Source: an uncultured Actinomycetes bacterium (lineage in GTDB: Bacteria; Actinomycetota; Coriobacteriia; Anaerosomatales; PHET01). Taken from it: a stretch of DNA of 64,000 nucleotides. This document shows positions 1 through 64,000 of the stretch, piece after piece (the stretch's first letter is position 1; each line of letters opens with the position of its first letter). The DNA lies in the NCBI GenBank assembly GCA_963770765.1, contig CAVYQS010000015.1, forward strand, positions 9,194 to 73,193, in the 5' to 3' direction. The position numbers were made by a program, and so were the translations under genes. The notes under the pieces were generated by a model that worked only from the letters and a program-made list of their open reading frames with translations, did not search any database and was not told the DNA's origin.

Positions 1-69
1 GGGGCCGGGCCGGGCCTGACTGCAGCCGGTGCGCTCGCGGCAGTGGTCGCGCGCAAGCGGTTCGCCTAG
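1..69 (+). CDS. 3' end of an upstream CDS (partial): hydrophobic stretch plus basic tail
   Basis: Frame 1 reads GAGPGLTAAGALAAVVARKRFA and stops at TAG 67-69. Only 22 codons are visible. Looks like a C-terminal membrane or sorting anchor. Confidence 0.25.
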   Translation, partial: GAGPGLTAAGALAAVVARKRFA

Positions 70-75
70 TTCGCT

Positions 76-1365
76 CTACTCCGGCGCTTCCTCGGCCTGT
101 TGCCACATCATCGCGCCCACCATCAGGTACAACAGCACGGTGTAGGGGTGCATGGTGTACAGCACCTCCGTGAGTCCTTGCGCAAAGAGCGTGGAGGCGA
201 AGGCGACGCCGATCCACGGGTACGACCGGGGCCGGATCCACAGCGCGAGCCACAGCAGCAGGATCGCATGCACTGCGAGCCACAAGGGGCCCGCGTACAG
301 CAGGCGATACAGCGCTTCGTTGTGAGGGTGAGCCAGCGGCGCGGTGTACTCGCGGTACTCCTGAAGCACCCCCCACGGGTTCTGAACGATTCCCTCGGCG
401 ACCGAACCCCAGACCGCGAAGCGGCCCTGGAGGCTCTCGTCCACAAGCGTATCGGGCATCTCGATCTCGAGGGGCTGTGCCGAGATACCCGAGCCGGTCA
501 CCCGCAGCGGTCCGTAGCGGGCAGCAACGAGCGCGACCACGACCACCACTGCAGCGAGAGCGATCTTGGCCACCGTGGAGCGTCGGATCGTCGAGCCGGT
601 GGTCGCGGCATGCTGAATCGCGGCGAGGATCGTCAGCAGTAGCCCGATCACCAGCGCGACCCGCGACTGGCTGGTGATCACGATCGTGACCGCACCCGCG
701 ATCGTCGCGATGCGAAGCTTGCCGGGCGGCATGACCATCATCGCCCAGAGCAGACCGAGCACGGCCATCGGCGCGAACATGTTCGGGTTGAACTCGAATC
801 CTTGTGCCCGCGTGGGGTTGACCGCCGCCACGAGCCACTCGGCTGCGACCCGGTCCCACGTCGTCATCCAGACTCCCGGGGGCGTCGAGAACCCTGAGAG
901 CTCCGCCATCTGAAGAACACCTGCGATGGCCGATGCGATGACTGAGATCGCAACCAGGCCGTGTAGGGCGCTTGGTCGGCGGCGCCACAGGAAGGCACCT
1001 ACCGCCAGGCACGAGAGGCTCGCCAGTGAGGGCAAAGCGAGGGACGCAGCAAGCTTCAGGGACCGCTCGGACCACCCGGCCAGCAGGTAGACCGCAGCGT
1101 CCGCCGCGAGGCAGGCGAAGCCGATCCACGCCAGCCTCACGTGGGTGACGCGGCGAACGGTGTCCTTGTCGGCGAACACAACGACCAGCCCGGCGAACAA
1201 CGCGAGCAGATACAGCACGGGAATCACGACGAACACGCGCGAGCCGCCCTGCGGGTCGACGTAGCGCACCGGTAGAGCGATCCGGTACGCGAACAGCGCG
1301 GCCGGCAGCAGCAGCGTCGCGAGAACGATCGCGAGCGATCGCCAACGAGTGTCGTTCAGCTTCAA
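76..1365 (-). CDS. O-antigen ligase/polymerase-like (Wzy_C/WaaL family) polytopic membrane protein
   Basis: 429-aa ORF with many hydrophobic segments and the family-typical loop motif HPHNEALYRLLYAGPLWL. Divergent from cimA. Confidence 0.65.
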   Translation of the reverse strand: MKLNDTRWRSLAIVLATLLLPAALFAYRIALPVRYVDPQGGSRVFVVIPVLYLLALFAGLVVVFADKDTVRRVTHVRLAWIGFACLAADAAVYLLAGWSERSLKLAASLALPSLASLSCLAVGAFLWRRRPSALHGLVAISVIASAIAGVLQMAELSGFSTPPGVWMTTWDRVAAEWLVAAVNPTRAQGFEFNPNMFAPMAVLGLLWAMMVMPPGKLRIATIAGAVTIVITSQSRVALVIGLLLTILAAIQHAATTGSTIRRSTVAKIALAAVVVVVALVAARYGPLRVTGSGISAQPLEIEMPDTLVDESLQGRFAVWGSVAEGIVQNPWGVLQEYREYTAPLAHPHNEALYRLLYAGPLWLAVHAILLLWLALWIRPRSYPWIGVAFASTLFAQGLTEVLYTMHPYTVLLYLMVGAMMWQQAEEAPE

Positions 1366-1535
1366 GGCCCTCCTCAGACCGGATGCAGCACTCTACCACG
1401 GTCGCGCTGGCCAGCCCGAGCGTTCGAACGCCGGCCACTCGCATCCCGCCCAAGTCGCTTATCATGAGACCCACGATTGATGCGAGCGGTCACACATCGA
1501 TGCTCGCACGAGCTCCAGGGAGGCGGGCCGAGACC

Positions 1536-3135
1536 ATGGCTCCGGGGGAACGCGTACGCCCATCGACAACACTCTACGACACCACGCTTCGCGACGGCAC
1601 CCAGCGCGAAGGGTTGTCGCTCTCGGTCGAGGACAAGCTGCGGATCGCGGCCAAGCTCGATCTTCTCGGCGTGCACTACATCGAGGGAGGGTTCCCGGGC
1701 TCCAACCCCAAAGACATCGAGTTCTTCGAGCGGGCCCGCGACCTCACGCTCGAGCAGGCCGTCATCTCGGCGTTCGGCACGACGCGGCGCAAGGACACCG
1801 CCGCCGAGGACGACCCGGGCCTGCAGGCGCTGCTCGACACCGGCTGCCCTGCGCTGTGCGTCTTCGGCAAGGCGTGGGACGTCCACGTCACGGAGACGCT
1901 TCAGACGACGCTTGCGGAGAACGTCGCGATGGTGCGAGACTCGGTCGCCTTCCTGAAGGCCGCCGGACGCACGGTGTTCTTCGACGCCGAGCACTTCTTC
2001 GACGGCTACAAGGCCGACGCGACCTACGCGCTCGAGGTCTGCCAGGCGGCGGCCGAGGCGGGCGCCGATGCGGTCGTCCTGTGCGACACGAACGGCGGCA
2101 CGCTGCCGCACGAGGTCCTGCGGATCGTGGGCGAGATGTCGCTTGCTCTCGACGTGCCGCTGGGCATCCACACGCACAACGACACGGGCTGCGCGGTCGC
2201 CAACTCGCTGATCGCGGTCGAGGCCGGCTGCACGCACGTCCAGGGCACGATGAACGGCTACGGCGAGCGCGCCGGCAACGCCGACCTCACAAGCATCATC
2301 CCGTCACTCGTGCTCAAGATGGACGACGACTGCGTCACGGCCGACCAGCTCAAGCTGTTGACCGAGGTGAGCCACTTCGTCGCCGAGACCGCGAACCTCT
2401 CGCCCTTCCCGCACCAGCCCTACGTGGGCACGAGCGCGTTCGCCCACAAGGGCGGCGTGCACGCGAGCGCGGCGGCGCGGCTTCCCGAGGCCTACGAGCA
2501 CGTGGACCCCTCGCGGGTGGGCAACCTCGCCCGCGTGGTCGTGAGCGAGCTCGCCGGTCGCGCGTCGCTGACCCTCAAGGCCAAGGAGATGGGGATCGAG
2601 CTCGCCGGAGACACCGCCGGCGACGTGCTCGACGTCATCAAGGACATGGAGTACCACGGCTACTCGTTCGAGGCGGCAGACGCATCCCTCGAGATCATGC
2701 TGCGCAAGCGGACCGGGGGATTCGAGCCGCTCGTTCAACCTCGAATCGTTCCGCGTGATCGCCGAGAAGCGCGAGGACGGCCGCGTCGCGACCGAGGCGA
2801 CCATCAAGGTCCACGTGGGCGGGCACCGCTACATCGCCACCGCAGAGGGCAACGGCCCCGTCAACGCGCTCGACAAGGCGCTTCGCATCGCGATCGGACG
2901 CTACTATCCGCGCCTGGCCGAGATGCAGCTCGCCGACTTCAAGGTCCGCGTGCTCGATGAGAACAAGGGCACCGGCGCGGTGACCCGAGTCCTGATCGAA
3001 TCGAGCGACCAGGAGACCTCATGGGGCACCGTGGGCGTCTCTGAGAACATCATCGAGGCGTCGTGGGAGGCACTCGTCGACTCCATCGAGTACGGGCTGT
3101 CACGCCGCCCTACCGAGCCTGACACGCAGGGCTGA
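1536..3135 (+). pseudogene. cimA: Citramalate synthase / 2-isopropylmalate synthase family (CimA-type), frame broken near 2733
   Basis: N-terminal LYDTTLRDGTQREGLSLSVEDKLRIA..HTHNDTGCAVAN catalytic barrel in the frame of ORF 1383..2960. The C-terminal LeuA allosteric domain ([39 protein letters not shown]) continues in ORF 2755..3135. Junction: gag ccg ctc G ttc aac. GGGAGG RBS before ATG 1536. Confidence 0.8.
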
Positions 3136-3230
3136 GCCCGGGACATTCGGTAAACGGGGCAGGAGAGGACTTCGCGCGCATGGAATCAGAACTACCGAGA
3201 GACGATTTCGACCGGACCCGGGGGAGCGGC

Positions 3231-3989
3231 ATGCGTGTCGTGCGTTTGCTCTTCGAGGGTGACTGCCGCTACGGACTCGCCGACGAAACCACCGTCACCC
3301 TTCTGAGTGATGAACCGTTCGCAGCGTGGGAGCCCGACGGGCTGCTCTCGCTCGCTGAAGCGTCGCTGCTGCCGCCCGTGGCGCCCACCAAGATCGTGTG
3401 CGTCGGGCTCAACTACAAGAACCACATCGCCGAGATGGGTCACCAGACGCCCCGCGAGCCCGTGATCTTCCTCAAGCCCTCCACGTCGGTGATCGGCCCC
3501 GGGGCGCCCATCCCGATACCCGACGGCATCGGTCGAGTGGATCACGAAGCCGAGCTGGGAGTGGTCGTCGGTCGTCGCACCCACAGAGCGAGTCCTGACG
3601 AGGCGGCCGCCAACGTCCTCGGCTTCACCTGTGGCAACGACGTGACCGCTCGTGACCTCCAGAAGGTCGACGGGCAGTGGTCGCGGGCTAAGGGTTTCGA
3701 CGGCTTCTGCCCGCTGGGCCCGTGGGTCGCGACCGACGTCGATCCAAGCGACCTGCTGGTGGAGTGCTACGTGAACGGGGAGCAGCGCCAGTCGGCTCGT
3801 ACCAGCGAGATGCTCTTCGATCCCTACGAACTCGTGAGCTTCGCGAGCCACGTGATGACCCTCGTGCCGGGAGACATCGTACTCACGGGGACTCCGGGCG
3901 GGATCGGGCCGATCGTCTGCGGCGACACCGTCGAGGTGCGGATCGAGAACGTGGGGTCGCTCGTGAACCCCGTGTGCGCCTCGGCCTGA
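3231..3989 (+). CDS. Fumarylacetoacetate hydrolase (FAH) family protein
   Basis: KIVCVGLNYKNHIAEMG..PVIFLKPSTSVIGP..DHEAELGVVVGRR..GDIVLTGTPGG motifs. GGGGGAG RBS before ATG 3231 (the ORF opens at 3180). Confidence 0.8.
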   Translation: MRVVRLLFEGDCRYGLADETTVTLLSDEPFAAWEPDGLLSLAEASLLPPVAPTKIVCVGLNYKNHIAEMGHQTPREPVIFLKPSTSVIGPGAPIPIPDGIGRVDHEAELGVVVGRRTHRASPDEAAANVLGFTCGNDVTARDLQKVDGQWSRAKGFDGFCPLGPWVATDVDPSDLLVECYVNGEQRQSARTSEMLFDPYELVSFASHVMTLVPGDIVLTGTPGGIGPIVCGDTVEVRIENVGSLVNPVCASA

Positions 3990-4011
3990 CGCGCGAGAAG
4001 ACCGACCAGTC

Positions 4012-5260
4012 GTGTTGTTCCGCGAACCCACCATCGCGCGCGTCACGCTCGCGCGCTTCATAGCCCGACTCGGCGGCGAGGCGGCGTTCTTCATCGGCGT
4101 GTGGGGGCTTGCGGCCTACACCTTCCGCGCGACGCCGGGGCAGATCGCGGCGTTGATGGCGGTTCTGGCCGTCTCATCGATGATCGGCGCGTCGTTCGCG
4201 GGCGTGCTCGTCGACCGCTTCGGTCCGCGAACGGTGCTGGTCGCCGCTCAGTTCTTCTACGTTCCGGTCGCGATCGCCATCACCTTCGTCGGGTCGCTGG
4301 AGCAGCTGATCGGCATGTGCGCGCTGCTCGGTCTGGCGACCGCGCCGATCATGACCGCGACCGGCTCGTTCGCTCCGTACCTGACGAGCGACTCCAAGAA
4401 GATGGAGAAGGTCAACGCGCTCATCGAGGGCGCGGGAGCCCTGTCGTTCGTCCTCGGCCCCGCACTGGGCGCGGTCGTGGCCAAGGTGTGGTCGATAGAG
4501 GCCGTCTTCTATGTGGACGCCGTGCTCACGACGACCGGCGCACTGCTGGTGCTGCCGGTGAAGACGCCGCCCGTGGGCGGAGAGCGCCGGAGCGCCTTTG
4601 GCGAGGTCGTCGAAGGGATACGCGTGTCCTACGGGCTGCGCGGGGTCCGCTACTACGTGCTCATGGGCACGCTGATGTGGTTCTCGTTCGGAGCGTTCGG
4701 CGCTCTTGAGCCCCTCTTCTATCGCGACGTGGTCAAGACGGGGGTCGAGACGATCGGTTACATGAACTCGCTGTTCGGGCTCGGCATCGGCGCCGGTGCG
4801 TGGCTGCTCACCAGGCTTCCGAGCAAGGCGACCAGCGCGCGGGGCCTCGCGCTCGGGGCCGCGATGATGGGCGCGTGCGCCGCGCTCTACGTGGGCACCG
4901 ACGACCTCAGGGTCATCGCGCTGGGGGCCGTCGTGTGGGGTCTCGTGATCGGAGCCACCGAACCGCTGCTGAGAACGCTGATGCAGACCGACGCACCCGA
5001 GGAGTTCGTGGGTCGGGTGATGGGGACCGCCCAGGTGCACCGCAGCGCCGGCGAGATCGTGCCGCTCGCGCTCGCTCCCGGGCTCGCTGCGGCGTTCGGC
5101 GTCCAGCCCGTCATGATCGCGGGCGCGGCGCTCGCGGCGGTCATCGCGCTGCTCACGCTTGCCGCATGCCGCCTCGATCGACCGCGAGCGGAAGCCCTCG
5201 CGGTCCGTGCGCCTCGACGAGGCGCTGGCGACCGACGATCCGATCAGCCCGCTCACGTAG
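4012..5260 (+). CDS. MFS transporter (12-TM type); true 3' end probably in the +1 frame, TAG 5258-5260
   Basis: Hydrophobic MFS-like sequence (DRFGPR loop, about 12 TM) from GTG 4012. After about 5166 the frame-2 reading (AASIDRERKPSRSVRLDEALATDDPISPLT*) has far higher GC3 than the nominal frame. The nominal frame otherwise runs without a stop into the next gene. Confidence 0.65.
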
Positions 5261-5460
5261 CGAAGGGCACGATCGGGCACCGCGCGCACGAAAGCGAGGG
5301 CGCTCAGCTCGGTCCCCGACCGCACCGCACGCTCGCAGCCGCCGCTCGTCATCAAGCCATCACCGCTCAGCTATCCACAGGCACAGCATGTCGGGCGTGC
5401 GTGCTATTCTCGGCACGATATGTTGTGGTTCGTGACGACGCACAGGGGGAGTCACCGACG

Positions 5461-5766
5461 ATGGTCGAAGACCGCCTTCGCACCCGCGAAGTCGATGAGT
5501 TGCTGCGGGCGCTGCTCGCGCTGGAGAGCCCCGACGACGCCTACGCGTTGCTGGTGGACCTGTGCACCGTGCGCGAGATCCAGGAGATGGCCCAGCGCCT
5601 CGAAGTCGCCCGGCTGCTCTCGGCGGGCGAACACTACAGCGCGATCCAGGAGACCACCGGCGCCTCGGCCACCACGATCTCGCGCGTGAGCAAGGCGCTC
5701 AACTACGGGGCAGACGGCTACCGCCGCGTGCTCGACCGCATGGCCGGCTCTGAGAACACACAGTAG
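5461..5766 (+). CDS. YerC/YecD family TrpR-like DNA-binding protein
   Basis: 101 aa. LCTVREIQEMAQRLEVARLL..YSAIQETTGASATTISRVSKAL is typical of the TrpR-related YerC/YecD family. AGGGGGA RBS before ATG 5461. Confidence 0.8.
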   Translation: MVEDRLRTREVDELLRALLALESPDDAYALLVDLCTVREIQEMAQRLEVARLLSAGEHYSAIQETTGASATTISRVSKALNYGADGYRRVLDRMAGSENTQ

Positions 5767-5780
5767 GGGGCGCGTCCTTC

Positions 5781-8700
5781 GTGTCTTTCGTTCACCTGCA
5801 TACGCATACCGAGTACTCCCTTCTCGACGGCGCCGCGCGCGTGAGCGATCTCGTGCAGCGCGCCGTCGAGTTCGAGATGCCTGCTCTGGCGATCACCGAT
5901 CACGGCTACATGTACGGCGCGGTGGACTTCTACAAGACCGCGAAGGCCGCGGGCATCAAGCCGATCATCGGCTGCGAGGTCTACTTCGTGCCGCACAGCC
6001 GTCTCAACCGAGACACCAAGCCCGACCTCTATCACCTGCTGCTTCTCGCCAAAGACAACGTGGGCTACCGCAACCTCATGGCCCTGGTGAGCGAGGCCGC
6101 GGTCAGCGGCTTCTACTACAAACCTCAAGTCGACCTCGAGACCCTGGAGAAGTACTCCGAGGGGCTCATCGGCACCTCGGCGTGCATGAGCGGCATCATC
6201 AGCAAGTCCATCGAGCGAGGCGAGCCCGAGAACGCGGTCAAGTGGGCGCAGGAGTACGCGCGGGTGTTCGCGCCCGGGGACTTCTACCTCGAGGTCCAGG
6301 AACAGGGCATCACCGCCGACAACGGCGTCACCCAGACGCAGATCAACGCCGCGATCGCCCAGATAGGCTCCGACCTCGGCCTGCCGCTCGTCGCGACCAA
6401 CGACATCCACTACCTCTCACGCAGGGACGCGGAGACCCAGGACCTGCTTCTGTGCATCAACACGAACTCCACCGTCGACCAGCCCGGACGCATGAAGTTC
6501 AGCTGCGACGAGTTCTACATGAAGTCGGCCCAGGAGATGGCCGCCTCGATGGAGGCCTATCCCGAGGCGCTCGCCAACACCCTCGCGATCGCCGAGAAGT
6601 GCAACGTCGACATCGAGACCGGCACCATCATCCTGCCCAAGTTCGACGTGCCGGAGGGCCTCACCGAAGAGGCGTTCCTGCGCGAACGCTGCATGGAGGG
6701 TCTCACGGAGCGCTACGGCGACCCGGTACCCGACAACGTGATCGAGCGCCTCGACTACGAGCTGTCGATCGTGGCGCCCAAGGGCATCGCGGCGTACTTC
6801 CTGATCGTCCAGGACTTCACCTTGTGGGCGAAGCGGCAGGGGATCGGCGTGGGTCCGGGCCGAGGGAGCGCGGCCGGGTCGATCATCAGCTACTCGCTGG
6901 GCATCACGAACCTCGATCCGATCGAGAACGGTCTGCTGTTCGAGCGCTTCCTGAACCCCGAGCGCACCGAGATGCCCGATATCGACATGGACTTCGACGA
7001 CGCGCGGCGCGGCGAGGTCATCGACTACGTCAAGGACAAGTACGGGGCCGACAAGGTCGCGCAGATCATCACCTTCAACAAGATGAAGGCGCGTGCGGCC
7101 GTACGCGACGCCGGGCGCGTCATGGGCTACCCCTACGGCGTGCCCGACAAGATCTCGAAGATGATCCTCGAGGAGCTCGGCGCCACCATCAACCAGTCGC
7201 TCGATGCGAGCACCGAGTTCAAGGCCGACTACACCGCCAATCCGGACACCAAGCGCATCGTCGACGCCGCGATCTCGCTCGAGGGGATCACGCGTGGTGA
7301 GGGCGTGCACGCCGCAGGTGTCGTCATCTGCCGAGACCCGCTGCACTACTACGTGCCGGTGAAGTACGACACCAAGGGCGGCTCGGTCATCACCCAGTAC
7401 GACGGCCCCACCGTGGCCGACATGGGCCTGCTCAAGATGGACTTCCTGGGCCTGCGCACGCTCACCGTGATCGCCGACGCGGTGCGCAACATCGAGAAGA
7501 ACCACGGGGTCAAGCTGGTCCCCGACGACCTGCCGCTCGACGATGCGGAGACGTTCGCGCTCATGCAGCGCGGCGATACCGCGGGCGTGTTCCAGATCGA
7601 GTCGCCGGGCATGCGCCAGCTGCTCAAGCGGATGAAGCCCGAGACGTTCGGCGACATCGTCGCGATCCTCGCGCTCTACCGGCCCGGGCCGCTGAAGTCG
7701 GGCATGGTCGACGACTTCGTCGACCGCAAGCGGGGTAAGCGCGAGATCACCTACTACGACGACCGCCTCAAGGAGCTGCTCGAGGAGACGTACGGAGCGA
7801 TCGTCTACCAGGAGCAGGTCATGCGCATCTCGATGCTCATGAGCGGCTTCTCGGCGGCCAAGGCCGACAAGCTGCGAAAGGCGATGGGCAAGAAGGACAA
7901 GGACATCCTCGACCTGCTCAAGGCCGATTGGGTCAACGGCGCGCGGGACAACGACTACGACCCCAAGCTCGCAGAGCGCATGTGGACCGATATCGAGAAG
8001 TTCGCCGAGTATGCGTTCAACAAGAGCCACTCGGCGGCCTACGGCCTGCTCACGATGCAGACGGCGTATCTCAAGGCGCACTACCCGCTGGAGTACATGG
8101 CCGCGGTGCTCACGAGCTACACGGGGCGCACCGACGACATCGTCAAGTACGTGGGGGAGTGCAACCGGGCCGGGATGACGGTGCTGCCACCGGACGTGAA
8201 CACCTCGGGCAAGGACTTCACCGCTGTCGCCGGTCAAGGCATCCGTTTCGGCCTCGCGGGCATCCGCGGCGTGGGTGAGGGCGTGGTCGAGGGCATCACC
8301 GAGGCACGCGAGGAGGGCGGGGAGTTCACCTCTCTGCACGATTTCGTGGACCGCGTCGACCTGACCAGGCTCAACAAGAAGACCCTGGAGTCGCTCATCA
8401 AGGCCGGGGCGTTCGACTCGACCGGCTACCCGCGCAAGCAGCTCATGGGGCTGCTCGAAGGCGGCGGCATCCTCGAGGCGGCCGTCAAGCGCCAGCGCGA
8501 CCGCGCGAACGGGCAGGTGTCGATGTTCGACATGCTCGACGCCGGCGAGAACGGCTTCTCCGACGACGTCCCGCCGTCCGACGGCGTCGAGTGGCAGAAG
8601 CGCATGAAGCTCGCGTTCGAGAAGGAGATGCTCGGCATCTTCGTCTCCGATCACCCGCTGCGCGACATCGAGCCTGCGGTGCGCAACGCCGCCGACTGTT

Positions 8701-9230
8701 CGCTCGGCGACGAGCTGAAGGCCGGGACGACGTGCTGGTTCGCCGGCATGCTCTCATCGGTGTCGCTCAAGCCCACGAAGAAGGGGCCGATGATGGCCGT
8801 CGTGACCCTCGAGGACCTCGACGGGTCGATCGAGGCGGTGTTGTTCCCCACGATGCTCGAGCGCGTCCGCGATCTCATCGTCGAGGATGCCGTGCTTCGC
8901 GTGAAGGGCAAGGTCGAGGAGGACGACCGCGGCCGCAAGCTGATCGTGCTCGAGATCGAGCCGTTCGACGGGGCGGAGTTCGCGAAGCCACCGCGCAAGG
9001 TCGTCGTTCGCACGGACGCCGGCGCTCTCGTGAACGGCCGTGCCGACAAGCTCAAGCGGATCCTCACGCACTTCCCGGGTCTCGACATCGTCGAGATGCA
9101 CGTCTGGGACGCCGAGAGGCAGCGCACGGTGGTGTGCACGATGCCGGAGCGTGTCAACGCGGATGCGAACGGGCTCTATGCCGAGCTCATGGAGATCTTC
9201 GGGGGAGACTCGGTCGATCACGCGGCGTGA
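5781..9230 (+). CDS. dnaE: DNA polymerase III alpha subunit
   Basis: 1149 aa. N-terminal PHP motif FVHLHTHTEYSLLDGA, polymerase core and OB-fold C-terminus. Uninterrupted ORF. Confidence 0.95.
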   Translation: MSFVHLHTHTEYSLLDGAARVSDLVQRAVEFEMPALAITDHGYMYGAVDFYKTAKAAGIKPIIGCEVYFVPHSRLNRDTKPDLYHLLLLAKDNVGYRNLMALVSEAAVSGFYYKPQVDLETLEKYSEGLIGTSACMSGIISKSIERGEPENAVKWAQEYARVFAPGDFYLEVQEQGITADNGVTQTQINAAIAQIGSDLGLPLVATNDIHYLSRRDAETQDLLLCINTNSTVDQPGRMKFSCDEFYMKSAQEMAASMEAYPEALANTLAIAEKCNVDIETGTIILPKFDVPEGLTEEAFLRERCMEGLTERYGDPVPDNVIERLDYELSIVAPKGIAAYFLIVQDFTLWAKRQGIGVGPGRGSAAGSIISYSLGITNLDPIENGLLFERFLNPERTEMPDIDMDFDDARRGEVIDYVKDKYGADKVAQIITFNKMKARAAVRDAGRVMGYPYGVPDKISKMILEELGATINQSLDASTEFKADYTANPDTKRIVDAAISLEGITRGEGVHAAGVVICRDPLHYYVPVKYDTKGGSVITQYDGPTVADMGLLKMDFLGLRTLTVIADAVRNIEKNHGVKLVPDDLPLDDAETFALMQRGDTAGVFQIESPGMRQLLKRMKPETFGDIVAILALYRPGPLKSGMVDDFVDRKRGKREITYYDDRLKELLEETYGAIVYQEQVMRISMLMSGFSAAKADKLRKAMGKKDKDILDLLKADWVNGARDNDYDPKLAERMWTDIEKFAEYAFNKSHSAAYGLLTMQTAYLKAHYPLEYMAAVLTSYTGRTDDIVKYVGECNRAGMTVLPPDVNTSGKDFTAVAGQGIRFGLAGIRGVGEGVVEGITEAREEGGEFTSLHDFVDRVDLTRLNKKTLESLIKAGAFDSTGYPRKQLMGLLEGGGILEAAVKRQRDRANGQVSMFDMLDAGENGFSDDVPPSDGVEWQKRMKLAFEKEMLGIFVSDHPLRDIEPAVRNAADCSLGDELKAGTTCWFAGMLSSVSLKPTKKGPMMAVVTLEDLDGSIEAVLFPTMLERVRDLIVEDAVLRVKGKVEEDDRGRKLIVLEIEPFDGAEFAKPPRKVVVRTDAGALVNGRADKLKRILTHFPGLDIVEMHVWDAERQRTVVCTMPERVNADANGLYAELMEIFGGDSVDHAA

Positions 9231-9354
9231 CTCGTGTAGGTGGTACACATCGGTTGTACTACAGCACTCTACTGTGATAGAGTGATTGAGGGAGTCGCAT
9301 CCGCGGCATACATCCCGTACCTGAATCCACGATCTTGTTGAGGGGTCTTGTTCC

Positions 9355-10615
9355 ATGCGTCCTGTCACGCCACGAGGTTTTCGCGACGTCCTGCCCGCCG
9401 AGGCTTCCGAGAGAGAAGCGATCGAGCGCGTCTTAGGCGAGGTCTTCTCGGCATGGGGCTACGGCCTTGTCGAGACTCCCGTGGTCGAGCGGCTCGACGC
9501 GCTCGAGGCGGCCGCCGGCCCGCTCCAAGGCACCGCGTTTCGGCTGCTCGACCTCGACGGTCAGCTGCTCGCACTGCGGCCCGACGTCACCGTGCCGATC
9601 GCACGCCTCGTGGCCTCGCGGATGGCGGGGGATCCCGGTCCGCACCGGTTCCGCTACGCCGCCGACGTGTTCCGCGAGCACGAGTCGCTGCGCGGTCAGT
9701 CGCGCCAGTTCACCCAGGTGGGGGTCGAGCTGGTGGGCGCGAGCGGGTCGGCGGCCGATGCCGAGGTCGTCGCGGTGCTCGTCGAGGCGCTTCGGGCGTC
9801 CGGGCTCGAGCGATTCAACGTCGCTCTCGGAACCGTCGCCGTGCTTCCAGGCGATCGTCGACGCTTCCGGGGCGTCCGCCGAGTGGAAGGCGGCGGTCTT
9901 CTCGGCAGCGCACGACCGCAACGTCGTCGAGCTCGACCGGCTGGCCGGGGAGCGCGGGGTCGCGGCGTCGGCTGCGGAAGCGTTGCGTTCGGTGCCCCGC
10001 ATCCGCGGTGGGCGAGAGGCGATCGCGGCGTGCCGTCTCGCGAGCGCAGGGTGCGGCTGTGACGCGGCGCTCGACGAGCTCGATGCGACGCTCGCCTTGC
10101 TCGAGGCCGCGGGCGTGGCCGACTGCGTGAGCGTGGACTTCTCGGTGATGCGCTCCTTCGACTACTACACCGGCCTCGTGGTCGAGGCGTACGTGCCCGG
10201 TCTGGGCGTCGCCCTCGGCGGTGGCGGACGCTACGACGGTGTGTTGGCGGCGTTCGATGCTCCTGCACCGGCCGCGGGCTTCGCACTGGGTATCGAACGG
10301 CTGTCGATCGCACTGCTCGAGCAAGGTGCCGCACCCCGGGTGCGCGGGCTCGATGCGGTGCTGGGTGGCGAGCCCGCAGAGGCGCTCGCGGCGGCTGCGA
10401 CCCTGCGCGCCTCCGGCTGGCGGGTGGCGCTCTCTGCGCGAGCGGGACTCGAGCTCGTGCGCGAAGCTGACGCTCTCGAGGCTGTCGAGGCACTGTGGGC
10501 CGCGGGCGGCGAGATCGTTCGGCTCGACCGCTCCGGTGAGCCGGCGCTGCCGCTGTCCGACCCGCCCCCGTACGCGCCCACGACCTCGTGGGCACAGGAA
10601 GGCGGCGTGCTGTGA
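9355..10615 (+). pseudogene. hisZ: ATP phosphoribosyltransferase regulatory subunit HisZ, frame broken near 9844
   Basis: HisRS-like N-terminus (GFRDVLPAEA..LRPDVTVPIAR..RFRYAADVFR) in ORF 9355..10062. The conserved remainder (FQAIVDASG..FDYYTGLVVEAY..GGGGRYD..GFALGIERL) is in ORF 9467..10615. Junction: gcc gtg C ttc cag. Confidence 0.8.
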
Positions 10616-11325
10616 TCGCCTATCGCGACTCTTCGGTGGCCAGGCCGCTGCGCATCGCCGTGCCCAAGGGGGCGCTCTTCGAAGACTCCGTCAAGCTGCT
10701 TGCGGCGGCGGGGCTGGAGCTGGGCTCCCTGCCCGACCCGGGGCGCCAACTCATCGTGGGGACCGCCGACGCCGAGTTCATCATCGGCAAGCCGACCGAC
10801 ATCCCGGTCTACGTCGCCTACGGCGCGGCCGACTGCGGCATCGGCGGGAAAGACGTGCTCATAGAGGCCGGACTCGACGTGGTGGAGCTCGTGGACCTCG
10901 GATTCGGCGGGTGCCGGTTCGTGGTCGCCGAGCGCGAAGATGCAGGTGCCGCCGTGAGCGAGCGTGCACGCCATCTGGGGGTCATCAGGGTGGCCACGAA
11001 GTACCCCAACATCGCCCAGGCGCACTTCGACGCGAAGGGCATCCAGGTCGAGATCGTGAAGCTGAACGGCAACATCGAGCTCGCGCCGCTGATCGGCATC
11101 TCCGATGTCATCGTGGACATCACGGCGACGGGTACGACACTTCGCAAGAACAACCTGCGTATCGTCGAAGACGTTCTGCCCAGCACCGCGCGCTTCGTGG
11201 GAAACCCCGCGGCCGTGCGCACCGACCCGCGCGTGATCGCGCTCGCGAACACGTTGTCGGAGCTGTCGGTAGAATCCGTAGTGGCGGGCGATGCGCCCGC
11301 CACCCCGACCGAAAGCGAGTCATAG
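10612..11325 (+). CDS. hisG: ATP phosphoribosyltransferase, short form
   Basis: LRIAVPKGALFEDS..DIPVYVAYGAADCGIGGKDVL..LNGNIELAPL..DITATGTTLRKN. GTG 10612 overlaps the hisZ TGA (GTGA). AGGAAGG RBS. Confidence 0.9.
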   Translation: MIAYRDSSVARPLRIAVPKGALFEDSVKLLAAAGLELGSLPDPGRQLIVGTADAEFIIGKPTDIPVYVAYGAADCGIGGKDVLIEAGLDVVELVDLGFGGCRFVVAEREDAGAAVSERARHLGVIRVATKYPNIAQAHFDAKGIQVEIVKLNGNIELAPLIGISDVIVDITATGTTLRKNNLRIVEDVLPSTARFVGNPAAVRTDPRVIALANTLSELSVESVVAGDAPATPTESES

Positions 11326-11326
11326 C

Positions 11327-12649
11327 ATGCTGCGACGCATCGTGCTTGAGCCAGGACAGCGTCTGACCGAAGCGGATCTCGCCCGAAGTGGTGGCATCGA
11401 CGCCGAGGTCATCGGTGTCGCCGCGCGCATCGTCGACGACGTCCGCCAGCGAGGAGACGAGGCGGTCCGCGAGTTCACGCTGCAGTTCGACAAGTGCGCG
11501 CTCGACGACTTCCGTGTGAGCGAGGAAGAGATCCAGGCGGCCGTGGACCAGTGCGAGGCCGAGTTCCTCGACGCGCTCACCACGGCGGCCGGCGCCATCG
11601 AGGACTTCCACCGCCGGCAGGTCCAGCAGTCGTGGTTCACCGCACAGGAAGGCGGCGTGTTCCTCGGCCAGAAGGTCAGCGCGCTTCGGCGCGTGGGCAT
11701 CTACGTGCCCGGCGGACGCGCCCGCTACCCCTCCAGCGTGCTGATGAACGCGATCCCTGCGATGGTCGCAGGCGTCGACGAGATCGCCATGGTCGTGCCG
11801 CCGGCCGCGGATGGCTCGGTGAACCCCTACACGCTCGCAGCCGCCGCCGAGGCCGGCGTCACCGAGATCTACCGGATCGGCGGGGCGCAGGCGGTGGCGG
11901 CGCTGGCGTACGGCACCGACACGATCCCGCGCGTCGACAAGGTCGTCGGCCCCGGCAACGCGTACGTCACCGCCGCCAAGAAGCTCGTGATGGGCGACGT
12001 GGGCATCGACATGCTCGCCGGCCCCTCCGAGGTGCTCATCCTGGCCGATGAGACCGCCGTGCCGGCCTTCGTGGCCATCGACCTGATGGCGCAGGCGGAG
12101 CACGACCCGCGGGCGGCGACGTACCTTGTCACCACCGACCCGGAGCTGCCCGACCTCGTGGAGCAGGCCCTCGAGATCCTGCTCCAGGAGTCACCGCGAG
12201 GCGAGATCACCGAGCGCTCGCTCGTCGACAACGCGCTCGTGGTCATCTGCCCCGATGTCGTGGCTGCGCTCGACACGTCCGACCTGATCGCACCCGAGCA
12301 CCTCGAGGTGCAGATGGCCGACCCATACGAGCTTCTCGGCTCGATACGAAACGCGGGGGCGATCTTCCTCGGTCCGTGGACCCCCGAGAGTGTCGGCGAC
12401 TACGTCGCCGGGCCGAACCACGTGCTTCCCACCGGCGGGACCGCCCGCTTCTCGAGCCCGTTGTCGGTCGACGACTTCGTGAAGAAGTCGAGCGTGCTGG
12501 GCTACAGCTTCGAGGCGCTCGAGCTCGACGGCGCCACGGTGCTCGAGATCGCCGACAAAGAGGGTCTGTGGGCGCACGGCCGTGCCGTCTCGCTCCGGCT
12601 CGAGGCGATCGACCAGGTCCGCGACGACGACGTCGCGGACGAGGAGTGA
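11327..12649 (+). CDS. hisD: Histidinol dehydrogenase
   Basis: GIYVPGGRARYPSSVLM..GPGNAYVTAAK..AQAEHD..GDYVAGPNHVLPT motifs. ATG 11327 lies 1 nt after the hisG stop. Confidence 0.95.
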   Translation: MLRRIVLEPGQRLTEADLARSGGIDAEVIGVAARIVDDVRQRGDEAVREFTLQFDKCALDDFRVSEEEIQAAVDQCEAEFLDALTTAAGAIEDFHRRQVQQSWFTAQEGGVFLGQKVSALRRVGIYVPGGRARYPSSVLMNAIPAMVAGVDEIAMVVPPAADGSVNPYTLAAAAEAGVTEIYRIGGAQAVAALAYGTDTIPRVDKVVGPGNAYVTAAKKLVMGDVGIDMLAGPSEVLILADETAVPAFVAIDLMAQAEHDPRAATYLVTTDPELPDLVEQALEILLQESPRGEITERSLVDNALVVICPDVVAALDTSDLIAPEHLEVQMADPYELLGSIRNAGAIFLGPWTPESVGDYVAGPNHVLPTGGTARFSSPLSVDDFVKKSSVLGYSFEALELDGATVLEIADKEGLWAHGRAVSLRLEAIDQVRDDDVADEE

Positions 12650-12653
12650 GCAG

Positions 12654-13772
12654 ATGAACAGCTTTCGTGAACCGCGCGAGGAGCTCGAGGCGCTCGTACC
12701 CTACGACGCCAAAGACGTCCGTGCCGAGGTGGTGCTCGCGAGCAACGAGAACCCCGCGAACCTGCCGAGCGAGATCATCGCGAAACTGGCCGACCGGCTG
12801 GCTGACTTCAGGTTCAACCGCTACCCCGACCCGACCGCCCACGACCTGCGCAAGATGATCGCCGATGCCAACGGGCTCGATCCCGAGAACGTCTTGGTGG
12901 GCAACGGCGGCGACGAGCTCATCTTCGACCTGCTGCTCGCGTGGGGTGGTCCCGGTCGCAAGATCCTCGATACACCGCCCACGTTCTCGATGTACGCCAT
13001 CGACGCCGCGTCGACCGCTACCGAGGTGGTGCGCGTTCCGCGCGGCGAGGACTTCTCGATCGACACGGTCGCGGTCCTCGAGCGGGTGCGGCACGGCGAC
13101 ATCGACGTCGTGATCATCGCCAACCCCAACAACCCCACCGGCGGACTCACCGACGAGTCGTTCCTGATCGAGCTTCTCGGCGCATCCGATGCCATCGTGA
13201 TGGTCGATGAGGCCTACTTCGAGTTCAGCCGGCACACGATGCGCCCGCACATGGCTCGGCACCCCAACCTCGTGATCCTGCGGACGTTCTCCAAGGCGTT
13301 CTCGCTCGCGGGGCTTCGGGTGGGCTATCTTCTCGGGCACGCCGATGTGGTCCGAGAGCTGATGAAGGTGCGCCAGCCCTACTCGGTCGATTCGTTCAGC
13401 CAGTGGGTGGCGGCGACGGTCTTTCGCGAGCGGATGATCTTCGAGCAGGGGATCAGCGACATCATGCGCGGGCGTGACCGCATCATGCACGGGCTCTCGA
13501 TGATCCCCGGCGTCGAGGTCTTCCCCAGCGAGGCGAACTTCGTGCTGTTCCGAGTCGAGCATGCGAGTGCGGTATGGCGCGATCTGCTCCACGGGCACTC
13601 GGTGCTCATTCGGGACTTCTCGCGCAGCCCCGGCCTCGAGGGCTGTCTGCGCGTGACGGTGGGCACGCCCGAGGAGAACGAGCGCTTCCTCGCGGCGATG
13701 GATGAGCTGCTCGCCAGCCGGCGTGCGGCTGAGCACTTCGGCGAGAACGTCAAGGCCAACCGGCACCAGTAG
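12654..13772 (+). CDS. hisC: Histidinol-phosphate aminotransferase
   Basis: Class II aminotransferase. [34 protein letters not shown] (PLP lysine). ATG lies 4 nt after the hisD stop. Confidence 0.93.
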
Positions 13773-13806
13773 ACGCGAGGCCAACACGATGGGAGCTGAA
13801 CCGATG

Positions 13807-14391
13807 GGCCGCACAGCGACAGTCACCCGGTCGACCGGGGAGACGGACATCACGGTCACCGTCGACCTCGATGGGACGGGCGTCACCAGCGTGGAGACGG
13901 GTGTGCCCTTCTTCGACCACATGCTCGACGCGTTCGGGCGTCACGCGACGCTTGACATGTCCGTGAGCGCCTCAGGGGATCTCGCCGTCGACGCGCACCA
14001 CACCGTCGAGGATGTCGGGATCGTGCTGGGACAGGCCATCGCGCAGGCGCTGGGCGACAAGGTGGGAATCACGCGTTTCGGCGACTGTGCCATGCCGATG
14101 GACGAGGCCCTGGTGTTGGGCGCCGTCGACATCAGCGGGCGGGGGCAGCTCCACTACGCGGTCGAGCTGCCCATCGAGATGATCGGGACGTTCGACACGA
14201 CGCTTGCCAAGGAGTTCTTCATCGCGCTCGCGGCCAATGCCGGCATCACGCTGCACATCCGTTCGTTCGCCGGCGAGAACAGCCACCACATCATCGAGGC
14301 GGCGTTCAAGGCGGCCGCGCGTGCACTGCGAGAGGCGATCGCCATCGACCCGCGTGTGGGCGGCGTGCCGTCCACGAAGGGCGCCTTGTGA
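13807..14391 (+). CDS. hisB: Imidazoleglycerol-phosphate dehydratase
   Basis: [47 protein letters not shown] motifs. GGGAG RBS before ATG 13807 (alternative ATG at 13789). Confidence 0.92.
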
Positions 14392-15008
14392 TCGCGATCA
14401 TCGACTACAAGATGGGCAACCTGCGCAGCGTCGAGAAGAGCTTCGAACACGCGGGCGTGAGCGACGTCGTCGTGACCGAGGATCCGGCGGTCATCGAGCG
14501 CGCACACGGGATCGTCTTGCCGGGCGTGGGTGCGTTTCGCGACGCCGCCGCCAACCTGCGCGAATCCGGTGTCCAGGACATCATCCGGCACCGCGTCGCT
14601 CACGGGACGCCCTTCCTCGGCATCTGCTTGGGGCTGCAGCTCCTGGCTGATGTGGGCTACGAGGACGGCGAGTGGACCGGGCTCGGCCTCGTGCCGGGCA
14701 CCTGCGAGCGGCTGCCCGGGGGCGTCAAGATCCCACATATCGGATGGAACACCGTCGAATACCCGCGCGACAGCACGCTGTTCGCCGGTATTCCCGAGTC
14801 GACCGCGTTCTACTTCGTGCACAGCTACCGTCACGTGCCGGCCGACTCCTCGGCGGTCATCGGCTCGACCGAGTACGGCGTACGCTTCGCGTCGGCCGTG
14901 CAACATGACAACGTCTTCGCTGTGCAGTTCCACCCCGAGAAGAGCTCGACCGCGGGGCTGAAGCTGCTCGCGAACTTCGGTTCGATCGTGGAAGGGGCTC
15001 GCGCGTGA
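14388..15008 (+). CDS. hisH: Imidazole glycerol phosphate synthase, glutamine amidotransferase subunit
   Basis: [43 protein letters not shown]. Start overlaps the hisB stop. Confidence 0.95.
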
Positions 15009-15736
15009 TCGTGTTTCCCGCAATCGATATCCTGGGCGGCCGTGCCGTTCGGCTGGCTCAGGGCGACTACGAACGTGTCACCGTCTACAACGACGATCCG
15101 GTGGCGCAGGCTGAGAGCTTCGCCGAGCAAGGCGCCGAGTGGGTCCACGTGGTGGATCTCGACGGCGCTCGCGACGGCATCCCGGGCAACATCGGTGTGG
15201 TCGAGCGCATCGTGCGCGAGGTGGGCATCCCGGTCCAGACCGGCGGCGGCATCCGCACGCTCGAGACGATGCAGCGTCTGGCCGATGCGGGGGTGTCGCG
15301 CATGGTGCTCGGCACCAAGCTCGCGACCGACCCCGAGTTCGTACGGGCAGCGGTCGCCGGCTTCGGCGACGCCGTGACGGCCGGCATCGACGCGCGCGAC
15401 GGCATGGTCGCGGTCGAGGGCTGGCGCGAAGGCACATCGACGCCGGCGAGCGAGCTCGTCAGCGAGCTGCGTGACCTTGGCATCCGCCACCTCGTCTACA
15501 CGGACATCTCGCGAGACGGGATGCAGACGGGCGTGAACGTCGATGCCTACGAGGCGATAGCGGAAGAGGCCGGCTTTCCCGTGATCGCGAGCGGCGGCGT
15601 CTCGACGCTCGACGACTTCGCAGCACTCGCGGCATTGGGTCCCGACACCGTCGAGGGCGCGATCACCGGCCGTGCTCTCTACGAGGGCGCCTTCAAGCTC
15701 AAGCACGCCATCCGCGCCGCACGAGGGGAGTACTGA
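15005..15736 (+). CDS. hisA: 1-(5-phosphoribosyl)-5-[(5-phosphoribosylamino)methylideneamino]imidazole-4-carboxamide isomerase
   Basis: [45 protein letters not shown]. Overlaps the hisH stop. Confidence 0.93.
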
Positions 15737-15738
15737 CC

Positions 15739-16506
15739 GTGCTGATGAAGCGCGTCATTCCCTGCCTCGACGTGCACGAGGGCCGCGTGGTCAAGGGCGT
15801 CAACTTCGTGAACCTGCGAGATGCGGGCGATCCTGTCGAGATGGCGGCGATCTACGACAAAGCCGGCGCCGACGAGGTCGTCTTCCTCGACATCACGGCG
15901 ACGCACGAGGAGCGCCCGAGCATGCTCGAGGTCGCGACGCGGACCGCCGAGGAGTGCTTCATCCCCTACACGGTGGGCGGTGGGATGCGTTCGGCCGCCG
16001 ACATCCGTGAGATGCTCAAGGCCGGCGCCGACAAGATCTCGCTCAACAGCGCCGCGGTGCGCGACCCGTCGCTGATCACCCACACGGCGCGCATCTACGG
16101 CGCGCAGTGCATCGTCACCGCGATCGATGCGCGCCGGGTTCCCGGGTCGAGCCCTGCTCGGTGGGAGGTCTTCATCAACGGCGGACGCATCAACACCGAG
16201 ATGGACGCTGTGAGGTGGGCAGCCGAGGCCGAGCGTCTGGGTTCGGGCGAGATCCTCCTCACGAGCATGGACTGCGACGGCACGAAAGACGGTTTCGACA
16301 TCGACCTCACGCGGGCGGTCACAGGCGCCGTCAACGTGCCGGTCATCGCGAGCGGGGGAGCGGGCGAGCTCGACCACTTCGCCGAAGTCGTGATCGAGGC
16401 CGACGCCGACGCCGTTCTCGCGGCAAGCGTGTTCCACTTCGGGACCTACACGGTCGAGCAGGTCAAACGGCACATGGCGCAGGCGGGGATCCCCGTGCGT
16501 CTGTGA
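15739..16506 (+). CDS. hisF: Imidazole glycerol phosphate synthase cyclase subunit
   Basis: [49 protein letters not shown]. Confidence 0.95.
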
Positions 16507-16584
16507 GCGCCGGAACCGTTGTCAGTGCACGCGTAAGGGTCTACCATCGTCGTAAGGAGTAGCCTCAAGAGTAAGGAATCGACC

Positions 16585-16857
16585 ATGCGGGTGCGCGCCA
16601 AGGTGACTTCAAAGGGCCAAGTCACCGTGCCGATCGAGGTCCGGCAGGCTCTGGACCTCTCGACCGGGGACATGCTCGTCTTCGAGGTCGGTGACGGGTA
16701 TGCCACGTTGGCCAAGCGCCGTTCCGCGGTGGACATAGCCGCGGAGCTTCGGGAGAAGTACCCGCAGCTGTCGCAACCGCCTCGTTTCCAGACGAAGGAG
16801 CAAGCGATCGAAGCGCACTTTCGGGAACGCATCGCGCATGACGAGCAGCAGTCGTGA
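16585..16857 (+). CDS. AbrB/MazE/SpoVT-type antitoxin (VapB-like)
   Basis: 90 aa. N-terminal swapped-hairpin motif AKVTSKGQVTVPIEVRQALDL..GDMLVFEV. Its stop overlaps the start of the PIN gene (GTGA). Confidence 0.8.
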   Translation: MRVRAKVTSKGQVTVPIEVRQALDLSTGDMLVFEVGDGYATLAKRRSAVDIAAELREKYPQLSQPPRFQTKEQAIEAHFRERIAHDEQQS

Positions 16858-17261
16858 GACTCGCTGACGCAAACGTCGTTCTCGACTTCTGTGCTGGCAC
16901 GGCCGAGCGGATCGAGCGAGCGCGCGTGGTGGCCTCATTGGTCGAGGAGACGGGCGAGACACTCGTGGTGACCGAGGTGGTACTCGCGGAGGTGTTCTGG
17001 GTGCTTGCAGCCGGGTACGCTGTGCGAGGCGAGGACGCTGTCGAGATCGTGGAGTCGCTGTTGTCGTCGGCCGAGTTCAGGGCATGGGACGAGGAACTGG
17101 TGAGCTGCGCATTTGATGTCAAACGGCGTCTTCCCGCGCTCGATATCGCGGATTGCATCCTGGCGGCGCGGACGCTCGTTCATGACGATGTAGTGATTAC
17201 CAACGACCGCGCACTGATTCGCGCGATACGGACCGAAACGCAACGACGGGAGATCTCATGA
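16854..17261 (+). CDS. PIN-domain toxin (VapC-like ribonuclease)
   Basis: 135 aa with the four PIN acidic positions ([29 protein letters not shown]). Its stop overlaps the hisI ATG (ATGA). Confidence 0.8.
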
Positions 17262-17644
17262 GTGATCGCGAAGCCGACCTTCTCGGCATCGACGAGATGA
17301 AGTACGACGCCGACGGGCTCATTCCCGCGGTGATCCAAGACGTCGAGAACGGCGACGTGCTCATGGTGGCCTACATGAACCGCGAATCGCTGGTGCAGAC
17401 GATCGAGACGGGCAAGACGTGGTTTTGGAGCCGCAGCCGCAAGAAGTACTGGATGAAGGGCGAGAGCTCGGGACACACGCAAGACGTCCACGAGCTGCTC
17501 TACGACTGCGACGCCGACTGCCTGCTCGTGAAGGTCACGCAAAACGGTCCGGGCGCGTGCCACACCAACGAGCGGTCCTGCTTCTACCGGCGGCTCTATC
17601 CGCACTCGGAGTCGGTGGCGAAGGGTGGTCACTGCGATGACTGA
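17258..17644 (+). CDS. hisI: Phosphoribosyl-AMP cyclohydrolase
   Basis: [53 protein letters not shown]. Confidence 0.93.
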
Positions 17645-17936
17645 CGGCCGCTCGCTCGGAGACGTCGTCGATGCGCTGTGGGCCACGATCGAAGCGCGCC
17701 GCAGTGCCGACCCCGACTCCTCGTACACCGCGCTGCTGCTCTCGGGCCACGAGGACAAGCTGCTCAAGAAGATCGCCGAGGAGTCAGGTGAGGTCATCAT
17801 GGCCGCCAAGGACGCGGATGCCGATCATCTGCGCTACGAGGCCGCGGACCTCACCTACCACCTGCTGGTCGTACTCGCGCGCTATGGCCTCACCCCCGAT
17901 GACCTGGCCGCAGAGCTCGCCTCGCGATTCAAGTAG
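17637..17936 (+). CDS. hisE: Phosphoribosyl-ATP pyrophosphatase
   Basis: [43 protein letters not shown] 17637 overlaps the end of hisI. Confidence 0.9.
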
Positions 17937-17945
17937 GAACCGCCG

Positions 17946-18995
17946 GTGCCGTCGCACGAGACCGAGCAGGTACCCATCAAAGGGAGGCCCGACCAGCGGC
18001 GACGTGAGCCGCTGTGGGACCGGGTCGATGCCAACCGCGTGAAGCTCGCCGCCTACGTCGTCCTGTTCGTGCTCTCGGTGGTGCTCGTCGTCGATGTGGT
18101 GCTCCTCGTCTTCGGCGGCTGCCTGGTGGCGTTCTTGATGGCGCGAGCCGGGGCGTGGGGCCAGTTCGAGACGGTCTTCGGTCGGGGACCGGTCGGTCCG
18201 ATGAGCTACCTGAGCCTTGCGATCGGCGTCAGCGCCTTGGTGTGGGCGCTCATCACCCTCTCACGATCCGAGAAGTGGCTGCTGAAGCGATTCGGGGCGG
18301 TCCTCGTCCCCAAGGGCGACCTCGTGGACACGAAGTTGGCGCTCAAGGACATGGCCGTCGCCGCCGGCCTGCCGATCTCGCCGGCTCTTCACCTCATCGA
18401 GAACAGCACGGTCAACGCGTTCGTCTTCTCGGCCCACCGCAGGCGTGCGGTGCTGGGCGTCACCCGGGGGTTCGTGAACAAGCTCGATATCGACGAGCAG
18501 CGTGCCGTGTTCGCGAACCTGGTGGCGCGGTTGGCCGGCGGAGACACGATCGTCGACACCGGCGTCGCCTCGCTGCTGTGGCCGCTCAACGCGTGGCGCA
18601 ATCACAACCTCGATGACCAGAACCGGATGATGGACAGCACGTTCGCCGGGGAGCTGGACAACTTCGCGGGTCGCGCTCCGCTGCTGCTGTTCGGGTTCGC
18701 GCTCGCGATCGTGGGCGAGGTCTTCGCCTTCGGTCAGCGTCATCGTCAGCTCAGAGCCGCCGAGAAGGGCGACGCCGAGGGAATGCTGCTGCTCAAGGAC
18801 CCGCAGTCGATGCTGTCGGCGCTCGAGAAGGCGGTTCGATACGACAACGTCGTGCCGGGTGCCGGCGACACCTTCTCGGACCTCTTCTACTGCTGGACGG
18901 GAGATAGCACCAACGACGAGAACGATCCCGAGTGGGAGAGGGTGGCGCGGCTGCGCGAGGTCCTGGGAGTGGAGGGCGTGGTGCCGGGGACCTAG
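17946..18995 (+). CDS. M48 (HtpX-like) peptidase homolog lacking the HExxH zinc site; membrane protein
   Basis: Two N-terminal TM segments. M48-like blocks NSTVNAFVFS..AVLGVTRGFVNKL and AAEKGDAEGMLLLKDPQSMLSALEK. At the HExxH position the protein reads FANLVAR (nt 18504-18530). Confidence 0.6.
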   Translation: MPSHETEQVPIKGRPDQRRREPLWDRVDANRVKLAAYVVLFVLSVVLVVDVVLLVFGGCLVAFLMARAGAWGQFETVFGRGPVGPMSYLSLAIGVSALVWALITLSRSEKWLLKRFGAVLVPKGDLVDTKLALKDMAVAAGLPISPALHLIENSTVNAFVFSAHRRRAVLGVTRGFVNKLDIDEQRAVFANLVARLAGGDTIVDTGVASLLWPLNAWRNHNLDDQNRMMDSTFAGELDNFAGRAPLLLFGFALAIVGEVFAFGQRHRQLRAAEKGDAEGMLLLKDPQSMLSALEKAVRYDNVVPGAGDTFSDLFYCWTGDSTNDENDPEWERVARLREVLGVEGVVPGT

Positions 18996-19126
18996 TGCAG
19001 CAGGCGCACCCTGTAGCCTTGGCCACCGCACGAGGGGCACTTCGTCCAGGCGTCCTTACCGGACTCCTTGTTGATGGCTATGATCTTGTTGCCCTTGCAC
19101 TGCGGGCACTCTTCCTTGCGAACCAT
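18992..19126 (-). CDS. 44-aa zinc-ribbon microprotein (CxxC..CxxC)
   Basis: MVRKEECPQCKGNKIIAINKESGKDAWTKCPSCGGQGYRVRLLH. GGAGG RBS 7 nt upstream of ATG 19126. Its stop codon shares the CTAG with the convergent M48-like gene. Confidence 0.55.
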   Translation of the reverse strand: MVRKEECPQCKGNKIIAINKESGKDAWTKCPSCGGQGYRVRLLH

Positions 19127-19257
19127 CCTGATGCGCCTCCTCGGCACTGCCGGATGACTGGTTTCTCGGCATTTCAATAGCAACCCTTGAGCCAGCAAAT
19201 CGGATTTCGCAAGGTTTCTTCAGAGGCCGAGGGCGGAGATCCGGTCAAGCCCACCAC

Positions 19258-19285
19258 TTGCATGCCGGAGCGCGGCGGGTATACA
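19258..19285 (+). promoter_or_regulatory. Sigma-70-like promoter of the trp leader (TTGCAT-16 nt-TATACA)
   Basis: TTGCAT 19258-19263 and TATACA 19280-19285. The same GGTATACACT -10 context recurs at 60630-60640. Confidence 0.45.
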
Positions 19286-19304
19286 CTCCTGCGAAACCGA
19301 ACAG

Positions 19305-19600
19305 CAACGCCTGTGACGGGGAAGAGTACTTCAGCGCGATCGCTCTAGAGAGCCGGGGACGGTGGAATCCCGGCGCGCAGCACTGAAGGAATGGGCCCCT
19401 GAGGCTCCGGGACAACGGCCATGATGGCCTACTAGTCCCGGCGGACACCCACCGATACAAGGGGCCGGGTATGGAGGCGGAGCAGGTGCGCCGGAGTACC
19501 GTCGGAGACACAAGTGGTCACGTCGCATCCGTGCGGCGAGGCAACAAGGGTGGTACCGCGAGAGAAGCTCTCGTCCCTTGATGGACGGGGGCTTTTTGTG
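19305..19600 (+). promoter_or_regulatory. T-box leader (tRNA-Trp sensing, specifier UGG) with intrinsic terminator
   Basis: Stem I K-turn/GA motif GUGACGGGGAAGAGUAC, then AGAGAG bulge and GGUGGAA distal loop. Specifier loop GGAA-UGG-G (UGG 19392-19394) sits next to the CCCC/GGGG helix. T-box core AACAAGGGUGGUACCGCGAG at 19543-19562. Terminator 19565-19576/19583-19594 plus U-tract. Confidence 0.85.
19565..19600 (+). terminator. Rho-independent terminator of the T-box leader
   Basis: 12-bp stem AAGCUCUCGUCC / GGACGGGGGCUU (2 G-U pairs), loop CUUGAU, followed by UUUUUGUGUU. Confidence 0.8.
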
Positions 19601-19647
19601 TTCCCGGGGTACGGGCGACTCGCAGGTGAAGGGTTGGAAGCGAAGAG

Positions 19648-21317
19648 ATGATACTGCCGAGCAGAGACGAGTTCGCGGCACTCGCCGCCGAGCATGACGT
19701 CGTGCCCGTCGCTCGCGAGGTCTATGCCGATCTTGCCACGCCGATCAGCGCCTTCATGGCGCTGGCTGAAGGCGCTGAGCACGCGTTTCTGCTCGAGAGC
19801 GTCGTAGGCGGCGAGCGCCTGGGCCGCTACAGCTTCCTGGGCGTGGGGGATCGCACCGTCATCTCCGGGCGGGGCAGCGAGGTCGTCGTCGAGAACGGCG
19901 GCGTTCACGGCGAGCGGGCCGACGATCCGCTCCGCGCTGTGGTGCGGGAGCTGGGTGCCGGGTCGGTCGCGCGCGTACCCGGGCTGCCGCTGTTCGTGGG
20001 CGGCGCCGTCGGCTACGTGGGCTACGAGACCGCAGGCACCTTCGAGAAGGTTCCGCGCCACGACAACGACGAGCTCGGCGTTCCGGACTTCTGCTTCATG
20101 CAGGCCGAGGTGGTCGTCGCCTTCGATCACGCCCGTCGGGTGATGCAGGTCATCGCACCGGTCCGTCCCGGCGGCGCGCCGGACATGGCCTACGATGCTG
20201 CGCTCAAGCGCATCGACGGCTACCTGCGCCGCATCGATCAAGGCCCGCGCGGCGCCGAGCTGGGCAACGTGGGAGTCGTCCGCGAGGTACCGCTCAAGGC
20301 ACACACGTCGCACGACGAGTTCATCGAGCAGGTCGAGAAGGCGAAGGAGCACATCGCCGCCGGGGACATCTTCCAGGTGGTCCTGTCGCAGCGCTTCTCG
20401 GCACCGTACGCGGGAGACGGGATCGACCTGTACCGGGTGCTCAGGGCGGTCAACCCGAGTCCGTACATGTTCTATCTGCGCACCCGCGACGTGACGCTCG
20501 TGGGATCGAGTCCCGAGCCGCTTGTGCGCGTCGAAGACGGCCAGGTGCTCACCCGCCCACTTGCCGGCACTCGGCCTCGCGGTGCGACGGCCACCGAGGA
20601 CGGGCGGCTACGCGCAGACCTGCTCGCCGACGAGAAGGAACGAGCTGAGCACGTCATGCTCGTGGACTTGGGTCGAAACGACATCGGCCGGGTCAGTGCA
20701 CCGGGCTCGGTGAGCGTGGACGAGCTCATGGAGGTCGAATACTACAGCCACGTGATGCACATCGTGAGCAACGTGACCGGCACGCTCGCACCTGGCAAGG
20801 ACGCTCTGGATGCGCTCGAGGCCACGTTCCCCGCCGGCACGGTGAGCGGCGCCCCCAAGGTTCGGGCGATGGAGATCATCCGCGAGCTTGAGCCTGCTGC
20901 GCGCGGCCCGTATGCGGGCACCGTGGGCTACTTCGGACTCGATGGCGCGATGGACATGTGCATCACGATCCGTACCGTCGTGCTTGTTGACGGCGTGGCG
21001 TACCTGCAGTCCGGCGCGGGCATCGTCGCCGACAGCGACCCCGAGAAGGAGTACGAGGAGTGTCGCCACAAGGCCGCCGCGCTGCACAAGGCTCTCGAGT
21101 TGGCCGCCGGCATGCGCGCTGAGGACGCCGCCGCACACCCCGCGCGGCGCACGAGGACGCCGCCGCAAACCCCCGTGCGGCGCACGAGGACGCCGCCGCA
21201 CCGCACCGCTCAGGGTCCTCGGCGGGGGCCCGCGCCGCTGACGCGGCTACCCCGCCTGCGGGGTCTTCGCTCAGCGGCACGCCGTCGTCCTCTGCCGGGT
21301 CGGAGGCACGCTCATGA
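19648..21317 (+). CDS. trpE: Anthranilate synthase component I; 3' tail carries a tandem repeat and a probable -1 frame break
   Basis: Chorismate-binding core (LLESV..GERLGRYSF..IFQVVLSQRF..NPSPYMFYL..GTRPRG..DEKERAEHVMLVDLGRNDIG..GAPKVRAMEII..RGPYAGTVGYF). The nominal ORF runs to 21387, 74 nt into trpG. The frame-0 reading from 21153 ends at TGA 21315-21317, giving an ATGA overlap with trpG. Confidence 0.85.
21121..21205 (+). repeat. 32/33-bp tandem repeat (about 2.6 copies), each unit with a GCGGCG..CGCCGC hairpin
   Basis: GAGGACGCCGCCGCACACCCCGCGCGGCGCAC / GAGGACGCCGCCGCAAACCCCCGTGCGGCGCAC / GAGGACGCCGCCGCACCGCACC. Unit 1 is one C shorter than unit 2. Confidence 0.85.
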
Positions 21318-23035
21318 TCCTGGTGATCGACAACTACGACTCCTTCACCTACAACCTCGTGCAGCTCTTGGCCGCGTTGGGTGCTGACGTTGAGGTGCGG
21401 CGCAACGATGCGCTGACGGCCGACGAGGCGCTGGCGCTGAATCCGCGGGGGATCGTCGTGTCGCCGGGGCCGGGAAGGCCGGAGGACGCCGGCATATCGC
21501 GCGACGTGATTCGCGGGGCGGCCGAGAAGCGCGTGCCGCTGCTCGGCGTGTGCTTGGGACACCAGAGCATCGCCGAGGTGTTCGGTGGCACGGTGTGCCG
21601 GTCTCCTCGGCCCGTGCACGGCAAGACCGACGAGATCACCCACGACGGCACCGGGCTGTTCGCGGGGGTGCCGATCCCGTTCACCGCGACGCGCTACCAT
21701 TCGCTGTGCGTCGACATCGCGAGCGTGCCGAGCGAACTCGTGGTGCAGGCCACCACGCCCGACGGCGTGATCATGGGGCTGCGCCACAAGACACTGCCGA
21801 TCCACGGCGTGCAGTTCCATCCCGAGTCGGTGCTCACGCCCGAGGGCGCCAAGCTGCTCGCCAACTTCCTCGACCTCGCGGGAGAGGTCGCGCTTTCGGG
21901 CGAGGCTTCCGGCACCCCGCAGGTGGTCGCCGCCGCAGGCGGTTCTGCTCGAGCGAGCGCACACACCGCCGAGGTAGCCACGGTGGCGCAGGCGATCGCG
22001 CGCGTCTCGGCGGGTGACTCGCTGACCGAGCAGATCGCGCACCGCGTCATGGGCCAGATCATGGATGGCGAGTCGACTCCCGCGCAGATCAGCGCGCTCG
22101 TGGTGGGCATGCGCATGAAGGGGGAGACGGTCGACGAGATCGTCGGGTTCGCTCGGGCGATGCGCGAAAGGGCCACCCCTGTGCGCCCCACGGCTTCGGG
22201 CTACATCGACACGTGCGGTACCGGCGGCGACGGCCTTCACACCTTCAACATCTCGACGACCACGGCGTTCGTCGTCGCGGGCGCCGGCGTTCCGGTCGCC
22301 AAGCACGGCAACCGAGCGGTCTCATCGGCAGCGGGTAGCGCCGACGTGCTCGAGGCGCTGGGGATCGACATCAGCCTCGACGCGACCGACACGGCGCGCT
22401 GCATCGACGAAGCCGGGGTAGGCTTCCTGTTCGCCCAGTCGCTGCATGCGAGCATGCGTCACGCGGCCGCCCCGCGGCGCGAGATCGGCATCCGCACCGT
22501 CTTCAACATCCTCGGGCCGCTCACCAACCCGGCAGGCGCGACGCGCCAGCTGCTGGGCGTCTACGACCCGCGTCTCGCGCCGGTGATGGCCGAGGTCGCA
22601 GGGCGTCTGGGCGCCGAGCGCGTGCTCGTCGTGCACGGCCACCCCGGTATGGACGAGGTCTCCGCCTCCGGGCCCACGACGATCGCCGAGTTCTCGGCCG
22701 AGAAGGGCGCCGTCGAGTCCTACGAGGTCACGCCGGAGAGCGTGGGTATCGCTCGCGGCACGCTCGCGGACCTCGCCGGTGGCGATGCTCGCGAGAACGC
22801 CGACATCGTGCGGTGGGTGCTCGAAGGCGAGCACGGCCCGCGTCGCGACGTCGTGCTGATGAACGCCGGGGCGGCGCTACTGGCAGCGGGTGTGGCTCCC
22901 GATCTGGCGGCCGCGGTCGCACTCGCCCGCGAGTCGATCGACTCCGGTCGCGCGGTGGCAGCACTCGAGCAGCTCGTCGCCGTGTCGCAGCGCCTTGGCG
23001 CCGCAGCGCGGGAGCGCGCGGAGGCGAGCGCGTGA
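21314..23035 (+). CDS. trpGD: Bifunctional anthranilate synthase component II (glutamine amidotransferase) / anthranilate phosphoribosyltransferase
   Basis: N-terminal ILVIDNYDSFTYNLVQ..GVCLGHQ..GVQFHPES. C-terminal TrpD motifs DTCGTGGDG..FNISTTTAFV..AKHGNRAVSS..GSADVLEALG. 573 aa. Confidence 0.92.
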   Translation: MILVIDNYDSFTYNLVQLLAALGADVEVRRNDALTADEALALNPRGIVVSPGPGRPEDAGISRDVIRGAAEKRVPLLGVCLGHQSIAEVFGGTVCRSPRPVHGKTDEITHDGTGLFAGVPIPFTATRYHSLCVDIASVPSELVVQATTPDGVIMGLRHKTLPIHGVQFHPESVLTPEGAKLLANFLDLAGEVALSGEASGTPQVVAAAGGSARASAHTAEVATVAQAIARVSAGDSLTEQIAHRVMGQIMDGESTPAQISALVVGMRMKGETVDEIVGFARAMRERATPVRPTASGYIDTCGTGGDGLHTFNISTTTAFVVAGAGVPVAKHGNRAVSSAAGSADVLEALGIDISLDATDTARCIDEAGVGFLFAQSLHASMRHAAAPRREIGIRTVFNILGPLTNPAGATRQLLGVYDPRLAPVMAEVAGRLGAERVLVVHGHPGMDEVSASGPTTIAEFSAEKGAVESYEVTPESVGIARGTLADLAGGDARENADIVRWVLEGEHGPRRDVVLMNAGAALLAAGVAPDLAAAVALARESIDSGRAVAALEQLVAVSQRLGAAARERAEASA

Positions 23036-23829
23036 GCTTCCTGACCGACATGATCGCGGGTCGCACCGCACGGATCACCGCCGAGTATGCGGGCCTGTCG
23101 CCCGCCGATCGCGAGCGCCTGGCGTGTTGTGCGCGGCCGGTGCGCGACTTCGTGTCGGCACTGCGCGACCGCGCAGACGTAGCGGTCATCGCCGAGGTGA
23201 AGAAGGCCTCGCCGAGCGCGGGCGAGATCGCCCCGGGCTGCGAGGCCTCGAAGCAGGCGCTCCACTATCAGGACGGCGGCGCGGCGGCGATCAGCGTGCT
23301 CACCGAGCCGGAGTCGTTCGGAGGCAGCTTCGCCGATCTGTCGGATGTCGCCGACGCGGTCGACATCCCGGTGCTGTGCAAAGACTTCGTGGTCGATCCG
23401 GTCCAGCCGTTCGTCGCGCGTGGGCACGGCGCCGACGCCGTCCTCATCATGGTGAGTGTTCTGGGCGACCGGACGGCGAGCTACATCGATCTGGCTGACA
23501 CCCTTGGGCTCACCCCGCTCGTCGAGGTCGTGAACGAGCGCGAGCTGGAGGTGGCGCTGGCGGCCGGTGCTCGCGTGATCGCCGTGAACAGTCGCGACCT
23601 GCACACGCTCGAGGTCGATTCGGAGCGCGCACGCACCGTCGTGGCCGCAGCGGCACAGGCGGGCGCGATCGTGGTGGCGGCGAGCGGTACGAGGTCGCGG
23701 TCGGATGTCGAGGCGGCAGCGGATGCGGGCGCGCACGCAGTACTGGTGGGAGAGGCGCTCATGCGTGCCGCCTTCCCCGAAGACGTGTTGCAGGAGCTCA
23801 CGGGGGTCTCACGGCCCCCGAGGCCATAG
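23032..23829 (+). CDS. trpC: Indole-3-glycerol phosphate synthase
   Basis: VIAEVKKASPSAG..AISVLTEP..F.GS..IPVLCKDFVVD..EVVNERE..VNSRDL..ASG. GTG 23032 overlaps the trpGD TGA. Confidence 0.9.
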   Translation: MSFLTDMIAGRTARITAEYAGLSPADRERLACCARPVRDFVSALRDRADVAVIAEVKKASPSAGEIAPGCEASKQALHYQDGGAAAISVLTEPESFGGSFADLSDVADAVDIPVLCKDFVVDPVQPFVARGHGADAVLIMVSVLGDRTASYIDLADTLGLTPLVEVVNERELEVALAAGARVIAVNSRDLHTLEVDSERARTVVAAAAQAGAIVVAASGTRSRSDVEAAADAGAHAVLVGEALMRAAFPEDVLQELTGVSRPPRP

Positions 23830-23946
23830 CACGGAAGAAGTCGCCGGGAAGCACTTCTCGGCGGGAAGGATTCGGAGGCGCTCACGCGCCGCCGGGACTC
23901 GGGTCCACGCGGATGCGCGCAGGCCCGGCAGAAAGGGGAGAGCGCT

Positions 23947-25314
23947 ATGAGTGACAAGACGCGGTTCGGACTCGATGAGACGAGGATCCCTGAGGCCTGG
24001 TACAACATCATGCCGGACCTCAAGAACCCTCCGGCGCCACCCAAGGTCGTCACGCCCGACGGCACCGAGCTCGGGCCCGATCAGATCGGCGAGGTCATGG
24101 CCTCGCTGTTTCCCATGGAGTGTCTCAAGCAGGAGATGTCGCCCGATCGCTGGATCGACATCCCGGGCGCGGTCATCGACGTCTACAAGACGTACCGCCC
24201 CTCGCCACTGCTGCGCGCCAAGCAGCTGGAGAGCGTGCTCGACCTGCCTGCCGGCGTGAAGATCTTCTACAAGTACGAAGGTGTGAGTCCCGCGGGATCG
24301 CACAAGCCCAACACCGCCATCCCGCAGGCGTACTTCAACAAGCAGGAGGGCATCACCAAGATCGCCACCGAGACGGGCGCGGGCCAGTGGGGCTCGGCGA
24401 TGTCGATCGCCGGGGCGCTCTACGGCATCGACGTCGAAGTCTTCATGGTGGGTGTCAGCTACGACCAGAAGCCGTACCGCCGCATCCTCATGGAGACGTA
24501 CGGCGGCATCGTGCACAAGTCGCCGAGTGACCTCACTGAAGCAGGCCGTCACGTGCTCGCCATGGATCCGGACTCGACCGGGTCGCTCGGCATCGCGATC
24601 TCGGAGGCAGTGGAGGTCGCCGCGAAGAACCCGGATACGCACTACGCGCTGGGCTCGGTGCTCAATCACGTGTGTCTGCACCAGACGATCATCGGCCTCG
24701 AGTCCATCGAGCAGATGGCGCTGGCCGACGAAGAGCCCGACGTGGTCATCGCGTGCGTGGGCGGCGGCTCGAACTTCGCCGGTCTCGCCTTCCCGTACTA
24801 CCACCGCAAGCTCGAGGGCAAGAGCAAGGCCCGCCTGCTCGCGGTCGAGCCGAAGGCATGCCCGACGCTCACCGCGGGCGAGTACCGCTACGACCTGGGC
24901 GACGAGGCGGGCATGACGCCGCAGATGCTGATGTACACGCTCGGTCACGACTTCGTGCCCGCGGGTATCCACGCCGGCGGTCTGCGCTACCACGGCGACT
25001 CGCCGCTCGTGAGCCAGCTCGTGTACGAGGGTGAGGCCGAGGCGATCGCCGTCGACCAGAACGCATGCTTCGCCGCGGCCGTGCAGTTCGCGCGCGCCGA
25101 GGGGGTCTTGCCGGCGCCGGAGTCGAGCCATGCGATCCGCGCCGCCATCGATCAGGCTCTCGAAGCGAAGGAAGCGGGCGAGGACCGCGTGATCCTGTTC
25201 AACCTGTCGGGTCACGGCCATTTCGATCTGGCGGCGTACGCGGCGTACAACGCCGGGGAGCTCCAGGACTTCGACTTCGCGGCCGGCGCGACGCTGTGCG
25301 GAGATGACCTGTAG
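23947..25314 (+). CDS. trpB2: TrpB2-type tryptophan synthase beta-like PLP enzyme
   Basis: 455 aa with the long TrpB2 N-terminus (IPEAWYNIMPDL..RPSPLLRA) and GSHKPNTA instead of the TrpB1 GAHKINN. GGGSNFAG and HAGGLRYHG motifs. AAAGGGGAG RBS. Confidence 0.8.
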   Translation: MSDKTRFGLDETRIPEAWYNIMPDLKNPPAPPKVVTPDGTELGPDQIGEVMASLFPMECLKQEMSPDRWIDIPGAVIDVYKTYRPSPLLRAKQLESVLDLPAGVKIFYKYEGVSPAGSHKPNTAIPQAYFNKQEGITKIATETGAGQWGSAMSIAGALYGIDVEVFMVGVSYDQKPYRRILMETYGGIVHKSPSDLTEAGRHVLAMDPDSTGSLGIAISEAVEVAAKNPDTHYALGSVLNHVCLHQTIIGLESIEQMALADEEPDVVIACVGGGSNFAGLAFPYYHRKLEGKSKARLLAVEPKACPTLTAGEYRYDLGDEAGMTPQMLMYTLGHDFVPAGIHAGGLRYHGDSPLVSQLVYEGEAEAIAVDQNACFAAAVQFARAEGVLPAPESSHAIRAAIDQALEAKEAGEDRVILFNLSGHGHFDLAAYAAYNAGELQDFDFAAGATLCGDDL

Positions 25315-25318
25315 GACG

Positions 25319-25960
25319 ATGCACCGTACCCGAATCAAGATATGCGGCCTGACCAGGGCCGAGGACGTCGCAGCGGCCGTGGCCGCCGGGGCTGACGCCG
25401 TGGGCTTCGTGTTCGCGGTGTCTCCTCGGCAGGTCACGGTCGAGCAGGCGGCTGCCGCAGCCGCGGCGGCACCACCGCCGGTAGGCCGCATCGGGGTGTT
25501 CGTCGATCCGACACTCGGCGAGGTCGAGCAGGCCATCGACACGGCCGGCCTGATGGCCGTGCAGCTGTGCGGTTGCGAGTCGCCGGAGCTCGTCTCGGCG
25601 GTCTCGGTGCCGGTGATCAAGGTGCTGTCCGTTGGCACGGATTTCGGTTGGGAGAACGCGGAGCCCTACCGGGGCAAAGCCGCCGCCCTCCTTCTCGACA
25701 CGTATGTGCCTGGCAAAGCGGGCGGTACTTCGCGGACTTTCCACTGGCAAAGCATCGGCGAGTTCTCCGGCTGGGCTCCTCTCTATCTCGCTGGGGGACT
25801 CTCACCGACCAACGTCGCCGACGCCATCGGCGCACTGCATCCCTTCGCGGTCGACGTCTCGTCGGGGGTCGAGTCGTCACCCGGCATCAAGGACCATCGC
25901 GCCATTCAAGCGTTCTGCGCCGCCGTGCGCGAAGCCGATCAGGAGGCAACCCGTGAGTGA
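25319..25960 (+). CDS. trpF: Phosphoribosylanthranilate isomerase
   Basis: RIKICGLTRAEDV..GADAVGFVF..SPR..VQLCG..LLDT..GGT..LAGGL. Alternative ATG at 25304. Confidence 0.85.
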   Translation: MHRTRIKICGLTRAEDVAAAVAAGADAVGFVFAVSPRQVTVEQAAAAAAAAPPPVGRIGVFVDPTLGEVEQAIDTAGLMAVQLCGCESPELVSAVSVPVIKVLSVGTDFGWENAEPYRGKAAALLLDTYVPGKAGGTSRTFHWQSIGEFSGWAPLYLAGGLSPTNVADAIGALHPFAVDVSSGVESSPGIKDHRAIQAFCAAVREADQEATRE

Positions 25961-27188
25961 TCTTCTGCCCAGAGCCGACGAAGTCTACGAAGGACCTACC
26001 GCCGAGGGCTTCTTCGGCCCGTACGGTGGACGCTTCGTGCCCGAGACCGTCATGCCGGCCCTGCTCGAGCTGACATGCGCGTTCGACGAAGCCTCCGCTG
26101 ACCCGGTGTTCCAAGAGGACCTCGCCGACCTGCTCATCGACTACGTGGGTCGCGCCACTCCTCTCTATCCTGCTCACCGCCTCGCCGACGCCGTGGGACT
26201 GGGCACCGTCCTCCTCAAGCGAGAGGACCTGTGTCACACGGGCGCGCACAAGATCAACAACACGCTCGGCCAGTGCCTGCTCGCTCGGCGCATGGGCAAG
26301 CAGCGGGTGATCGCCGAGACCGGCGCGGGTCAGCACGGTGTCGCGACTGCGACCGCCGCTGCTCTGATGGGGATGGAGTGCGCCGTGTTCATGGGCGTCG
26401 AGGACATCCGCCGGCAGTCCCTCAACGTCTTCAAGATGAAGCTGCTGGGAGCCGAGGTCATTCCCGTCGATGAGGGCTCCGGTACACTCGCCGACGCCGT
26501 GACCGCCGCCCTGCGCCACTGGGTCGAGCGCGTCGAAGACACGTTCTACGTGCTCGGCAGCGCGGTGGGTCCGCACCCATACCCCCTCATGGTGCGCGAG
26601 TTCCAGAGTGTCATCGGAGCCGAGACGATCGAGCAGCTCCAAGAGCTTCGGATCGAGAAGGTCGACGCGGTCGTGGCATGTGTCGGCGGCGGCAGCAACG
26701 CCATCGGCACCTTCTACCCGTTCGTGATGGAGGGCGATCTGGTGGGCTCTCCGCTGCTCATCGGTGCCGAAGCGGCTGGCAAGGGCATCGACACCGATCA
26801 GACCGGCGCGTCGATGACACTGGGGTCGCCCGGTGTGATGCACGGCTTCTACAGTTACCTGCTCCAAGACGACGCCGGCAACCCGCTTGAGGCCTACTCG
26901 ATCTCCGCGGGACTCGACTACCCCGGGGTGGGCCCGGAGCATGCGTACCTGAAAGACGAAGGTCTCGTTCGCTACGACGCCGTCACCGACGCCGAGGCGC
27001 TCGCCGCCTTCGACCTGCTGTGCAAGACAGAGGGCATCATCCCGGCGATCGAGTCGAGCCATGCGCTCGCACTGCTTCCTCGTCTCGCCGACGAGCTCGG
27101 GCCGGCGGCGACCGTGGTCGTGACCCTGTCGGGTCGCGGCGACAAGGACATCGACATCGTGCGCGAGGCGGGGCTGGGCGGTGAGTGA
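25953..27188 (+). CDS. trpB: Tryptophan synthase beta chain (TrpB1 type)
   Basis: FGPYGGRFVPE..LKREDL.HTGAHKINN..AETGAGQHGVATA..GGGSNAIG..GLDYPGVGPEH. AGGAGG RBS. GTG 25953 overlaps the end of trpF. Confidence 0.95.
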   Translation: MSDLLPRADEVYEGPTAEGFFGPYGGRFVPETVMPALLELTCAFDEASADPVFQEDLADLLIDYVGRATPLYPAHRLADAVGLGTVLLKREDLCHTGAHKINNTLGQCLLARRMGKQRVIAETGAGQHGVATATAAALMGMECAVFMGVEDIRRQSLNVFKMKLLGAEVIPVDEGSGTLADAVTAALRHWVERVEDTFYVLGSAVGPHPYPLMVREFQSVIGAETIEQLQELRIEKVDAVVACVGGGSNAIGTFYPFVMEGDLVGSPLLIGAEAAGKGIDTDQTGASMTLGSPGVMHGFYSYLLQDDAGNPLEAYSISAGLDYPGVGPEHAYLKDEGLVRYDAVTDAEALAAFDLLCKTEGIIPAIESSHALALLPRLADELGPAATVVVTLSGRGDKDIDIVREAGLGGE

Positions 27189-27966
27189 CTCCGGCGGCGG
27201 GCTCGCGCGCGCGTTCGCGCCGGGCCGTCCGGCACTCGTCGCGTACGTGATGGCAGGCTACCCCGACCGAGCCGCGTCTCTCGCCGCCCTCCACGCGCTC
27301 GCCGAAGGGGGGGCGGACCTCATCGAGCTCGGCGTGCCCTACGCAGACCCCCTCGCCGACGGGCCCACGATCGTTCACGCTGCCGAGACCGCGCGCAGCG
27401 CCGATCCCGGCGGCTTCGGTCTCACCGAGACGATCGGGCTTGTCACCGACTTCCTCGCCGAGCGCGACGGCTCGGCTCCCCCGATCGCATTGATGACCTA
27501 CCTGAATCCGCTCATGCGGATGGGGCTACCCAAGGCGGCACAGGCGCTTCGCGATGCGGGTGTGAGCGGTGTGATCGTGCCTGACCTGCCGCCCGACATG
27601 GCACCGATGTGGCTCAGCGTGGCCCATGGCATCGACACCGTCTTCCTGGCGGCCCCGACGTCGACACCGGAGCGTCTCGCGAAGGTCGGCTCGATGGGCG
27701 GAGGCTTCGTCTACTGCGTCTCGACGACCGGTGTCACCGGCGAGCGCTCGGAGCTGCCCGCCGAGCTGGCCGATCTCGTGGCGCGCGTGAAGGACTCGAC
27801 TCCGTTACCGGTGGCCGTCGGGTTCGGGGTCTCCACGCCGCAGCAGGCGGCAGCGGTCGCGCGGCTTGCCGACGGAGTCGTCGTCGGTTCGGCGCTGGTG
27901 AGGCGACAAGACGACGCCGATGAGCTGCGTGCGTTCGTCGAGGAGCTCGCACGCGCCGTTCACTGA
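27181..27966 (+). CDS. trpA: Tryptophan synthase alpha chain
   Basis: LVAYVMAGYPD..IELGVPYADPLADGPTI..GVIVPDLP..YCVSTTGVTG..VGFGVS. Overlaps the trpB stop. Confidence 0.93.
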   Translation: MSDSGGGLARAFAPGRPALVAYVMAGYPDRAASLAALHALAEGGADLIELGVPYADPLADGPTIVHAAETARSADPGGFGLTETIGLVTDFLAERDGSAPPIALMTYLNPLMRMGLPKAAQALRDAGVSGVIVPDLPPDMAPMWLSVAHGIDTVFLAAPTSTPERLAKVGSMGGGFVYCVSTTGVTGERSELPAELADLVARVKDSTPLPVAVGFGVSTPQQAAAVARLADGVVVGSALVRRQDDADELRAFVEELARAVH

Positions 27967-27969
27967 TGT

Positions 27970-28030
27970 GACGAAGGACCGAAGGGCCCCGGGGGATGTG
28001 CCCCGCGAGGCCCTTCGCGGTCTTCGTCGT
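27970..28030. terminator. Long imperfect hairpin between convergent trpA and NlpC/P60 genes (bidirectional terminator candidate)
   Basis: GACGAAGGACCGAAGGGCC ... GGCCCTTCGCGGTCTTCGTC, with an inner CCGGGG..CCCCG stem. Confidence 0.6.
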
Positions 28031-28040
28031 TACGACCGCG

Positions 28041-28589
28041 TCACAGCCCGTAGGATGCGATACCGGCTGGTGTGGTCGCCGCCGGCTTCTTCACAGCGGT
28101 GCGGGCGGGCGTGCTGATCTTCTTGTAGCGGAGGGCCTTGGCTCCGCGCGGGATCTTGCGCACGCGCTTCTTGGCGTGGCTTCCCCACGTCGTCTGCTCG
28201 AGCGCGTAGTACGTGCGCGCCTTCTTGTTCTTCCAGCCGCCGAACAGGCTCACGTGGCCGGGCTTGAGCACGGCGTCGCCGGGCTGCAGGGCGCGAACGG
28301 GGATGCGCTTGGCGCGCGAGGAGATCGTGCGAGTCGAGTAGGAGCGGCCGAGCTTCCAGGCCATCGATACGAACCCGGAGCAGTCGCGTCGGTAGCCTCG
28401 GTAGTGGCGTCGCTGGCTGTAGGGGACCTTCTTCTTGACCCATACCTTCGCCCGCTTCATGACCTGCTCGCGGGTGATCGCCTGCGCCTGAGCCGGCGCC
28501 GAGATGACAACGGTCGCCGCGATAGCGACGACCAGGAGGGCCGCACCTACCGTGGTGCGGACGTTCGAGAACCCTTTGTGTACCTGCAC
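28041..28589 (-). CDS. Secreted NlpC/P60 (C40) cell-wall hydrolase
   Basis: Signal peptide VGAALLVVAIAATVVISAPAQA. Catalytic DCSGFVSMAW .. GDAVLKPGHVSLF. GTG 28589 with GAAAGG upstream. The start is uncertain. Confidence 0.75.
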   Translation of the reverse strand: MQVHKGFSNVRTTVGAALLVVAIAATVVISAPAQAQAITREQVMKRAKVWVKKKVPYSQRRHYRGYRRDCSGFVSMAWKLGRSYSTRTISSRAKRIPVRALQPGDAVLKPGHVSLFGGWKNKKARTYYALEQTTWGSHAKKRVRKIPRGAKALRYKKISTPARTAVKKPAATTPAGIASYGL

Positions 28590-28931
28590 GCAGTGCCTTT
28601 CGACGGTGACAGTGCACCTCAAGGGCCGTGCCGACGACTGTGCCGACCGGTGCCTTGAGGGCGCCCCCCGCGTGCGGGTCTTCCGTTGCACGGGGGTGCG
28701 GGGGGCCGAGTGAGGACGAGCGAATGCGATGCCACCTCTGGCAGAACACCAGCTCAGAGGGTGGATGGGCCGATCGAGGGGAGCGAACCGCCTGCAACCG
28801 TCCGGAAACGCCACGGCACGTGCCGAGCGGCATGATCCACGCCGCTGCGTGCTCGCAGTTCGGGTAGACTCGAACCGGACCGACCGGCCATCCGGGTCGT
28901 CTGCCCTGCGTTCGTTCGAAAGAGGACCGCG

Positions 28932-30539
28932 ATGCGCATAGCCCTGGCGCAGATCAACCCGACAGTCGGCGATATCGCCGGCAACACCGCCCTCGCGATC
29001 GAGGCGATCTCCGCCGCCGAGAAGGCCGGAGCCGGCATCTCATTGCTTCCCGAGCTGTGCCTCACCGGCTATCCCCCGGAAGACCTCGTGCTCAAGGAGC
29101 ACTTCGTCGAGGAGAACCTGCTCGCGCTCGAGCAGGTCTCGGCTGTCTGCGGCCACATCGCGGTCGTGGGCTTCGTGGACCGCGTGGGAGAGGATCTGTA
29201 CAACGCCGCTGCCGTCTGCGGCAACAACCGGGTGCTGCAGGTCTATCACAAGCGCATGCTCCCCAACTACGGCGTCTTCGACGAGCGCCGCTACTTCACG
29301 CCCGGCGACACCACCGGCCTCACCGAACTCGGCGGGTCGATGTTCGCCACCACGGTGTGTGAGGACATCTGGGTGCCCGGCCCCGCTCGCGAGGCCGCCG
29401 AACAGGGAGCGCAGGTGTTGCTCAACATCTCGGCGTCGCCGTTCCATGCGGGCAAGGGCGCCGAGCGCGAGGAGATGCTCGCTCAGCGTGCTCGCGAGAG
29501 CGGGATGTGGCTTGCCTACTGCAACATGGTCGGCGGGCAAGACGAGCTCGTCTTCGACGGACGCAGCGTCGTGATCTCCCCGAGCGGCGACGTCGTGGCG
29601 CGGGGCGCCGCGTTCGACACCGACCTCGTGATCGCCGACTTCACCCCCGGAGCGAAGCTGGGAGCCTCCGCCGATCTGGCCGCGCGGGTCGAAGGCCCCG
29701 AGGAGGTCTACCGCGGACTCGTGACGGGGCTGCGCGATTACGTGCGCAAGAACGGCTTCGCCGACGTGGTGCTCGGCCTGTCAGGTGGTATCGACAGCGC
29801 GCTCACCGCGGCGATCGCGGCGGATGCGCTGGGCGCCGAGCACGTCCACGGCGTCATGATGCCGAGCCGCTACTCCTCGGCGGGCAGTGTCGACGACTCG
29901 GTCGCGCTCGCGTCGGCACTGGGCATCGAGTGCCGTGAGCTCTCCGTCGAGCCGGCGTTCTCGGCGCTGCTCGACACCCTCGCGACCGCGTTCGAGGGGC
30001 GTGAGCCCGACGTCACCGAGGAGAACCTGCAGGCCCGCGTGCGCGGCACTCTGCTGATGGCGCTGTCCAACAAGTTCGGGTGGCTCACGCTGGCCACCGG
30101 CAACAAGAGCGAGTTGTCGGTCGGGTACAGCACGCTCTACGGCGACATGGTGGGCGGCTTCGCGCCGATCAAGGACGTCTTCAAGACGCGCGTCTACGAT
30201 CTGGCCAGATGGCGCAACGAACGGTCCGACGGCCCCGTGATCCCGCTCGCGATCATCGACAAGGCGCCGTCGGCGGAGCTGCGCCCCGAACAGACCGACC
30301 AGGACTCCTTGCCGCCGTATCCGGTCCTCGACGCGATCCTGACCCACTACGTGGAGAAGGACGGCAGCCGAGACGACATCGTGGCGATGGGTTTCCCCGG
30401 CGAGCTGGTGGACCGCGTGATCCGCCTGACCGACATCGCCGAGTACAAGCGACGCCAAGGGCCGATGGGAGTCAAGATCACCCCCAAAGCCTTCGGGAAG
30501 GACCGCCGGATGCCCGTCACCAACCGCTACAGAGGGTGA
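28932..30539 (+). CDS. nadE: Glutamine-dependent NAD+ synthetase
   Basis: N-terminal nitrilase/CN-hydrolase domain (LPELCLTGYPPEDL..CEDIW) and C-terminal NAD synthase domain (GLSGGIDSAL..GNKSELSVGYSTLYGD). Confidence 0.93.
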   Translation: MRIALAQINPTVGDIAGNTALAIEAISAAEKAGAGISLLPELCLTGYPPEDLVLKEHFVEENLLALEQVSAVCGHIAVVGFVDRVGEDLYNAAAVCGNNRVLQVYHKRMLPNYGVFDERRYFTPGDTTGLTELGGSMFATTVCEDIWVPGPAREAAEQGAQVLLNISASPFHAGKGAEREEMLAQRARESGMWLAYCNMVGGQDELVFDGRSVVISPSGDVVARGAAFDTDLVIADFTPGAKLGASADLAARVEGPEEVYRGLVTGLRDYVRKNGFADVVLGLSGGIDSALTAAIAADALGAEHVHGVMMPSRYSSAGSVDDSVALASALGIECRELSVEPAFSALLDTLATAFEGREPDVTEENLQARVRGTLLMALSNKFGWLTLATGNKSELSVGYSTLYGDMVGGFAPIKDVFKTRVYDLARWRNERSDGPVIPLAIIDKAPSAELRPEQTDQDSLPPYPVLDAILTHYVEKDGSRDDIVAMGFPGELVDRVIRLTDIAEYKRRQGPMGVKITPKAFGKDRRMPVTNRYRG

Positions 30540-30540
30540 C

Positions 30541-30985
30541 GTGTTCACGGTCGAGCTCGTAGACGAGTCATGGGCACGCGACGCCGAGCTGGCGGCGCTG
30601 CTCTACGACGAACTGTATCGGGACTTCGGGGTGCCCCCGGATGCCGAGTGGAGGCATGAGGAGTCCGGCTCGGTCACCGTCGTCGCTCTCGGGCGCGCGG
30701 GGGAGCTTCTCGGCAGCGCGCGGTTGCTGCCAGGAGCCGGCGAACCCTCTCGACAGGTGCGGCAGGTGGTGGTCTCGCGTACGACCCGCGAGGCGGGTAT
30801 CGGTCGCGCGTCTGATGTCTGCGCTTGAGCGCACAGCGGCCGGGCAGGGCGCGAGCCAGGTGTGGCTCAACGCTCGCGACACCGCGATCGACTTCTACCT
30901 GCGGCTGGGCTACGCGCCTTTCGGCGAGTCGTTCGTGAGTGAGCTGACCGGAATCCCTCACATCGGCATGCGCAAGGCCCTCTGA
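30541..30985 (+). pseudogene. GNAT family N-acetyltransferase, frame broken at about 30811
   Basis: ORF 30541..30828 ends QVVVSRTTREAGIGRA. The acetyl-CoA motif continues in ORF 30641..30985 as LMSALERTAAGQGASQVWLNARDTAIDFYLRLGY. Junction: cgc gcg T ctg atg. Confidence 0.7.
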
Positions 30986-31119
30986 ACACGCCGCGAAGGG
31001 GTCGTGGCTTCTGGCGCCCTGCGCCCGCATCGCGTACCCTGATTGGTGGCTCGAAATGCCGGGGCGAAGCAGCCTCGGCCACGCCGTCGATGACGACGAT
31101 CCGAGGGAGGGTACGACCC

Positions 31120-32079
31120 ATGCCGAGCATCACCCGTGACCAGGTTCGCGTGCCTGCCGACGTACCGGCAGAGGCTCGCGAGACCTACGTCGACAACTAC
31201 CTGAAGGCCACCCACGGCACCGGACGCCTCATGTTGTTCGCGTGCGACCAGAAGATCGAGCACCTCAACGACGACTTCTACGGGGAGGGAATCGACACCG
31301 CCGACAGCGAGCCCGAGCACCTCTTCCGTATCGGTTCCCAAGGCGTGTGCGGGGTCCTTGCGGGCCAGCGGGGCCTGGTCGCTGCGTACGCGAACGACTA
31401 TCCCGACATCAACTACCTCGTGAAGATCAACAGCAAGACGCACCTGGTCAAGACGAGCCAGGATCCCGCCAAGCATCAGGACGACCCTTACTCGCCGCAG
31501 CTCTACGGCATCGAGACGGTTCTCGACCTGCGTGACAACGGCGTCAACGTGGTCGGCATCGGTTACACGATCTACATCGGCAGCGAGTACGAGTCGCAGA
31601 TGATGGCCGAAGCGGGTCAGCTCATCGCCGACGCCCACTCGCAGGGCCTCCTCGCGGTCCTGTGGATGTATCCGCGCGGCAAGGCCGTGGCCAACGAGAA
31701 GGACGCACACCTGATCGCGGGCGCCGCCGGCACCGCGCTGTGCCTGGGAGCTGACTTCGTCAAGGTCAATCCGCCGAAGGGCGACGAAACGGGCTCCTCG
31801 GCTGAGAAGCTCAAAGAGGCGTCGGCGGCCTCGGGTCGCACCGGCCTCGTGTGCGCCGGCGGCTCGACCGTCGAGGCGAACGTGTTCCTGCAGCAGCTGT
31901 GGGACCAGATCCACGTGGGCGGCGCCACAGGCAACGCGACAGGCCGCAACATCCATCAGCGCTCGCTCGATGAGGCCGTACGGCTCACGAAGGCGATCAG
32001 TGCCATCACGCTGAGCGACTGGAGTGTCGCCGACGCCGAGGCCGTCTTCAACGGCGAGAAGGATTACACCGGCGCATAG
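31120..32079 (+). CDS. Class I aldolase of the DeoC/FbaB (DhnA) family
   Basis: LFACDQKIEH..YLVKINSKT..IGYTIYIGSE..LWMYPRG..GADFVKVNPP (Schiff-base Lys)..GRNIHQ. GAGGGAGGG RBS before ATG 31120. Confidence 0.7.
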   Translation: MPSITRDQVRVPADVPAEARETYVDNYLKATHGTGRLMLFACDQKIEHLNDDFYGEGIDTADSEPEHLFRIGSQGVCGVLAGQRGLVAAYANDYPDINYLVKINSKTHLVKTSQDPAKHQDDPYSPQLYGIETVLDLRDNGVNVVGIGYTIYIGSEYESQMMAEAGQLIADAHSQGLLAVLWMYPRGKAVANEKDAHLIAGAAGTALCLGADFVKVNPPKGDETGSSAEKLKEASAASGRTGLVCAGGSTVEANVFLQQLWDQIHVGGATGNATGRNIHQRSLDEAVRLTKAISAITLSDWSVADAEAVFNGEKDYTGA

Positions 32080-32108
32080 TCGCGGGTCAACGACATACCG
32101 ACCGTACC

Positions 32109-32143
32109 CGCGGCACCGTCTGGATCTCGAAGGCGGTGCCGCG
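32109..32143 (+). terminator. Hairpin after the aldolase gene
   Basis: 10-bp stem CGCGGCACCG / CGGTGCCGCG with a 15-nt loop. No clear U-tract. Confidence 0.45.
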
Positions 32144-32202
32144 AGCCGCTTCGTTCGAGCGTCTCGACCGGTCGGTACAACAGGGAGAGAGCACGACACC
32201 GC

Positions 32203-33102
32203 ATGCCGATATCTGATTGGTTCACCGCGAGGGAGCACAGGCGCTACACCCAGCTCAGTGAAGAGCCCGGTGTAGCGGCAGCGGCCGACGTACCCGATGG
32301 TGTCTGGGTCAAGTGCGAGGGCTGCAAGCACGCCCTCTACGAGGGAGAACTGGTCGAGGACTTGCGCGTGTGCCGCTACTGCGGTCACCACTTCGACCTG
32401 ACAGCTCCACAGCGCATCGAGATGCTCTCCGACCCCGGCACGTTCGTCGAGTTCGACGGGGACCTTGCGCCCTGTGATCCGCTGGGCTTCGTCGCGGCGA
32501 AGTCGTACGGCGAGTCGCTCGATGGCGCCCGGGCCAAGTCGGGTCTCAACGAAGCCGTCATCACCGGCGACGCCGCGATCGAAGGCATCGACGTGGTGCT
32601 CGCGGCGATGGACTTCCGCTTCATCGGGGCGTCGATGGGCTCGGTCGTCGGCGAGAAGATCACGCGCGCCTTCGAGCGTGCTACGGCGGCCGGCAAGCCG
32701 ATCGTCATCGTCACCGCCTCAGGGGGCGCGCGCATGCAAGAGGGCATGCTCTCGCTCATGCAGATGGCGAAGACGAGCGCGGCCGCGCAGCGCCACGCTG
32801 ACGCGGGACTCGCGTATGTCTCGATCCTGACCAACCCCACCTATGGCGGTGTGACGGCCTCGTTCGCGGTGCTGGGTGACGTGCTGGTCGCTGAGCCGGG
32901 AGCGATGATCGGTTTCGCCGGTCCGCGCCTGGTGGAGCAGACCATCCGGCAGAAGCTTCCCAAGGGGTTCCAGACCGCTGAGTTCATGATGAGGCACGGC
33001 ATGGTCGACGAGGTCGTCGCACGCGGTCAGCTCAAGGAGCACGTGGGCACGTTGCTCGGCTACCTTCGCCCCGTCTCGGCGTCGAGGGGGTCAGGTAGAT
33101 GA
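32203..33102 (+). CDS. accD: Acetyl-CoA carboxylase carboxyltransferase beta subunit
   Basis: Zn-ribbon KCEGCKHALY..CRYCGHHF, then FIGASMGSVVGEK..SGGARMQEG. Confidence 0.93.
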   Translation: MPISDWFTAREHRRYTQLSEEPGVAAAADVPDGVWVKCEGCKHALYEGELVEDLRVCRYCGHHFDLTAPQRIEMLSDPGTFVEFDGDLAPCDPLGFVAAKSYGESLDGARAKSGLNEAVITGDAAIEGIDVVLAAMDFRFIGASMGSVVGEKITRAFERATAAGKPIVIVTASGGARMQEGMLSLMQMAKTSAAAQRHADAGLAYVSILTNPTYGGVTASFAVLGDVLVAEPGAMIGFAGPRLVEQTIRQKLPKGFQTAEFMMRHGMVDEVVARGQLKEHVGTLLGYLRPVSASRGSGR

Positions 33103-34070
33103 CCCGCCGGCATGTGATGGACTTCGAGCGGCCGCTCTTCGAGCTCGAGGAGAAGATCGCCGAGCTGCGTCGGCTCGATGTCTCCTCGAATCCCGAGCTG
33201 GCCGCGGAGATCGAAGAACTCGCGCACGAGATCGAGCGGCTTCACGAGCAGACGTATCTGAATCTCGAGCCGTGGGACCGTGTGCAGATATCTCGCCACC
33301 CCCAACGCCCCAAGACAGAGGAGTACCTGGAGGTTCTCTTCGATGACGTCGTGGAGCTGCATGGCGACCGAACCTACGGTGACGACGAGGCGATCTTCGC
33401 CGGGCTCGGCACCATCGGCGGCCGGAAGGTCGCAGTCCTGGGACACCGCAAGGGGACCGACACCAAGTCCAACGTACGGCGCAACTTCGGCTCGCCTCAT
33501 CCCGAGGGCTATCGCAAGGCCATGCGGGTCATGCGCCTCGCCGAGAAGTTCGGCCTGCCCCTCGTGACCTTCCTCGATACCGCAGGAGCCTACCCCGGGA
33601 TCGAAGCCGAAGAGCGCGGACAGGCGCTTGCGATCGCGGAGTCGCTCGCGCTGCTGTCGGCCGTGCGCGTTCCTGTCGTGGTCGTGGGAATCGGGGAAGG
33701 CGGAAGCGGCGGCGCGCTGGCCATCGGCTTCGGCGACCGCATGGTGATGCTCGAGAACGCGTACTACTCGGTGATCAGCCCCGAGATGTGTTCGAGCATC
33801 CTGTACAAGGATCCCACGCAGGCCCGCACCGCTGCGTCGTGCCTCAAGATGACCGGCCCGGACCTCATGGAACTCGGCATCGTCGACGAAGTCGTCCCGG
33901 AACCGCTCGGCGGTGCGCATCGCGATCCGGCCGCCGTGTTCGCGGCGGTGGGGGTCACCATCGAGCGCGCGCTGGAGGAGCTTTCGGGTATCGACCCAAC
34001 AGAGCTGGTGGCGTCGCGCTACGAGCGTCTGCGTGCGATCGGGGAGTTCTGCTCGGTCGATGAGGGGTGA
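33099..34070 (+). CDS. accA: Acetyl-CoA carboxylase carboxyltransferase alpha subunit Confidence 0.93.
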   Translation: MTRRHVMDFERPLFELEEKIAELRRLDVSSNPELAAEIEELAHEIERLHEQTYLNLEPWDRVQISRHPQRPKTEEYLEVLFDDVVELHGDRTYGDDEAIFAGLGTIGGRKVAVLGHRKGTDTKSNVRRNFGSPHPEGYRKAMRVMRLAEKFGLPLVTFLDTAGAYPGIEAEERGQALAIAESLALLSAVRVPVVVVGIGEGGSGGALAIGFGDRMVMLENAYYSVISPEMCSSILYKDPTQARTAASCLKMTGPDLMELGIVDEVVPEPLGGAHRDPAAVFAAVGVTIERALEELSGIDPTELVASRYERLRAIGEFCSVDEG

Positions 34071-34074
34071 GACC

Positions 34075-35046
34075 ATGAACCGATTCACCGGCCGCGTCGG
34101 TGTGCTCACGAGCGGTGGCGATGCACCGGGCATGAACGCCGCCATCCGCGCGGTGGTCCGGATGGCCGCTTCCTTGGGCGTCGAGGTCGTGGGTATCGAG
34201 CGAGGTTACGAAGGCCTGCTCGAGCAGGACTTCCGGCCCCTGGGTGTCGGCGACGTCGGCGGCATTCTCGATCGGGGCGGGACCTTCCTGGGAACGTCAC
34301 GTTCCGCGCGATTCCAGGAGCCCGAGGGCACCGCGCTCGCTGCCCGGATTCTGAAAGAGAACGGCACCTCGGGGCTGGTCGTGATCGGTGGCGACGGATC
34401 GTACCGCGGCGCGAAGGCGTTGTCGGAACTCGGGATCGCGACCGTCGGGTTGCCCGGGACCATCGATAACGACGTCTCCGGCACCGACACGTCCATCGGG
34501 TTCGACACCGCCCTCAATACGATCTGCGATGCGGTCTCGAAAGTGCGCGATACCGCCTCGAGCCATGAGCGGACGTTCGTCATCGAGGTCATGGGCCGCA
34601 GCTGCGGTCTGCTTGCGACCTACGCCGGTGTCGCGTGCGGGGCAGACAGTATCCTCGTGCCCGAGGTGGAGTGGAGTATCGAAGACGTCTGTTCGCAGGT
34701 GGCCTTCGGTATCTCCCGGGGCAAGAAGCACTCGATCATCGTCGTCTCAGAAGGCGCGGGGCATGCATTCGCGCTTGCAGAGGAGCTCTCCGGCGCATGC
34801 GGCCGCAACGTGCGCGCTACCGTACTCGGGCATGTTCAGCGAGGCGGGTCGCCCTCGGCGTTCGACCGGATCCTCGCCAGTCGCATGGGCGCCAAGGCCG
34901 TCCAGGCGTTGGCCGACGGCGAGAGCGGCGTTGCGGTGGGCCTTGTCCACTCGGATGTGAAGACCTATCCGCTGCCCGACGCGTATTCTTGCCAACACAC
35001 GATGCGCCCCTCGATGTGGGAGCTGGCGAGCATTCTGGCGCGCTGA
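34075..35046 (+). CDS. pfkA: ATP-dependent 6-phosphofructokinase
   Basis: VGVLTSGGDAPGMNAAIRAVV..GGDGSYRGA..GLPGTIDNDV..GFDTA..EVMGR..LGHVQRGG. Confidence 0.92.
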   Translation: MNRFTGRVGVLTSGGDAPGMNAAIRAVVRMAASLGVEVVGIERGYEGLLEQDFRPLGVGDVGGILDRGGTFLGTSRSARFQEPEGTALAARILKENGTSGLVVIGGDGSYRGAKALSELGIATVGLPGTIDNDVSGTDTSIGFDTALNTICDAVSKVRDTASSHERTFVIEVMGRSCGLLATYAGVACGADSILVPEVEWSIEDVCSQVAFGISRGKKHSIIVVSEGAGHAFALAEELSGACGRNVRATVLGHVQRGGSPSAFDRILASRMGAKAVQALADGESGVAVGLVHSDVKTYPLPDAYSCQHTMRPSMWELASILAR

Positions 35047-35079
35047 GCCGAATACCACCACCTGATTTCAGGAGACCCG

Positions 35080-35639
35080 ATGTACCAACTCTTCCGGGAG
35101 GTCGGTCGCGATCTGTTCGTGGCCGGTCACGTCACCGCCCGTCACGGCAACCTCTCCGTGCGCGACGGCGACCGCATCTTCATCACGCGCAGCGGCTCGA
35201 TGCTGTCTCGGCTGGAGCCCTCCGACATCATCGAGACGACGATGACCGCGGGGCCGAGCGATGAGGGCGCCAGTCGTGAACTGGTCGTGCACCGCGCCGT
35301 CTACCTCGCGACCGATGCACGGCGATCTGTCACGCGCACCCGCCCCACACGATGTTCCGTTCGCTCATAGAAGACGAGATCCGTCCTGTCGATTCCGAGG
35401 CGCGCTTCGTGATCGGTGAGGCGGTCCCGGTGCTGGTCCCCACCGTCAAGATCGGCTCTGACGAGGCGGCGGTCATGCTCGCCGACGCATTGCAGCGCGT
35501 GCCGGTGGGAGTGCTCCGTACCCACGGGCCGTTCGCGGTGGGCGAGACGCTGTGGGACGCATGGGGGATCATCGGCGTACTCGAGGAGTCGTGCCACATC
35601 CTTGACCTGTGCGACAGCGTGGGCAAGCCGCTGCTCTAG
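35080..35639 (+). pseudogene. Class II aldolase/adducin-family protein (FucA/MtnB-like), frame broken at about 35320
   Basis: ORF 35080..35370 gives GNLSVRDGDRIFITRSG..ELVVHRAVYLATDA. The metal-binding AICHAHPPHTMF and the rest continue in ORF 35352..35639. One nucleotide appears to be missing near gat gca CG gcg atc. Confidence 0.7.
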
Positions 35640-35770
35640 GAGCCGAGAACTGCCCCACGCGCCTCTCCTGCGCGGGGTCATCTGATAGCATTGACGGGCG
35701 AATCCACCGCAGCGCGTTCAGCGCCGCGAGCCTGCTGCAGAGACGCCGGTCAACGAAAGGTCGATCAGCC

Positions 35771-36610
35771 ATGTCATGGGGTCTTGAGAACCGCCTCTCC
35801 CGAATCATCCGCCCGCACGACGGCCGCACGGTCATGCTCGCGATCGACCACGGCTACTTCCTCGGCCCCACCAGCGGGCTCGAGTGTCCCGGCCCGCTCG
35901 TCGACACGCTGGCGCCCTACGCCGACACGCTCATGCTGACCCGCGGAGTGCTGCGCCAGACCGTCAAGACCTCGATGGAGACGCCGATCGTCTTGCGCGT
36001 GTCGGGAGGCAACAGCGTCCTGGAGGACGACCTCTCCAACGAGACGATCATCACCTCGATCGAGGAGTGCATACGGCTCAACGCGGCCGGCATGGCGCTG
36101 TCGATCTTCGTGGGCTCGTCCGGACAGCACCAGACGATCAAGAACCTCGCGAAGCTCGTCGACCAAGGTGAGCGCTATGGGATCCCCGTGCTCGCGGTGA
36201 CCGCCGTGGGCAAGGACATGGTTCGCGATGCGCGCTACCTCGGACTGGCCTGCCGCATCGCAGCCGAGATGGGTGCTCACATCGTCAAGACGTACTACTG
36301 CGACGACTTCGAGCGTGTCGTGGGATGTACGCCGGTCCCGATCGTCATCGCGGGTGGCAAGAAGCTTCCCGAGCGCGAGGCGCTCGAACTCACGTACAAC
36401 GGCATCTCGCACGGCGCGTCCGGCGTCGACATGGGCCGCAACATCTTCCAGTCGGACTCACCGGTCGGCATGATCAAGGCCGTGCGCGCCATCGTCCACG
36501 GCGGCGCGACCGTCGACGACGCGTACGCGGTCTACATGGACGAGAAGTCCGCGACGGGGACGGCCGCTCCCGGGATCGCCTCCGATGCTTCGGACGAGCG
36601 CAAGATCTAG
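35771..36610 (+). CDS. lsrF: LsrF-like class I aldolase/thiolase (3-hydroxy-5-phosphonooxypentane-2,4-dione thiolase family)
   Basis: Long near-identical blocks to my recollection of E. coli LsrF: NRLSRII.P..GRTVMLAIDHGYFLGPTSGLE, GKDMVRDARY..RIAAEMGAHIVKTYY, PVPIVIAGGKKLPEREALE..GASGVDMGRNIFQSD. Confidence 0.8.
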   Translation: MSWGLENRLSRIIRPHDGRTVMLAIDHGYFLGPTSGLECPGPLVDTLAPYADTLMLTRGVLRQTVKTSMETPIVLRVSGGNSVLEDDLSNETIITSIEECIRLNAAGMALSIFVGSSGQHQTIKNLAKLVDQGERYGIPVLAVTAVGKDMVRDARYLGLACRIAAEMGAHIVKTYYCDDFERVVGCTPVPIVIAGGKKLPEREALELTYNGISHGASGVDMGRNIFQSDSPVGMIKAVRAIVHGGATVDDAYAVYMDEKSATGTAAPGIASDASDERKI

Positions 36611-36645
36611 CCCGGTCCACTCCCCGAAGAGAAGGAACCGTTGAC

Positions 36646-37686
36646 GTGTCGCGCACCATGAGAGCCGGCGTCTACTACAACAACTCCGACGTCCGCGTCG
36701 AGGACCGGACCGTGCCCGGCATCGGGCCGGGCGAAGTGCTGATGCGCGTGCACGCCTCGGGAATCTGCGGTTCCGACGTGCTCGAGTGGTACCGCGTTCC
36801 CAAGGCTCCGATCGTGCTGGGCCATGAAGTCGCGGGCGACATCGTCGAGGTGGGCGAGGGCGTCGAATCGGTGAAGGTGGGCGACCGCGTCGCGGTCAGC
36901 CATCACGTGCCGTGCAACGCGTGCCCTCAGTGTCTCTCCGGCTTCCACACAGCGTGCCACACGCTCCACACCACGAACTTCGATCCCGGCGGCTTCGCCG
37001 AGTACGTGAGGGTGCCCGCGTTGCAGACCGATCGCGGCATCCTGGTGCTGCCCGGTTCGGTCAGCTACGAGGCCGGGACCTTCGTCGAGCCGCTCGGCTG
37101 CGTCGTGCGCGCTCAGACGCGCGCGGGTGTGCGTCCGGGCTCGACCGTGCTCGTCATCGGCAGCGGCATCTCGGGGCTGCTGCACATCCGGCTCGCGGCC
37201 GCGCTGGGTGCCGGCCGGGTCTTCGCCACCGACGTGAGCCCCTACCGCCTCCAGTGGGCCGAGAAGAGCGGAGCGCACGCCGCCTTCGACGCCATCGAGG
37301 CCGGAGACGACCTGCCGCGTCTGCTGCGGGAGGCGAACGGCGGACGCCTCGCCGATCTCGTCATCCTGTGCACCGGTGCGGCGTCGGCGATCGATCAGGG
37401 GCTCGCGTGCCTTGAGAACGGGGCCACGTTCGTCGTGTTCGCGGTGCCCGCTCCCGGTCAGAACCACCCCATGCCCCTCAACGAGCTCTGGCGACGCGAG
37501 GTGACCGTGCGTACAGCCTACGGTGCGGCACCAAGCGACCTGCAGACCGCACTCGACCTGATCGCCGCCGGTCGCGTCGGGGTCGACGACCTCGTGACCC
37601 ACCGGTTGCCGCTCGACCGCATCGCTGAAGGCTTCAAGCTGGTCGCCGACGCATCGGAGTCGGTGAAGGTCGTCATCGAACTGTGA
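36646..37686 (+). CDS. Zinc-dependent medium-chain alcohol/polyol dehydrogenase
   Basis: GICGSDV..LGHEVAGDIVEVG..GDRV..C..C..C..C structural Zn site, and GSGISGLL Rossmann motif. Start is GTG 36646 or ATG 36658. Confidence 0.85.
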   Translation: MSRTMRAGVYYNNSDVRVEDRTVPGIGPGEVLMRVHASGICGSDVLEWYRVPKAPIVLGHEVAGDIVEVGEGVESVKVGDRVAVSHHVPCNACPQCLSGFHTACHTLHTTNFDPGGFAEYVRVPALQTDRGILVLPGSVSYEAGTFVEPLGCVVRAQTRAGVRPGSTVLVIGSGISGLLHIRLAAALGAGRVFATDVSPYRLQWAEKSGAHAAFDAIEAGDDLPRLLREANGGRLADLVILCTGAASAIDQGLACLENGATFVVFAVPAPGQNHPMPLNELWRREVTVRTAYGAAPSDLQTALDLIAAGRVGVDDLVTHRLPLDRIAEGFKLVADASESVKVVIEL

Positions 37687-37720
37687 CGCCGGACGATGCC
37701 GGCGGCGCACGAAGGGGCTT

Positions 37721-38449
37721 GTGATGACCCAGTACGGCAACCACCCGCATGCGTCCATCCTCGAGCAGCTGGCGGGCGCGGAGTCGCAGTTCCTCACGCG
37801 GGGACGCGACCGCGGTGACGATCTCGAGAGTGCGGTGCGCGTCTTCCTCGAGTTCCTGCGCGGTATGGAGCTCATGGACATCGGCCGGCCCGTCGTGACC
37901 GTCTTCGGCTCGGCGCGATTCGATGAGGACCACCGCTACTACAAGTTGGCGCGGAGCCTGGGACAGCGGCTCGCCGAGAACGGCTTCGCGGTGATGACCG
38001 GTGCCGGACCCGGCATCATGGAGGCCGCCAACCGCGGGTGCAAGGAGGCCGGCGGACTGTCGCTCGGCGCCAACATCCACCTTCCTCACGAGCAGAAGCC
38101 CAACGCCTACGTGGACCGTTACGTCGAGTTCGAGCACTTCTTCGTGCGCAAGGTGATGCTCGTGAAGTACTCCTGCGCATTCGTGGCGATGCCCGGAGGC
38201 TTCGGCACCCTCGACGAGGTGTTCGAGACCCTCACGCTCATGCAGACAGGAAAGATCGAAGCGTTTCCCGTGGTGTGCATGGGGACCGAGTTCTGGCACG
38301 AGATGAATGACTTCCTGGCCAACACCCTCGTCACCGAGAAGACCATCGCGCCCGAGGACCTCGAGCTGTTGCATTACACCAACGACTGCGCCGACGCCGC
38401 GCGCTACATCCTCGAACACCCGCGGGGCTGCTCGAACCACGCCGGCTGA
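37721..38449 (+). CDS. LOG family (TIGR00730) nucleotide phosphoribohydrolase
   Basis: VTVFGSAR..VMTGAGPGIMEAANRG..PGGFGTLDEVFE motif. Confidence 0.85.
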   Translation: MMTQYGNHPHASILEQLAGAESQFLTRGRDRGDDLESAVRVFLEFLRGMELMDIGRPVVTVFGSARFDEDHRYYKLARSLGQRLAENGFAVMTGAGPGIMEAANRGCKEAGGLSLGANIHLPHEQKPNAYVDRYVEFEHFFVRKVMLVKYSCAFVAMPGGFGTLDEVFETLTLMQTGKIEAFPVVCMGTEFWHEMNDFLANTLVTEKTIAPEDLELLHYTNDCADAARYILEHPRGCSNHAG

Positions 38450-38484
38450 CGGGCGCCGCCCGTCGTCGAGCGTCCAGACGCGCG

Positions 38485-40548
38485 CTACTGCCACAGAGTC
38501 CGCACGCTGTCGCGGATGGCGGTCGTCGACGTCCTTCCGAGGGGCTCCTCGGCTGGTGGCATGGCCGGAAACGCATGCTCTTGAACGAAGTGGGGGAGCA
38601 CGTCGTCGCTGATGAACCGGGTGCGTTGCGAGTAGCCGTGGACGTCGGTCATCGGCCGACCTGCGATGTAGTACCGCAGCGGATGACTCACGTAGAGGTG
38701 GTTGCGGGCTCGGGAGCACGCCACGTAGAAGAGACGGCGTTCCTCTTCGATCTCCTCGGGCGAGCCGGTCGCCATGTCGCTCGGTATGTTGCCGTCCGCG
38801 GCGTGGATCACGTAGACCGCATCGAACTCCAGCCCCTTGGCCGAGTGGATCGTCGACAGCACGAGCCAATCCTCGTCCAACACCGGAGGCCCGGCCACGT
38901 CACTGGTATAGGCGGGCGGGTCCAAGACGAGTTCTGCCAGCAGGTCCGATCGGCGTTCGCACCCGCCCGCTATGACCTCGATCTGTTCGATGTCGGCGAG
39001 ACGTGCCGCGGTGTTGTCGTAGCGCTGCTCGAGGAGCGGCGCGTACACGGTGCGGACAGCGTGGACCTGTGCCGGTACGGCGCCTTCGGCCCCGGCGAGG
39101 CCGCGTAGCAGCGAGACGACGGCGGGCCACGTCGGTTCAGCGGCGGGTGGCACGTCGGCGCCCACCCACGCCTCGAAGTCCCCTCCGGTCTCGGCAAGCC
39201 GATTCGCGAGCTGCGACGCTGTCCGCGGTCCGATCCCGGGGACGAGCCCCGCGACCCTCAGCGCGGCCATGGTGTCGAGGGGGTTCTCGGCGAGCCTCAG
39301 AAAGGCGATGAGGTCCTTGATGTGGGCCATCTCCACAAAGCGGAGCCCGCCGTACTTTCGAAAGGGGATGTGCCGCCGTGACAGCTCCATCTCGAGTGCG
39401 AGGGAGTGGTGCTGGGCTCGGAACAGCACGCACTGCTCGCGGAGCGCCACGCCCTGCTCGCGGTGGTCGAGTATGCGGTCTGCCAGCCACGCGGTCTGCT
39501 CGGCTTCGTCTCGGCAGGTGAGAAGCACGGGGCGCCCGCCACCCTCGCGGCTGGTCCATAGATCCTTGTCGTAGCGCTCGGAGCTCTCGGCGATGACGGC
39601 ATTCGTCGCGCTCAGGAGGGGCGCTGTCGAGCGGTAGTTCCGTGTGAGCGTCTGTACCTGTGCGCCGGGGAAGCGCACGCCGAAGTCGAGCATGTTGCGC
39701 ACGGTGCCCGAGCGGAAGCCGTAGATCGCCTGTGCGTCGTCTCCCACGCACGTCACTCCGGTGCCGTCAGGTCGCAGCAGCGAGACGATGTCGGCCTGCA
39801 GGGCGTTCGTGTCTTGGAACTCGTCGACGATCACGTGGTCGAAGCGTTCGCGCACGCGATCTCCCGCCCGAGGATCGGCGAGCAACGCGCGCCAGAATAG
39901 CATCAGGTCGTCGTAGTCGAGCACGCTTTGCGCTTCCTTGGCGTCGGTGTAGGCGGCGAACAGCGCACCGAGCTCCTTCTCGGCGTGCTTGCACCAAGGG
40001 AAGTGGGCGGGGAGGACCTCCTTCAGGGGGGCCTGTGCGTTGACGCAGCGCGAGTAGATGTCGAGGCATGTGGACTTCTGGGGGAACCGGCTCTTTCCGT
40101 TCGCCAACCCCAGGTCCGTACGGCAAAGGTGCATCAGGTCCTCGGAGTCGGCGCGGTCGAGGATGGTGAAGTCGGGCTCCATACCCAGGTCACGCGCGTG
40201 AATCCTCAGCAAGCGGGCGCCCATCGCATGGAACGTCCCGCCCCAGACGCGCGAGCCGCTCCTGCCGGCGGCGGTGGTCGCATCGAGCAGGCGGTCGGCA
40301 CGGGACGTCATCGCGCCGGCGGCCCGGCGTGTGAAGGTGAGCAGCATGATGCGCCCGGGGTCGGTGCCGTTGGCGATCAGCCACGCAACGCGGTGCGCGA
40401 GTGTCGTCGTCTTTCCCGTTCCCGCGCCGGCGACCACCAGCAGCGCGGGGCCCTCGTGGCGCACCGCCGCGAGCTGCTCGTCGTTGAGCCTGCCCAAGAG
40501 CTCCTGCAAGGCCGACTCCGGTGGTGCCGATGCGCTGCGACCCGCCAT
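38485..40548 (-). CDS. UvrD/PcrA/Rep-family ATP-dependent DNA helicase
   Basis: Walker A AGAGTGKTTTL. DEFQDTN, TRNYRS, VLSTIHSAKGLEFD and CSRAR motifs. 687 aa. Confidence 0.9.
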   Translation of the reverse strand: MAGRSASAPPESALQELLGRLNDEQLAAVRHEGPALLVVAGAGTGKTTTLAHRVAWLIANGTDPGRIMLLTFTRRAAGAMTSRADRLLDATTAAGRSGSRVWGGTFHAMGARLLRIHARDLGMEPDFTILDRADSEDLMHLCRTDLGLANGKSRFPQKSTCLDIYSRCVNAQAPLKEVLPAHFPWCKHAEKELGALFAAYTDAKEAQSVLDYDDLMLFWRALLADPRAGDRVRERFDHVIVDEFQDTNALQADIVSLLRPDGTGVTCVGDDAQAIYGFRSGTVRNMLDFGVRFPGAQVQTLTRNYRSTAPLLSATNAVIAESSERYDKDLWTSREGGGRPVLLTCRDEAEQTAWLADRILDHREQGVALREQCVLFRAQHHSLALEMELSRRHIPFRKYGGLRFVEMAHIKDLIAFLRLAENPLDTMAALRVAGLVPGIGPRTASQLANRLAETGGDFEAWVGADVPPAAEPTWPAVVSLLRGLAGAEGAVPAQVHAVRTVYAPLLEQRYDNTAARLADIEQIEVIAGGCERRSDLLAELVLDPPAYTSDVAGPPVLDEDWLVLSTIHSAKGLEFDAVYVIHAADGNIPSDMATGSPEEIEEERRLFYVACSRARNHLYVSHPLRYYIAGRPMTDVHGYSQRTRFISDDVLPHFVQEHAFPAMPPAEEPLGRTSTTAIRDSVRTLWQ

Positions 40549-40611
40549 GGGGCGAACTCCTGTTCGATCTCCTCGGTCGTGCCGGAGCGTAGCACGCCTG
40601 CTCCACTCGTG

Positions 40612-40626
40612 TCGAACATACGTTCG
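40612..40626. promoter_or_regulatory. LexA/SOS box candidate TCGAACATACGTTCG
   Basis: Matches the actinobacterial / Gram-positive TCGAAC-N4-GTTCGA consensus at 11 of 12 arm positions. Lies 64-78 nt upstream of the helicase start. Confidence 0.6.
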
Positions 40627-40700
40627 CTGATTCGAGAGTCACTGCTGGTGGGATAATGCGTCCAGGTGCTACTACACCCGTCACAGAGGGAGAGGGCCGG

Positions 40701-42077
40701 ATGCCGACGATCCGATGGTCGTTTCGTTCGATGGTCGCGAGCTGCACATCGCTCGCCGCCTTGGTGGTGTTGGTCTCCATGCCGGCGACGGCGCTGGCGA
40801 GTGAGGCCGCTCGTCCCCTCGAGACGACCGCCTCGGTCTCCGCGCTCGCGAGCGAAACGGTCGCTGTGGCGGAGATGACGCCGGCCGCCATCGCATGGAA
40901 GTACATCCCGGACGATCATCCCTGGCTGCGGTGGGGCGGCGCGTGGAGCTGGGAGTCGGGGCAGAACTCCCGGGTCTCACGAAGTCCGGGCGCCTGGGTA
41001 TCGGCCACCTTCTCGGGCACCGCGGCATCGCTCGTCTCAGGCGTCGGCCCCGACAGGGGGCGCGTGCGAGTCTATGTCGACGGGGTCAGTGCGGGCGAAG
41101 TCAGCCTGTACGCGACATCGACCGCGAGCGGAGTGCCGGTCTGGCAGGCGTCCGGCATGAAGAACCGCACGCACACGGTCAAGGTGGTCGTTCTCGGAAC
41201 GAAGGACGCTGCAAGCGCCGGAAGCCGGGTGGATGTCGACACCTTCGGATTCGTCGGGAAGCCGGTCTCGCCCGGCCCGTATCCGGGCAAGCGCGTGCAG
41301 AACGGCGACCCGAGGCTCTACCGTAAGGGCTCATGGTCGACCATCAAGCGCAAGGCCGCGTTCGGGGACTCGGCGATGCGCACCACGCGCAAGGGCGCGT
41401 CGGTGGAGCTGCGCTTCAAGGGTACGAGCGTCACGTGGTTCGGGCGCAAGGACCCATCCGGCGGCGATGCCGAGGTGTGGCTCGATGGCAGGAAGGTCGG
41501 CACGGTGAGCCAGTACAGCCCCACGGCGGGCGAGCCCCGCGCCGTGTGGGCCGCCAGCGCACTCAAGAACAAGACGCACACCCTCACGATCAAGAGCCTG
41601 GGGGGCTCGCGCTCCGGTGGCGGTGCCGCGACAGAGGTCGACGCCTTCCAGGTGGGCGGTTCGGCCGTGTACGCGCCACGCCCCACCCCGTTCAAGTATC
41701 CGTGGCGGACCTATATCGTCATCGACAAGTCGAGCTACAAGCTCTACTGGGTCAAGGACAAGGTTCTCGTCAAGGTCTATCCGATCGCACATGGCAAGTC
41801 GGGCTGGGCCACGCCTGAGCGCGTCTGGCGCATCGATGCGAAGTACCACACGTCACCGGGTAGCGTGTACGGCCCTCGCAAGATGCGGATGTTCAAGCGG
41901 GTCGCCACGTCACGCGGGAACCGCTACGTCTTCACCGCCTACGCGATCCACGGCACCAATCAGGAATGGGTGATCGGCACCCGGGCCTCTCACGGCTGTA
42001 TCCGCATGTACAACAAGGACGTCCGTGAGCTGTTCCCGCAGGTTCCCAAAGGCACGATGGTCGTGACGCGAAACTGA
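40701..42077 (+). CDS. Secreted L,D-transpeptidase (YkuD domain) with two N-terminal repeat domains
   Basis: Signal peptide SLAALVVLVSMPATALA. C-terminal YkuD motif IHGT..SHGCIRM. Two similar about 120-aa modules (..GRVRVYVDGVSAGEVSLY..THTVKVVVLG and ..GDAEVWLDGRKVGTVSQY..THTLTIKSLG). GGGAGAGGG RBS. Confidence 0.8.
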   Translation: MPTIRWSFRSMVASCTSLAALVVLVSMPATALASEAARPLETTASVSALASETVAVAEMTPAAIAWKYIPDDHPWLRWGGAWSWESGQNSRVSRSPGAWVSATFSGTAASLVSGVGPDRGRVRVYVDGVSAGEVSLYATSTASGVPVWQASGMKNRTHTVKVVVLGTKDAASAGSRVDVDTFGFVGKPVSPGPYPGKRVQNGDPRLYRKGSWSTIKRKAAFGDSAMRTTRKGASVELRFKGTSVTWFGRKDPSGGDAEVWLDGRKVGTVSQYSPTAGEPRAVWAASALKNKTHTLTIKSLGGSRSGGGAATEVDAFQVGGSAVYAPRPTPFKYPWRTYIVIDKSSYKLYWVKDKVLVKVYPIAHGKSGWATPERVWRIDAKYHTSPGSVYGPRKMRMFKRVATSRGNRYVFTAYAIHGTNQEWVIGTRASHGCIRMYNKDVRELFPQVPKGTMVVTRN

Positions 42078-42124
42078 GCGCGAAGCCCTACACCCCGCGG
42101 AGGGTCACCTCCGCCTACGTCGCG

Positions 42125-43376
42125 ATGAGCGCGCTGTTCACGCTCGCCGCGTCACTCATCTGGGCGATCAACACGATCTTCCTCATCCGCGTGGGCGGGT
42201 TGAGCCTCTTCGAGGTCATGCTCGTCAACGCCATCTTCACGGCGGGCGCAGATGTTCTTCGAGGTGCCGACCGGCGTGGTCGCAGACACCATAGGTCGCA
42301 GAGCCTCGATCCTCCTGTCGCTGGCGACACTGGTGGTGTCGACGCTGCTCTACGTCATCACGCCCACGATGGGTTGGGGCTTCTGGGGCTTCGCGGTCTC
42401 GAGCGTGATACTCGGTCTCGGCTACACGTTCCAGACAGGAGCCGTCGACGCGTGGCTCGTCGACGCTCTCGACGCCACCGGTTTCGACAAGCCCAAGGAG
42501 CGCGTCTTCGCCAAAGGCCAGATCGCCGGAGGCGTCGGGATGCTCGTGGGTTCTCTCATGGGCGGGCTTCTCGGCCAGGTAGGACTTGCGATCCCGTACG
42601 TCGTTCGCGCGGCGCTCATCGCGGTGTGTTTCGTCGTCGTCGTGGTGATGGTGCGCGACGAGGGGTTCGAGCCGCGGCCGCTCGGGTCTCGAATTTCGCG
42701 GTCGAGACGCGCAAGATCTTCGACGCCGGGGTTCGCTTCGGCTGGCGCAGCCCGGTGGTGCGTCCGCTGTTCTGGGTGTCGGCGCTCAGCGGCGTCTTCT
42801 TCTTCTACGGCTTCTACGCGTGGCAGCCCTATGTGCTCGAGGTTGCTCGGGGAGCCCAACGCGGTGTGGCTGCTCGGCGTCGTGCAGGCGGCCTTCTCGG
42901 CGGTGGGGATCGTCGGCAACGCCCTGGTCGGCCGGTTCATGGGCGAGGGGGAGTCCCGTCGCGATCCCGCCAAGGTGCTCGAGTGGAGCATGTGGACCAA
43001 TTCGTTGCTGGTGTTCGGCATCGCGGCCGTGGGGCTTCTCGCGCTGGCCCCCGGATGGATTCCCGCCGCCATGGCGATCGTGCTGTGGATGGGCTTCGGC
43101 GTCGTCTTCGGGGTCAGCATCCCGGTGAGGATGGGCTACATCAACGACCACATCCCATCGTCTCAGCGCGCGACGGTGCTCTCGCTCGACGCGTTTTTCG
43201 GCGACGCGGGAGCGGCCGCGGGACAGCCCGCGTTGGGATGGGTCTCCGACGCGATGTCGATTCCGGTCGCGTGGGCCATCGGCGGCGTGTTCATGGCGGC
43301 GTCGGCCCCGCTGTACCGACTCTCCGGCAAGGCGGCGCGAGCGGCTGCGAGGCAGGCTGGGCCGAGCGAAGAGTGA
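42125..43376 (+). pseudogene. MFS transporter with three frame breaks (about 42248, 42685, 42842)
   Basis: The sequence alternates between ORF 42125..43483 and ORF 42252..43376: ..VNAIFTAG | QMFFEVPTGVVADTIGRR.. | VSNFAVETRKIFDAGVRFGW..YAWQPYVLE | LLGEPNAVWLLGVVQ... The hydrophobic MFS pattern is continuous only when the frames are spliced. Confidence 0.75.
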
Positions 43377-43429
43377 GCAGCCCGAGGGCTCGATCGCTCT
43401 CGAAGCGGCCAGCCGGCGATCGTGAGAGC

Positions 43430-43515
43430 TGGTGCCCGGGGTGGGATTCGAACCCACACGAGGTTTCCCCCAGAGGTTTTTGAGACCTCCGTGTCTGCCA
43501 TTCCACCACCCGGGC
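43430..43515 (-). tRNA. tRNA-Leu (anticodon CAA), CCA encoded
   Basis: Reverse strand folds as follows. Acceptor GCCCGGG/CCCGGGC. D stem GUG/CAC. Anticodon stem GAGGU/ACCUC with loop CUCAAAA. Long variable arm. T arm GUGGG-UUCGAAU-CCCAC. Discriminator A plus CCA. 86 nt. Confidence 0.93.
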
Positions 43516-43589
43516 ACTCACACGCGCGCCGTCGAGTATACCGTGGCTGCGGGAGCAGACAAGACGCCGCGCTCCCCTATACTGCAGGT

Positions 43590-45008
43590 ATGGTCGCTGA
43601 ACTCCCTCACACAGGGCTCACGGACGAGGCTCGGACGCACCTCGGCAACGTCGCCGAGAACCTCCAGCTCATCGCCGACATGGCGTACGGAGACGTCGCG
43701 CTCGCGTACGCGCGCACCGATGGCACGCTCGAGGTGATCGCCGATGCGCGGCCCAACACGGCGCTTGCGCCCATCGCTGCGACGCGGGTGGGTACGGAAC
43801 TCGACGCCGCAGACGAGGTCGAGGCGTACGCCGCGCTGGCTTCCGGGCAGCCGGTCCAAGGCGAGGCCCGACGGGTGGCTCGCGGCATCAAGTACACGAC
43901 CACCGCCTATCCCCTCGAAGCGCCGGGCGCACCCGCGGTGATCGTCAAGGACCTTGCGGAGCAGGTGACGGCGGCACGAGGGTCCATGGAGACCGCTTTC
44001 ATGGATGCCGCCGAGGAGCTGCTCGACTCGCTGCGCCGAGCCCCGGTACTCGATGTCCGCGACGCTCAGCCGTTCTCGACGACGCGCCGCGCCGGTGACG
44101 GCGTGATGCGCGTGGGATCGACGGGCCAGATATCGTATGCCTCGCCCAACGCGGTCAACATCATGCGTCTTGCCGGTGTCGAAGGTGCCCTCACCGGCAT
44201 GCAGGCCTCGGCTCTGCCCGGAGGTGGCTTCGGCGTCGCGCCGGTGCTGGGCACCCGCGGCGCCGTCCGTGTCGAGACCGACGTCGCCGACCGCGTCTTG
44301 GGCTACCGGTCCATAGCGCTCGCGGCGGGCGCCCTCGTGCTCGTCGAGGACCTGACCGACGCCAAGCGCCGCGACGCCGAGATCAAGGTCAAAGAAGCCA
44401 CCATCCGAGAAGTGCACCACCGGGTGAAGAACAACCTGCAGACGATCGCGAGCCTCCTGCGCATCCAGGCGCGGCGAACCGACAGCGCCGAGGCCCGGCA
44501 TGCCTTGGCCGAGGCGACCGAGCGCGTGGCCTCGATGGCCGTCGTGCACGACCTGCTCGCCGGAAGCGACGAAGAGCTCGTCGACTTCGCCGAGGCGACG
44601 CGTACCGTGGTGGCGCTGGTGAGCCGAGGGCTGCTCGGAGAGCAGGCTGATGTGGCCGTGAACGTGAGCGGCAGTACGGGGAAGGTCGAGGCTCCCGTGG
44701 CGACCGCGTTGGCGCTGGCGGTGGCTGAACTCGTACACAACGCGATCGAGCACGGGATCGCCGGCCGCGACTCCGGTACGGTCGACGTCACGATGCGGCG
44801 CGTGCCCGGCGAACTGGTGCTCACGGTGCGCGACGACGGCGCCGGGCTGCCCGCCGGCTTCGACCCCGAAGGTTCGTCCAACCTGGGTCTTGAGATCGTG
44901 CGCACCGTCGTCGAGAAGGACCTGCGCGGCACCTTGGGTTTCTCGGTGGCCCGGGGTACCACCGTCACCGTGCGCGTGCCGGTTCCCGATGAGACTCCCG
45001 ATAGCTGA
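43590..45008 (+). CDS. pdtaS: PdtaS-type sensor histidine kinase (GAF/PAS N-terminus, HisKA_2-type H-box)
   Basis: H-box EVHHRVKNNLQTIASLL. N-box ELVHNAIEHG. DDGAGLP and GLEIV motifs. No TM segments. Followed by the ANTAR regulator. Confidence 0.8.
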   Translation: MVAELPHTGLTDEARTHLGNVAENLQLIADMAYGDVALAYARTDGTLEVIADARPNTALAPIAATRVGTELDAADEVEAYAALASGQPVQGEARRVARGIKYTTTAYPLEAPGAPAVIVKDLAEQVTAARGSMETAFMDAAEELLDSLRRAPVLDVRDAQPFSTTRRAGDGVMRVGSTGQISYASPNAVNIMRLAGVEGALTGMQASALPGGGFGVAPVLGTRGAVRVETDVADRVLGYRSIALAAGALVLVEDLTDAKRRDAEIKVKEATIREVHHRVKNNLQTIASLLRIQARRTDSAEARHALAEATERVASMAVVHDLLAGSDEELVDFAEATRTVVALVSRGLLGEQADVAVNVSGSTGKVEAPVATALALAVAELVHNAIEHGIAGRDSGTVDVTMRRVPGELVLTVRDDGAGLPAGFDPEGSSNLGLEIVRTVVEKDLRGTLGFSVARGTTVTVRVPVPDETPDS

Positions 45009-45024
45009 GAGCGGAAGAGGCCCC

Positions 45025-45600
45025 ATGCGCGTGCTGATCGCAGAAGACGAAGCCCTGATCCGGATGGATCTCAAGGAGATGCTCGAGGAGGAGGGCCACG
45101 AGGTCGTGGGCGAGGCACGCGATGGGGCCGAGGCGATCGAGCTCGCCCGCGAGCTACGCCCGGATGTGGTGTTCATGGACATCAACATGCCGGGTGTCGA
45201 CGGCATCGAGGCGGCTCGCACCGTGGGCGAGGAGCACCTCGCGCCCGTGGTGATGGTCACGGCGTTCTCGCAGGCCGGCTACGTGGAGCAGGCGAGCCAG
45301 GCCGGCGCGATGGCCTATGTGGTCAAGCCGTTCTCGCGAGCCGACGTCCTGCCGGCGATGCAGGTCGCCGTGTCCCGGTACGCCGAGACGAGCGCCCTGG
45401 CCAGCGAGGTGGCCGACCTCACAGAGCGGCTCGAGACGCGCAAGGTGCTCGATCGGGCGAAGGGGATCCTCATGGGCCGGGGGATGAGCGAGCCCGAGGC
45501 GTTCAAGCGGCTGCAGAAGCTGGCCATGGACAAGCGCAAACCACTCAGGGAGATCGCCGAAGCGGTCATCCTTGCGAGCGAAGCCGAAGAGCAGGCATGA
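45025..45600 (+). CDS. pdtaR: PdtaR-type response regulator with ANTAR RNA-binding output domain
   Basis: RVLIAEDEALIRMDL..DVVFMDINMPG..AMAYVVKPF receiver. ANTAR block LETRKVLDRAKGILM...SEPEAF..LQKLAMDKR. Confidence 0.88.
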   Translation: MRVLIAEDEALIRMDLKEMLEEEGHEVVGEARDGAEAIELARELRPDVVFMDINMPGVDGIEAARTVGEEHLAPVVMVTAFSQAGYVEQASQAGAMAYVVKPFSRADVLPAMQVAVSRYAETSALASEVADLTERLETRKVLDRAKGILMGRGMSEPEAFKRLQKLAMDKRKPLREIAEAVILASEAEEQA

Positions 45601-45681
45601 CCTAGAGGGTTGAGGGCAGAGGGGTTCATGGGCTAGAGTACTGAGGCAAGAGAACTCTCTTGACCTTGATTGAGGTGGCCC

Positions 45682-46134
45682 ATGGACTCTACCGACCTCG
45701 AGATACTCGACTCACTGGTCTTCGACGGGCGGATGACGTTCTCCGATCTTGCCGAGCGCATCGGGCTGTCCGGACCTTCGACCGCAGAGCGGGTGCGTAG
45801 GCTCGAGGCGACCGGCGTCATCAGCTCGTACACTGCCGTGCTCGACCCGGAGGCCGTGAGTGCCGAGCTCGCCGCGTTCGTCTCGGTCGCCTTGGAGGCG
45901 CCCACCGCCCGCGCCGCCTTTCTCGCTGCGGTAGCAGACGAGCCGTCCGTTCTCGAGGTGCATCACGTCGCGGGCGATGGTGACTACCTACTCAAGGTCC
46001 GCTGCGCGGGAACGCGCGACCTCGAGCGCATCGTGACCGAGCGCATCAAGGGCGTGCCCGGGGTCGCTCGCACCAGCACGACCGTCGTGCTCTCGACGCT
46101 GTTCGAGCGACCGGTGGGGGCGCCGCTCCGGTGA
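45682..46134 (+). CDS. Lrp/AsnC family transcriptional regulator
   Basis: HTH DLEILD.L..DGRMTFSDLAERIGLSGPSTAERVRRLE, plus an AsnC-type C-terminal domain. GAGGTGG RBS. Confidence 0.85.
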   Translation: MDSTDLEILDSLVFDGRMTFSDLAERIGLSGPSTAERVRRLEATGVISSYTAVLDPEAVSAELAAFVSVALEAPTARAAFLAAVADEPSVLEVHHVAGDGDYLLKVRCAGTRDLERIVTERIKGVPGVARTSTTVVLSTLFERPVGAPLR

Positions 46135-46752
46135 CCGGACTGCCGCTGTTCGCCCGCACGTTCCTGCTCGGAGTCCTGGTAGCGGCTCCCGTGGGTGCGA
46201 TGGGAGTGCTCTGCGTGCAGCGCACGCTGCAGCTCGGGTGGCGAGCCGGCTTCGCGACGGGGCTGGGTATCGCCACCGCCGACGCGATCTACGCGGGGTT
46301 CGCGGCGTTCGGGATCACGGCGGTCTCGTCGGTGTTCGTCGCATGGCAGGTCCCGCTCAGGCTGGTAGGCGGCGGGGTGCTGGTGTATCTGGGTGTGGCC
46401 TCGATGGTTCGCCGGTCACGAGATGCACCCTGTAACGCGGACGCCTCCGTTTCGCACGGCTCGCTATACGCGAGCTCGGTCGCTCTCACGCTCACCAACC
46501 CGCTGACGATCATGGCGTTTGGAGCCGTGTTCGCCGCTGCTGGGACTCACGGTGGCGCCTTCGGCTTCAACTGCCGCGCTGGCGACGCTTGGTGTCGGAG
46601 CCGGATCGCTTGCCTGGTGGGTCGCGCTGACCGGAGCAGTCCATGTGGCCCGACGCGGACTCGGGGGCGACGTGGTCGGCTGGGTCACGCGCCTCTCAGG
46701 GCTGTTCATCGCGGCCTTCGGAGTGATAGCCATCGTCTCGGTGGCGTTCTGA
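46131..46752 (+). pseudogene. LysE/RhtB family amino-acid exporter, frame broken at about 46536
   Basis: ORF 46131..46772 is hydrophobic LysE-like up to ..NPLTIMAFGAVFA. The TM pattern then continues in ORF 46519..46752 (LLGLTVAPSAS..GSLAWWVALTG..LFIAAFGVIAIV). Overlaps the Lrp stop. Confidence 0.7.
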
Positions 46753-46887
46753 CTGCCTCGTATGGCCCCTGATCGCCACGCCACTTGCCGAAGCAGCGCG
46801 TCAGATAGGTCTCAGTACGCCGCTTTGGTGGTACCTCACACCTGTGGGCGCTGTGGGGGCGCCTCTCAGAGGTGAGGAGGTTCGTCG

Positions 46888-47856
46888 ATGGGCCGGGAAG
46901 TCGAAGTCAGAGAGTCGGGCGAGGTGTCTGCGACACGGCGAGACGCGATCAAGACCGGACTGGCGGCGCTTGCGGCGATGGGGATCGGAGCGTTGGCCCC
47001 CGCGCAGGCGTTCGCTGCTACCGGGAACATGCAGTACGGAGCCAGCAACGACGCTGGTCCCGATGGAACGATCTTGACCTCGACGAACGGTATCGGGATC
47101 GTCCTTGCGCCGGGACCGACCGAGACCGGTTCGACGCTGACGCTGGTCAACACGCACGTCTCCAGCGGTTCGGGCATCTTCAGGACCCAAGGACACTGCC
47201 TCACGGCGAGCCAGAGCATTCCGGGAACCACGGCCATCATCCGCAACCAGGGCACCGGGACATCTTTGTACTCGAGTGCCGACTCGGGCGTGGCGATGTA
47301 CGCGACGAGCGGGTCGGGGCTCGGGGTGTTGGCGATCGGTGGTCTGGCGCCATTGCGCTTGGCGGCGTCTGGCAGTGCCGGAGCTCCCACAGTCGGCGCA
47401 CACTCGATGGGTGAGCTCTACGTCGACAGCGGGGGAGTGCTGTGGTTCTGCGTTGCAACGGGCACTCCCGGCACATGGCAGGCGGTCATCCACGGCGGCG
47501 CGAACAGCGCAGCAGTCCAGGTGGCCGGGTTTACAGCAGCCGGCGCGGCCAGCCTCAAGGAGGCCGTTACGGCCGACAAGACCGTCAAGGTCAAAGGCGA
47601 CGCCACCTTTGAGGGCAAGGCCATCTTCAAGCGATCGGGCCGCAAGCGTGTCTCTAAGGGCAAGTCCTCGGCAACGGTCACCGTACCGGGGGGTCTCTCG
47701 ACGTCGGCCAACATCCTGTGCACCCTGCAAGCGAGTGCGGGAAGTGGGGTCTACGTCCGCTACGCCAAGCGAACGAGCTCGACCACGTTCAAGATCTATC
47801 TGAACAAGCGAGCCACCACCAAGACGGCGAACGTCGCCTGGATGGTCATCTCTTAG
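46888..47856 (+). CDS. Tat-signal secreted protein of unknown function
   Basis: Twin-arginine motif TRRDAIKTGLAALAAMGIGALAPAQAFA. Gly/Ser/Thr-rich middle region. GELYVDSGGVLWFCVATGTPGTWQAV motif. Basic C-terminal beta-rich domain. Strong GGTGAGGAGG RBS. Confidence 0.7.
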   Translation: MGREVEVRESGEVSATRRDAIKTGLAALAAMGIGALAPAQAFAATGNMQYGASNDAGPDGTILTSTNGIGIVLAPGPTETGSTLTLVNTHVSSGSGIFRTQGHCLTASQSIPGTTAIIRNQGTGTSLYSSADSGVAMYATSGSGLGVLAIGGLAPLRLAASGSAGAPTVGAHSMGELYVDSGGVLWFCVATGTPGTWQAVIHGGANSAAVQVAGFTAAGAASLKEAVTADKTVKVKGDATFEGKAIFKRSGRKRVSKGKSSATVTVPGGLSTSANILCTLQASAGSGVYVRYAKRTSSTTFKIYLNKRATTKTANVAWMVIS

Positions 47857-47880
47857 GGGAATCGACACGCTGATTCGGGA

Positions 47881-47911
47881 GAAGGGGCCGCGCGTCACGC
47901 GCGGCCCCTTC
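47881..47911 (+). terminator. Perfect 14-bp hairpin after the Tat-protein gene
   Basis: GAAGGGGCCGCGCG-tca-CGCGCGGCCCCTTC. Confidence 0.7.
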
Positions 47912-47958
47912 GCGGTGCCCTCCGTGTTTCGCCCGTGTTTCCCTGCCCGGTCCAGCCG

Positions 47959-47967
47959 TGGTATACT
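47959..47967 (+). promoter_or_regulatory. Extended -10 promoter element TGgTATACT for the hdr/glt operon
   Basis: TGGTATACT at 47959-47967, about 125 nt upstream of ATG 48094. Confidence 0.4.
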
Positions 47968-48014
47968 GCCCGCCACGACACGAGGGTGTGTCGAAACCAA
48001 GAGATGAGCAATGG

Positions 48015-48060
48015 CGCTCGTTTCGGCCCCAAGAGGCCGAGGCGGGCGTTTTTCGTTTCT
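48015..48060 (+). terminator. Leader terminator/attenuator upstream of the HdrBC-like gene
   Basis: 14-bp stem CGCUCGUUUCGGCC / GGCCGAGGCGGGCG (3 G-U pairs), loop CCAAGA, then UUUUUCGUUUCU. Lies 34 nt before the start codon. Competing pairing is possible between CGAAAC 47992-47997 and GUUUCG 48020-48025. Confidence 0.65.
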
Positions 48061-48093
48061 CGCGAGGCTGTTGTCGATCAGGAAGGCGCATTC

Positions 48094-49449
48094 ATGAAGG
48101 AGTTCGCGGTCTTCTGGGGGTGCACGATCCCCGCGCGGTTCCCGTTCATCGAGAAGTCGGTGCGCGTGATGTTCGACGACCTGGGCGCTCAGATCCACGA
48201 GCTTCCGGGGCACACGTGCTGCCCCGAAGGCACGCTGGTCAAGGCGAACGATCCCGACTCGTTCTTCACCGCCGCCGCCCGCAACCTGGCGCTGGTGGAG
48301 AAGGCCGGACTTGACGTCGTGACTCCGTGCAACGGCTGCTACTCGACGTTCAAAGAGGCCCAAAGCCACCTCAAGACCCACTGGCGCGAGCGCGACACGA
48401 TCAACGACCGTCTCGCCACCGAAGACCTGCACTACGACGGCTCGCTGCAGGTCGTCCACTTCGCCGAGTGGCTCTCGGACCATATGGGCCCGGGGTTGAT
48501 CGCGAGCAAGGCGGTCAAGCAGTTCTGGGGCATGAACATCGCCGTTCACTACGGCTGTCATCTGCTTCGCCCTCAGCCCGCGGTGAAGTGGGACGATCCG
48601 CTGCACCCGACCAAGGTGGAGGGCATCGTCGCCGCTCTGGGCGCCCGGGTGGTCGACTATCCCACCAAGATGCAGTGTTGTGGCGGCTATCTCGACCGCG
48701 TGGGGGAGCGTGAGGGTTCGCTGGCCTTCAACCGCCGCAAGCTCTACGACCTGCAGAACCACGGGGTCGATGCGCTCGTGGTCGTGTGTCCCAGCTGCTT
48801 CCAGCAGTTCGACCTCAACCAAGCTGCACTCCAGCGCGCCAACGAGCCCATCAACATCCCGGTGCTCTACCTCTCCGAGCTCATCGGCCTGGCCTACGGG
48901 CACAGCCCCGAGGAGCTGGGCATGGACATGCACCGGGTGAGCGTGAAGCCGTTCCTCGAGAAGTGGGAGGGGCGCAGCGCCGAGAAGACCCGCCTGGCGC
49001 AGGACTTCGACGTGTCGCTCCTCAACAAGTGCGACTCATGCCGCGCGTGCAAGGACGACTGCCCGGTGTGCAAGGTCGACCCGACGTACGACCCGTGCGA
49101 CATGATCGGACGGCTCGTCGACGGCGACATCGACGAGGTGCTCGCCGACCCCAACATCTGGAAGTGCCTCGAGTGCTACACGTGCCTCGAGATGTGCCAC
49201 AGCGACATCGGCATGGCCGAGACGTTCCGCAAGCTCAAGGAGCTCTCGCTCGCATCGGGCAGTGGTCCCGAATCGGTGCCGGCCGCCTACAAGACGTTCA
49301 TGGAGACCGGCACCCTCGGCAAGCCCAAAGAGGGTGCGCGCAAGAAGCTCGGTCTCAGCCCACTCCCGCCGTCGGGAGGTGACGCGGTCCAGCGACTCAT
49401 GGGCTGCGACGCCGTGATCGCGGCATGTGACATCGAAGGCGAGGACTAG
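48094..49449 (+). CDS. Heterodisulfide-reductase-like HdrB (two CCG domains) fused to an HdrC-like 2x[4Fe-4S] domain
   Basis: CCG motifs GHTCCPEG..PCNGC and KMQCCGGY..CPSCFQQF. C-terminal CDSCRACKDDCP and CLECYTCLEMC clusters. AGGAAGG RBS. Confidence 0.75.
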   Translation: MKEFAVFWGCTIPARFPFIEKSVRVMFDDLGAQIHELPGHTCCPEGTLVKANDPDSFFTAAARNLALVEKAGLDVVTPCNGCYSTFKEAQSHLKTHWRERDTINDRLATEDLHYDGSLQVVHFAEWLSDHMGPGLIASKAVKQFWGMNIAVHYGCHLLRPQPAVKWDDPLHPTKVEGIVAALGARVVDYPTKMQCCGGYLDRVGEREGSLAFNRRKLYDLQNHGVDALVVVCPSCFQQFDLNQAALQRANEPINIPVLYLSELIGLAYGHSPEELGMDMHRVSVKPFLEKWEGRSAEKTRLAQDFDVSLLNKCDSCRACKDDCPVCKVDPTYDPCDMIGRLVDGDIDEVLADPNIWKCLECYTCLEMCHSDIGMAETFRKLKELSLASGSGPESVPAAYKTFMETGTLGKPKEGARKKLGLSPLPPSGGDAVQRLMGCDAVIAACDIEGED

Positions 49450-49451
49450 AG

Positions 49452-50729
49452 ATGGCGTACGAACCGCTTCTTGAGCGGATGCCCACCACCCGGCCCGCGG
49501 GCTTCTCGGATCGAGAGAACGTCTTCGACCTCGAGCGTCCGGCCTACCGCGAGGAGTCGCCGTTCAAGATCCACGGAGGCTGCGGCCTCATGGGCATCTG
49601 CGACCAGTCGGGCACGCTGATGAGCGGCGAGAACGCCATCAGGGCCATGGCTGTCCAGCGCGACCGGGGCAACGGCCTGGGCGGCGGGTACGCGGGCTAT
49701 GGCATCTATCCGGAGTTCCCCGACCATTTCTGCTTCCACATGATGTATCACGACGTGAAGGCCAAAGAAGAGGCCGAGGCCGTCTTCGACCGCTACTTCA
49801 CCGTCGATCTCGCCGAGCCCATGCCCACGCGTGCGGTCAAGGGCATCAGCGACGCTCCGCTGCTGTGGCGCTACTTCCTGAAGCCCGACCCCCACAAGCT
49901 CGAGAACTCCGAGATGAGCGGCGAGGATTACGTCGTCCACATGGTCATGCTCGTGAACTCGACCATCGACGGGGCCTTCGTCGCATCGAGCGGCAAGAAC
50001 ATGGGCGCGTTCAAGGGCGTGGGATTCCCCGAGGAGATCGGCCACTACTACCTGCTCGAGGAGTACGAGGGGCACACGTGGGTGGGCCACAACCGCTTCC
50101 CTACGAACACCCCCGGCTGGTGGGGTGGCGCACACCCGTTCACGCTGCTCGACTGGTCGATCGTGCACAACGGCGAGATCTCGAGCTACGGGATCAACAG
50201 CCGGTACCTCGAGGCGTTCGGCTACAAGTGCACGCTGGGCACCGATACCGAGGTGGCGGCGTACCTGTTCGACCTCATGCTGCGCCGCCACAAGTTGCCG
50301 CTGGGACTTGCCTGCAAGGCGCTGGCGAGCCCGTTGTGGACCGAGATCGACCGCATGCCCGAAGATGAGCAGGCCGTCATGCGCAGCCTGCGCGCCGTCT
50401 ACGGCCCGGGCATGCTCAACGGCCCGTTCGCCATCGTGCTCGGCTTCAACGGCGGCATGGTCGCCCTGAACGACCGCATCAAGCTGAGGCCCCTCGTGGC
50501 CGCCAAGCAGGGTTCGATCCTGATGGTCGCCTCCGAGGAGAGTGCGATGCGCGAGGTGCTCGAGTCGCCCGACGAGGTCTGGGCGCCCAAGGCCGGCGAG
50601 CCCGTCATCGCGCGGATCGAGGGCGTCGACTGGCCCATCCACGGCGACCTGCACCTTGCTCCCAGTGAGATCTCCTGTGCCGTGACCGGTGTCGATGACA
50701 CCTGCGAGACGACCGTCGAGGTGAGCTGA
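49452..50729 (+). CDS. Glutamate synthase amidotransferase subunit (class II/Ntn GATase domain, archaeal split type)
   Basis: GGCGLMGICD nucleophile Cys after an about 42-aa leader. GHNRFPTNT..WGGAHPF..HNGEISSYG motifs. Confidence 0.8.
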   Translation: MAYEPLLERMPTTRPAGFSDRENVFDLERPAYREESPFKIHGGCGLMGICDQSGTLMSGENAIRAMAVQRDRGNGLGGGYAGYGIYPEFPDHFCFHMMYHDVKAKEEAEAVFDRYFTVDLAEPMPTRAVKGISDAPLLWRYFLKPDPHKLENSEMSGEDYVVHMVMLVNSTIDGAFVASSGKNMGAFKGVGFPEEIGHYYLLEEYEGHTWVGHNRFPTNTPGWWGGAHPFTLLDWSIVHNGEISSYGINSRYLEAFGYKCTLGTDTEVAAYLFDLMLRRHKLPLGLACKALASPLWTEIDRMPEDEQAVMRSLRAVYGPGMLNGPFAIVLGFNGGMVALNDRIKLRPLVAAKQGSILMVASEESAMREVLESPDEVWAPKAGEPVIARIEGVDWPIHGDLHLAPSEISCAVTGVDDTCETTVEVS

Positions 50730-50732
50730 CCT

Positions 50733-52245
50733 ATGCCCACGAGCCTTATCCAGCCCGAGTTCAAGGTCGAGATCGACTACAACAAGTGCCACAAGTGCGG
50801 CCGCTGCGTCCAGCAGTGCGGCTGGGGCGTGTACTCGTTCAACGAGCGCCCGTTCCCCGATGACAGCAAGTGCCGCGCATGCCACCGCTGCGTGACGTAC
50901 TGCCCGGCGCACTGCATCACCATCAAGAAGAACGAACTCGCCTTGCGTGAGAACGCCAACTGGACTTCCGAGCAGCGCAAGAACGTGTGGCGCCAGGCCG
51001 AGTCGGGCGGCGTCATGCTCACCGGCATGGGCAACGACAAGAAGTATCTCAACTACTTCGACCATCTGGTTCTTGACGCATGCCAGGTCACGAACCCGTC
51101 GATCGACCCGCTGCGCGAGCCCATGGAGCTGCGCACGTATCTGGGGCGCAAGCCCGACAGCGTCGAGGTCGAAACCGACGGCAACGGAGGCTACCGTCTC
51201 AAAGAGGGCGCCGGCATCCACAAGAACATCAAGCTCGACACGCCCATCATCTTCTCGCCGATGAGCTACGGCTCGGTATCGCTCAACGTCCACAAGTCCC
51301 TCGCGATGGCAGCCGAGCGTCTCGGCATCCTCATGAACACCGGCGAGGGCGGGCTGCACGCCGATCTGTATCCCTATCAGGACAACGTGATCGTCCAGGT
51401 CGCTTCGGGCCGATTCGGCGTCAACCCCGAGTACCTCAACCGCGGTGCGGCCATCGAGATCAAGGTCGGTCAGGGCGCCAAGCCCGGCATCGGCGGTCAC
51501 CTTCCCGGGCGAGAAGATCAACAAGGAAGTCTCGACCACGCGGATGATCCCTCAGGGCTCCGACGCGATCAGCCCGGCGCCTCACCACGACATCTACTCG
51601 ATCGAGGACCTGCGCCAGCTCATCTACTCGCTCAAGGAGGCGTCCGGCTACAAGCCGGTTGGCGTCAAGATCGCCGCAGTGCACAACGTAGCGGCCATCG
51701 CGAGCGGGATCGTGCGTGCGGGCGCCGACTACGTCTATCTCGACGGTTTCAAGGGCGGCACCGGGGCGGCACCGGCGATCATCCGCGACCATATCGGCAT
51801 CCCGCTCGAGATCGCGATCGCGGTCGTCGACCAGCGGCTGCGCGACGAAGGTATCCGCAATCAGGCCTCGATCATCGCCGCAGGTTCGATCCGCTCGTCG
51901 GCCGACATGGCCAAGGCCATCGCGCTGGGGGCCGACGTCGTTGCGATCGGATCGGCGTCGCTCATGGCGCTGGGCTGCCACCTGTGCCAAGGCTGCCATA
52001 CAGGCTGCTGCTCGTGGGGCCTCACCACCCAGAAGCCCGAGCTCACGCGCCGCGTCGACCCCGAGTGGGGCGCCGAGCGGCTCGTGAACCTGGTCAACGC
52101 GTGGAGCCACGAGCTGCAGGAGATACTCGGAGCTCTGGGTGTGAACGCCGTTGAGTCGCTCCGCGGCAGCCGCGAGCGCCTCCGCGCCGTGGGGCTCGAC
52201 CAGCAGACCTGCGAGATCCTCGGCGTCAAGCCGGCCGGGCTGTAA
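50733..52245 (+). pseudogene. Glutamate synthase FMN/synthase subunit with N-terminal 2x[4Fe-4S] ferredoxin domain, frame broken at about 51510
   Basis: CHKCGRCVQQC / CRACHRCVTYCP, then ..IEIKVGQGAKPGIGGHLPG in ORF 50733... Continues EKINKEVSTTRMIPQGSDAISPAPHHDIYSIEDL..LDGFKGGTGAAP..GSASLMALGC in ORF 51445..52245. Junction: ccc ggg C gag aag. Confidence 0.82.
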
Positions 52246-52257
52246 GGGAGAAGCGAG

Positions 52258-53076
52258 ATGACGACTGCGACCACCTCCGGCCCGATCGAGGGCTACCTAC
52301 AGATCGAGCCCGTCGCCACCAGCGACGGTGAGACGGCGACCATCGACTGTCAGAGCATCTACTACAAGTACGTGAACCAAGCGGTTCGGGACTGCTTCTC
52401 GAGCGGCGTCAAGACCGTCAAGCTCGTCAACGTGAACGGTCAGCGCTACATCGGCACGGGCATCAAGGGCACGGACCTGCGCATCGAGGTGCACGGCACG
52501 CCGGGCCAGGACATGGCGATGTTCATGGACGGGCCCACGCTCGAGGTCTGGGGCAACGCCCAAGACGGTGTGGGAAACACGATGAACGCCGGCACGGTGA
52601 TCGTCCACGGCGGCGCCGGCGACGTGCTCGGCTACGGGATGCGCGGCGGCAAGGTGTTCATCAAAGGCGACGTGGGCTACCGCGTGGGAATCCACATGAA
52701 GGCCTACGAGGACCTGCGGCCCATCATGATCTGCGGCGGCAAGGCTCGCGACTTCTTCGGCGAGTACATGGCCGGCGGACTGCTCGTCTTGCTGGGGCTG
52801 GAGTCGCGTCTCGAGGGCCCGCTCGTGGGCGGCTATGTGGGAACCGGCATGCACGGCGGGGAGATATTCCTGCGCGGCGAGGTCGAGCCGTGGCAGGTGG
52901 GCAAGGAGTGCGGCATCTTCACCGCCACCGATGAGGAGATGGCCGCGCTCAAGCCATTGCTCGCCGAGTACTGCGACGCGGTCGGCTTCGATCTCGAGAC
53001 CGTCATGGCCGAGAAGTTCACCCGACTCGTGCCGATCAGCCACCGGCCGTACGGGAAGCTGTACACGTACCTCTAG
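52258..53076 (+). CDS. Glutamate synthase GXGXG-domain subunit (large-subunit C-terminal domain)
   Basis: Repeated G-x-G beta-helix motifs: VHGTPGQDMAMFMDG..VWGNAQDGVGNTMNAG..VHGGAGDVLGYGMRGG..IKGDVGYRVG. Confidence 0.82.
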   Translation: MTTATTSGPIEGYLQIEPVATSDGETATIDCQSIYYKYVNQAVRDCFSSGVKTVKLVNVNGQRYIGTGIKGTDLRIEVHGTPGQDMAMFMDGPTLEVWGNAQDGVGNTMNAGTVIVHGGAGDVLGYGMRGGKVFIKGDVGYRVGIHMKAYEDLRPIMICGGKARDFFGEYMAGGLLVLLGLESRLEGPLVGGYVGTGMHGGEIFLRGEVEPWQVGKECGIFTATDEEMAALKPLLAEYCDAVGFDLETVMAEKFTRLVPISHRPYGKLYTYL

Positions 53077-53156
53077 AGTGCGACGGCGGAAGCTGTCGTC
53101 AGATGCATCGAACCCACGGGGCGGGCGCACAAGCGCTCGCCCCGTACTCGTCCCCC

Positions 53157-53179
53157 GAAACCCGAAACACCTCAGAAAC
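53157..53179 (+). promoter_or_regulatory. Three direct GAAAC repeats upstream of glnA (GlnR-box-like half sites)
   Basis: GAAAC at 53157, 53164 and 53175. Downstream are TGACGT-N6-ACGTCA (53205-53222) and TATCAT -10 (53245-53250). Confidence 0.3.
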
Positions 53180-53272
53180 ATAGGGCGGGCTAGGCTTGCT
53201 GTGATGACGTAAGTAGACGTCACGCCGCACGGCTCGTGTGCTCGTATCATCTTTCGAAAGGGAGGCTCTCGT

Positions 53273-54604
53273 ATGGCACCTGCGTTCGATAAGGACTACG
53301 TCCTCAAGACGGTAGAGGAGCGCGACGTCAAGTTCATCCGCTTCTGGTTCACCGACGTCCTCGGCGTCATGAAGTCGTTCGCTGTGACCGACTCCGAGCT
53401 CGAAGGTGCGTTCGAAGAGGGCATGGGTTTCGACGGCTCCTCGATCGACGGCTTCACCCGCATCCAGGAGTCGGACATGGTCGCGTTCCCGGACGCCGCC
53501 ACGTTCCAGCTTCTCCCGTGGCGTCCCGAAGAGCAGGGCGTCGGCCGCATCTTCGCCGACATCACGACTCCCGACGGCAAGCCGTTCGTCGGTGATCCTC
53601 GCTACGCACTCAAGCGCATGCTCAAGAAGGCCGCCGACATGGGCTACACCATGTACGTTGGCCCTGAACTCGAGTTCTTCTACTTCGCCGATGACCAGGG
53701 CACCGAGCTTCTTGACCGCGGTGGCTACTTCGACCTCACTCCGCTGGACTTGGCGAGCGACCTTCGTCGCGAGACCGTGCTGACCCTCGAGAAGATGGGT
53801 ATCCCGGTCGAGTACTCGCATCACGAGGTCGCTCCGTCGCAGCACGAGATCGACCTGCGCTACCAAGAGGCCCTCACCATGGCCGATGCGGTCATGACCT
53901 ACCGCCTCGTCGTCAAAGAGACCGCGATGGCCAATGGCGTGTACGCCACGTTCATGCCCAAGCCCATCGCAGGGATGAACGGCTCGGGCATGCACACGCA
54001 CCAGTCGCTGTTCACCAAGGACGGCAACGCGTTCTACGATGCCGACAAGCCCGGCTACCTCAGCGACATCTGCCGCCACTACATCGCCGGCCTGCTCAAG
54101 TACGCCCCCGAGTTCTGCGCGGTGACCAACCCGCTCGTCAACTCGTACAAGCGCCTGGTCCCGGGCTTCGAGGCCCCGACCTACGTCTCGTGGGCGCAGG
54201 CCAACCGCTCGGCGATGGTTCGCGTGCCGCTCTACAAGCCCGGCAAGGAGGCCGCGACCCGCATCGAGCTGCGTTCGCCCGACCCCTCGTGCAACCCGTA
54301 CCTCGCCTTCGCCGTCATGCTGGGCGCCGGTCTCAAGGGTATCGAGGAGAAGCTCGAGCTCATGCCCGAGGCCACCAACGACATCTTCGAGATGACCGCC
54401 GAGGAGCTTGCTGCTGCGGGAATCGGCACGCTGCCGCGTGACCTCGGCGAGGCTATCGAGCTGTTCGAGAAGTCCGAGACGATGAAGGAGATCCTCGGCG
54501 ACCACATCCACACCTTCTACAGCGAGAACAAGAAGGCCGAGTGGCTCGACTACATCAAGGATGTCTCCGAGTGGGAGCTCAACCGCTATCTGAGCGTCAT
54601 CTAG
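53273..54604 (+). CDS. glnA: Glutamine synthetase, type I
   Basis: FIRFWFTDVLG..GFDGSSI..GPELEFF..HHEVAPSQHEID..MPKP..GSGMHTHQS..NSYKRLVPG.EAP..R.P.. motifs. GGGAGG RBS. Confidence 0.95.
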   Translation: MAPAFDKDYVLKTVEERDVKFIRFWFTDVLGVMKSFAVTDSELEGAFEEGMGFDGSSIDGFTRIQESDMVAFPDAATFQLLPWRPEEQGVGRIFADITTPDGKPFVGDPRYALKRMLKKAADMGYTMYVGPELEFFYFADDQGTELLDRGGYFDLTPLDLASDLRRETVLTLEKMGIPVEYSHHEVAPSQHEIDLRYQEALTMADAVMTYRLVVKETAMANGVYATFMPKPIAGMNGSGMHTHQSLFTKDGNAFYDADKPGYLSDICRHYIAGLLKYAPEFCAVTNPLVNSYKRLVPGFEAPTYVSWAQANRSAMVRVPLYKPGKEAATRIELRSPDPSCNPYLAFAVMLGAGLKGIEEKLELMPEATNDIFEMTAEELAAAGIGTLPRDLGEAIELFEKSETMKEILGDHIHTFYSENKKAEWLDYIKDVSEWELNRYLSVI

Positions 54605-54634
54605 CAGTTCGGTCTCGTACCGAATGAACGGCAA

Positions 54635-54667
54635 CGACGCCGGGCGAGGGTCCACCTCGTCCGGCGT
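54635..54667 (+). terminator. glnA terminator hairpin
   Basis: 14-bp stem GACGCCGGGCGAGG / CCTCGTCCGGCGTC (1 G-U pair), loop GTCCA, followed by GACGTTTCC. Confidence 0.65.
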
Positions 54668-54709
54668 CGACGTTTCCATCCGCCAGCCCATCGTCGGAGC
54701 GGTATCATC

Positions 54710-55381
54710 ATGCACATGAAAAGGGTTCTCATCGTCTCTGACGACGCACATACGCGAGCCTGGGTGGGTCAAGCGCTCAGCGGGCTCGATGTGCAGTACA
54801 CCGACGCAGGCATGACCGAGATGCAGAAGCGGCTGCTCGGCGGCGAGACCGACCTCGTGATCATCGACGGCGGCCGTAGCCCCGAGGTCCTCTCGCAGGT
54901 CGTCGAGCACGCGGCTGCGGGCGGTGTCGACCTGCGCATGATCGTCCTCGTCGAGCCTGAAGGGCTGCAGGGGCTGCGGCTCCCGGTGCGGGTTCCTTCC
55001 GACTTCATGGTTCGGGGAGGCTCGAGCGAAGAGATCGCCGTGCGCGTTCGCTCCATGCTGTGGCCCGGAGAAGAGGTGACGCGCCAGGAGCTGGTGCGCA
55101 TCGACGATCTCACGCTCAATCTCGCGACGTACCAGGCGTACAGTGACGGGACCCCGATAGACTTCACCTACCTCGAGTACGCGCTCTTCGCCTTCCTGGT
55201 CACTCATCCCGGGCGCACCTACAGCCGCGAGGTGCTGCTGCGGCGGGTGTGGGGCTCGGACTACTACGGTGGCTCGCGCACGGTCGACGTCCACATCCGT
55301 CGGATCCGCTCCAAGGTGGGGCACGAGCTGTCCCGTCGAATCGAGACGGTGCGCAACGTCGGTTACCTTTGGAACGGGTAG
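54710..55381 (+). CDS. glnR: OmpR/PhoB-family response regulator, GlnR-like (orphan, next to glnA)
   Basis: Winged-helix C-terminus FTYLEYALFAFLV.HPGRTYSREVLL..VWG.DYYGGSRTVDVHIRRIRSKVG..ETVRNVGY resembles my recollection of actinobacterial GlnR. No kinase gene is adjacent. Confidence 0.65.
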   Translation: MHMKRVLIVSDDAHTRAWVGQALSGLDVQYTDAGMTEMQKRLLGGETDLVIIDGGRSPEVLSQVVEHAAAGGVDLRMIVLVEPEGLQGLRLPVRVPSDFMVRGGSSEEIAVRVRSMLWPGEEVTRQELVRIDDLTLNLATYQAYSDGTPIDFTYLEYALFAFLVTHPGRTYSREVLLRRVWGSDYYGGSRTVDVHIRRIRSKVGHELSRRIETVRNVGYLWNG

Positions 55382-55382
55382 A

Positions 55383-55464
55383 CAGCGACCGGAGCTCACT
55401 CCGCTCACTGATTCGGCGCACAAACCGCGCCTGCATGCGTTCGCTGCGTGAGCTCCGGTCGCTG
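55383..55464. repeat. Perfect 17-bp inverted repeat with a 48-nt spacer directly after glnR
   Basis: CAGCGACCGGAGCTCAC (55383-55399) and GTGAGCTCCGGTCGCTG (55448-55464). The spacer holds GGCGC-N7-GCGCC. Confidence 0.8.
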
Positions 55465-55526
55465 CCTGTCCTCAGGTAGAATCGCGGTAGTCCGTCTCGC
55501 GTTGGAACCGACTCGGGGGAGCCTAC

Positions 55527-57719
55527 ATGGCGGGGCCGTATCGGTTGCATGTGGCGGTGGACCGGGGGCATGGGCCGGTCTATGTGCTGCTGCATGGGAT
55601 CAACTCCACCGGGCACGACTGGGACACGGTGGTCACAGCGATGGGATTCGACCGACGGTGTATCGCGGTCGATCAGCTCGGCTACGGGCGCTCCCCCAAG
55701 CCCCTCGACATCGAGTACACGCTCGATGAGCACGTCGAGTCTCTGCGGTACACCCTCCGCGACATCGGCGTCACGGAGCCGTTCGTACTCGTCGGGTACT
55801 CGATGGGTGGACCCATCGCGCTGCGATATGCGGCCACCTACCGTGAAGAAGTCGAACGCCTGGTGCTGATCAGCGCGCCGTTCTTCCTCAAGCCCGAGGA
55901 GATGGGAGACGAGGCGTACGCCAAGGCGGTCTTCCAGACCCAAGGCTCTCAGAAGATCATGAACATGGTTCGCAGTGCCGGGTTCGCCAAGTCGGGCGTG
56001 TTCAAGACGCTGTCGTCCGAGGACAAGCAGGTGATCCAGAACGTCATCAACGCCCAGGACCTGAAGACCGACTGGCAGATCCTCCAGAAGAACATCTACC
56101 AGGCCATTCAGGCGCCCGACTTCCCGACCGATCTGCGCCGGGTCAAGGCACCGATCACGTTCATGGTCGGGGAGCACGACACCTTCATCGTCCAGTCGCA
56201 GATCGAGACGCTGCGAACGGACCACGCGCCCAACATGGAGATCAGATTCCTCGCGGACCTCAAAGCCGATCACATGCTGCTCGAGAACGTGCCCACGATG
56301 ATGGCCGCCGAGATCACCCGGTGGGAGGATCGCCGACTCGCGGTCGCTCTGGATCGGGGCGAAGGCCACGTCATCGTGATGCTGCACGGCATCGAGAACG
56401 ACGGCTCGTTCTGGAACCAGGTCGGGGCCGCCCTTGCCACGCGGAACCGAGCGATCTCGCTCGATCTTCTCGGCTTCGGGCAGTCACCGCGCCCGCTGGA
56501 CATCCCCTACAGCGTCGACGACCAGGTCGCTTCGATCGGGGCGACGCTCGATTCGCTCCTGGGTGAAGACGCGACGTTCACGCTGGTGGGGCATTCACTG
56601 GGCGGTCTGGTCGCTGCGGGATACGCGCGCAGGCACCCCGAGCAGGTCGACCGGCTGGTCGTGTTCGCGCCGCCCATCAACAACGCGGACGTGAACGTGG
56701 GCGGCGCTCGGCTCGACCAGGCACGAGCGCTGTTCGTCGACAACTTCGGGACACTCCGGGAGCGGGGCGCCAAGCTCACTCGGCGCAGGGCGGTCAGAGG
56801 GGCGCTGGGTCACGAGCGGCTTTCGCGGTACGAGCCGTCGCTTCGTTCGCTCAAGAACGTCATCGAGTGTCAGACTCTCGCGCAGGATCTCGCGGCGACC
56901 GAGGGCATCCCTGCCACCGTCGTACACGGTACGCGCGACCCCTTTGTGGTTCCCGAGTATGTCCACGCGCTCGCGGAGCTGCGCCCGGGGATCGACGTCG
57001 TGACGGTGGACGCCGCGCACGACATCGCCACCGAGAAGCCCCTCGATGCCCTGGCTGCCATCGATCCCGAGATCGATCTCGAGGAGGCGGCGGTGATCGT
57101 CGAGAAGGCGAAGACCGATCGCAAGCTACGGCCGTCTGCGAACGCCTTCAAGGGGATGTTCGACTCCGATGCGCTTCTCGTCGGCTTCCGCGGACTTGTG
57201 TACCTGCTGTGGGGTCTGGGGCTGACGTTCCTGCCCAACTCGGGGGAGGCCACCTTGCTGAGGATCGGCTTCGCGGTCTTCCTGTTCGCCCGCTCATTGG
57301 CCGTCCTCACCGGGCTGTTCACCACGCGCAGCATCCGGCAAGAACGGCTCACGAGCGCGCTGATGGGCATCGTGGGGATCCTGCTGGGCGTGTTCCTCCT
57401 CATGGCCAGGGAGATCGCGATGCTCATCATCGCTCTGTGGGTCGTCGGGTACCTGATGCTCAGCGGCGTGGTCAATCTGTACGCGGCCTTCCACACGATG
57501 CACTCCAGCAAGCGTCGTCGCCGGCTGATGTTCGAGGGTGGGGGTGCTGTGCTCGCAGCGTCGCTGCTGCTCGCCGGGTCGGTTCTGGTCGCGCAGCTGA
57601 TCATCTTGTTCGTGGGCGTCATCGCGATCGCTTCCGGGGTCTCACTCATCAGCTACGCGCTCGTGGCACGAAAGGCGGGGTCGGTGTGGACGTCCGAGAT
57701 CGTCCCCGACCGCGTCTGA
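55527..57719 (+). CDS. Fusion protein: two tandem alpha/beta-hydrolase domains plus a C-terminal DUF308/HdeD-like multi-TM domain
   Basis: Domain 1: VLLHGINSTGHDW..GYSMGG. Domain 2: VMLHGIENDGSFW..GHSLGG. The last about 190 aa have 5-6 hydrophobic helices. TAGAAT -10 at about 55477. Confidence 0.7.
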   Translation: MAGPYRLHVAVDRGHGPVYVLLHGINSTGHDWDTVVTAMGFDRRCIAVDQLGYGRSPKPLDIEYTLDEHVESLRYTLRDIGVTEPFVLVGYSMGGPIALRYAATYREEVERLVLISAPFFLKPEEMGDEAYAKAVFQTQGSQKIMNMVRSAGFAKSGVFKTLSSEDKQVIQNVINAQDLKTDWQILQKNIYQAIQAPDFPTDLRRVKAPITFMVGEHDTFIVQSQIETLRTDHAPNMEIRFLADLKADHMLLENVPTMMAAEITRWEDRRLAVALDRGEGHVIVMLHGIENDGSFWNQVGAALATRNRAISLDLLGFGQSPRPLDIPYSVDDQVASIGATLDSLLGEDATFTLVGHSLGGLVAAGYARRHPEQVDRLVVFAPPINNADVNVGGARLDQARALFVDNFGTLRERGAKLTRRRAVRGALGHERLSRYEPSLRSLKNVIECQTLAQDLAATEGIPATVVHGTRDPFVVPEYVHALAELRPGIDVVTVDAAHDIATEKPLDALAAIDPEIDLEEAAVIVEKAKTDRKLRPSANAFKGMFDSDALLVGFRGLVYLLWGLGLTFLPNSGEATLLRIGFAVFLFARSLAVLTGLFTTRSIRQERLTSALMGIVGILLGVFLLMAREIAMLIIALWVVGYLMLSGVVNLYAAFHTMHSSKRRRRLMFEGGGAVLAASLLLAGSVLVAQLIILFVGVIAIASGVSLISYALVARKAGSVWTSEIVPDRV

Positions 57720-57834
57720 CGCCTGCGGCTTCGGCATACGCGTCGGGTCGTGTCGTGGCGCTCGGGTAGAATCCAGGTGACCCGTCCGAGAGACTCGCCG
57801 GCGGGCAGTCATCGCTGATCCCGAAAGGTGGCCC

Positions 57835-60604
57835 ATGGCCCCGCGCACTGTCGCCGTGATCGACGGCAACTCACTGATGCACCGGGCGTTCCACGCGCTG
57901 CCGGAGACGATGACCGCGCCCGACGGGCGGCCCACGAATGCCGCGTTCGGCTTCCTGTCGATGCTCGTCAAGCTCGTGGGAGACGTGAACCCCGATGGCG
58001 TGGTGGTCGCTTTCGATCGCGGCAAGCCGGCGTTCCGCATCGAGGCGCTCGCCCAGTACAAGGTGCATCGTCCGCCCACGGCCGAGGGGCTGCGTACGCA
58101 GTTTCCCATGGTCAAGGAGCTGCTCGAGGCGATGGAGGTGCCCATCGTCGAACTCGATGGGTGGGAGGGCGATGACATCCTGGGGACGCTGGCGGTGCGC
58201 GGCGCCGAGAAGGGCCTGCGCGTGCTGCTGGTGACCGGCGATCGCGACGCGTTCCAGCTGGTGAACGACAGCGTCACCGTGGTCACGACACGCAAGGGCA
58301 TCACCGATATCGCATTCATGGGCCCCGACGACGTGCTCGAGCGCTACGGCATCACCCCGGCGCAGGTCCCCGACTATCTCGGCTTGAAGGGCGACACCAG
58401 CGACAACATACCCGGCGTCCCCGGAGTGGGGGAGAAGACCGCCGCGAAGTTGCTCCAGGAGCACGGCAGCCTGGAAGCGGTCCTTGAGGCGGCCAAGGCC
58501 GGTCGGGTCAAAGGAAAGGTCGGGGAGAACCTCGTCGCTCACGAGGGTGCGGCGCTGGCCTCCCGGGTCGTGGCCACGATCGTGTGCGACGTGCCGGTCG
58601 ACATCGACCTCGAAGGGGTGGTGTTCGGCACGTGGGACGATGCCCGGCTCGCGCGGGCCTTCGGTGAGCTGCGCTTCACTTCGCTTCTCGAGCGGGCGCT
58701 GGCATTGCGGGCGTCTGCGGGGGGCGCCGGAGGCGCGGCACCTGCGCCGGCCGGTGCTCGCGGAGTGGCCAGCGCCGGAGGCGCTGACCACGCCTCTCGC
58801 AGGGCCGGCTTCGGCACCACGCCTCCGGCGCCCGAAGCTCGCGATGCGGCAGCTGGGAGCTTGAGCGCGGCTTGTGCGGAGCTTGGGTGCGTTGCGGGGA
58901 CAGAGGGGCTTGCGGCAGGTTCGCGAGTGGGTTGCGGCGGAGAGCGAGTGGCTCGGGGTGGCATTCGGTTCGGCGGGGGACACGCTGTTCGCCGAGACGC
59001 GCGACATGGCTGTTGCCGGGCCCACGGCGGTGGCGATCGTCGACGGCGAACAGGTCGACGACGTGCTGGCGGGACTGTTTGCCGGTGGTCGGGTCGCCGC
59101 GGCAGACACGAAGGCGCTGTTGCAGGAGCTGTGCCCGCCCGATGAGGCGCTCCCCTGCACGGCCGCTGCACTCGACGCCGATCCCGCTCGGCTCTTCGAC
59201 GTCGCCCTCGCGGCCTACCTGCTCGAGTCGAACCGCTCGAGCTACGAGCTTTCGGGCCTGCACGCAGACTACCTCGGCGCTCCGCTGCCCGCGACGCGGG
59301 ACGATCGACCTGACGCCGTGGTGAACGCGCAGGCGACCGCGGAACTCGCCGTCGAGCTCGAAGCGCGGCTCACGGCCGACGGCTCGATCGGGGTTCTGCG
59401 CGACATCGAGATGCCGCTCGTACCCGTGCTGGCGCGTATGGAGCGTGTGGGCGTGGGCGTGGACACCGCGGTACTCGCCGATCTCGCTGTTGAGACCCGC
59501 GAGAGCATCGACGCGTTGCGTGCAGAGATCCACGAGTTGGCCGGAGTGGAGTTCACCATCGACTCGCCCAAGCAGCTCTCGGAGGTTCTGTTCGACCGTC
59601 TCGGACTGCCGCCGGGAAAGCGCACGAAGACGGGCTACTCGACCGACGCCAGCGTGCTCGCCAACCTCACCTCCATCCACCCGATCGCCGAGAAGATCGT
59701 GAGTTACCGCGAGCTCACGAAGCTCACGAGCACCTACATCGAAGCGCTGCCCCGGATGCTCGGTGACGACGGGCGACTCCACACGAGTTTCAATCAGACG
59801 GTGGCAGCGACCGGCCGTCTGTCCTCCAGTAACCCGAACCTGCAGAACATCCCCGTGCGCACCGAGTTCGGCCGTCGGATCAGAGCGGCGTTCGTGCCCG
59901 CGACCGTCGGCGACGTCATGGTCTCGGCGGACTACAGCCAGATCGAACTACGGATCCTCGCTCACCTGTCACAAGACGCGGGGCTCATCGAGGCGTTCAC
60001 CAGCGGCGCTGACTTCCATGCCGCCACCGCTGCGCGCGTCTTCGGAGTCGAGGTCGACCACGTCGAGCCGGGCATGCGTGCGAAGGCGAAGGCGGTCAAC
60101 TTCGGCATCGTCTACGGGCAGACGGCGCACGGGCTGGGCACGACGCTCAAGATCCCCAACGCCGAGGCGCAAGCCATGATCGACCGCTACTACGCGGCTT
60201 ACCCACGGGTCCGCGCGTACCTCGACGAGATGGTGGCGCAGGCTCACCGCGACGGGTGGTCGGAGACGATGTTCGGACGCAAGCGGCGCATCCCCGAACT
60301 GAAGAGCAGCAACTTCAACCTGAGGTCATTCGGCGAGCGCACGGCCATGAACCATCCCATGCAGGGAAGTGCGGCCGATATCATCAAACTCGCGATGCTC
60401 GAGGTGGATCGCCGGCTTCGGGCCGAGGGGTTCGCGTCGCGGATGGTGCTCCAAGTCCACGACGAGCTGGTCTTCGAGGCACCGGCCGGAGAGGTGGAAC
60501 GCCTTTCGGTGATGGTGGTCAGCGCCATGAGCGGCGTGGCCGATCTTGCGGTGCCGCTCGATGTCGGCGTCGCCAGCGGTGCGAACTGGGCACTCGCGAA
60601 GTAG
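57835..60604 (+). pseudogene. polA: DNA polymerase I, frame broken in the inter-domain linker (about 58865-58915)
   Basis: 5' nuclease domain (IDGNSLMHRAFHAL..GWEGDDILGTLA..GDRDAFQL..GDTSDNIPGVPGVGEKTA) in ORF 57835..59145. The exo-like and polymerase domains (..RLHTSFNQTVAATGRLSSSNPNLQNIP..DYSQIELR..QVHDELVFE) are in ORF 58874..60604. Confidence 0.85.
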
Positions 60605-60629
60605 CAGCGGGTAGCGCCGCCCGGCGGCG

Positions 60630-60638
60630 TGGTATACA
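60630..60638 (+). promoter_or_regulatory. Extended -10 promoter element TGGTATACA upstream of rpsA
   Basis: GTGGTATACACT at 60629-60640. Leaves a 5' UTR of about 175 nt. Confidence 0.4.
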
Positions 60639-60819
60639 CTACGCGATGGCTCCCCAGCGGGTCGGAGCTTTGCTGTACCCGCCGGAGCCATGACAATGTT
60701 GGCGCCCCGATGACATGTAAGCCCCTGTAGGCGACGGAACACGGATAACACCGACCCTTCGACGGACCTGTAGGCGACGGACATGAAAAGGGGCCCCGTT
60801 TTGGAAGGGGTCCACAGAA

Positions 60820-62496
60820 GTGACCGAGCAAGAGCAACAAGGCCTTTTCGAGCAGACCGAGTACACCGCCGAGGAGATGCACGCGCTCATCGACGGCACG
60901 ATGACCGACTTCGACGACGGTGATCTCGTACAGGGCACCATCGTCCGCGTCGAGCGTGACGAGGTCCTTCTCGACATCGGCTACAAGTCCGAAGGTGTCA
61001 TCCCCGCCCGTGAGCTGTCGATCCGCAAGGACGTCGACCCGTCTGAGGTCGTCAAGGTCGGCGACTCGGTCGAGGCTCTGGTTCTCCAGAAGGAGGACAA
61101 GGACGGTCGCCTCATCCTCTCCAAGAAGCGCGCCGAGTACGAGCGTGCCTGGAGCAAGATCGAGGAGAAGTTCGAGTCCGGCGAGAACGTCGAAGGCGAG
61201 GTCATCGAGGTCGTCAAGGGTGGCCTCATCCTCGACATCGGCCTGCGCGGCTTCCTGCCCGCATCGCTTGTCGACCTCCGCAGGGTCAAGGACCTGGCGG
61301 CCTACATGGGCCGCCGCCTCGAGGCGCGTGTCATCGAGATGGATCGCAACCGCAACAACGTCGTCCTCTCGCGCCGCGTGGTGCTCGAGGAAGGCCGCAA
61401 GCACGAGCGCGCCGAGATCCTCGGCAAGCTGCAGAAGGGCATGATCCTTCCCGGTAACGTCTCCTCGATCGTCGACTTCGGTGCCTTCGTGGACCTGGGC
61501 GGCATCGACGGACTGGTCCACATCTCCGAGCTCTCCTGGAGCCACGTCAACCACCCGTCCGAGGTCGTCAAGGTCGGCGACCCGGTCAACGTGCAGGTAC
61601 TCGACGTCGACCTGTCCCGCGAGCGCATCTCGCTCGGTCTCAAGCAGACCACCGAGGACCCGTGGAAGCAGCTCGTCAAGAACTTCCCGATCGGCTCGAT
61701 CATCGAGGGCACGGTGACCAAGCTCGTCCCGTTCGGCGCCTTCGTGGAGCTGGGCGACGGTGTCGAGGGTCTCGTGCACATCTCCGAGATGGCCAAGGGC
61801 CACGTGGAGACCCCCGACCAGGTGACCTCCGTGGGCCAGAAGGTGCACGTCAAGGTCATGGACGTCGACGAGGAGCGCCGCCGCATCTCTCTGTCGATGC
61901 GCTCGGCCGCCGAGACGCTCGGCTTCGAGATCGAGATCACCGGACTGCCTGAGGGCGAGGAGTCCGAGGAGACCGAGGGCGACGACGTCGAGATCGTTGC
62001 GGTCGACGTCGATGGCGACGGTGTCGCGGATGCCGTGGTGATGATCGAGACCGAGGATATCGACGGCGACGGCGAGCCCGATGTCGTCACGATCACCACC
62101 GTGGCCGATGTCGACGGTGACGGCACGCCTGACGTGGTCGATGTCGTCGAGGCCATCGACGTCGACGGTGACGGCGACGCCGACATCGTGATCGAGACCA
62201 TCACAGAGGCCGAGGATATCGACGGTGACGGCGAGCCCGATGTCGTCACGATCACCACCGTGGCTGATGTCGACGGTGACGGCACTCCCGATCTGGTCGA
62301 TGTCGTCGAGGTCATCGACCTCGACGGTGACGGCGAAGCCGACATCGTGATCGAGAGCGTCGGCGAGGTAGCCGAAGAGGAGCCTGCTGCCGAAGATGAG
62401 CCTGCGGCCGAAGAGGAGCCTGCTGCTGAAGAGGCTGCCGCTGAAGAGGAGCCTGCTGCTGAAGAGGCTGCCGCTGAGGAGGAGAAGGCCGAGTAG
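60820..62496 (+). CDS. rpsA: 30S ribosomal protein S1 with an about 195-aa acidic C-terminal repeat extension
   Basis: Four S1 domains (GDLVQGTIVRV.., GENVEGEVIEVVKGG.., PGNVSSIVDFGAFVDL.., GSIIEGTVTKLVPFGAFVEL..). The tail has seven DxDGDGxxD motifs and EEPAAE repeats. Confidence 0.92.
   Translation: MTEQEQQGLFEQTEYTAEEMHALIDGTMTDFDDGDLVQGTIVRVERDEVLLDIGYKSEGVIPARELSIRKDVDPSEVVKVGDSVEALVLQKEDKDGRLILSKKRAEYERAWSKIEEKFESGENVEGEVIEVVKGGLILDIGLRGFLPASLVDLRRVKDLAAYMGRRLEARVIEMDRNRNNVVLSRRVVLEEGRKHERAEILGKLQKGMILPGNVSSIVDFGAFVDLGGIDGLVHISELSWSHVNHPSEVVKVGDPVNVQVLDVDLSRERISLGLKQTTEDPWKQLVKNFPIGSIIEGTVTKLVPFGAFVELGDGVEGLVHISEMAKGHVETPDQVTSVGQKVHVKVMDVDEERRRISLSMRSAAETLGFEIEITGLPEGEESEETEGDDVEIVAVDVDGDGVADAVVMIETEDIDGDGEPDVVTITTVADVDGDGTPDVVDVVEAIDVDGDGDADIVIETITEAEDIDGDGEPDVVTITTVADVDGDGTPDLVDVVEVIDLDGDGEADIVIESVGEVAEEEPAAEDEPAAEEEPAAEEAAAEEEPAAEEAAAEEEKAE
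62053..62370 (+). repeat. In-frame 159-bp tandem duplication (2 copies, about 90 percent identical) inside the rpsA tail
   Basis: Copy 1 at 62053-62211 and copy 2 at 62212-62370, each encoding EDIDGDGEPDVVTITTVADVDGDGTPD(V/L)VDVVE(A/V)ID(V/L)DGDG(D/E)ADIVIE... Confidence 0.9.
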
Positions 62497-62521
62497 GCCT
62501 TCTCACAACCAAGGTGTGATC

Positions 62522-62553
62522 ACGAGGCCGGGGCGGCAACGCTCCGGCCTCGT
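62522..62553 (+). terminator. rpsA terminator hairpin
   Basis: 10-bp stem ACGAGGCCGG / CCGGCCTCGT with an inner GCG/CGC extension, followed by TCTCG. Confidence 0.55.
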
Positions 62554-62657
62554 TCTCGCCGAGGTCATCGGGGTCCTTTCGCGCACGGTTTCTCCCGCGT
62601 GGGGGAGGTACGTGAAGTAGGTGCGTGTCTCGGCGATCCGCGCGAAAGGTAACCCTC

Positions 62658-62939
62658 ATGTGCCGCAACATACACGTCCTGTTCAACTTCGAGCCGGCTG
62701 CCACCCCGGAGGAGATTCGAGCTGCGGCGCTGCAGTACGTCCGAAAGGTGAGCGGCTATGCCAAGCCCTCGGCGGCCAACGCTGAGGCGTTCGACCGGGC
62801 GGTCGATGGTGTGGCGGCCGTGACGTCGACGCTGGTCGCATCGCTCACGACGAACGCTCCGCCCCGGAATCGCGAGGTCGAGATCGCGGCCGCACGCGCA
62901 CGGGCCGCGAAGCGGTTCGGAGAGGGGACGTCACGGTGA
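62658..62939 (+). CDS. DUF2277-family small protein
   Basis: MCRNIHVLFNFEPAATPEEIRAAALQYVRKVSG..PSAANAEAF matches the conserved N-terminus of DUF2277 as I recall it. GAAAGG RBS. Confidence 0.7.
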   Translation: MCRNIHVLFNFEPAATPEEIRAAALQYVRKVSGYAKPSAANAEAFDRAVDGVAAVTSTLVASLTTNAPPRNREVEIAAARARAAKRFGEGTSR

Positions 62940-62988
62940 CCACACGTTCGGACTGTCTTTTCCGACCCGCGTGTGGTACCCAAGAGTG

Positions 62989-63603
62989 ATGCATACCATC
63001 GTGGTGACAGGGGGCTTGGGGGCCGGCAAATCGACTGCGGCGGAGTACTTCCGAGACCGCGGCGCAGTCGTCATTTGCCTGGACTCGGTCGCTCATTCGT
63101 TGATGGCGCCGGGAAGCGACCTCCTCGGGCGCGTGGTCGAGGCGTTCGGCGCAGATGTGCTGTTCGCTGACGGGTCGCTCGACCGTTCTGCTCTGGCACG
63201 CAAGGCGTTCGCAGGCCCGGACGCAGCCGAGCGGCTCAACGCGATCGTCCACCCCGCCGTCGCGGCTGAGGTGGGTCCCGCCCTGCAGGACCTGAGGCTG
63301 CTGCCAGAGCCGCCGCAGGTCGTCGTCATCGAGGTGCCGTTGCTCGCCGAGGCACCCGTCTTCGCCGAACTCGCCGATCAGGTGCTCGCGATCGAGGCGC
63401 CTGAGGAGGCGCGGGTCGCGCGTGCTGCCGCGCGAGGCATGAGCGCCGATGAGGCTCGAGCGCGCATCGATGCCCAGGCCTCCGACGCGCAGCGCGCGGA
63501 GCTGGCTGACGCCGTCGTGCGCAACGACGGATCTGCTGATCAGTTCCAAGCGGCGCTGGAGCGCTTCTGGACCGAGCGCGTCGCCGTACCGCATCAGCGA
63601 TGA
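62989..63603 (+). CDS. coaE: Dephospho-CoA kinase
   Basis: IVVTGGLGAGKST P-loop, then D.D..AH..M..G, and AIVHP..VIEVPLL. Confidence 0.88.
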   Translation: MHTIVVTGGLGAGKSTAAEYFRDRGAVVICLDSVAHSLMAPGSDLLGRVVEAFGADVLFADGSLDRSALARKAFAGPDAAERLNAIVHPAVAAEVGPALQDLRLLPEPPQVVVIEVPLLAEAPVFAELADQVLAIEAPEEARVARAAARGMSADEARARIDAQASDAQRAELADAVVRNDGSADQFQAALERFWTERVAVPHQR

Positions 63604-64000
63604 CGCGGCACAGCGCGCTCGCACCGTATCGGCTCGTACTGCTCGGCGTCGTGGTCATCTTGGCCGCGGTCACGGTCCTGTTCCTGCGCGGGCCGGGTGC
63701 CTGGCAGAGGCGCTACTACCAGCTGAGCCACGAACAGGCCATCGCCGATTCCGCGCTGCGCCACAGGGTGAGTCCCTACCTCGTCGCATCCGTGATCGAA
63801 GCCGAATCCGACTGGCAGCCTGACGCCGAGTCCAGCGCGGGCGCAGTGGGGCTCATGCAGCTGCTCCCTTCGACCGCGGAGGAGCTGGCGCGGCGCGACG
63901 TCGTGGACGCAACCGAGTTCCCGCCCGAGGAGTTGTCAGACCCGGTCGTCAATATCGAGTATGGGACGGCGTATCTGCGCTACCTCATCGAACGCTACCA
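63600..64000 (+). CDS. Membrane-anchored lytic transglycosylase (SLT domain), 5' partial at the window edge
   Basis: ATG 63600 overlaps the coaE TGA (ATGA). N-terminal TM LVLLGVVVILAAVTVLF. SLT motifs VIEAESDW..GAVGLMQL..NIEYGTAYL. The frame is open to the end of the window. Confidence 0.8.
   Translation, partial: MTRHSALAPYRLVLLGVVVILAAVTVLFLRGPGAWQRRYYQLSHEQAIADSALRHRVSPYLVASVIEAESDWQPDAESSAGAVGLMQLLPSTAEELARRDVVDATEFPPEELSDPVVNIEYGTAYLRYLIERY

Follow-up and report, generated by a model that had tools for sequence, protein, structure and literature searches.

In the genomes of anaerobic bacteria and archaea, a heterodisulfide-reductase (Hdr)-like iron-sulfur protein consistently accompanies a three-piece glutamate synthase (GOGAT). 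In the window, the whole 64-kb stretch of DNA analyzed here, an HdrB-HdrC fusion gene (hdrBC) heads a run of four genes that, on balance, we believe encode one enzyme: an archaeal-type split GOGAT with the fusion as its fourth, electron-input subunit. The genomic context suggests that this GOGAT draws electrons from a thiol instead of NADPH or free ferredoxin, and on the same basis the Hdr module would be a previously undescribed variant of GOGAT electron input.

Gene content of the locus

The four co-directional genes are separated by 2, 3 and 12 nt, starting from hdrBC, and are followed by a glutamine synthetase gene and an orphan regulator gene:

48094-49449, + strand: HdrB-HdrC fusion, 451 aa, proposed thiol-oxidizing electron-input subunit (domain, motif and structure matches)
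49452-50729, + strand: class-II (Ntn) glutamine amidotransferase subunit, 425 aa (PF00310)
50733-52245, + strand: synthase subunit with 2x[4Fe-4S] ferredoxin and FMN/2-oxoglutarate domains (Fer4 x2, PF01645)
52258-53076, + strand: GXGXG (beta-helix) subunit, 272 aa (Pfam PF01493, 1.6e-30)
53273-54604, + strand: glnA, type I glutamine synthetase, 443 aa (Pfam, TIGR00653)
54710-55381, + strand: orphan OmpR-family GlnR-like regulator, 223 aa (Trans_reg_C 5e-23)

Pfam domains and coordinates agree with the gene set and the 2-12 nt gaps described in an initial annotation made from the sequence alone. Its four-gene operon holds in content and spacing but not in having an intact third ORF, as it had overlooked a 1-nt insertion. 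One additional base in the run CTTCCCGGGCGAG (about 51505-51510) breaks the synthase reading frame, and the gene appears as ORFs 50733-52154 and 51445-52245; with the insertion read through, the subunit is 503 aa long. The inserted base is missing from 63 of 63 aligned relatives, and two further genes, polA (57835-60604) and lysE (46131-46772), carry frameshifts that their counterparts in relatives lack, so the defect probably arose in assembly, with a pseudogene the less likely reading.

The amidotransferase matched PF00310 at 31.7 bits (cut-off 19.9), with a Cys at residue 44 as candidate nucleophile. The synthase domain aligned over its full length to solved GltS alpha subunits (E 7e-65), including the cluster-binding loop, which reads CX2CX2CX3CC; the aligned canonical GOGAT sequence has three cysteines, CX5CX4C, which we take to be the [3Fe-4S] ligands. 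Compared with GltBD NADPH-GOGAT and ferredoxin-GOGAT (PDB 1EA0, 7MFM, 1LLW), the FMN/2-oxoglutarate domain is homologous and its chemistry presumably alike, whereas here the alpha subunit is split in three, a ferredoxin domain is added and there is no GltD. Separate amidotransferase, ferredoxin-FMN and GXGXG polypeptides without GltD are shared with the archaeal-type and clostridial/Thermotoga-type split GOGATs. In other split GOGAT clusters an extra redox gene is either lacking or takes the form of a pyridine-nucleotide oxidoreductase accompanied by a small 4Fe-4S protein, whereas the extra gene here is the HdrB-HdrC fusion, joined in some Clostridia by a dihydrolipoamide-dehydrogenase-like (E3) gene and a lipoyl-protein gene. 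Since the ferredoxin domain of the synthase subunit also occurs in archaeal GOGATs that lack an Hdr partner, Hdr is not obligatory for the enzyme class.

Conserved linkage of hdrBC and GOGAT

The initial annotation had left it to be checked whether the adjacency is conserved in related genomes. We compared 82 Coriobacteriia-like loci, 79 of which were informative, the contigs of the other 3 stopping within the gene. hdrBC adjoined the amidotransferase, FMN and GXGXG genes in all 79, and likewise in 10 of 10 distant loci (31-46% identity), which belong to Clostridia, Thermoplasmata/Methanomassiliicoccales and unassigned metagenomes. Bacteria and Archaea taken together, the adjacency holds in 89 of 89 informative loci. 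This linkage persists through four gene orders. The genes lie 2-7 nt apart or overlap by 4-8 nt, frequently with overlapping stop and start codons, and a single leader precedes hdrBC with no terminator between the operon genes. The divergence of hdrBC correlates with that of the GOGAT subunits (Spearman rho 0.87-0.90). glnA and the GlnR-like regulator gene lie downstream in the window and in 30 related loci, and in one distant locus (L085) the cluster is flanked by amtB, P-II and glnA. Many of the relatives come from wetland, sediment and bioreactor metagenomes, which are anoxic, amino-acid-rich habitats.

Sequence and predicted fold of the HdrB-HdrC fusion

Two PF02754 CCG domains (E 1e-28) and a 2x[4Fe-4S] region lie within the 451-aa fusion. 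Among solved structures, residues 4-294 correspond to HdrB (E 7e-104) and residues 308-430 to HdrC (E 2e-24), in keeping with the earlier description of an HdrB with two CCG motifs joined to an HdrC-like domain. The window protein carries two CCG motifs, spaced CX31CCX35CXXC and CX39CCX35CXXC, and two CX2CX2CX3C motifs; none of the 10 CCG or 8 ferredoxin-type cysteines varies across sets of 25 and of 40 family members (30-90% identity). In an AlphaFold model (pLDDT 90.5), Foldseek matched the HdrB part to HdrB of 8RWN/5ODC with a TM-score of 0.92 and an rmsd of 2.0 Å, and the HdrC part found a structural match at a TM-score of about 0.57-0.60. Identity to true disulfide-reducing HdrB is 36-38%; the NCBIfam cut-offs for HdrB (259 against 345) and HdrC (49 against 160) were missed. 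Judged by these matches and the predicted model, the fusion has the sequence and fold of true HdrB plus HdrC, beyond those of a generic CCG protein. CCG proteins that work without thiol chemistry exist (SdhE, GlpC, GlcF, LutA), so the conserved cysteines do not prove disulfide chemistry.

Methanogen HdrABC (PDB 5ODC, 8RVU, 7BKB) has the same fold and likewise two CCG and two CX2CX2CX3C motifs. In contrast to that complex, the window protein fuses B and then C, genes for HdrA, MvhD and hydrogenase are absent, the fusion occurs in bacteria without known CoM or CoB synthesis, and its constant neighbor is GOGAT. A functional parallel is the Methanothermobacter thiol:fumarate reductase TfrAB, in which a CCG iron-sulfur subunit oxidizes thiols and supplies their electrons to a flavoenzyme for an anabolic reduction; there the partner flavoenzyme is fumarate reductase, here it is GOGAT. 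The fusion matched the TfrB model NF004898 weakly (E 4e-18, 65 bits, cut-off 385).

Candidate electron donors near the locus

Pfam scans of about 48 window ORFs found neither Pyr_redox_2 nor Fer4_20, and tblastn with E. coli GltD gave zero matches in the window even at E<=10, in line with the earlier claim that the window holds no GltD. The 64-kb window likewise has no E3, lipoyl-protein or other pyridine-nucleotide oxidoreductase gene, and GltD was not found within ±10 kb of the relatives' loci. A gltD or a ferredoxin-dependent route could exist elsewhere in the genome of the window organism.

Directly beside hdrBC, three Clostridia-type loci (L083, L087 and L090) carry an E3-like gene, with a GGTCLNRGCIPTK redox disulfide, and a gene for a lipoyl protein of 77-85 aa; L087 additionally has genes for an LplA-type lipoate ligase and a lipoyl synthase. 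The presence of this module inside three clusters is an independent pointer to dithiol chemistry at the CCG module. E3 and lipoyl-protein homologues were absent from 80 Coriobacteriia-like flanks, the archaeal loci and the distant loci L085, L091 and L092. The small lipoyl-protein family also has three independent members in loci that lack both hdrBC and GOGAT, so the lipoyl module is not dedicated to the GOGAT enzyme. A similar pattern is known from sHdr-LbpA, where Hdr-like genes are tied to a lipoate-binding protein and lipoate-attachment genes (PMC6067878); sHdr has HdrA and serves sulfur oxidation, whereas here HdrA is missing, the partner is GOGAT and the window has no lipoyl genes.

Together, the conserved linkage, the correlated divergence, the lack of a nearby GltD and the E3/lipoyl neighbors support the earlier suggestion that the HdrBC-like protein is the electron-entry module of this GOGAT. 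The initial annotation knew of no characterization of such coupling, and our literature search found no paper describing it.

Proposed thiol-driven electron input

We infer that the four proteins form a complex in which a dithiol would be oxidized at two CCG-bound non-cubane [4Fe-4S] clusters in the HdrB part. Single electrons would then cross the fused HdrC part by way of its two [4Fe-4S] clusters, enter the N-terminal ferredoxin domain of the synthase subunit, which has another two, and move on to the FMN-adjacent cluster and FMN. FMN would finally reduce 2-iminoglutarate, made from 2-oxoglutarate and ammonia freed by the amidotransferase subunit. For some Clostridia the likeliest dithiol is a dedicated small lipoyl protein, whose reduced state would be maintained by the NAD(P)H-dependent dihydrolipoamide-dehydrogenase-like flavoprotein of the same cluster, and the three Clostridia-type loci point to a route NAD(P)H -> E3 -> lipoyl protein -> HdrB -> HdrC -> GOGAT. 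In methanogen relatives the dithiol could be CoM-SH/CoB-SH. In the Coriobacteriia-like organism of the window, no donor gene lies close to the operon. For glutamine-driven reductive amination the effective midpoint is about -0.06 V, and thiol couples, at -0.14 to -0.29 V, lie well below it.

The principal competitor, to which we assign a minor share of belief, is that the fusion is a GOGAT subunit but a mere iron-sulfur wire or docking module whose CCG clusters oxidize no thiol, with electrons coming from reduced ferredoxin or a distantly encoded redox protein such as an HdrA/MvhD/Flx-type partner. The hdrBC-GOGAT linkage fits this equally, the operon has no thiol-related neighbor genes in Coriobacteriia or archaea, and several CCG proteins simply pass electrons on, to quinone or unknown acceptors. 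The closely related C. thermocellum split GOGAT (Clo1313_2032-2036), whose activity was never measured, is assumed to be ferredoxin-linked, with a donor that was never demonstrated (PMC9888227). Against a wire, the synthase subunit already has a 2x[4Fe-4S] ferredoxin domain for electron uptake, so four extra clusters would be redundant; the closest likeness of the fusion is to true disulfide-reducing HdrB; E3 and lipoyl protein stand beside hdrBC in three loci; and no HdrA, MvhD or Flx gene was present in any locus examined.

Improbable, in our judgment, is a reversed or regulatory role, in which glutamate oxidation reduces a disulfide or the CCG clusters sense thiol redox state and gate GOGAT. 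HdrB normally reduces disulfides, the sequence itself is compatible with flow in either direction, and relatives often inhabit the anoxic, amino-acid-rich settings described above. The surroundings, however, are those of assimilation (glnA, the GlnR-like regulator, amtB, P-II, and GlnR-box and ANTAR control), the glutamine amidotransferase subunit is never missing and would be of no use in glutamate oxidation, and coupling glutamate oxidation to thiol formation would be strongly uphill.

More doubtful still is that the three GOGAT-like proteins form another enzyme served by Hdr, such as an MgsABC-like one or an amidotransferase with a different 2-oxo acid as substrate. None of the three subunits reached an NCBIfam equivalog cut-off, and three-subunit GOGAT-like enzymes with other functions exist, among them the N-methylglutamate synthase MgsABC. 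This reading sits poorly with the whole-length synthase alignment to GltS alpha subunits, cluster-binding loop included, and with the nitrogen-assimilation neighbors (glnA, GlnR-like regulator, amtB, P-II); methylamine-pathway genes were not found nearby, and the ferredoxin domain and Hdr module imply net redox chemistry, for which MgsABC has no need. That hdrBC is an independent gene lying upstream by chance, its adjacency functionally meaningless, is scarcely credible given 89 of 89 loci despite four gene orders, the stop/start overlaps, the one leader before hdrBC and the lack of an intergenic terminator.

Predicted control by nitrogen status

Expression of the thiol-driven GOGAT proposed here may be tied to nitrogen status by two routes, a GlnR-box-like repeat common to the hdrBC operon and glnA, and a leader ANTAR dual-hairpin antiterminator probably served by the upstream PdtaS/PdtaR pair. 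The elements are:

43590-45008, + strand: PdtaS-type sensor histidine kinase (Pfam GAF_PdtaS, HisKA_2, HATPase_c)
45025-45600, + strand: PdtaR-type response regulator with ANTAR RNA-binding output domain (Response_reg 6e-30, ANTAR 9e-22)
47926-47941, + strand: GlnR-box-like direct repeat GTTTC-n6-GTTTC upstream of hdrBC (sequence match)
47976-47993, + strand: leader hairpin P1, CGACAC[GAGGGU]GUGUCG, hexanucleotide loop (fold, conservation)
48005-48020, + strand: leader hairpin P2, UGAGC[AAUGGC]GCUCG, loop A1/G4 (ANTAR substrate definition)
48013-48059, + strand: intrinsic leader terminator, 16-bp stem then U-run (fold, covariation in relatives)
53164-53179, + strand: GlnR-box-like GAAAC-n6-GAAAC upstream of glnA (third GAAAC at 53157-53161)

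pdtaS lies upstream of hdrBC in most relatives, and pdtaR within 10 kb upstream in 61 of 82 related loci, immediately so in L001. Of 77 distinct leaders, 70 contain P1, whose stem occurs in 21 variants; RNAalifold independently predicts this hairpin, and 5 of its 6 pairs show compensatory changes. The P2 loop has A1/G4 in 75 of 77 leaders, and the 3' arm of P2 shares sequence with the 5' arm of the terminator. P2 fits the published ANTAR substrate definition, and ANTAR leaders upstream of glutamate synthase genes have been reported (PMC3369931). Two hexaloop hairpins with A1/G4, the second overlapping a terminator, and an ANTAR response regulator encoded close to the leader are features of the dual-hairpin antiterminators described there; window loop 1 differs in beginning with G, not A.

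The repeat upstream of hdrBC, the reverse complement of GAAAC-n6-GAAAC, lies just 5' of a -10 TATACT (47962-47967) and is kept with <=1 mismatch in 54 of 80 relatives (background 0.016 per 250 nt). The one upstream of glnA is kept in 35 of 37 (background 0.011 per 250 nt). glnA scored 514 bits against TIGR00653 (cut-off 429), and the best solved relatives of the orphan regulator are 8HIH and 8HML (8hih_O 5e-26, PhoB 1e-17), which are actinobacterial GlnR (PMC10235972); both downstream assignments of the initial annotation therefore stand. The regulator matched Trans_reg_C, with no Response_reg match at E<=0.01. The GlnR-like regulator would bind the repeats and PdtaR the hairpins. As in actinobacterial GlnR, an orphan OmpR-type regulator goes with GAAAC repeats at 11-nt spacing; the defined box is gTnAc-n6-GaAAC (PMC10235972), whereas the putative window box is GAAAC-n6-GAAAC, set in opposite orientations at the hdrBC and glnA promoters.

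Gene content of the hdrBC-glutamate synthase cluster

The window has a G+C content of ~67%, and its housekeeping genes (dnaE, the his operon, a trp operon led by a T-box, accA, pfk, uvrD, polA and rpsA) are those of a Coriobacteriia-like actinobacterium. Six co-directional genes run from an HdrB-HdrC fusion gene (hdrBC) through an OmpR-family regulator. The order proposed in the initial annotation, in which hdrBC is followed by genes for an amidotransferase (GAT), a ferredoxin-FMN synthase (FMN) and a GXGXG protein and then by glnA and a GlnR-like regulator, was recovered for all six genes:

Genes of the hdrBC-glutamate synthase cluster
48094-49449, + strand: HdrB-HdrC fusion, 451 aa; two CCG domains (PF02754, E 1e-28), then a dicluster ferredoxin region
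49452-50729, + strand: class-II glutamine amidotransferase
50733-52245, + strand: synthase subunit; two 4Fe-4S motifs, then the glutamate-synthase FMN domain (PF01645)
52258-53076, + strand: GXGXG protein (PF01493)
53273-54604, + strand: type I glutamine synthetase (glnA), above the TIGR00653 cut-off
54710-55381, + strand: OmpR-family regulator

Gaps of 2, 3 and 12 nt separate the first four genes, followed by gaps of 196 and 105 nt. Gene content and spacing had been described correctly, but the synthase gene is not an intact open reading frame, a frameshift having been overlooked. Metatranscriptome contigs from relatives covered all four genes of the hdrBC-GOGAT set, at 150-450 nt each and with none shown to bridge a gene junction. 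A G+C-rich hairpin lacking a U-run (53117-53146) lies between the GXGXG stop codon and the repeat upstream of glnA; it may terminate the operon of four genes and was absent from the listing of a consensus terminator scan. Between the GlnR-like gene and polA, the + strand encodes a 730-aa protein in which two alpha/beta-hydrolase domains stand in tandem and the C-terminal region is hydrophobic (55527-57719).

The enzyme core is predicted to be an archaeal-type split glutamate synthase (GOGAT), an enzyme that converts glutamine, 2-oxoglutarate and two electrons to two glutamate. Its hallmark is present as separate class-II amidotransferase, PF01645 synthase and PF01493 GXGXG polypeptides, with the synthase read through a 1-nt frameshift. 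An N-methylglutamate-synthase-like enzyme was rejected, given that the ferredoxin and Hdr modules speak for a net redox reaction and that the surrounding genes serve nitrogen assimilation. The synthase N-terminus carries a 2x[4Fe-4S] ferredoxin domain (C19/22/25/29 and C47/50/53/57; Fer4 families, 1.7e-8) covered by no solved structure; from residue 173 to 492 the protein could be aligned with the alpha subunits of solved GltS (E 7e-65). At the cluster loop (51990-52030, residues ~420-433) solved GltS proteins have three cysteines in a C-x5-C-x4-C arrangement, the ligands of the [3Fe-4S] centre, whereas the window synthase has GCHLCQGCHTGCC, that is, CX2CX2CX3CC. This difference in cysteine pattern suggests that the cluster next to FMN may be a [4Fe-4S] rather than a [3Fe-4S] centre. 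In the amidotransferase, the candidate nucleophile cysteine lies within GGCGLMG at residue 44 of the predicted protein (N-terminal region, 49452-49580), so that a 43-residue propeptide would have to be removed to give an N-terminal cysteine. Amidotransferases are 400-439 aa long in Coriobacteriia and archaeal loci and 360-377 aa long in Clostridia-type loci; the extra length suggests a long propeptide or else an additional segment at the N-terminus.

The frameshift in the synthase gene

The synthase reading frame is broken after GGHLPG and resumes one frame over, the cause being one extra base in CTTCCCGGGCGAG (~51505-51510). This base is missing from 63/63 relatives that align there, and the gene in relatives is an uninterrupted 503 codons. 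Two other window genes, polA (57835-60604) and lysE (46131-46772), are likewise frameshifted compared to relatives: the two halves of polA occupy different frames in the window and a single frame in one related locus (L008), and the lysE translation agrees with relatives only to residue ~138. Database matches from similar assemblies showed comparable out-of-frame translation. Since the extra base is absent from relatives, polA and lysE are also broken and similar assemblies yield out-of-frame matches, the synthase frameshift is very probably an assembly error; a true pseudogene was rejected because the damage extends to polA and lysE. Together the three frameshifts point to indel errors typical of long-read assembly. 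The best public DNA sequencing runs contain only 10% of the window's words, so none of the recorded runs comes from this strain.

The hdrBC product is a genuine HdrB-HdrC fusion

A profile built from 25 family members matched solved HdrB structures over residues 4-294 (E 7e-104; 8RVU, 5ODC, 7BKB) and solved HdrC over residues 308-430 (E 2e-24, 5odc_C). The AlphaFold model of the protein (mean pLDDT 90.5) aligned by Foldseek with the HdrB chains 8rwn_B and 5odc_B at TM 0.92 and an rmsd of 2.0 A, and its C-terminal part superposed on HdrC. CCG motifs (CX31-39CCX35-36CXXC) provide the ligands of two non-cubane [4Fe-4S] clusters, and in the window protein they are spaced CX31CCX35CXXC and CX39CCX35CXXC. 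All ten CCG cysteines (C10/C42/C43/C79/C82 and C155/C195/C196/C232/C235) and all eight CX2CX2CX3C cysteines (C313/316/319/323 and C358/361/364/368) were invariant in two family alignments, among members sharing just 30-46% identity. On the strength of the structural matches, the invariant cysteines and the model superposition, we conclude that the 48094-49449 product is a genuine HdrB-HdrC fusion.

The protein nonetheless scored below the curated HdrB equivalog models (TIGR03288, 259 bits vs a cut-off of 345; NF041780, 118 bits vs 450), its HdrC part scored below the TIGR03290 cut-off (49<160), and no curated NCBIfam cut-off was reached; the TfrB model matched weakly (4e-18). The CCG-CCG region precedes the Fer4 region, with HdrC fused to the C-terminus of HdrB, in reverse of the HdrD/DsrK/GlcF type, in which Fer4 comes first and CCG-CCG second. 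Methanogen HdrB acts together with HdrA (or as HdrDE) in the reduction of CoM-S-S-CoB, whereas the window hdrBC has no HdrA or HdrE gene as partner: genes for HdrA, MvhD and HdrE were found neither in the window nor in related loci with called genes, and no Flx gene lies near hdrBC in either set. The probable added subunit of the GOGAT is a true homologue of HdrBC that is employed away from an HdrABC setting. A quinone-linked CCG protein of the SdhE/GlpC kind was rejected, there being no membrane subunit and HdrBC being much closer to HdrB.

The family is large: a word-indexed search returned 1528 matches below 1e-10, and ~35 clusters of full-length proteins were counted at 50% identity. Where source databases name these proteins, they appear as 'heterodisulfide reductase subunit B' or 'Hdr-related iron-sulfur binding cluster'. 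Long or odd matches that might have been natural HdrBC-GOGAT domain fusions (P0169, P0154, P0215) proved to be out-of-frame translations of frameshifted assemblies.

Conservation of the hdrBC-GOGAT linkage

A scan of one genome per GTDB species gave 572 relatives, the best 80 of which (64-94% identity) were taken and were all uncultured Coriobacteriia-like MAGs; with two metagenome contigs they make up 82 close loci. GAT lies directly 3' of hdrBC in 79/82, the remaining three contigs ending inside hdrBC, and the FMN and GXGXG genes come next wherever the contig continues. All ten distant HdrBC members examined (31-46% identity) also adjoin GOGAT genes. They include an unassigned bacterial contig (L085) with amtB and P-II genes upstream and glnA downstream of the cluster, three Clostridia/Eubacteriales-type loci (L083, L087, L090), two low-GC contigs (L091, L092) and four Thermoplasmata/Methanomassiliicoccales-type loci (L084, L086, L088, L089), of which L086 and L089 are metagenome contigs grouped with the other two by similarity; in L084 the amidotransferase alone adjoins hdrBC. 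A metagenome scan with a Clostridia-type member as query found only two loci. The survey of gene neighbourhoods called for by the initial annotation thus placed hdrBC beside split GOGAT genes in both close and distant relatives.

The linkage persists across four gene orders: hdrBC-GAT-FMN-GXGXG, GXGXG-E3-lipoyl-hdrBC-GAT-FMN, GAT-FMN-GXGXG-E3-lplA-lipA-lipoyl-hdrBC and GAT-FMN-GXGXG-hdrBC, E3 being a dihydrolipoamide-dehydrogenase-like flavoprotein. At the hdrBC/GAT junction, the two reading frames are 2-7 nt apart or overlap by 4-8 nt in loci with called genes. Across the 60 loci with all four genes, the identities of HdrBC and of the three GOGAT subunits to their window counterparts rise and fall together (Spearman 0.87-0.90, compared to 0.95 between two GOGAT subunits), a covariation that would be expected for subunits of one enzyme.

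All four archaeal-type loci have an AsnC/Lrp-family regulator gene preceding the cluster immediately 5' of hdrBC (about 7500-7970), which may be an amino-acid-responsive regulator of the hdrBC-GOGAT operon. The window also has an AsnC/Lrp-family gene 2 kb 5' of hdrBC (45670-46134).

Candidate electron sources for the GOGAT

The initial annotation had found no GltD, the NAD(P)H/FAD small subunit, in the window, and this was borne out: tblastn with E. coli GltD gave no window match at E<=10 and none at E<1e-3 in the 80 related loci, and the GltD domains Fer4_20 and Pyr_redox_2 were absent from the ~48 window ORFs searched with Pfam. Nor do the 64 kb encode a dihydrolipoamide-dehydrogenase-type protein, a lipoyl protein or another pyridine-nucleotide oxidoreductase. 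Homologues of E3 and the lipoyl protein were missing from the flanks of the 80 Coriobacteriia-like loci and from the archaeal, L085, L091 and L092 clusters.

The three Clostridia-type loci have both an E3-like gene and a small lipoyl-protein gene directly beside hdrBC. The flavoprotein (457-458 aa) combines Pyr_redox_2 and Pyr_redox_dim domains with the redox-disulfide motif GGTCLNRGCIPTK, and the lipoyl protein (77-85 aa, Biotin_lipoyl) has the conserved lysine of a ..TSKA.. motif; in L087, lipoate-protein ligase and lipoyl synthase genes lie between the two. The simplest reading of these loci is a chain in which electrons would pass from NAD(P)H to E3, the lipoyl protein, HdrB, HdrC, the GOGAT ferredoxin domain and finally FMN, by way of two non-cubane clusters, two of HdrC type, two in the ferredoxin domain and one close to the flavin. 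Members of the small lipoyl-protein family number 413 and come from Bacillota, Omnitrophica, Hydrogenedentota and other groups; around three independent members (Desulfolucanica, Hydrogenedentota, Omnitrophica), the 8 kb examined contain neither hdrBC nor GOGAT. Because it is absent from the other hdrBC clusters and its relatives occur apart from hdrBC and GOGAT, the lipoyl module is a portable reductant module recruited by some Clostridia and not a defining part of the Hdr-GOGAT system.

One Omnitrophica contig (L095) carries the same trio of E3, LplA-type ligase and small lipoyl protein (6021-8240) with neither hdrBC nor GOGAT, flanked at one end by genes for aconitase, isocitrate dehydrogenase and malate/lactate dehydrogenase and at the other end by one for an aminotransferase, a hint that the module serves other partners in glutamate-related metabolism.

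The midpoint potential of 2-oxoglutarate reductive amination is near -0.13 V, or ~-0.06 V when glutamine hydrolysis drives it, and thiol couples lie at -0.14 to -0.29 V. Since these couples fall below the glutamine-driven midpoint, a thiol-driven GOGAT is thermodynamically reasonable. The initial proposal that HdrBC is the electron-entry module of this GOGAT is supported, through the conserved linkage, as far as comparative genomics goes, and we predict, with considerable confidence, that HdrBC functions as a subunit or partner of the window enzyme. A thiol donor is plausible, with a concrete candidate chain in Clostridia, and on balance we lean towards the full mechanism, in which thiol oxidation feeds the GOGAT. 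A broader and more tentative proposal is a possible fourth GOGAT class beside the NADPH-, NADH- and ferredoxin-dependent enzymes, in which HdrBC would oxidise a dithiol to drive glutamate synthesis. In Clostridia the dithiol would be a dihydrolipoyl protein dedicated to this task and re-reduced by E3, in methanogen relatives CoM-SH/CoB-SH, and in Coriobacteriia some further thiol.

Relation to known systems

In thiol:fumarate reductase, a CCG subunit passes electrons from thiols to a flavoenzyme, which parallels the proposed route from HdrBC to GOGAT; the TfrB match of HdrBC was weak. The split GOGAT clusters of Thermotoga and C. thermocellum presumably carry a pyridine-nucleotide oxidoreductase and a small Fe-S protein at the position equivalent to hdrBC. 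For C. thermocellum, the activity was never measured and ferredoxin dependence is an assumption (PMC9888227). Lipoate-binding proteins accompany sulfur-oxidising Hdr-like complexes (PMC6067878), a parallel to the adjacent lipoyl gene of the Clostridia-type hdrBC loci. No description of Hdr, HdrB, CCG, lipoyl or LbpA proteins coupled with glutamate synthase was found in the openly available full-text literature, and the novelty would lie in a new electron-input module on a known GOGAT.

The electron donor of split (archaeal-type) GOGAT is a long-standing question to which HdrBC offers a concrete, testable donor module, and the three Clostridia-type loci offer a complete candidate chain from NAD(P)H through E3, lipoyl protein and HdrBC to GOGAT. 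If true, nitrogen assimilation would draw directly on the cell's thiol/lipoate redox pool, a new physiological use would be added for Hdr-type non-cubane clusters and perhaps for protein-bound lipoate, and lipoate would act as an electron shuttle beyond 2-oxoacid dehydrogenases, glycine cleavage and sulfur oxidation. The label 'heterodisulfide reductase subunit B' is attached to such genes in hundreds of metagenome-assembled Coriobacteriia, Clostridia and Thermoplasmata genomes; because of it they could be misread as energy-conservation or methanogen-type markers when their context is nitrogen assimilation.

Putative regulation of the cluster

Elements with possible regulatory roles lie upstream of hdrBC and of glnA:

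Candidate regulatory features
43590-45600: PdtaS-type kinase and receiver-ANTAR regulator (ANTAR regulator at 45025-45600)
47926-47941: GTTTC-n6-GTTTC, just 5' of the hdrBC -10
47962-47967, + strand: -10-like TATACT
47976-47993, + strand: hairpin P1, hexaloop GAGGGU
48005-48020, + strand: hairpin P2, loop AAUGGC
48013-48050 plus U-run, + strand: 16-bp terminator, 5' arm overlapping P2
53164-53179: GAAAC-n6-GAAAC upstream of glnA, the reverse complement of the hdrBC repeat

The two repeats are the sole occurrences in 64 kb. With at most one mismatch, the hdrBC site is conserved in 54/80 relatives and the glnA site in 35/37, against a background of ~0.01-0.02 per 250 nt. The repeat resembles the actinobacterial GlnR box, gTnAc-n6-GaAAC (PMC10235972), in which target boxes are built on GaAAC sites spaced 11 nt apart, and is a candidate site for regulator binding. 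For the OmpR-family regulator, the best solved relatives are GlnR structures (8hih, 8hig, 8hml; 5e-26 to 3e-24) vs 1e-17 for PhoB; Pfam detected no canonical receiver domain and no kinase gene is adjacent. 'GlnR-like orphan regulator' is a fair label on these three grounds and fits the initial reading of the last two genes as glnA followed by such a regulator, the former having passed TIGR00653.

The 130-nt hdrBC leader, comprising in order the -10-like element, P1, P2 and the terminator, has the architecture of a putative ANTAR antiterminator. Such antiterminators consist of two hexaloop hairpins whose loops have A first and G fourth (A1/G4), the second hairpin being in competition with a terminator, and have been found before glutamate synthase genes in Desulfotomaculum (PMC3369931). 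The window P1 loop differs from this pattern in having G rather than A at position 1. Among distinct leaders of relatives, the P2 loop has A1/G4 in 75/77; P1, with 21 stem variants, is present in 70/77 vs 17% of shuffled controls, and its loop has A1/G4 in 54/70 vs 1.4% of shuffles. RNAalifold on an unconstrained alignment predicted P1 and the terminator, with compensatory changes in 9/15 pairs, while no Rfam family matched the leader. The kinase/ANTAR pair lies no more than 10 kb upstream in 61/82 relatives and directly upstream in one close locus (L001). ANTAR genes and/or dual A1/G4 hairpins with a U-run precede the first gene of the three Clostridia-type clusters.

Three further features of the window lie outside the cluster. 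A tRNA-Leu (CAA) on the - strand (43430-43515) sits just upstream of pdtaS and is overlapped by a spurious long ORF starting at 43422. A T-box leader (19304-19581, + strand; Rfam RF00230, 97.5 bits) lies directly 5' of the trp operon, which contains trpE (19648-21387), trpG-D, trpC, trpB, trpF, a second PALP gene and trpA. Lastly, a single 584-aa ORF (4012-5766, + strand) joins an MFS transporter domain to a C-terminal Trp-repressor domain (PF01371, 4e-24); it represents either an unusual gene fusion or a further artefact of assembly.
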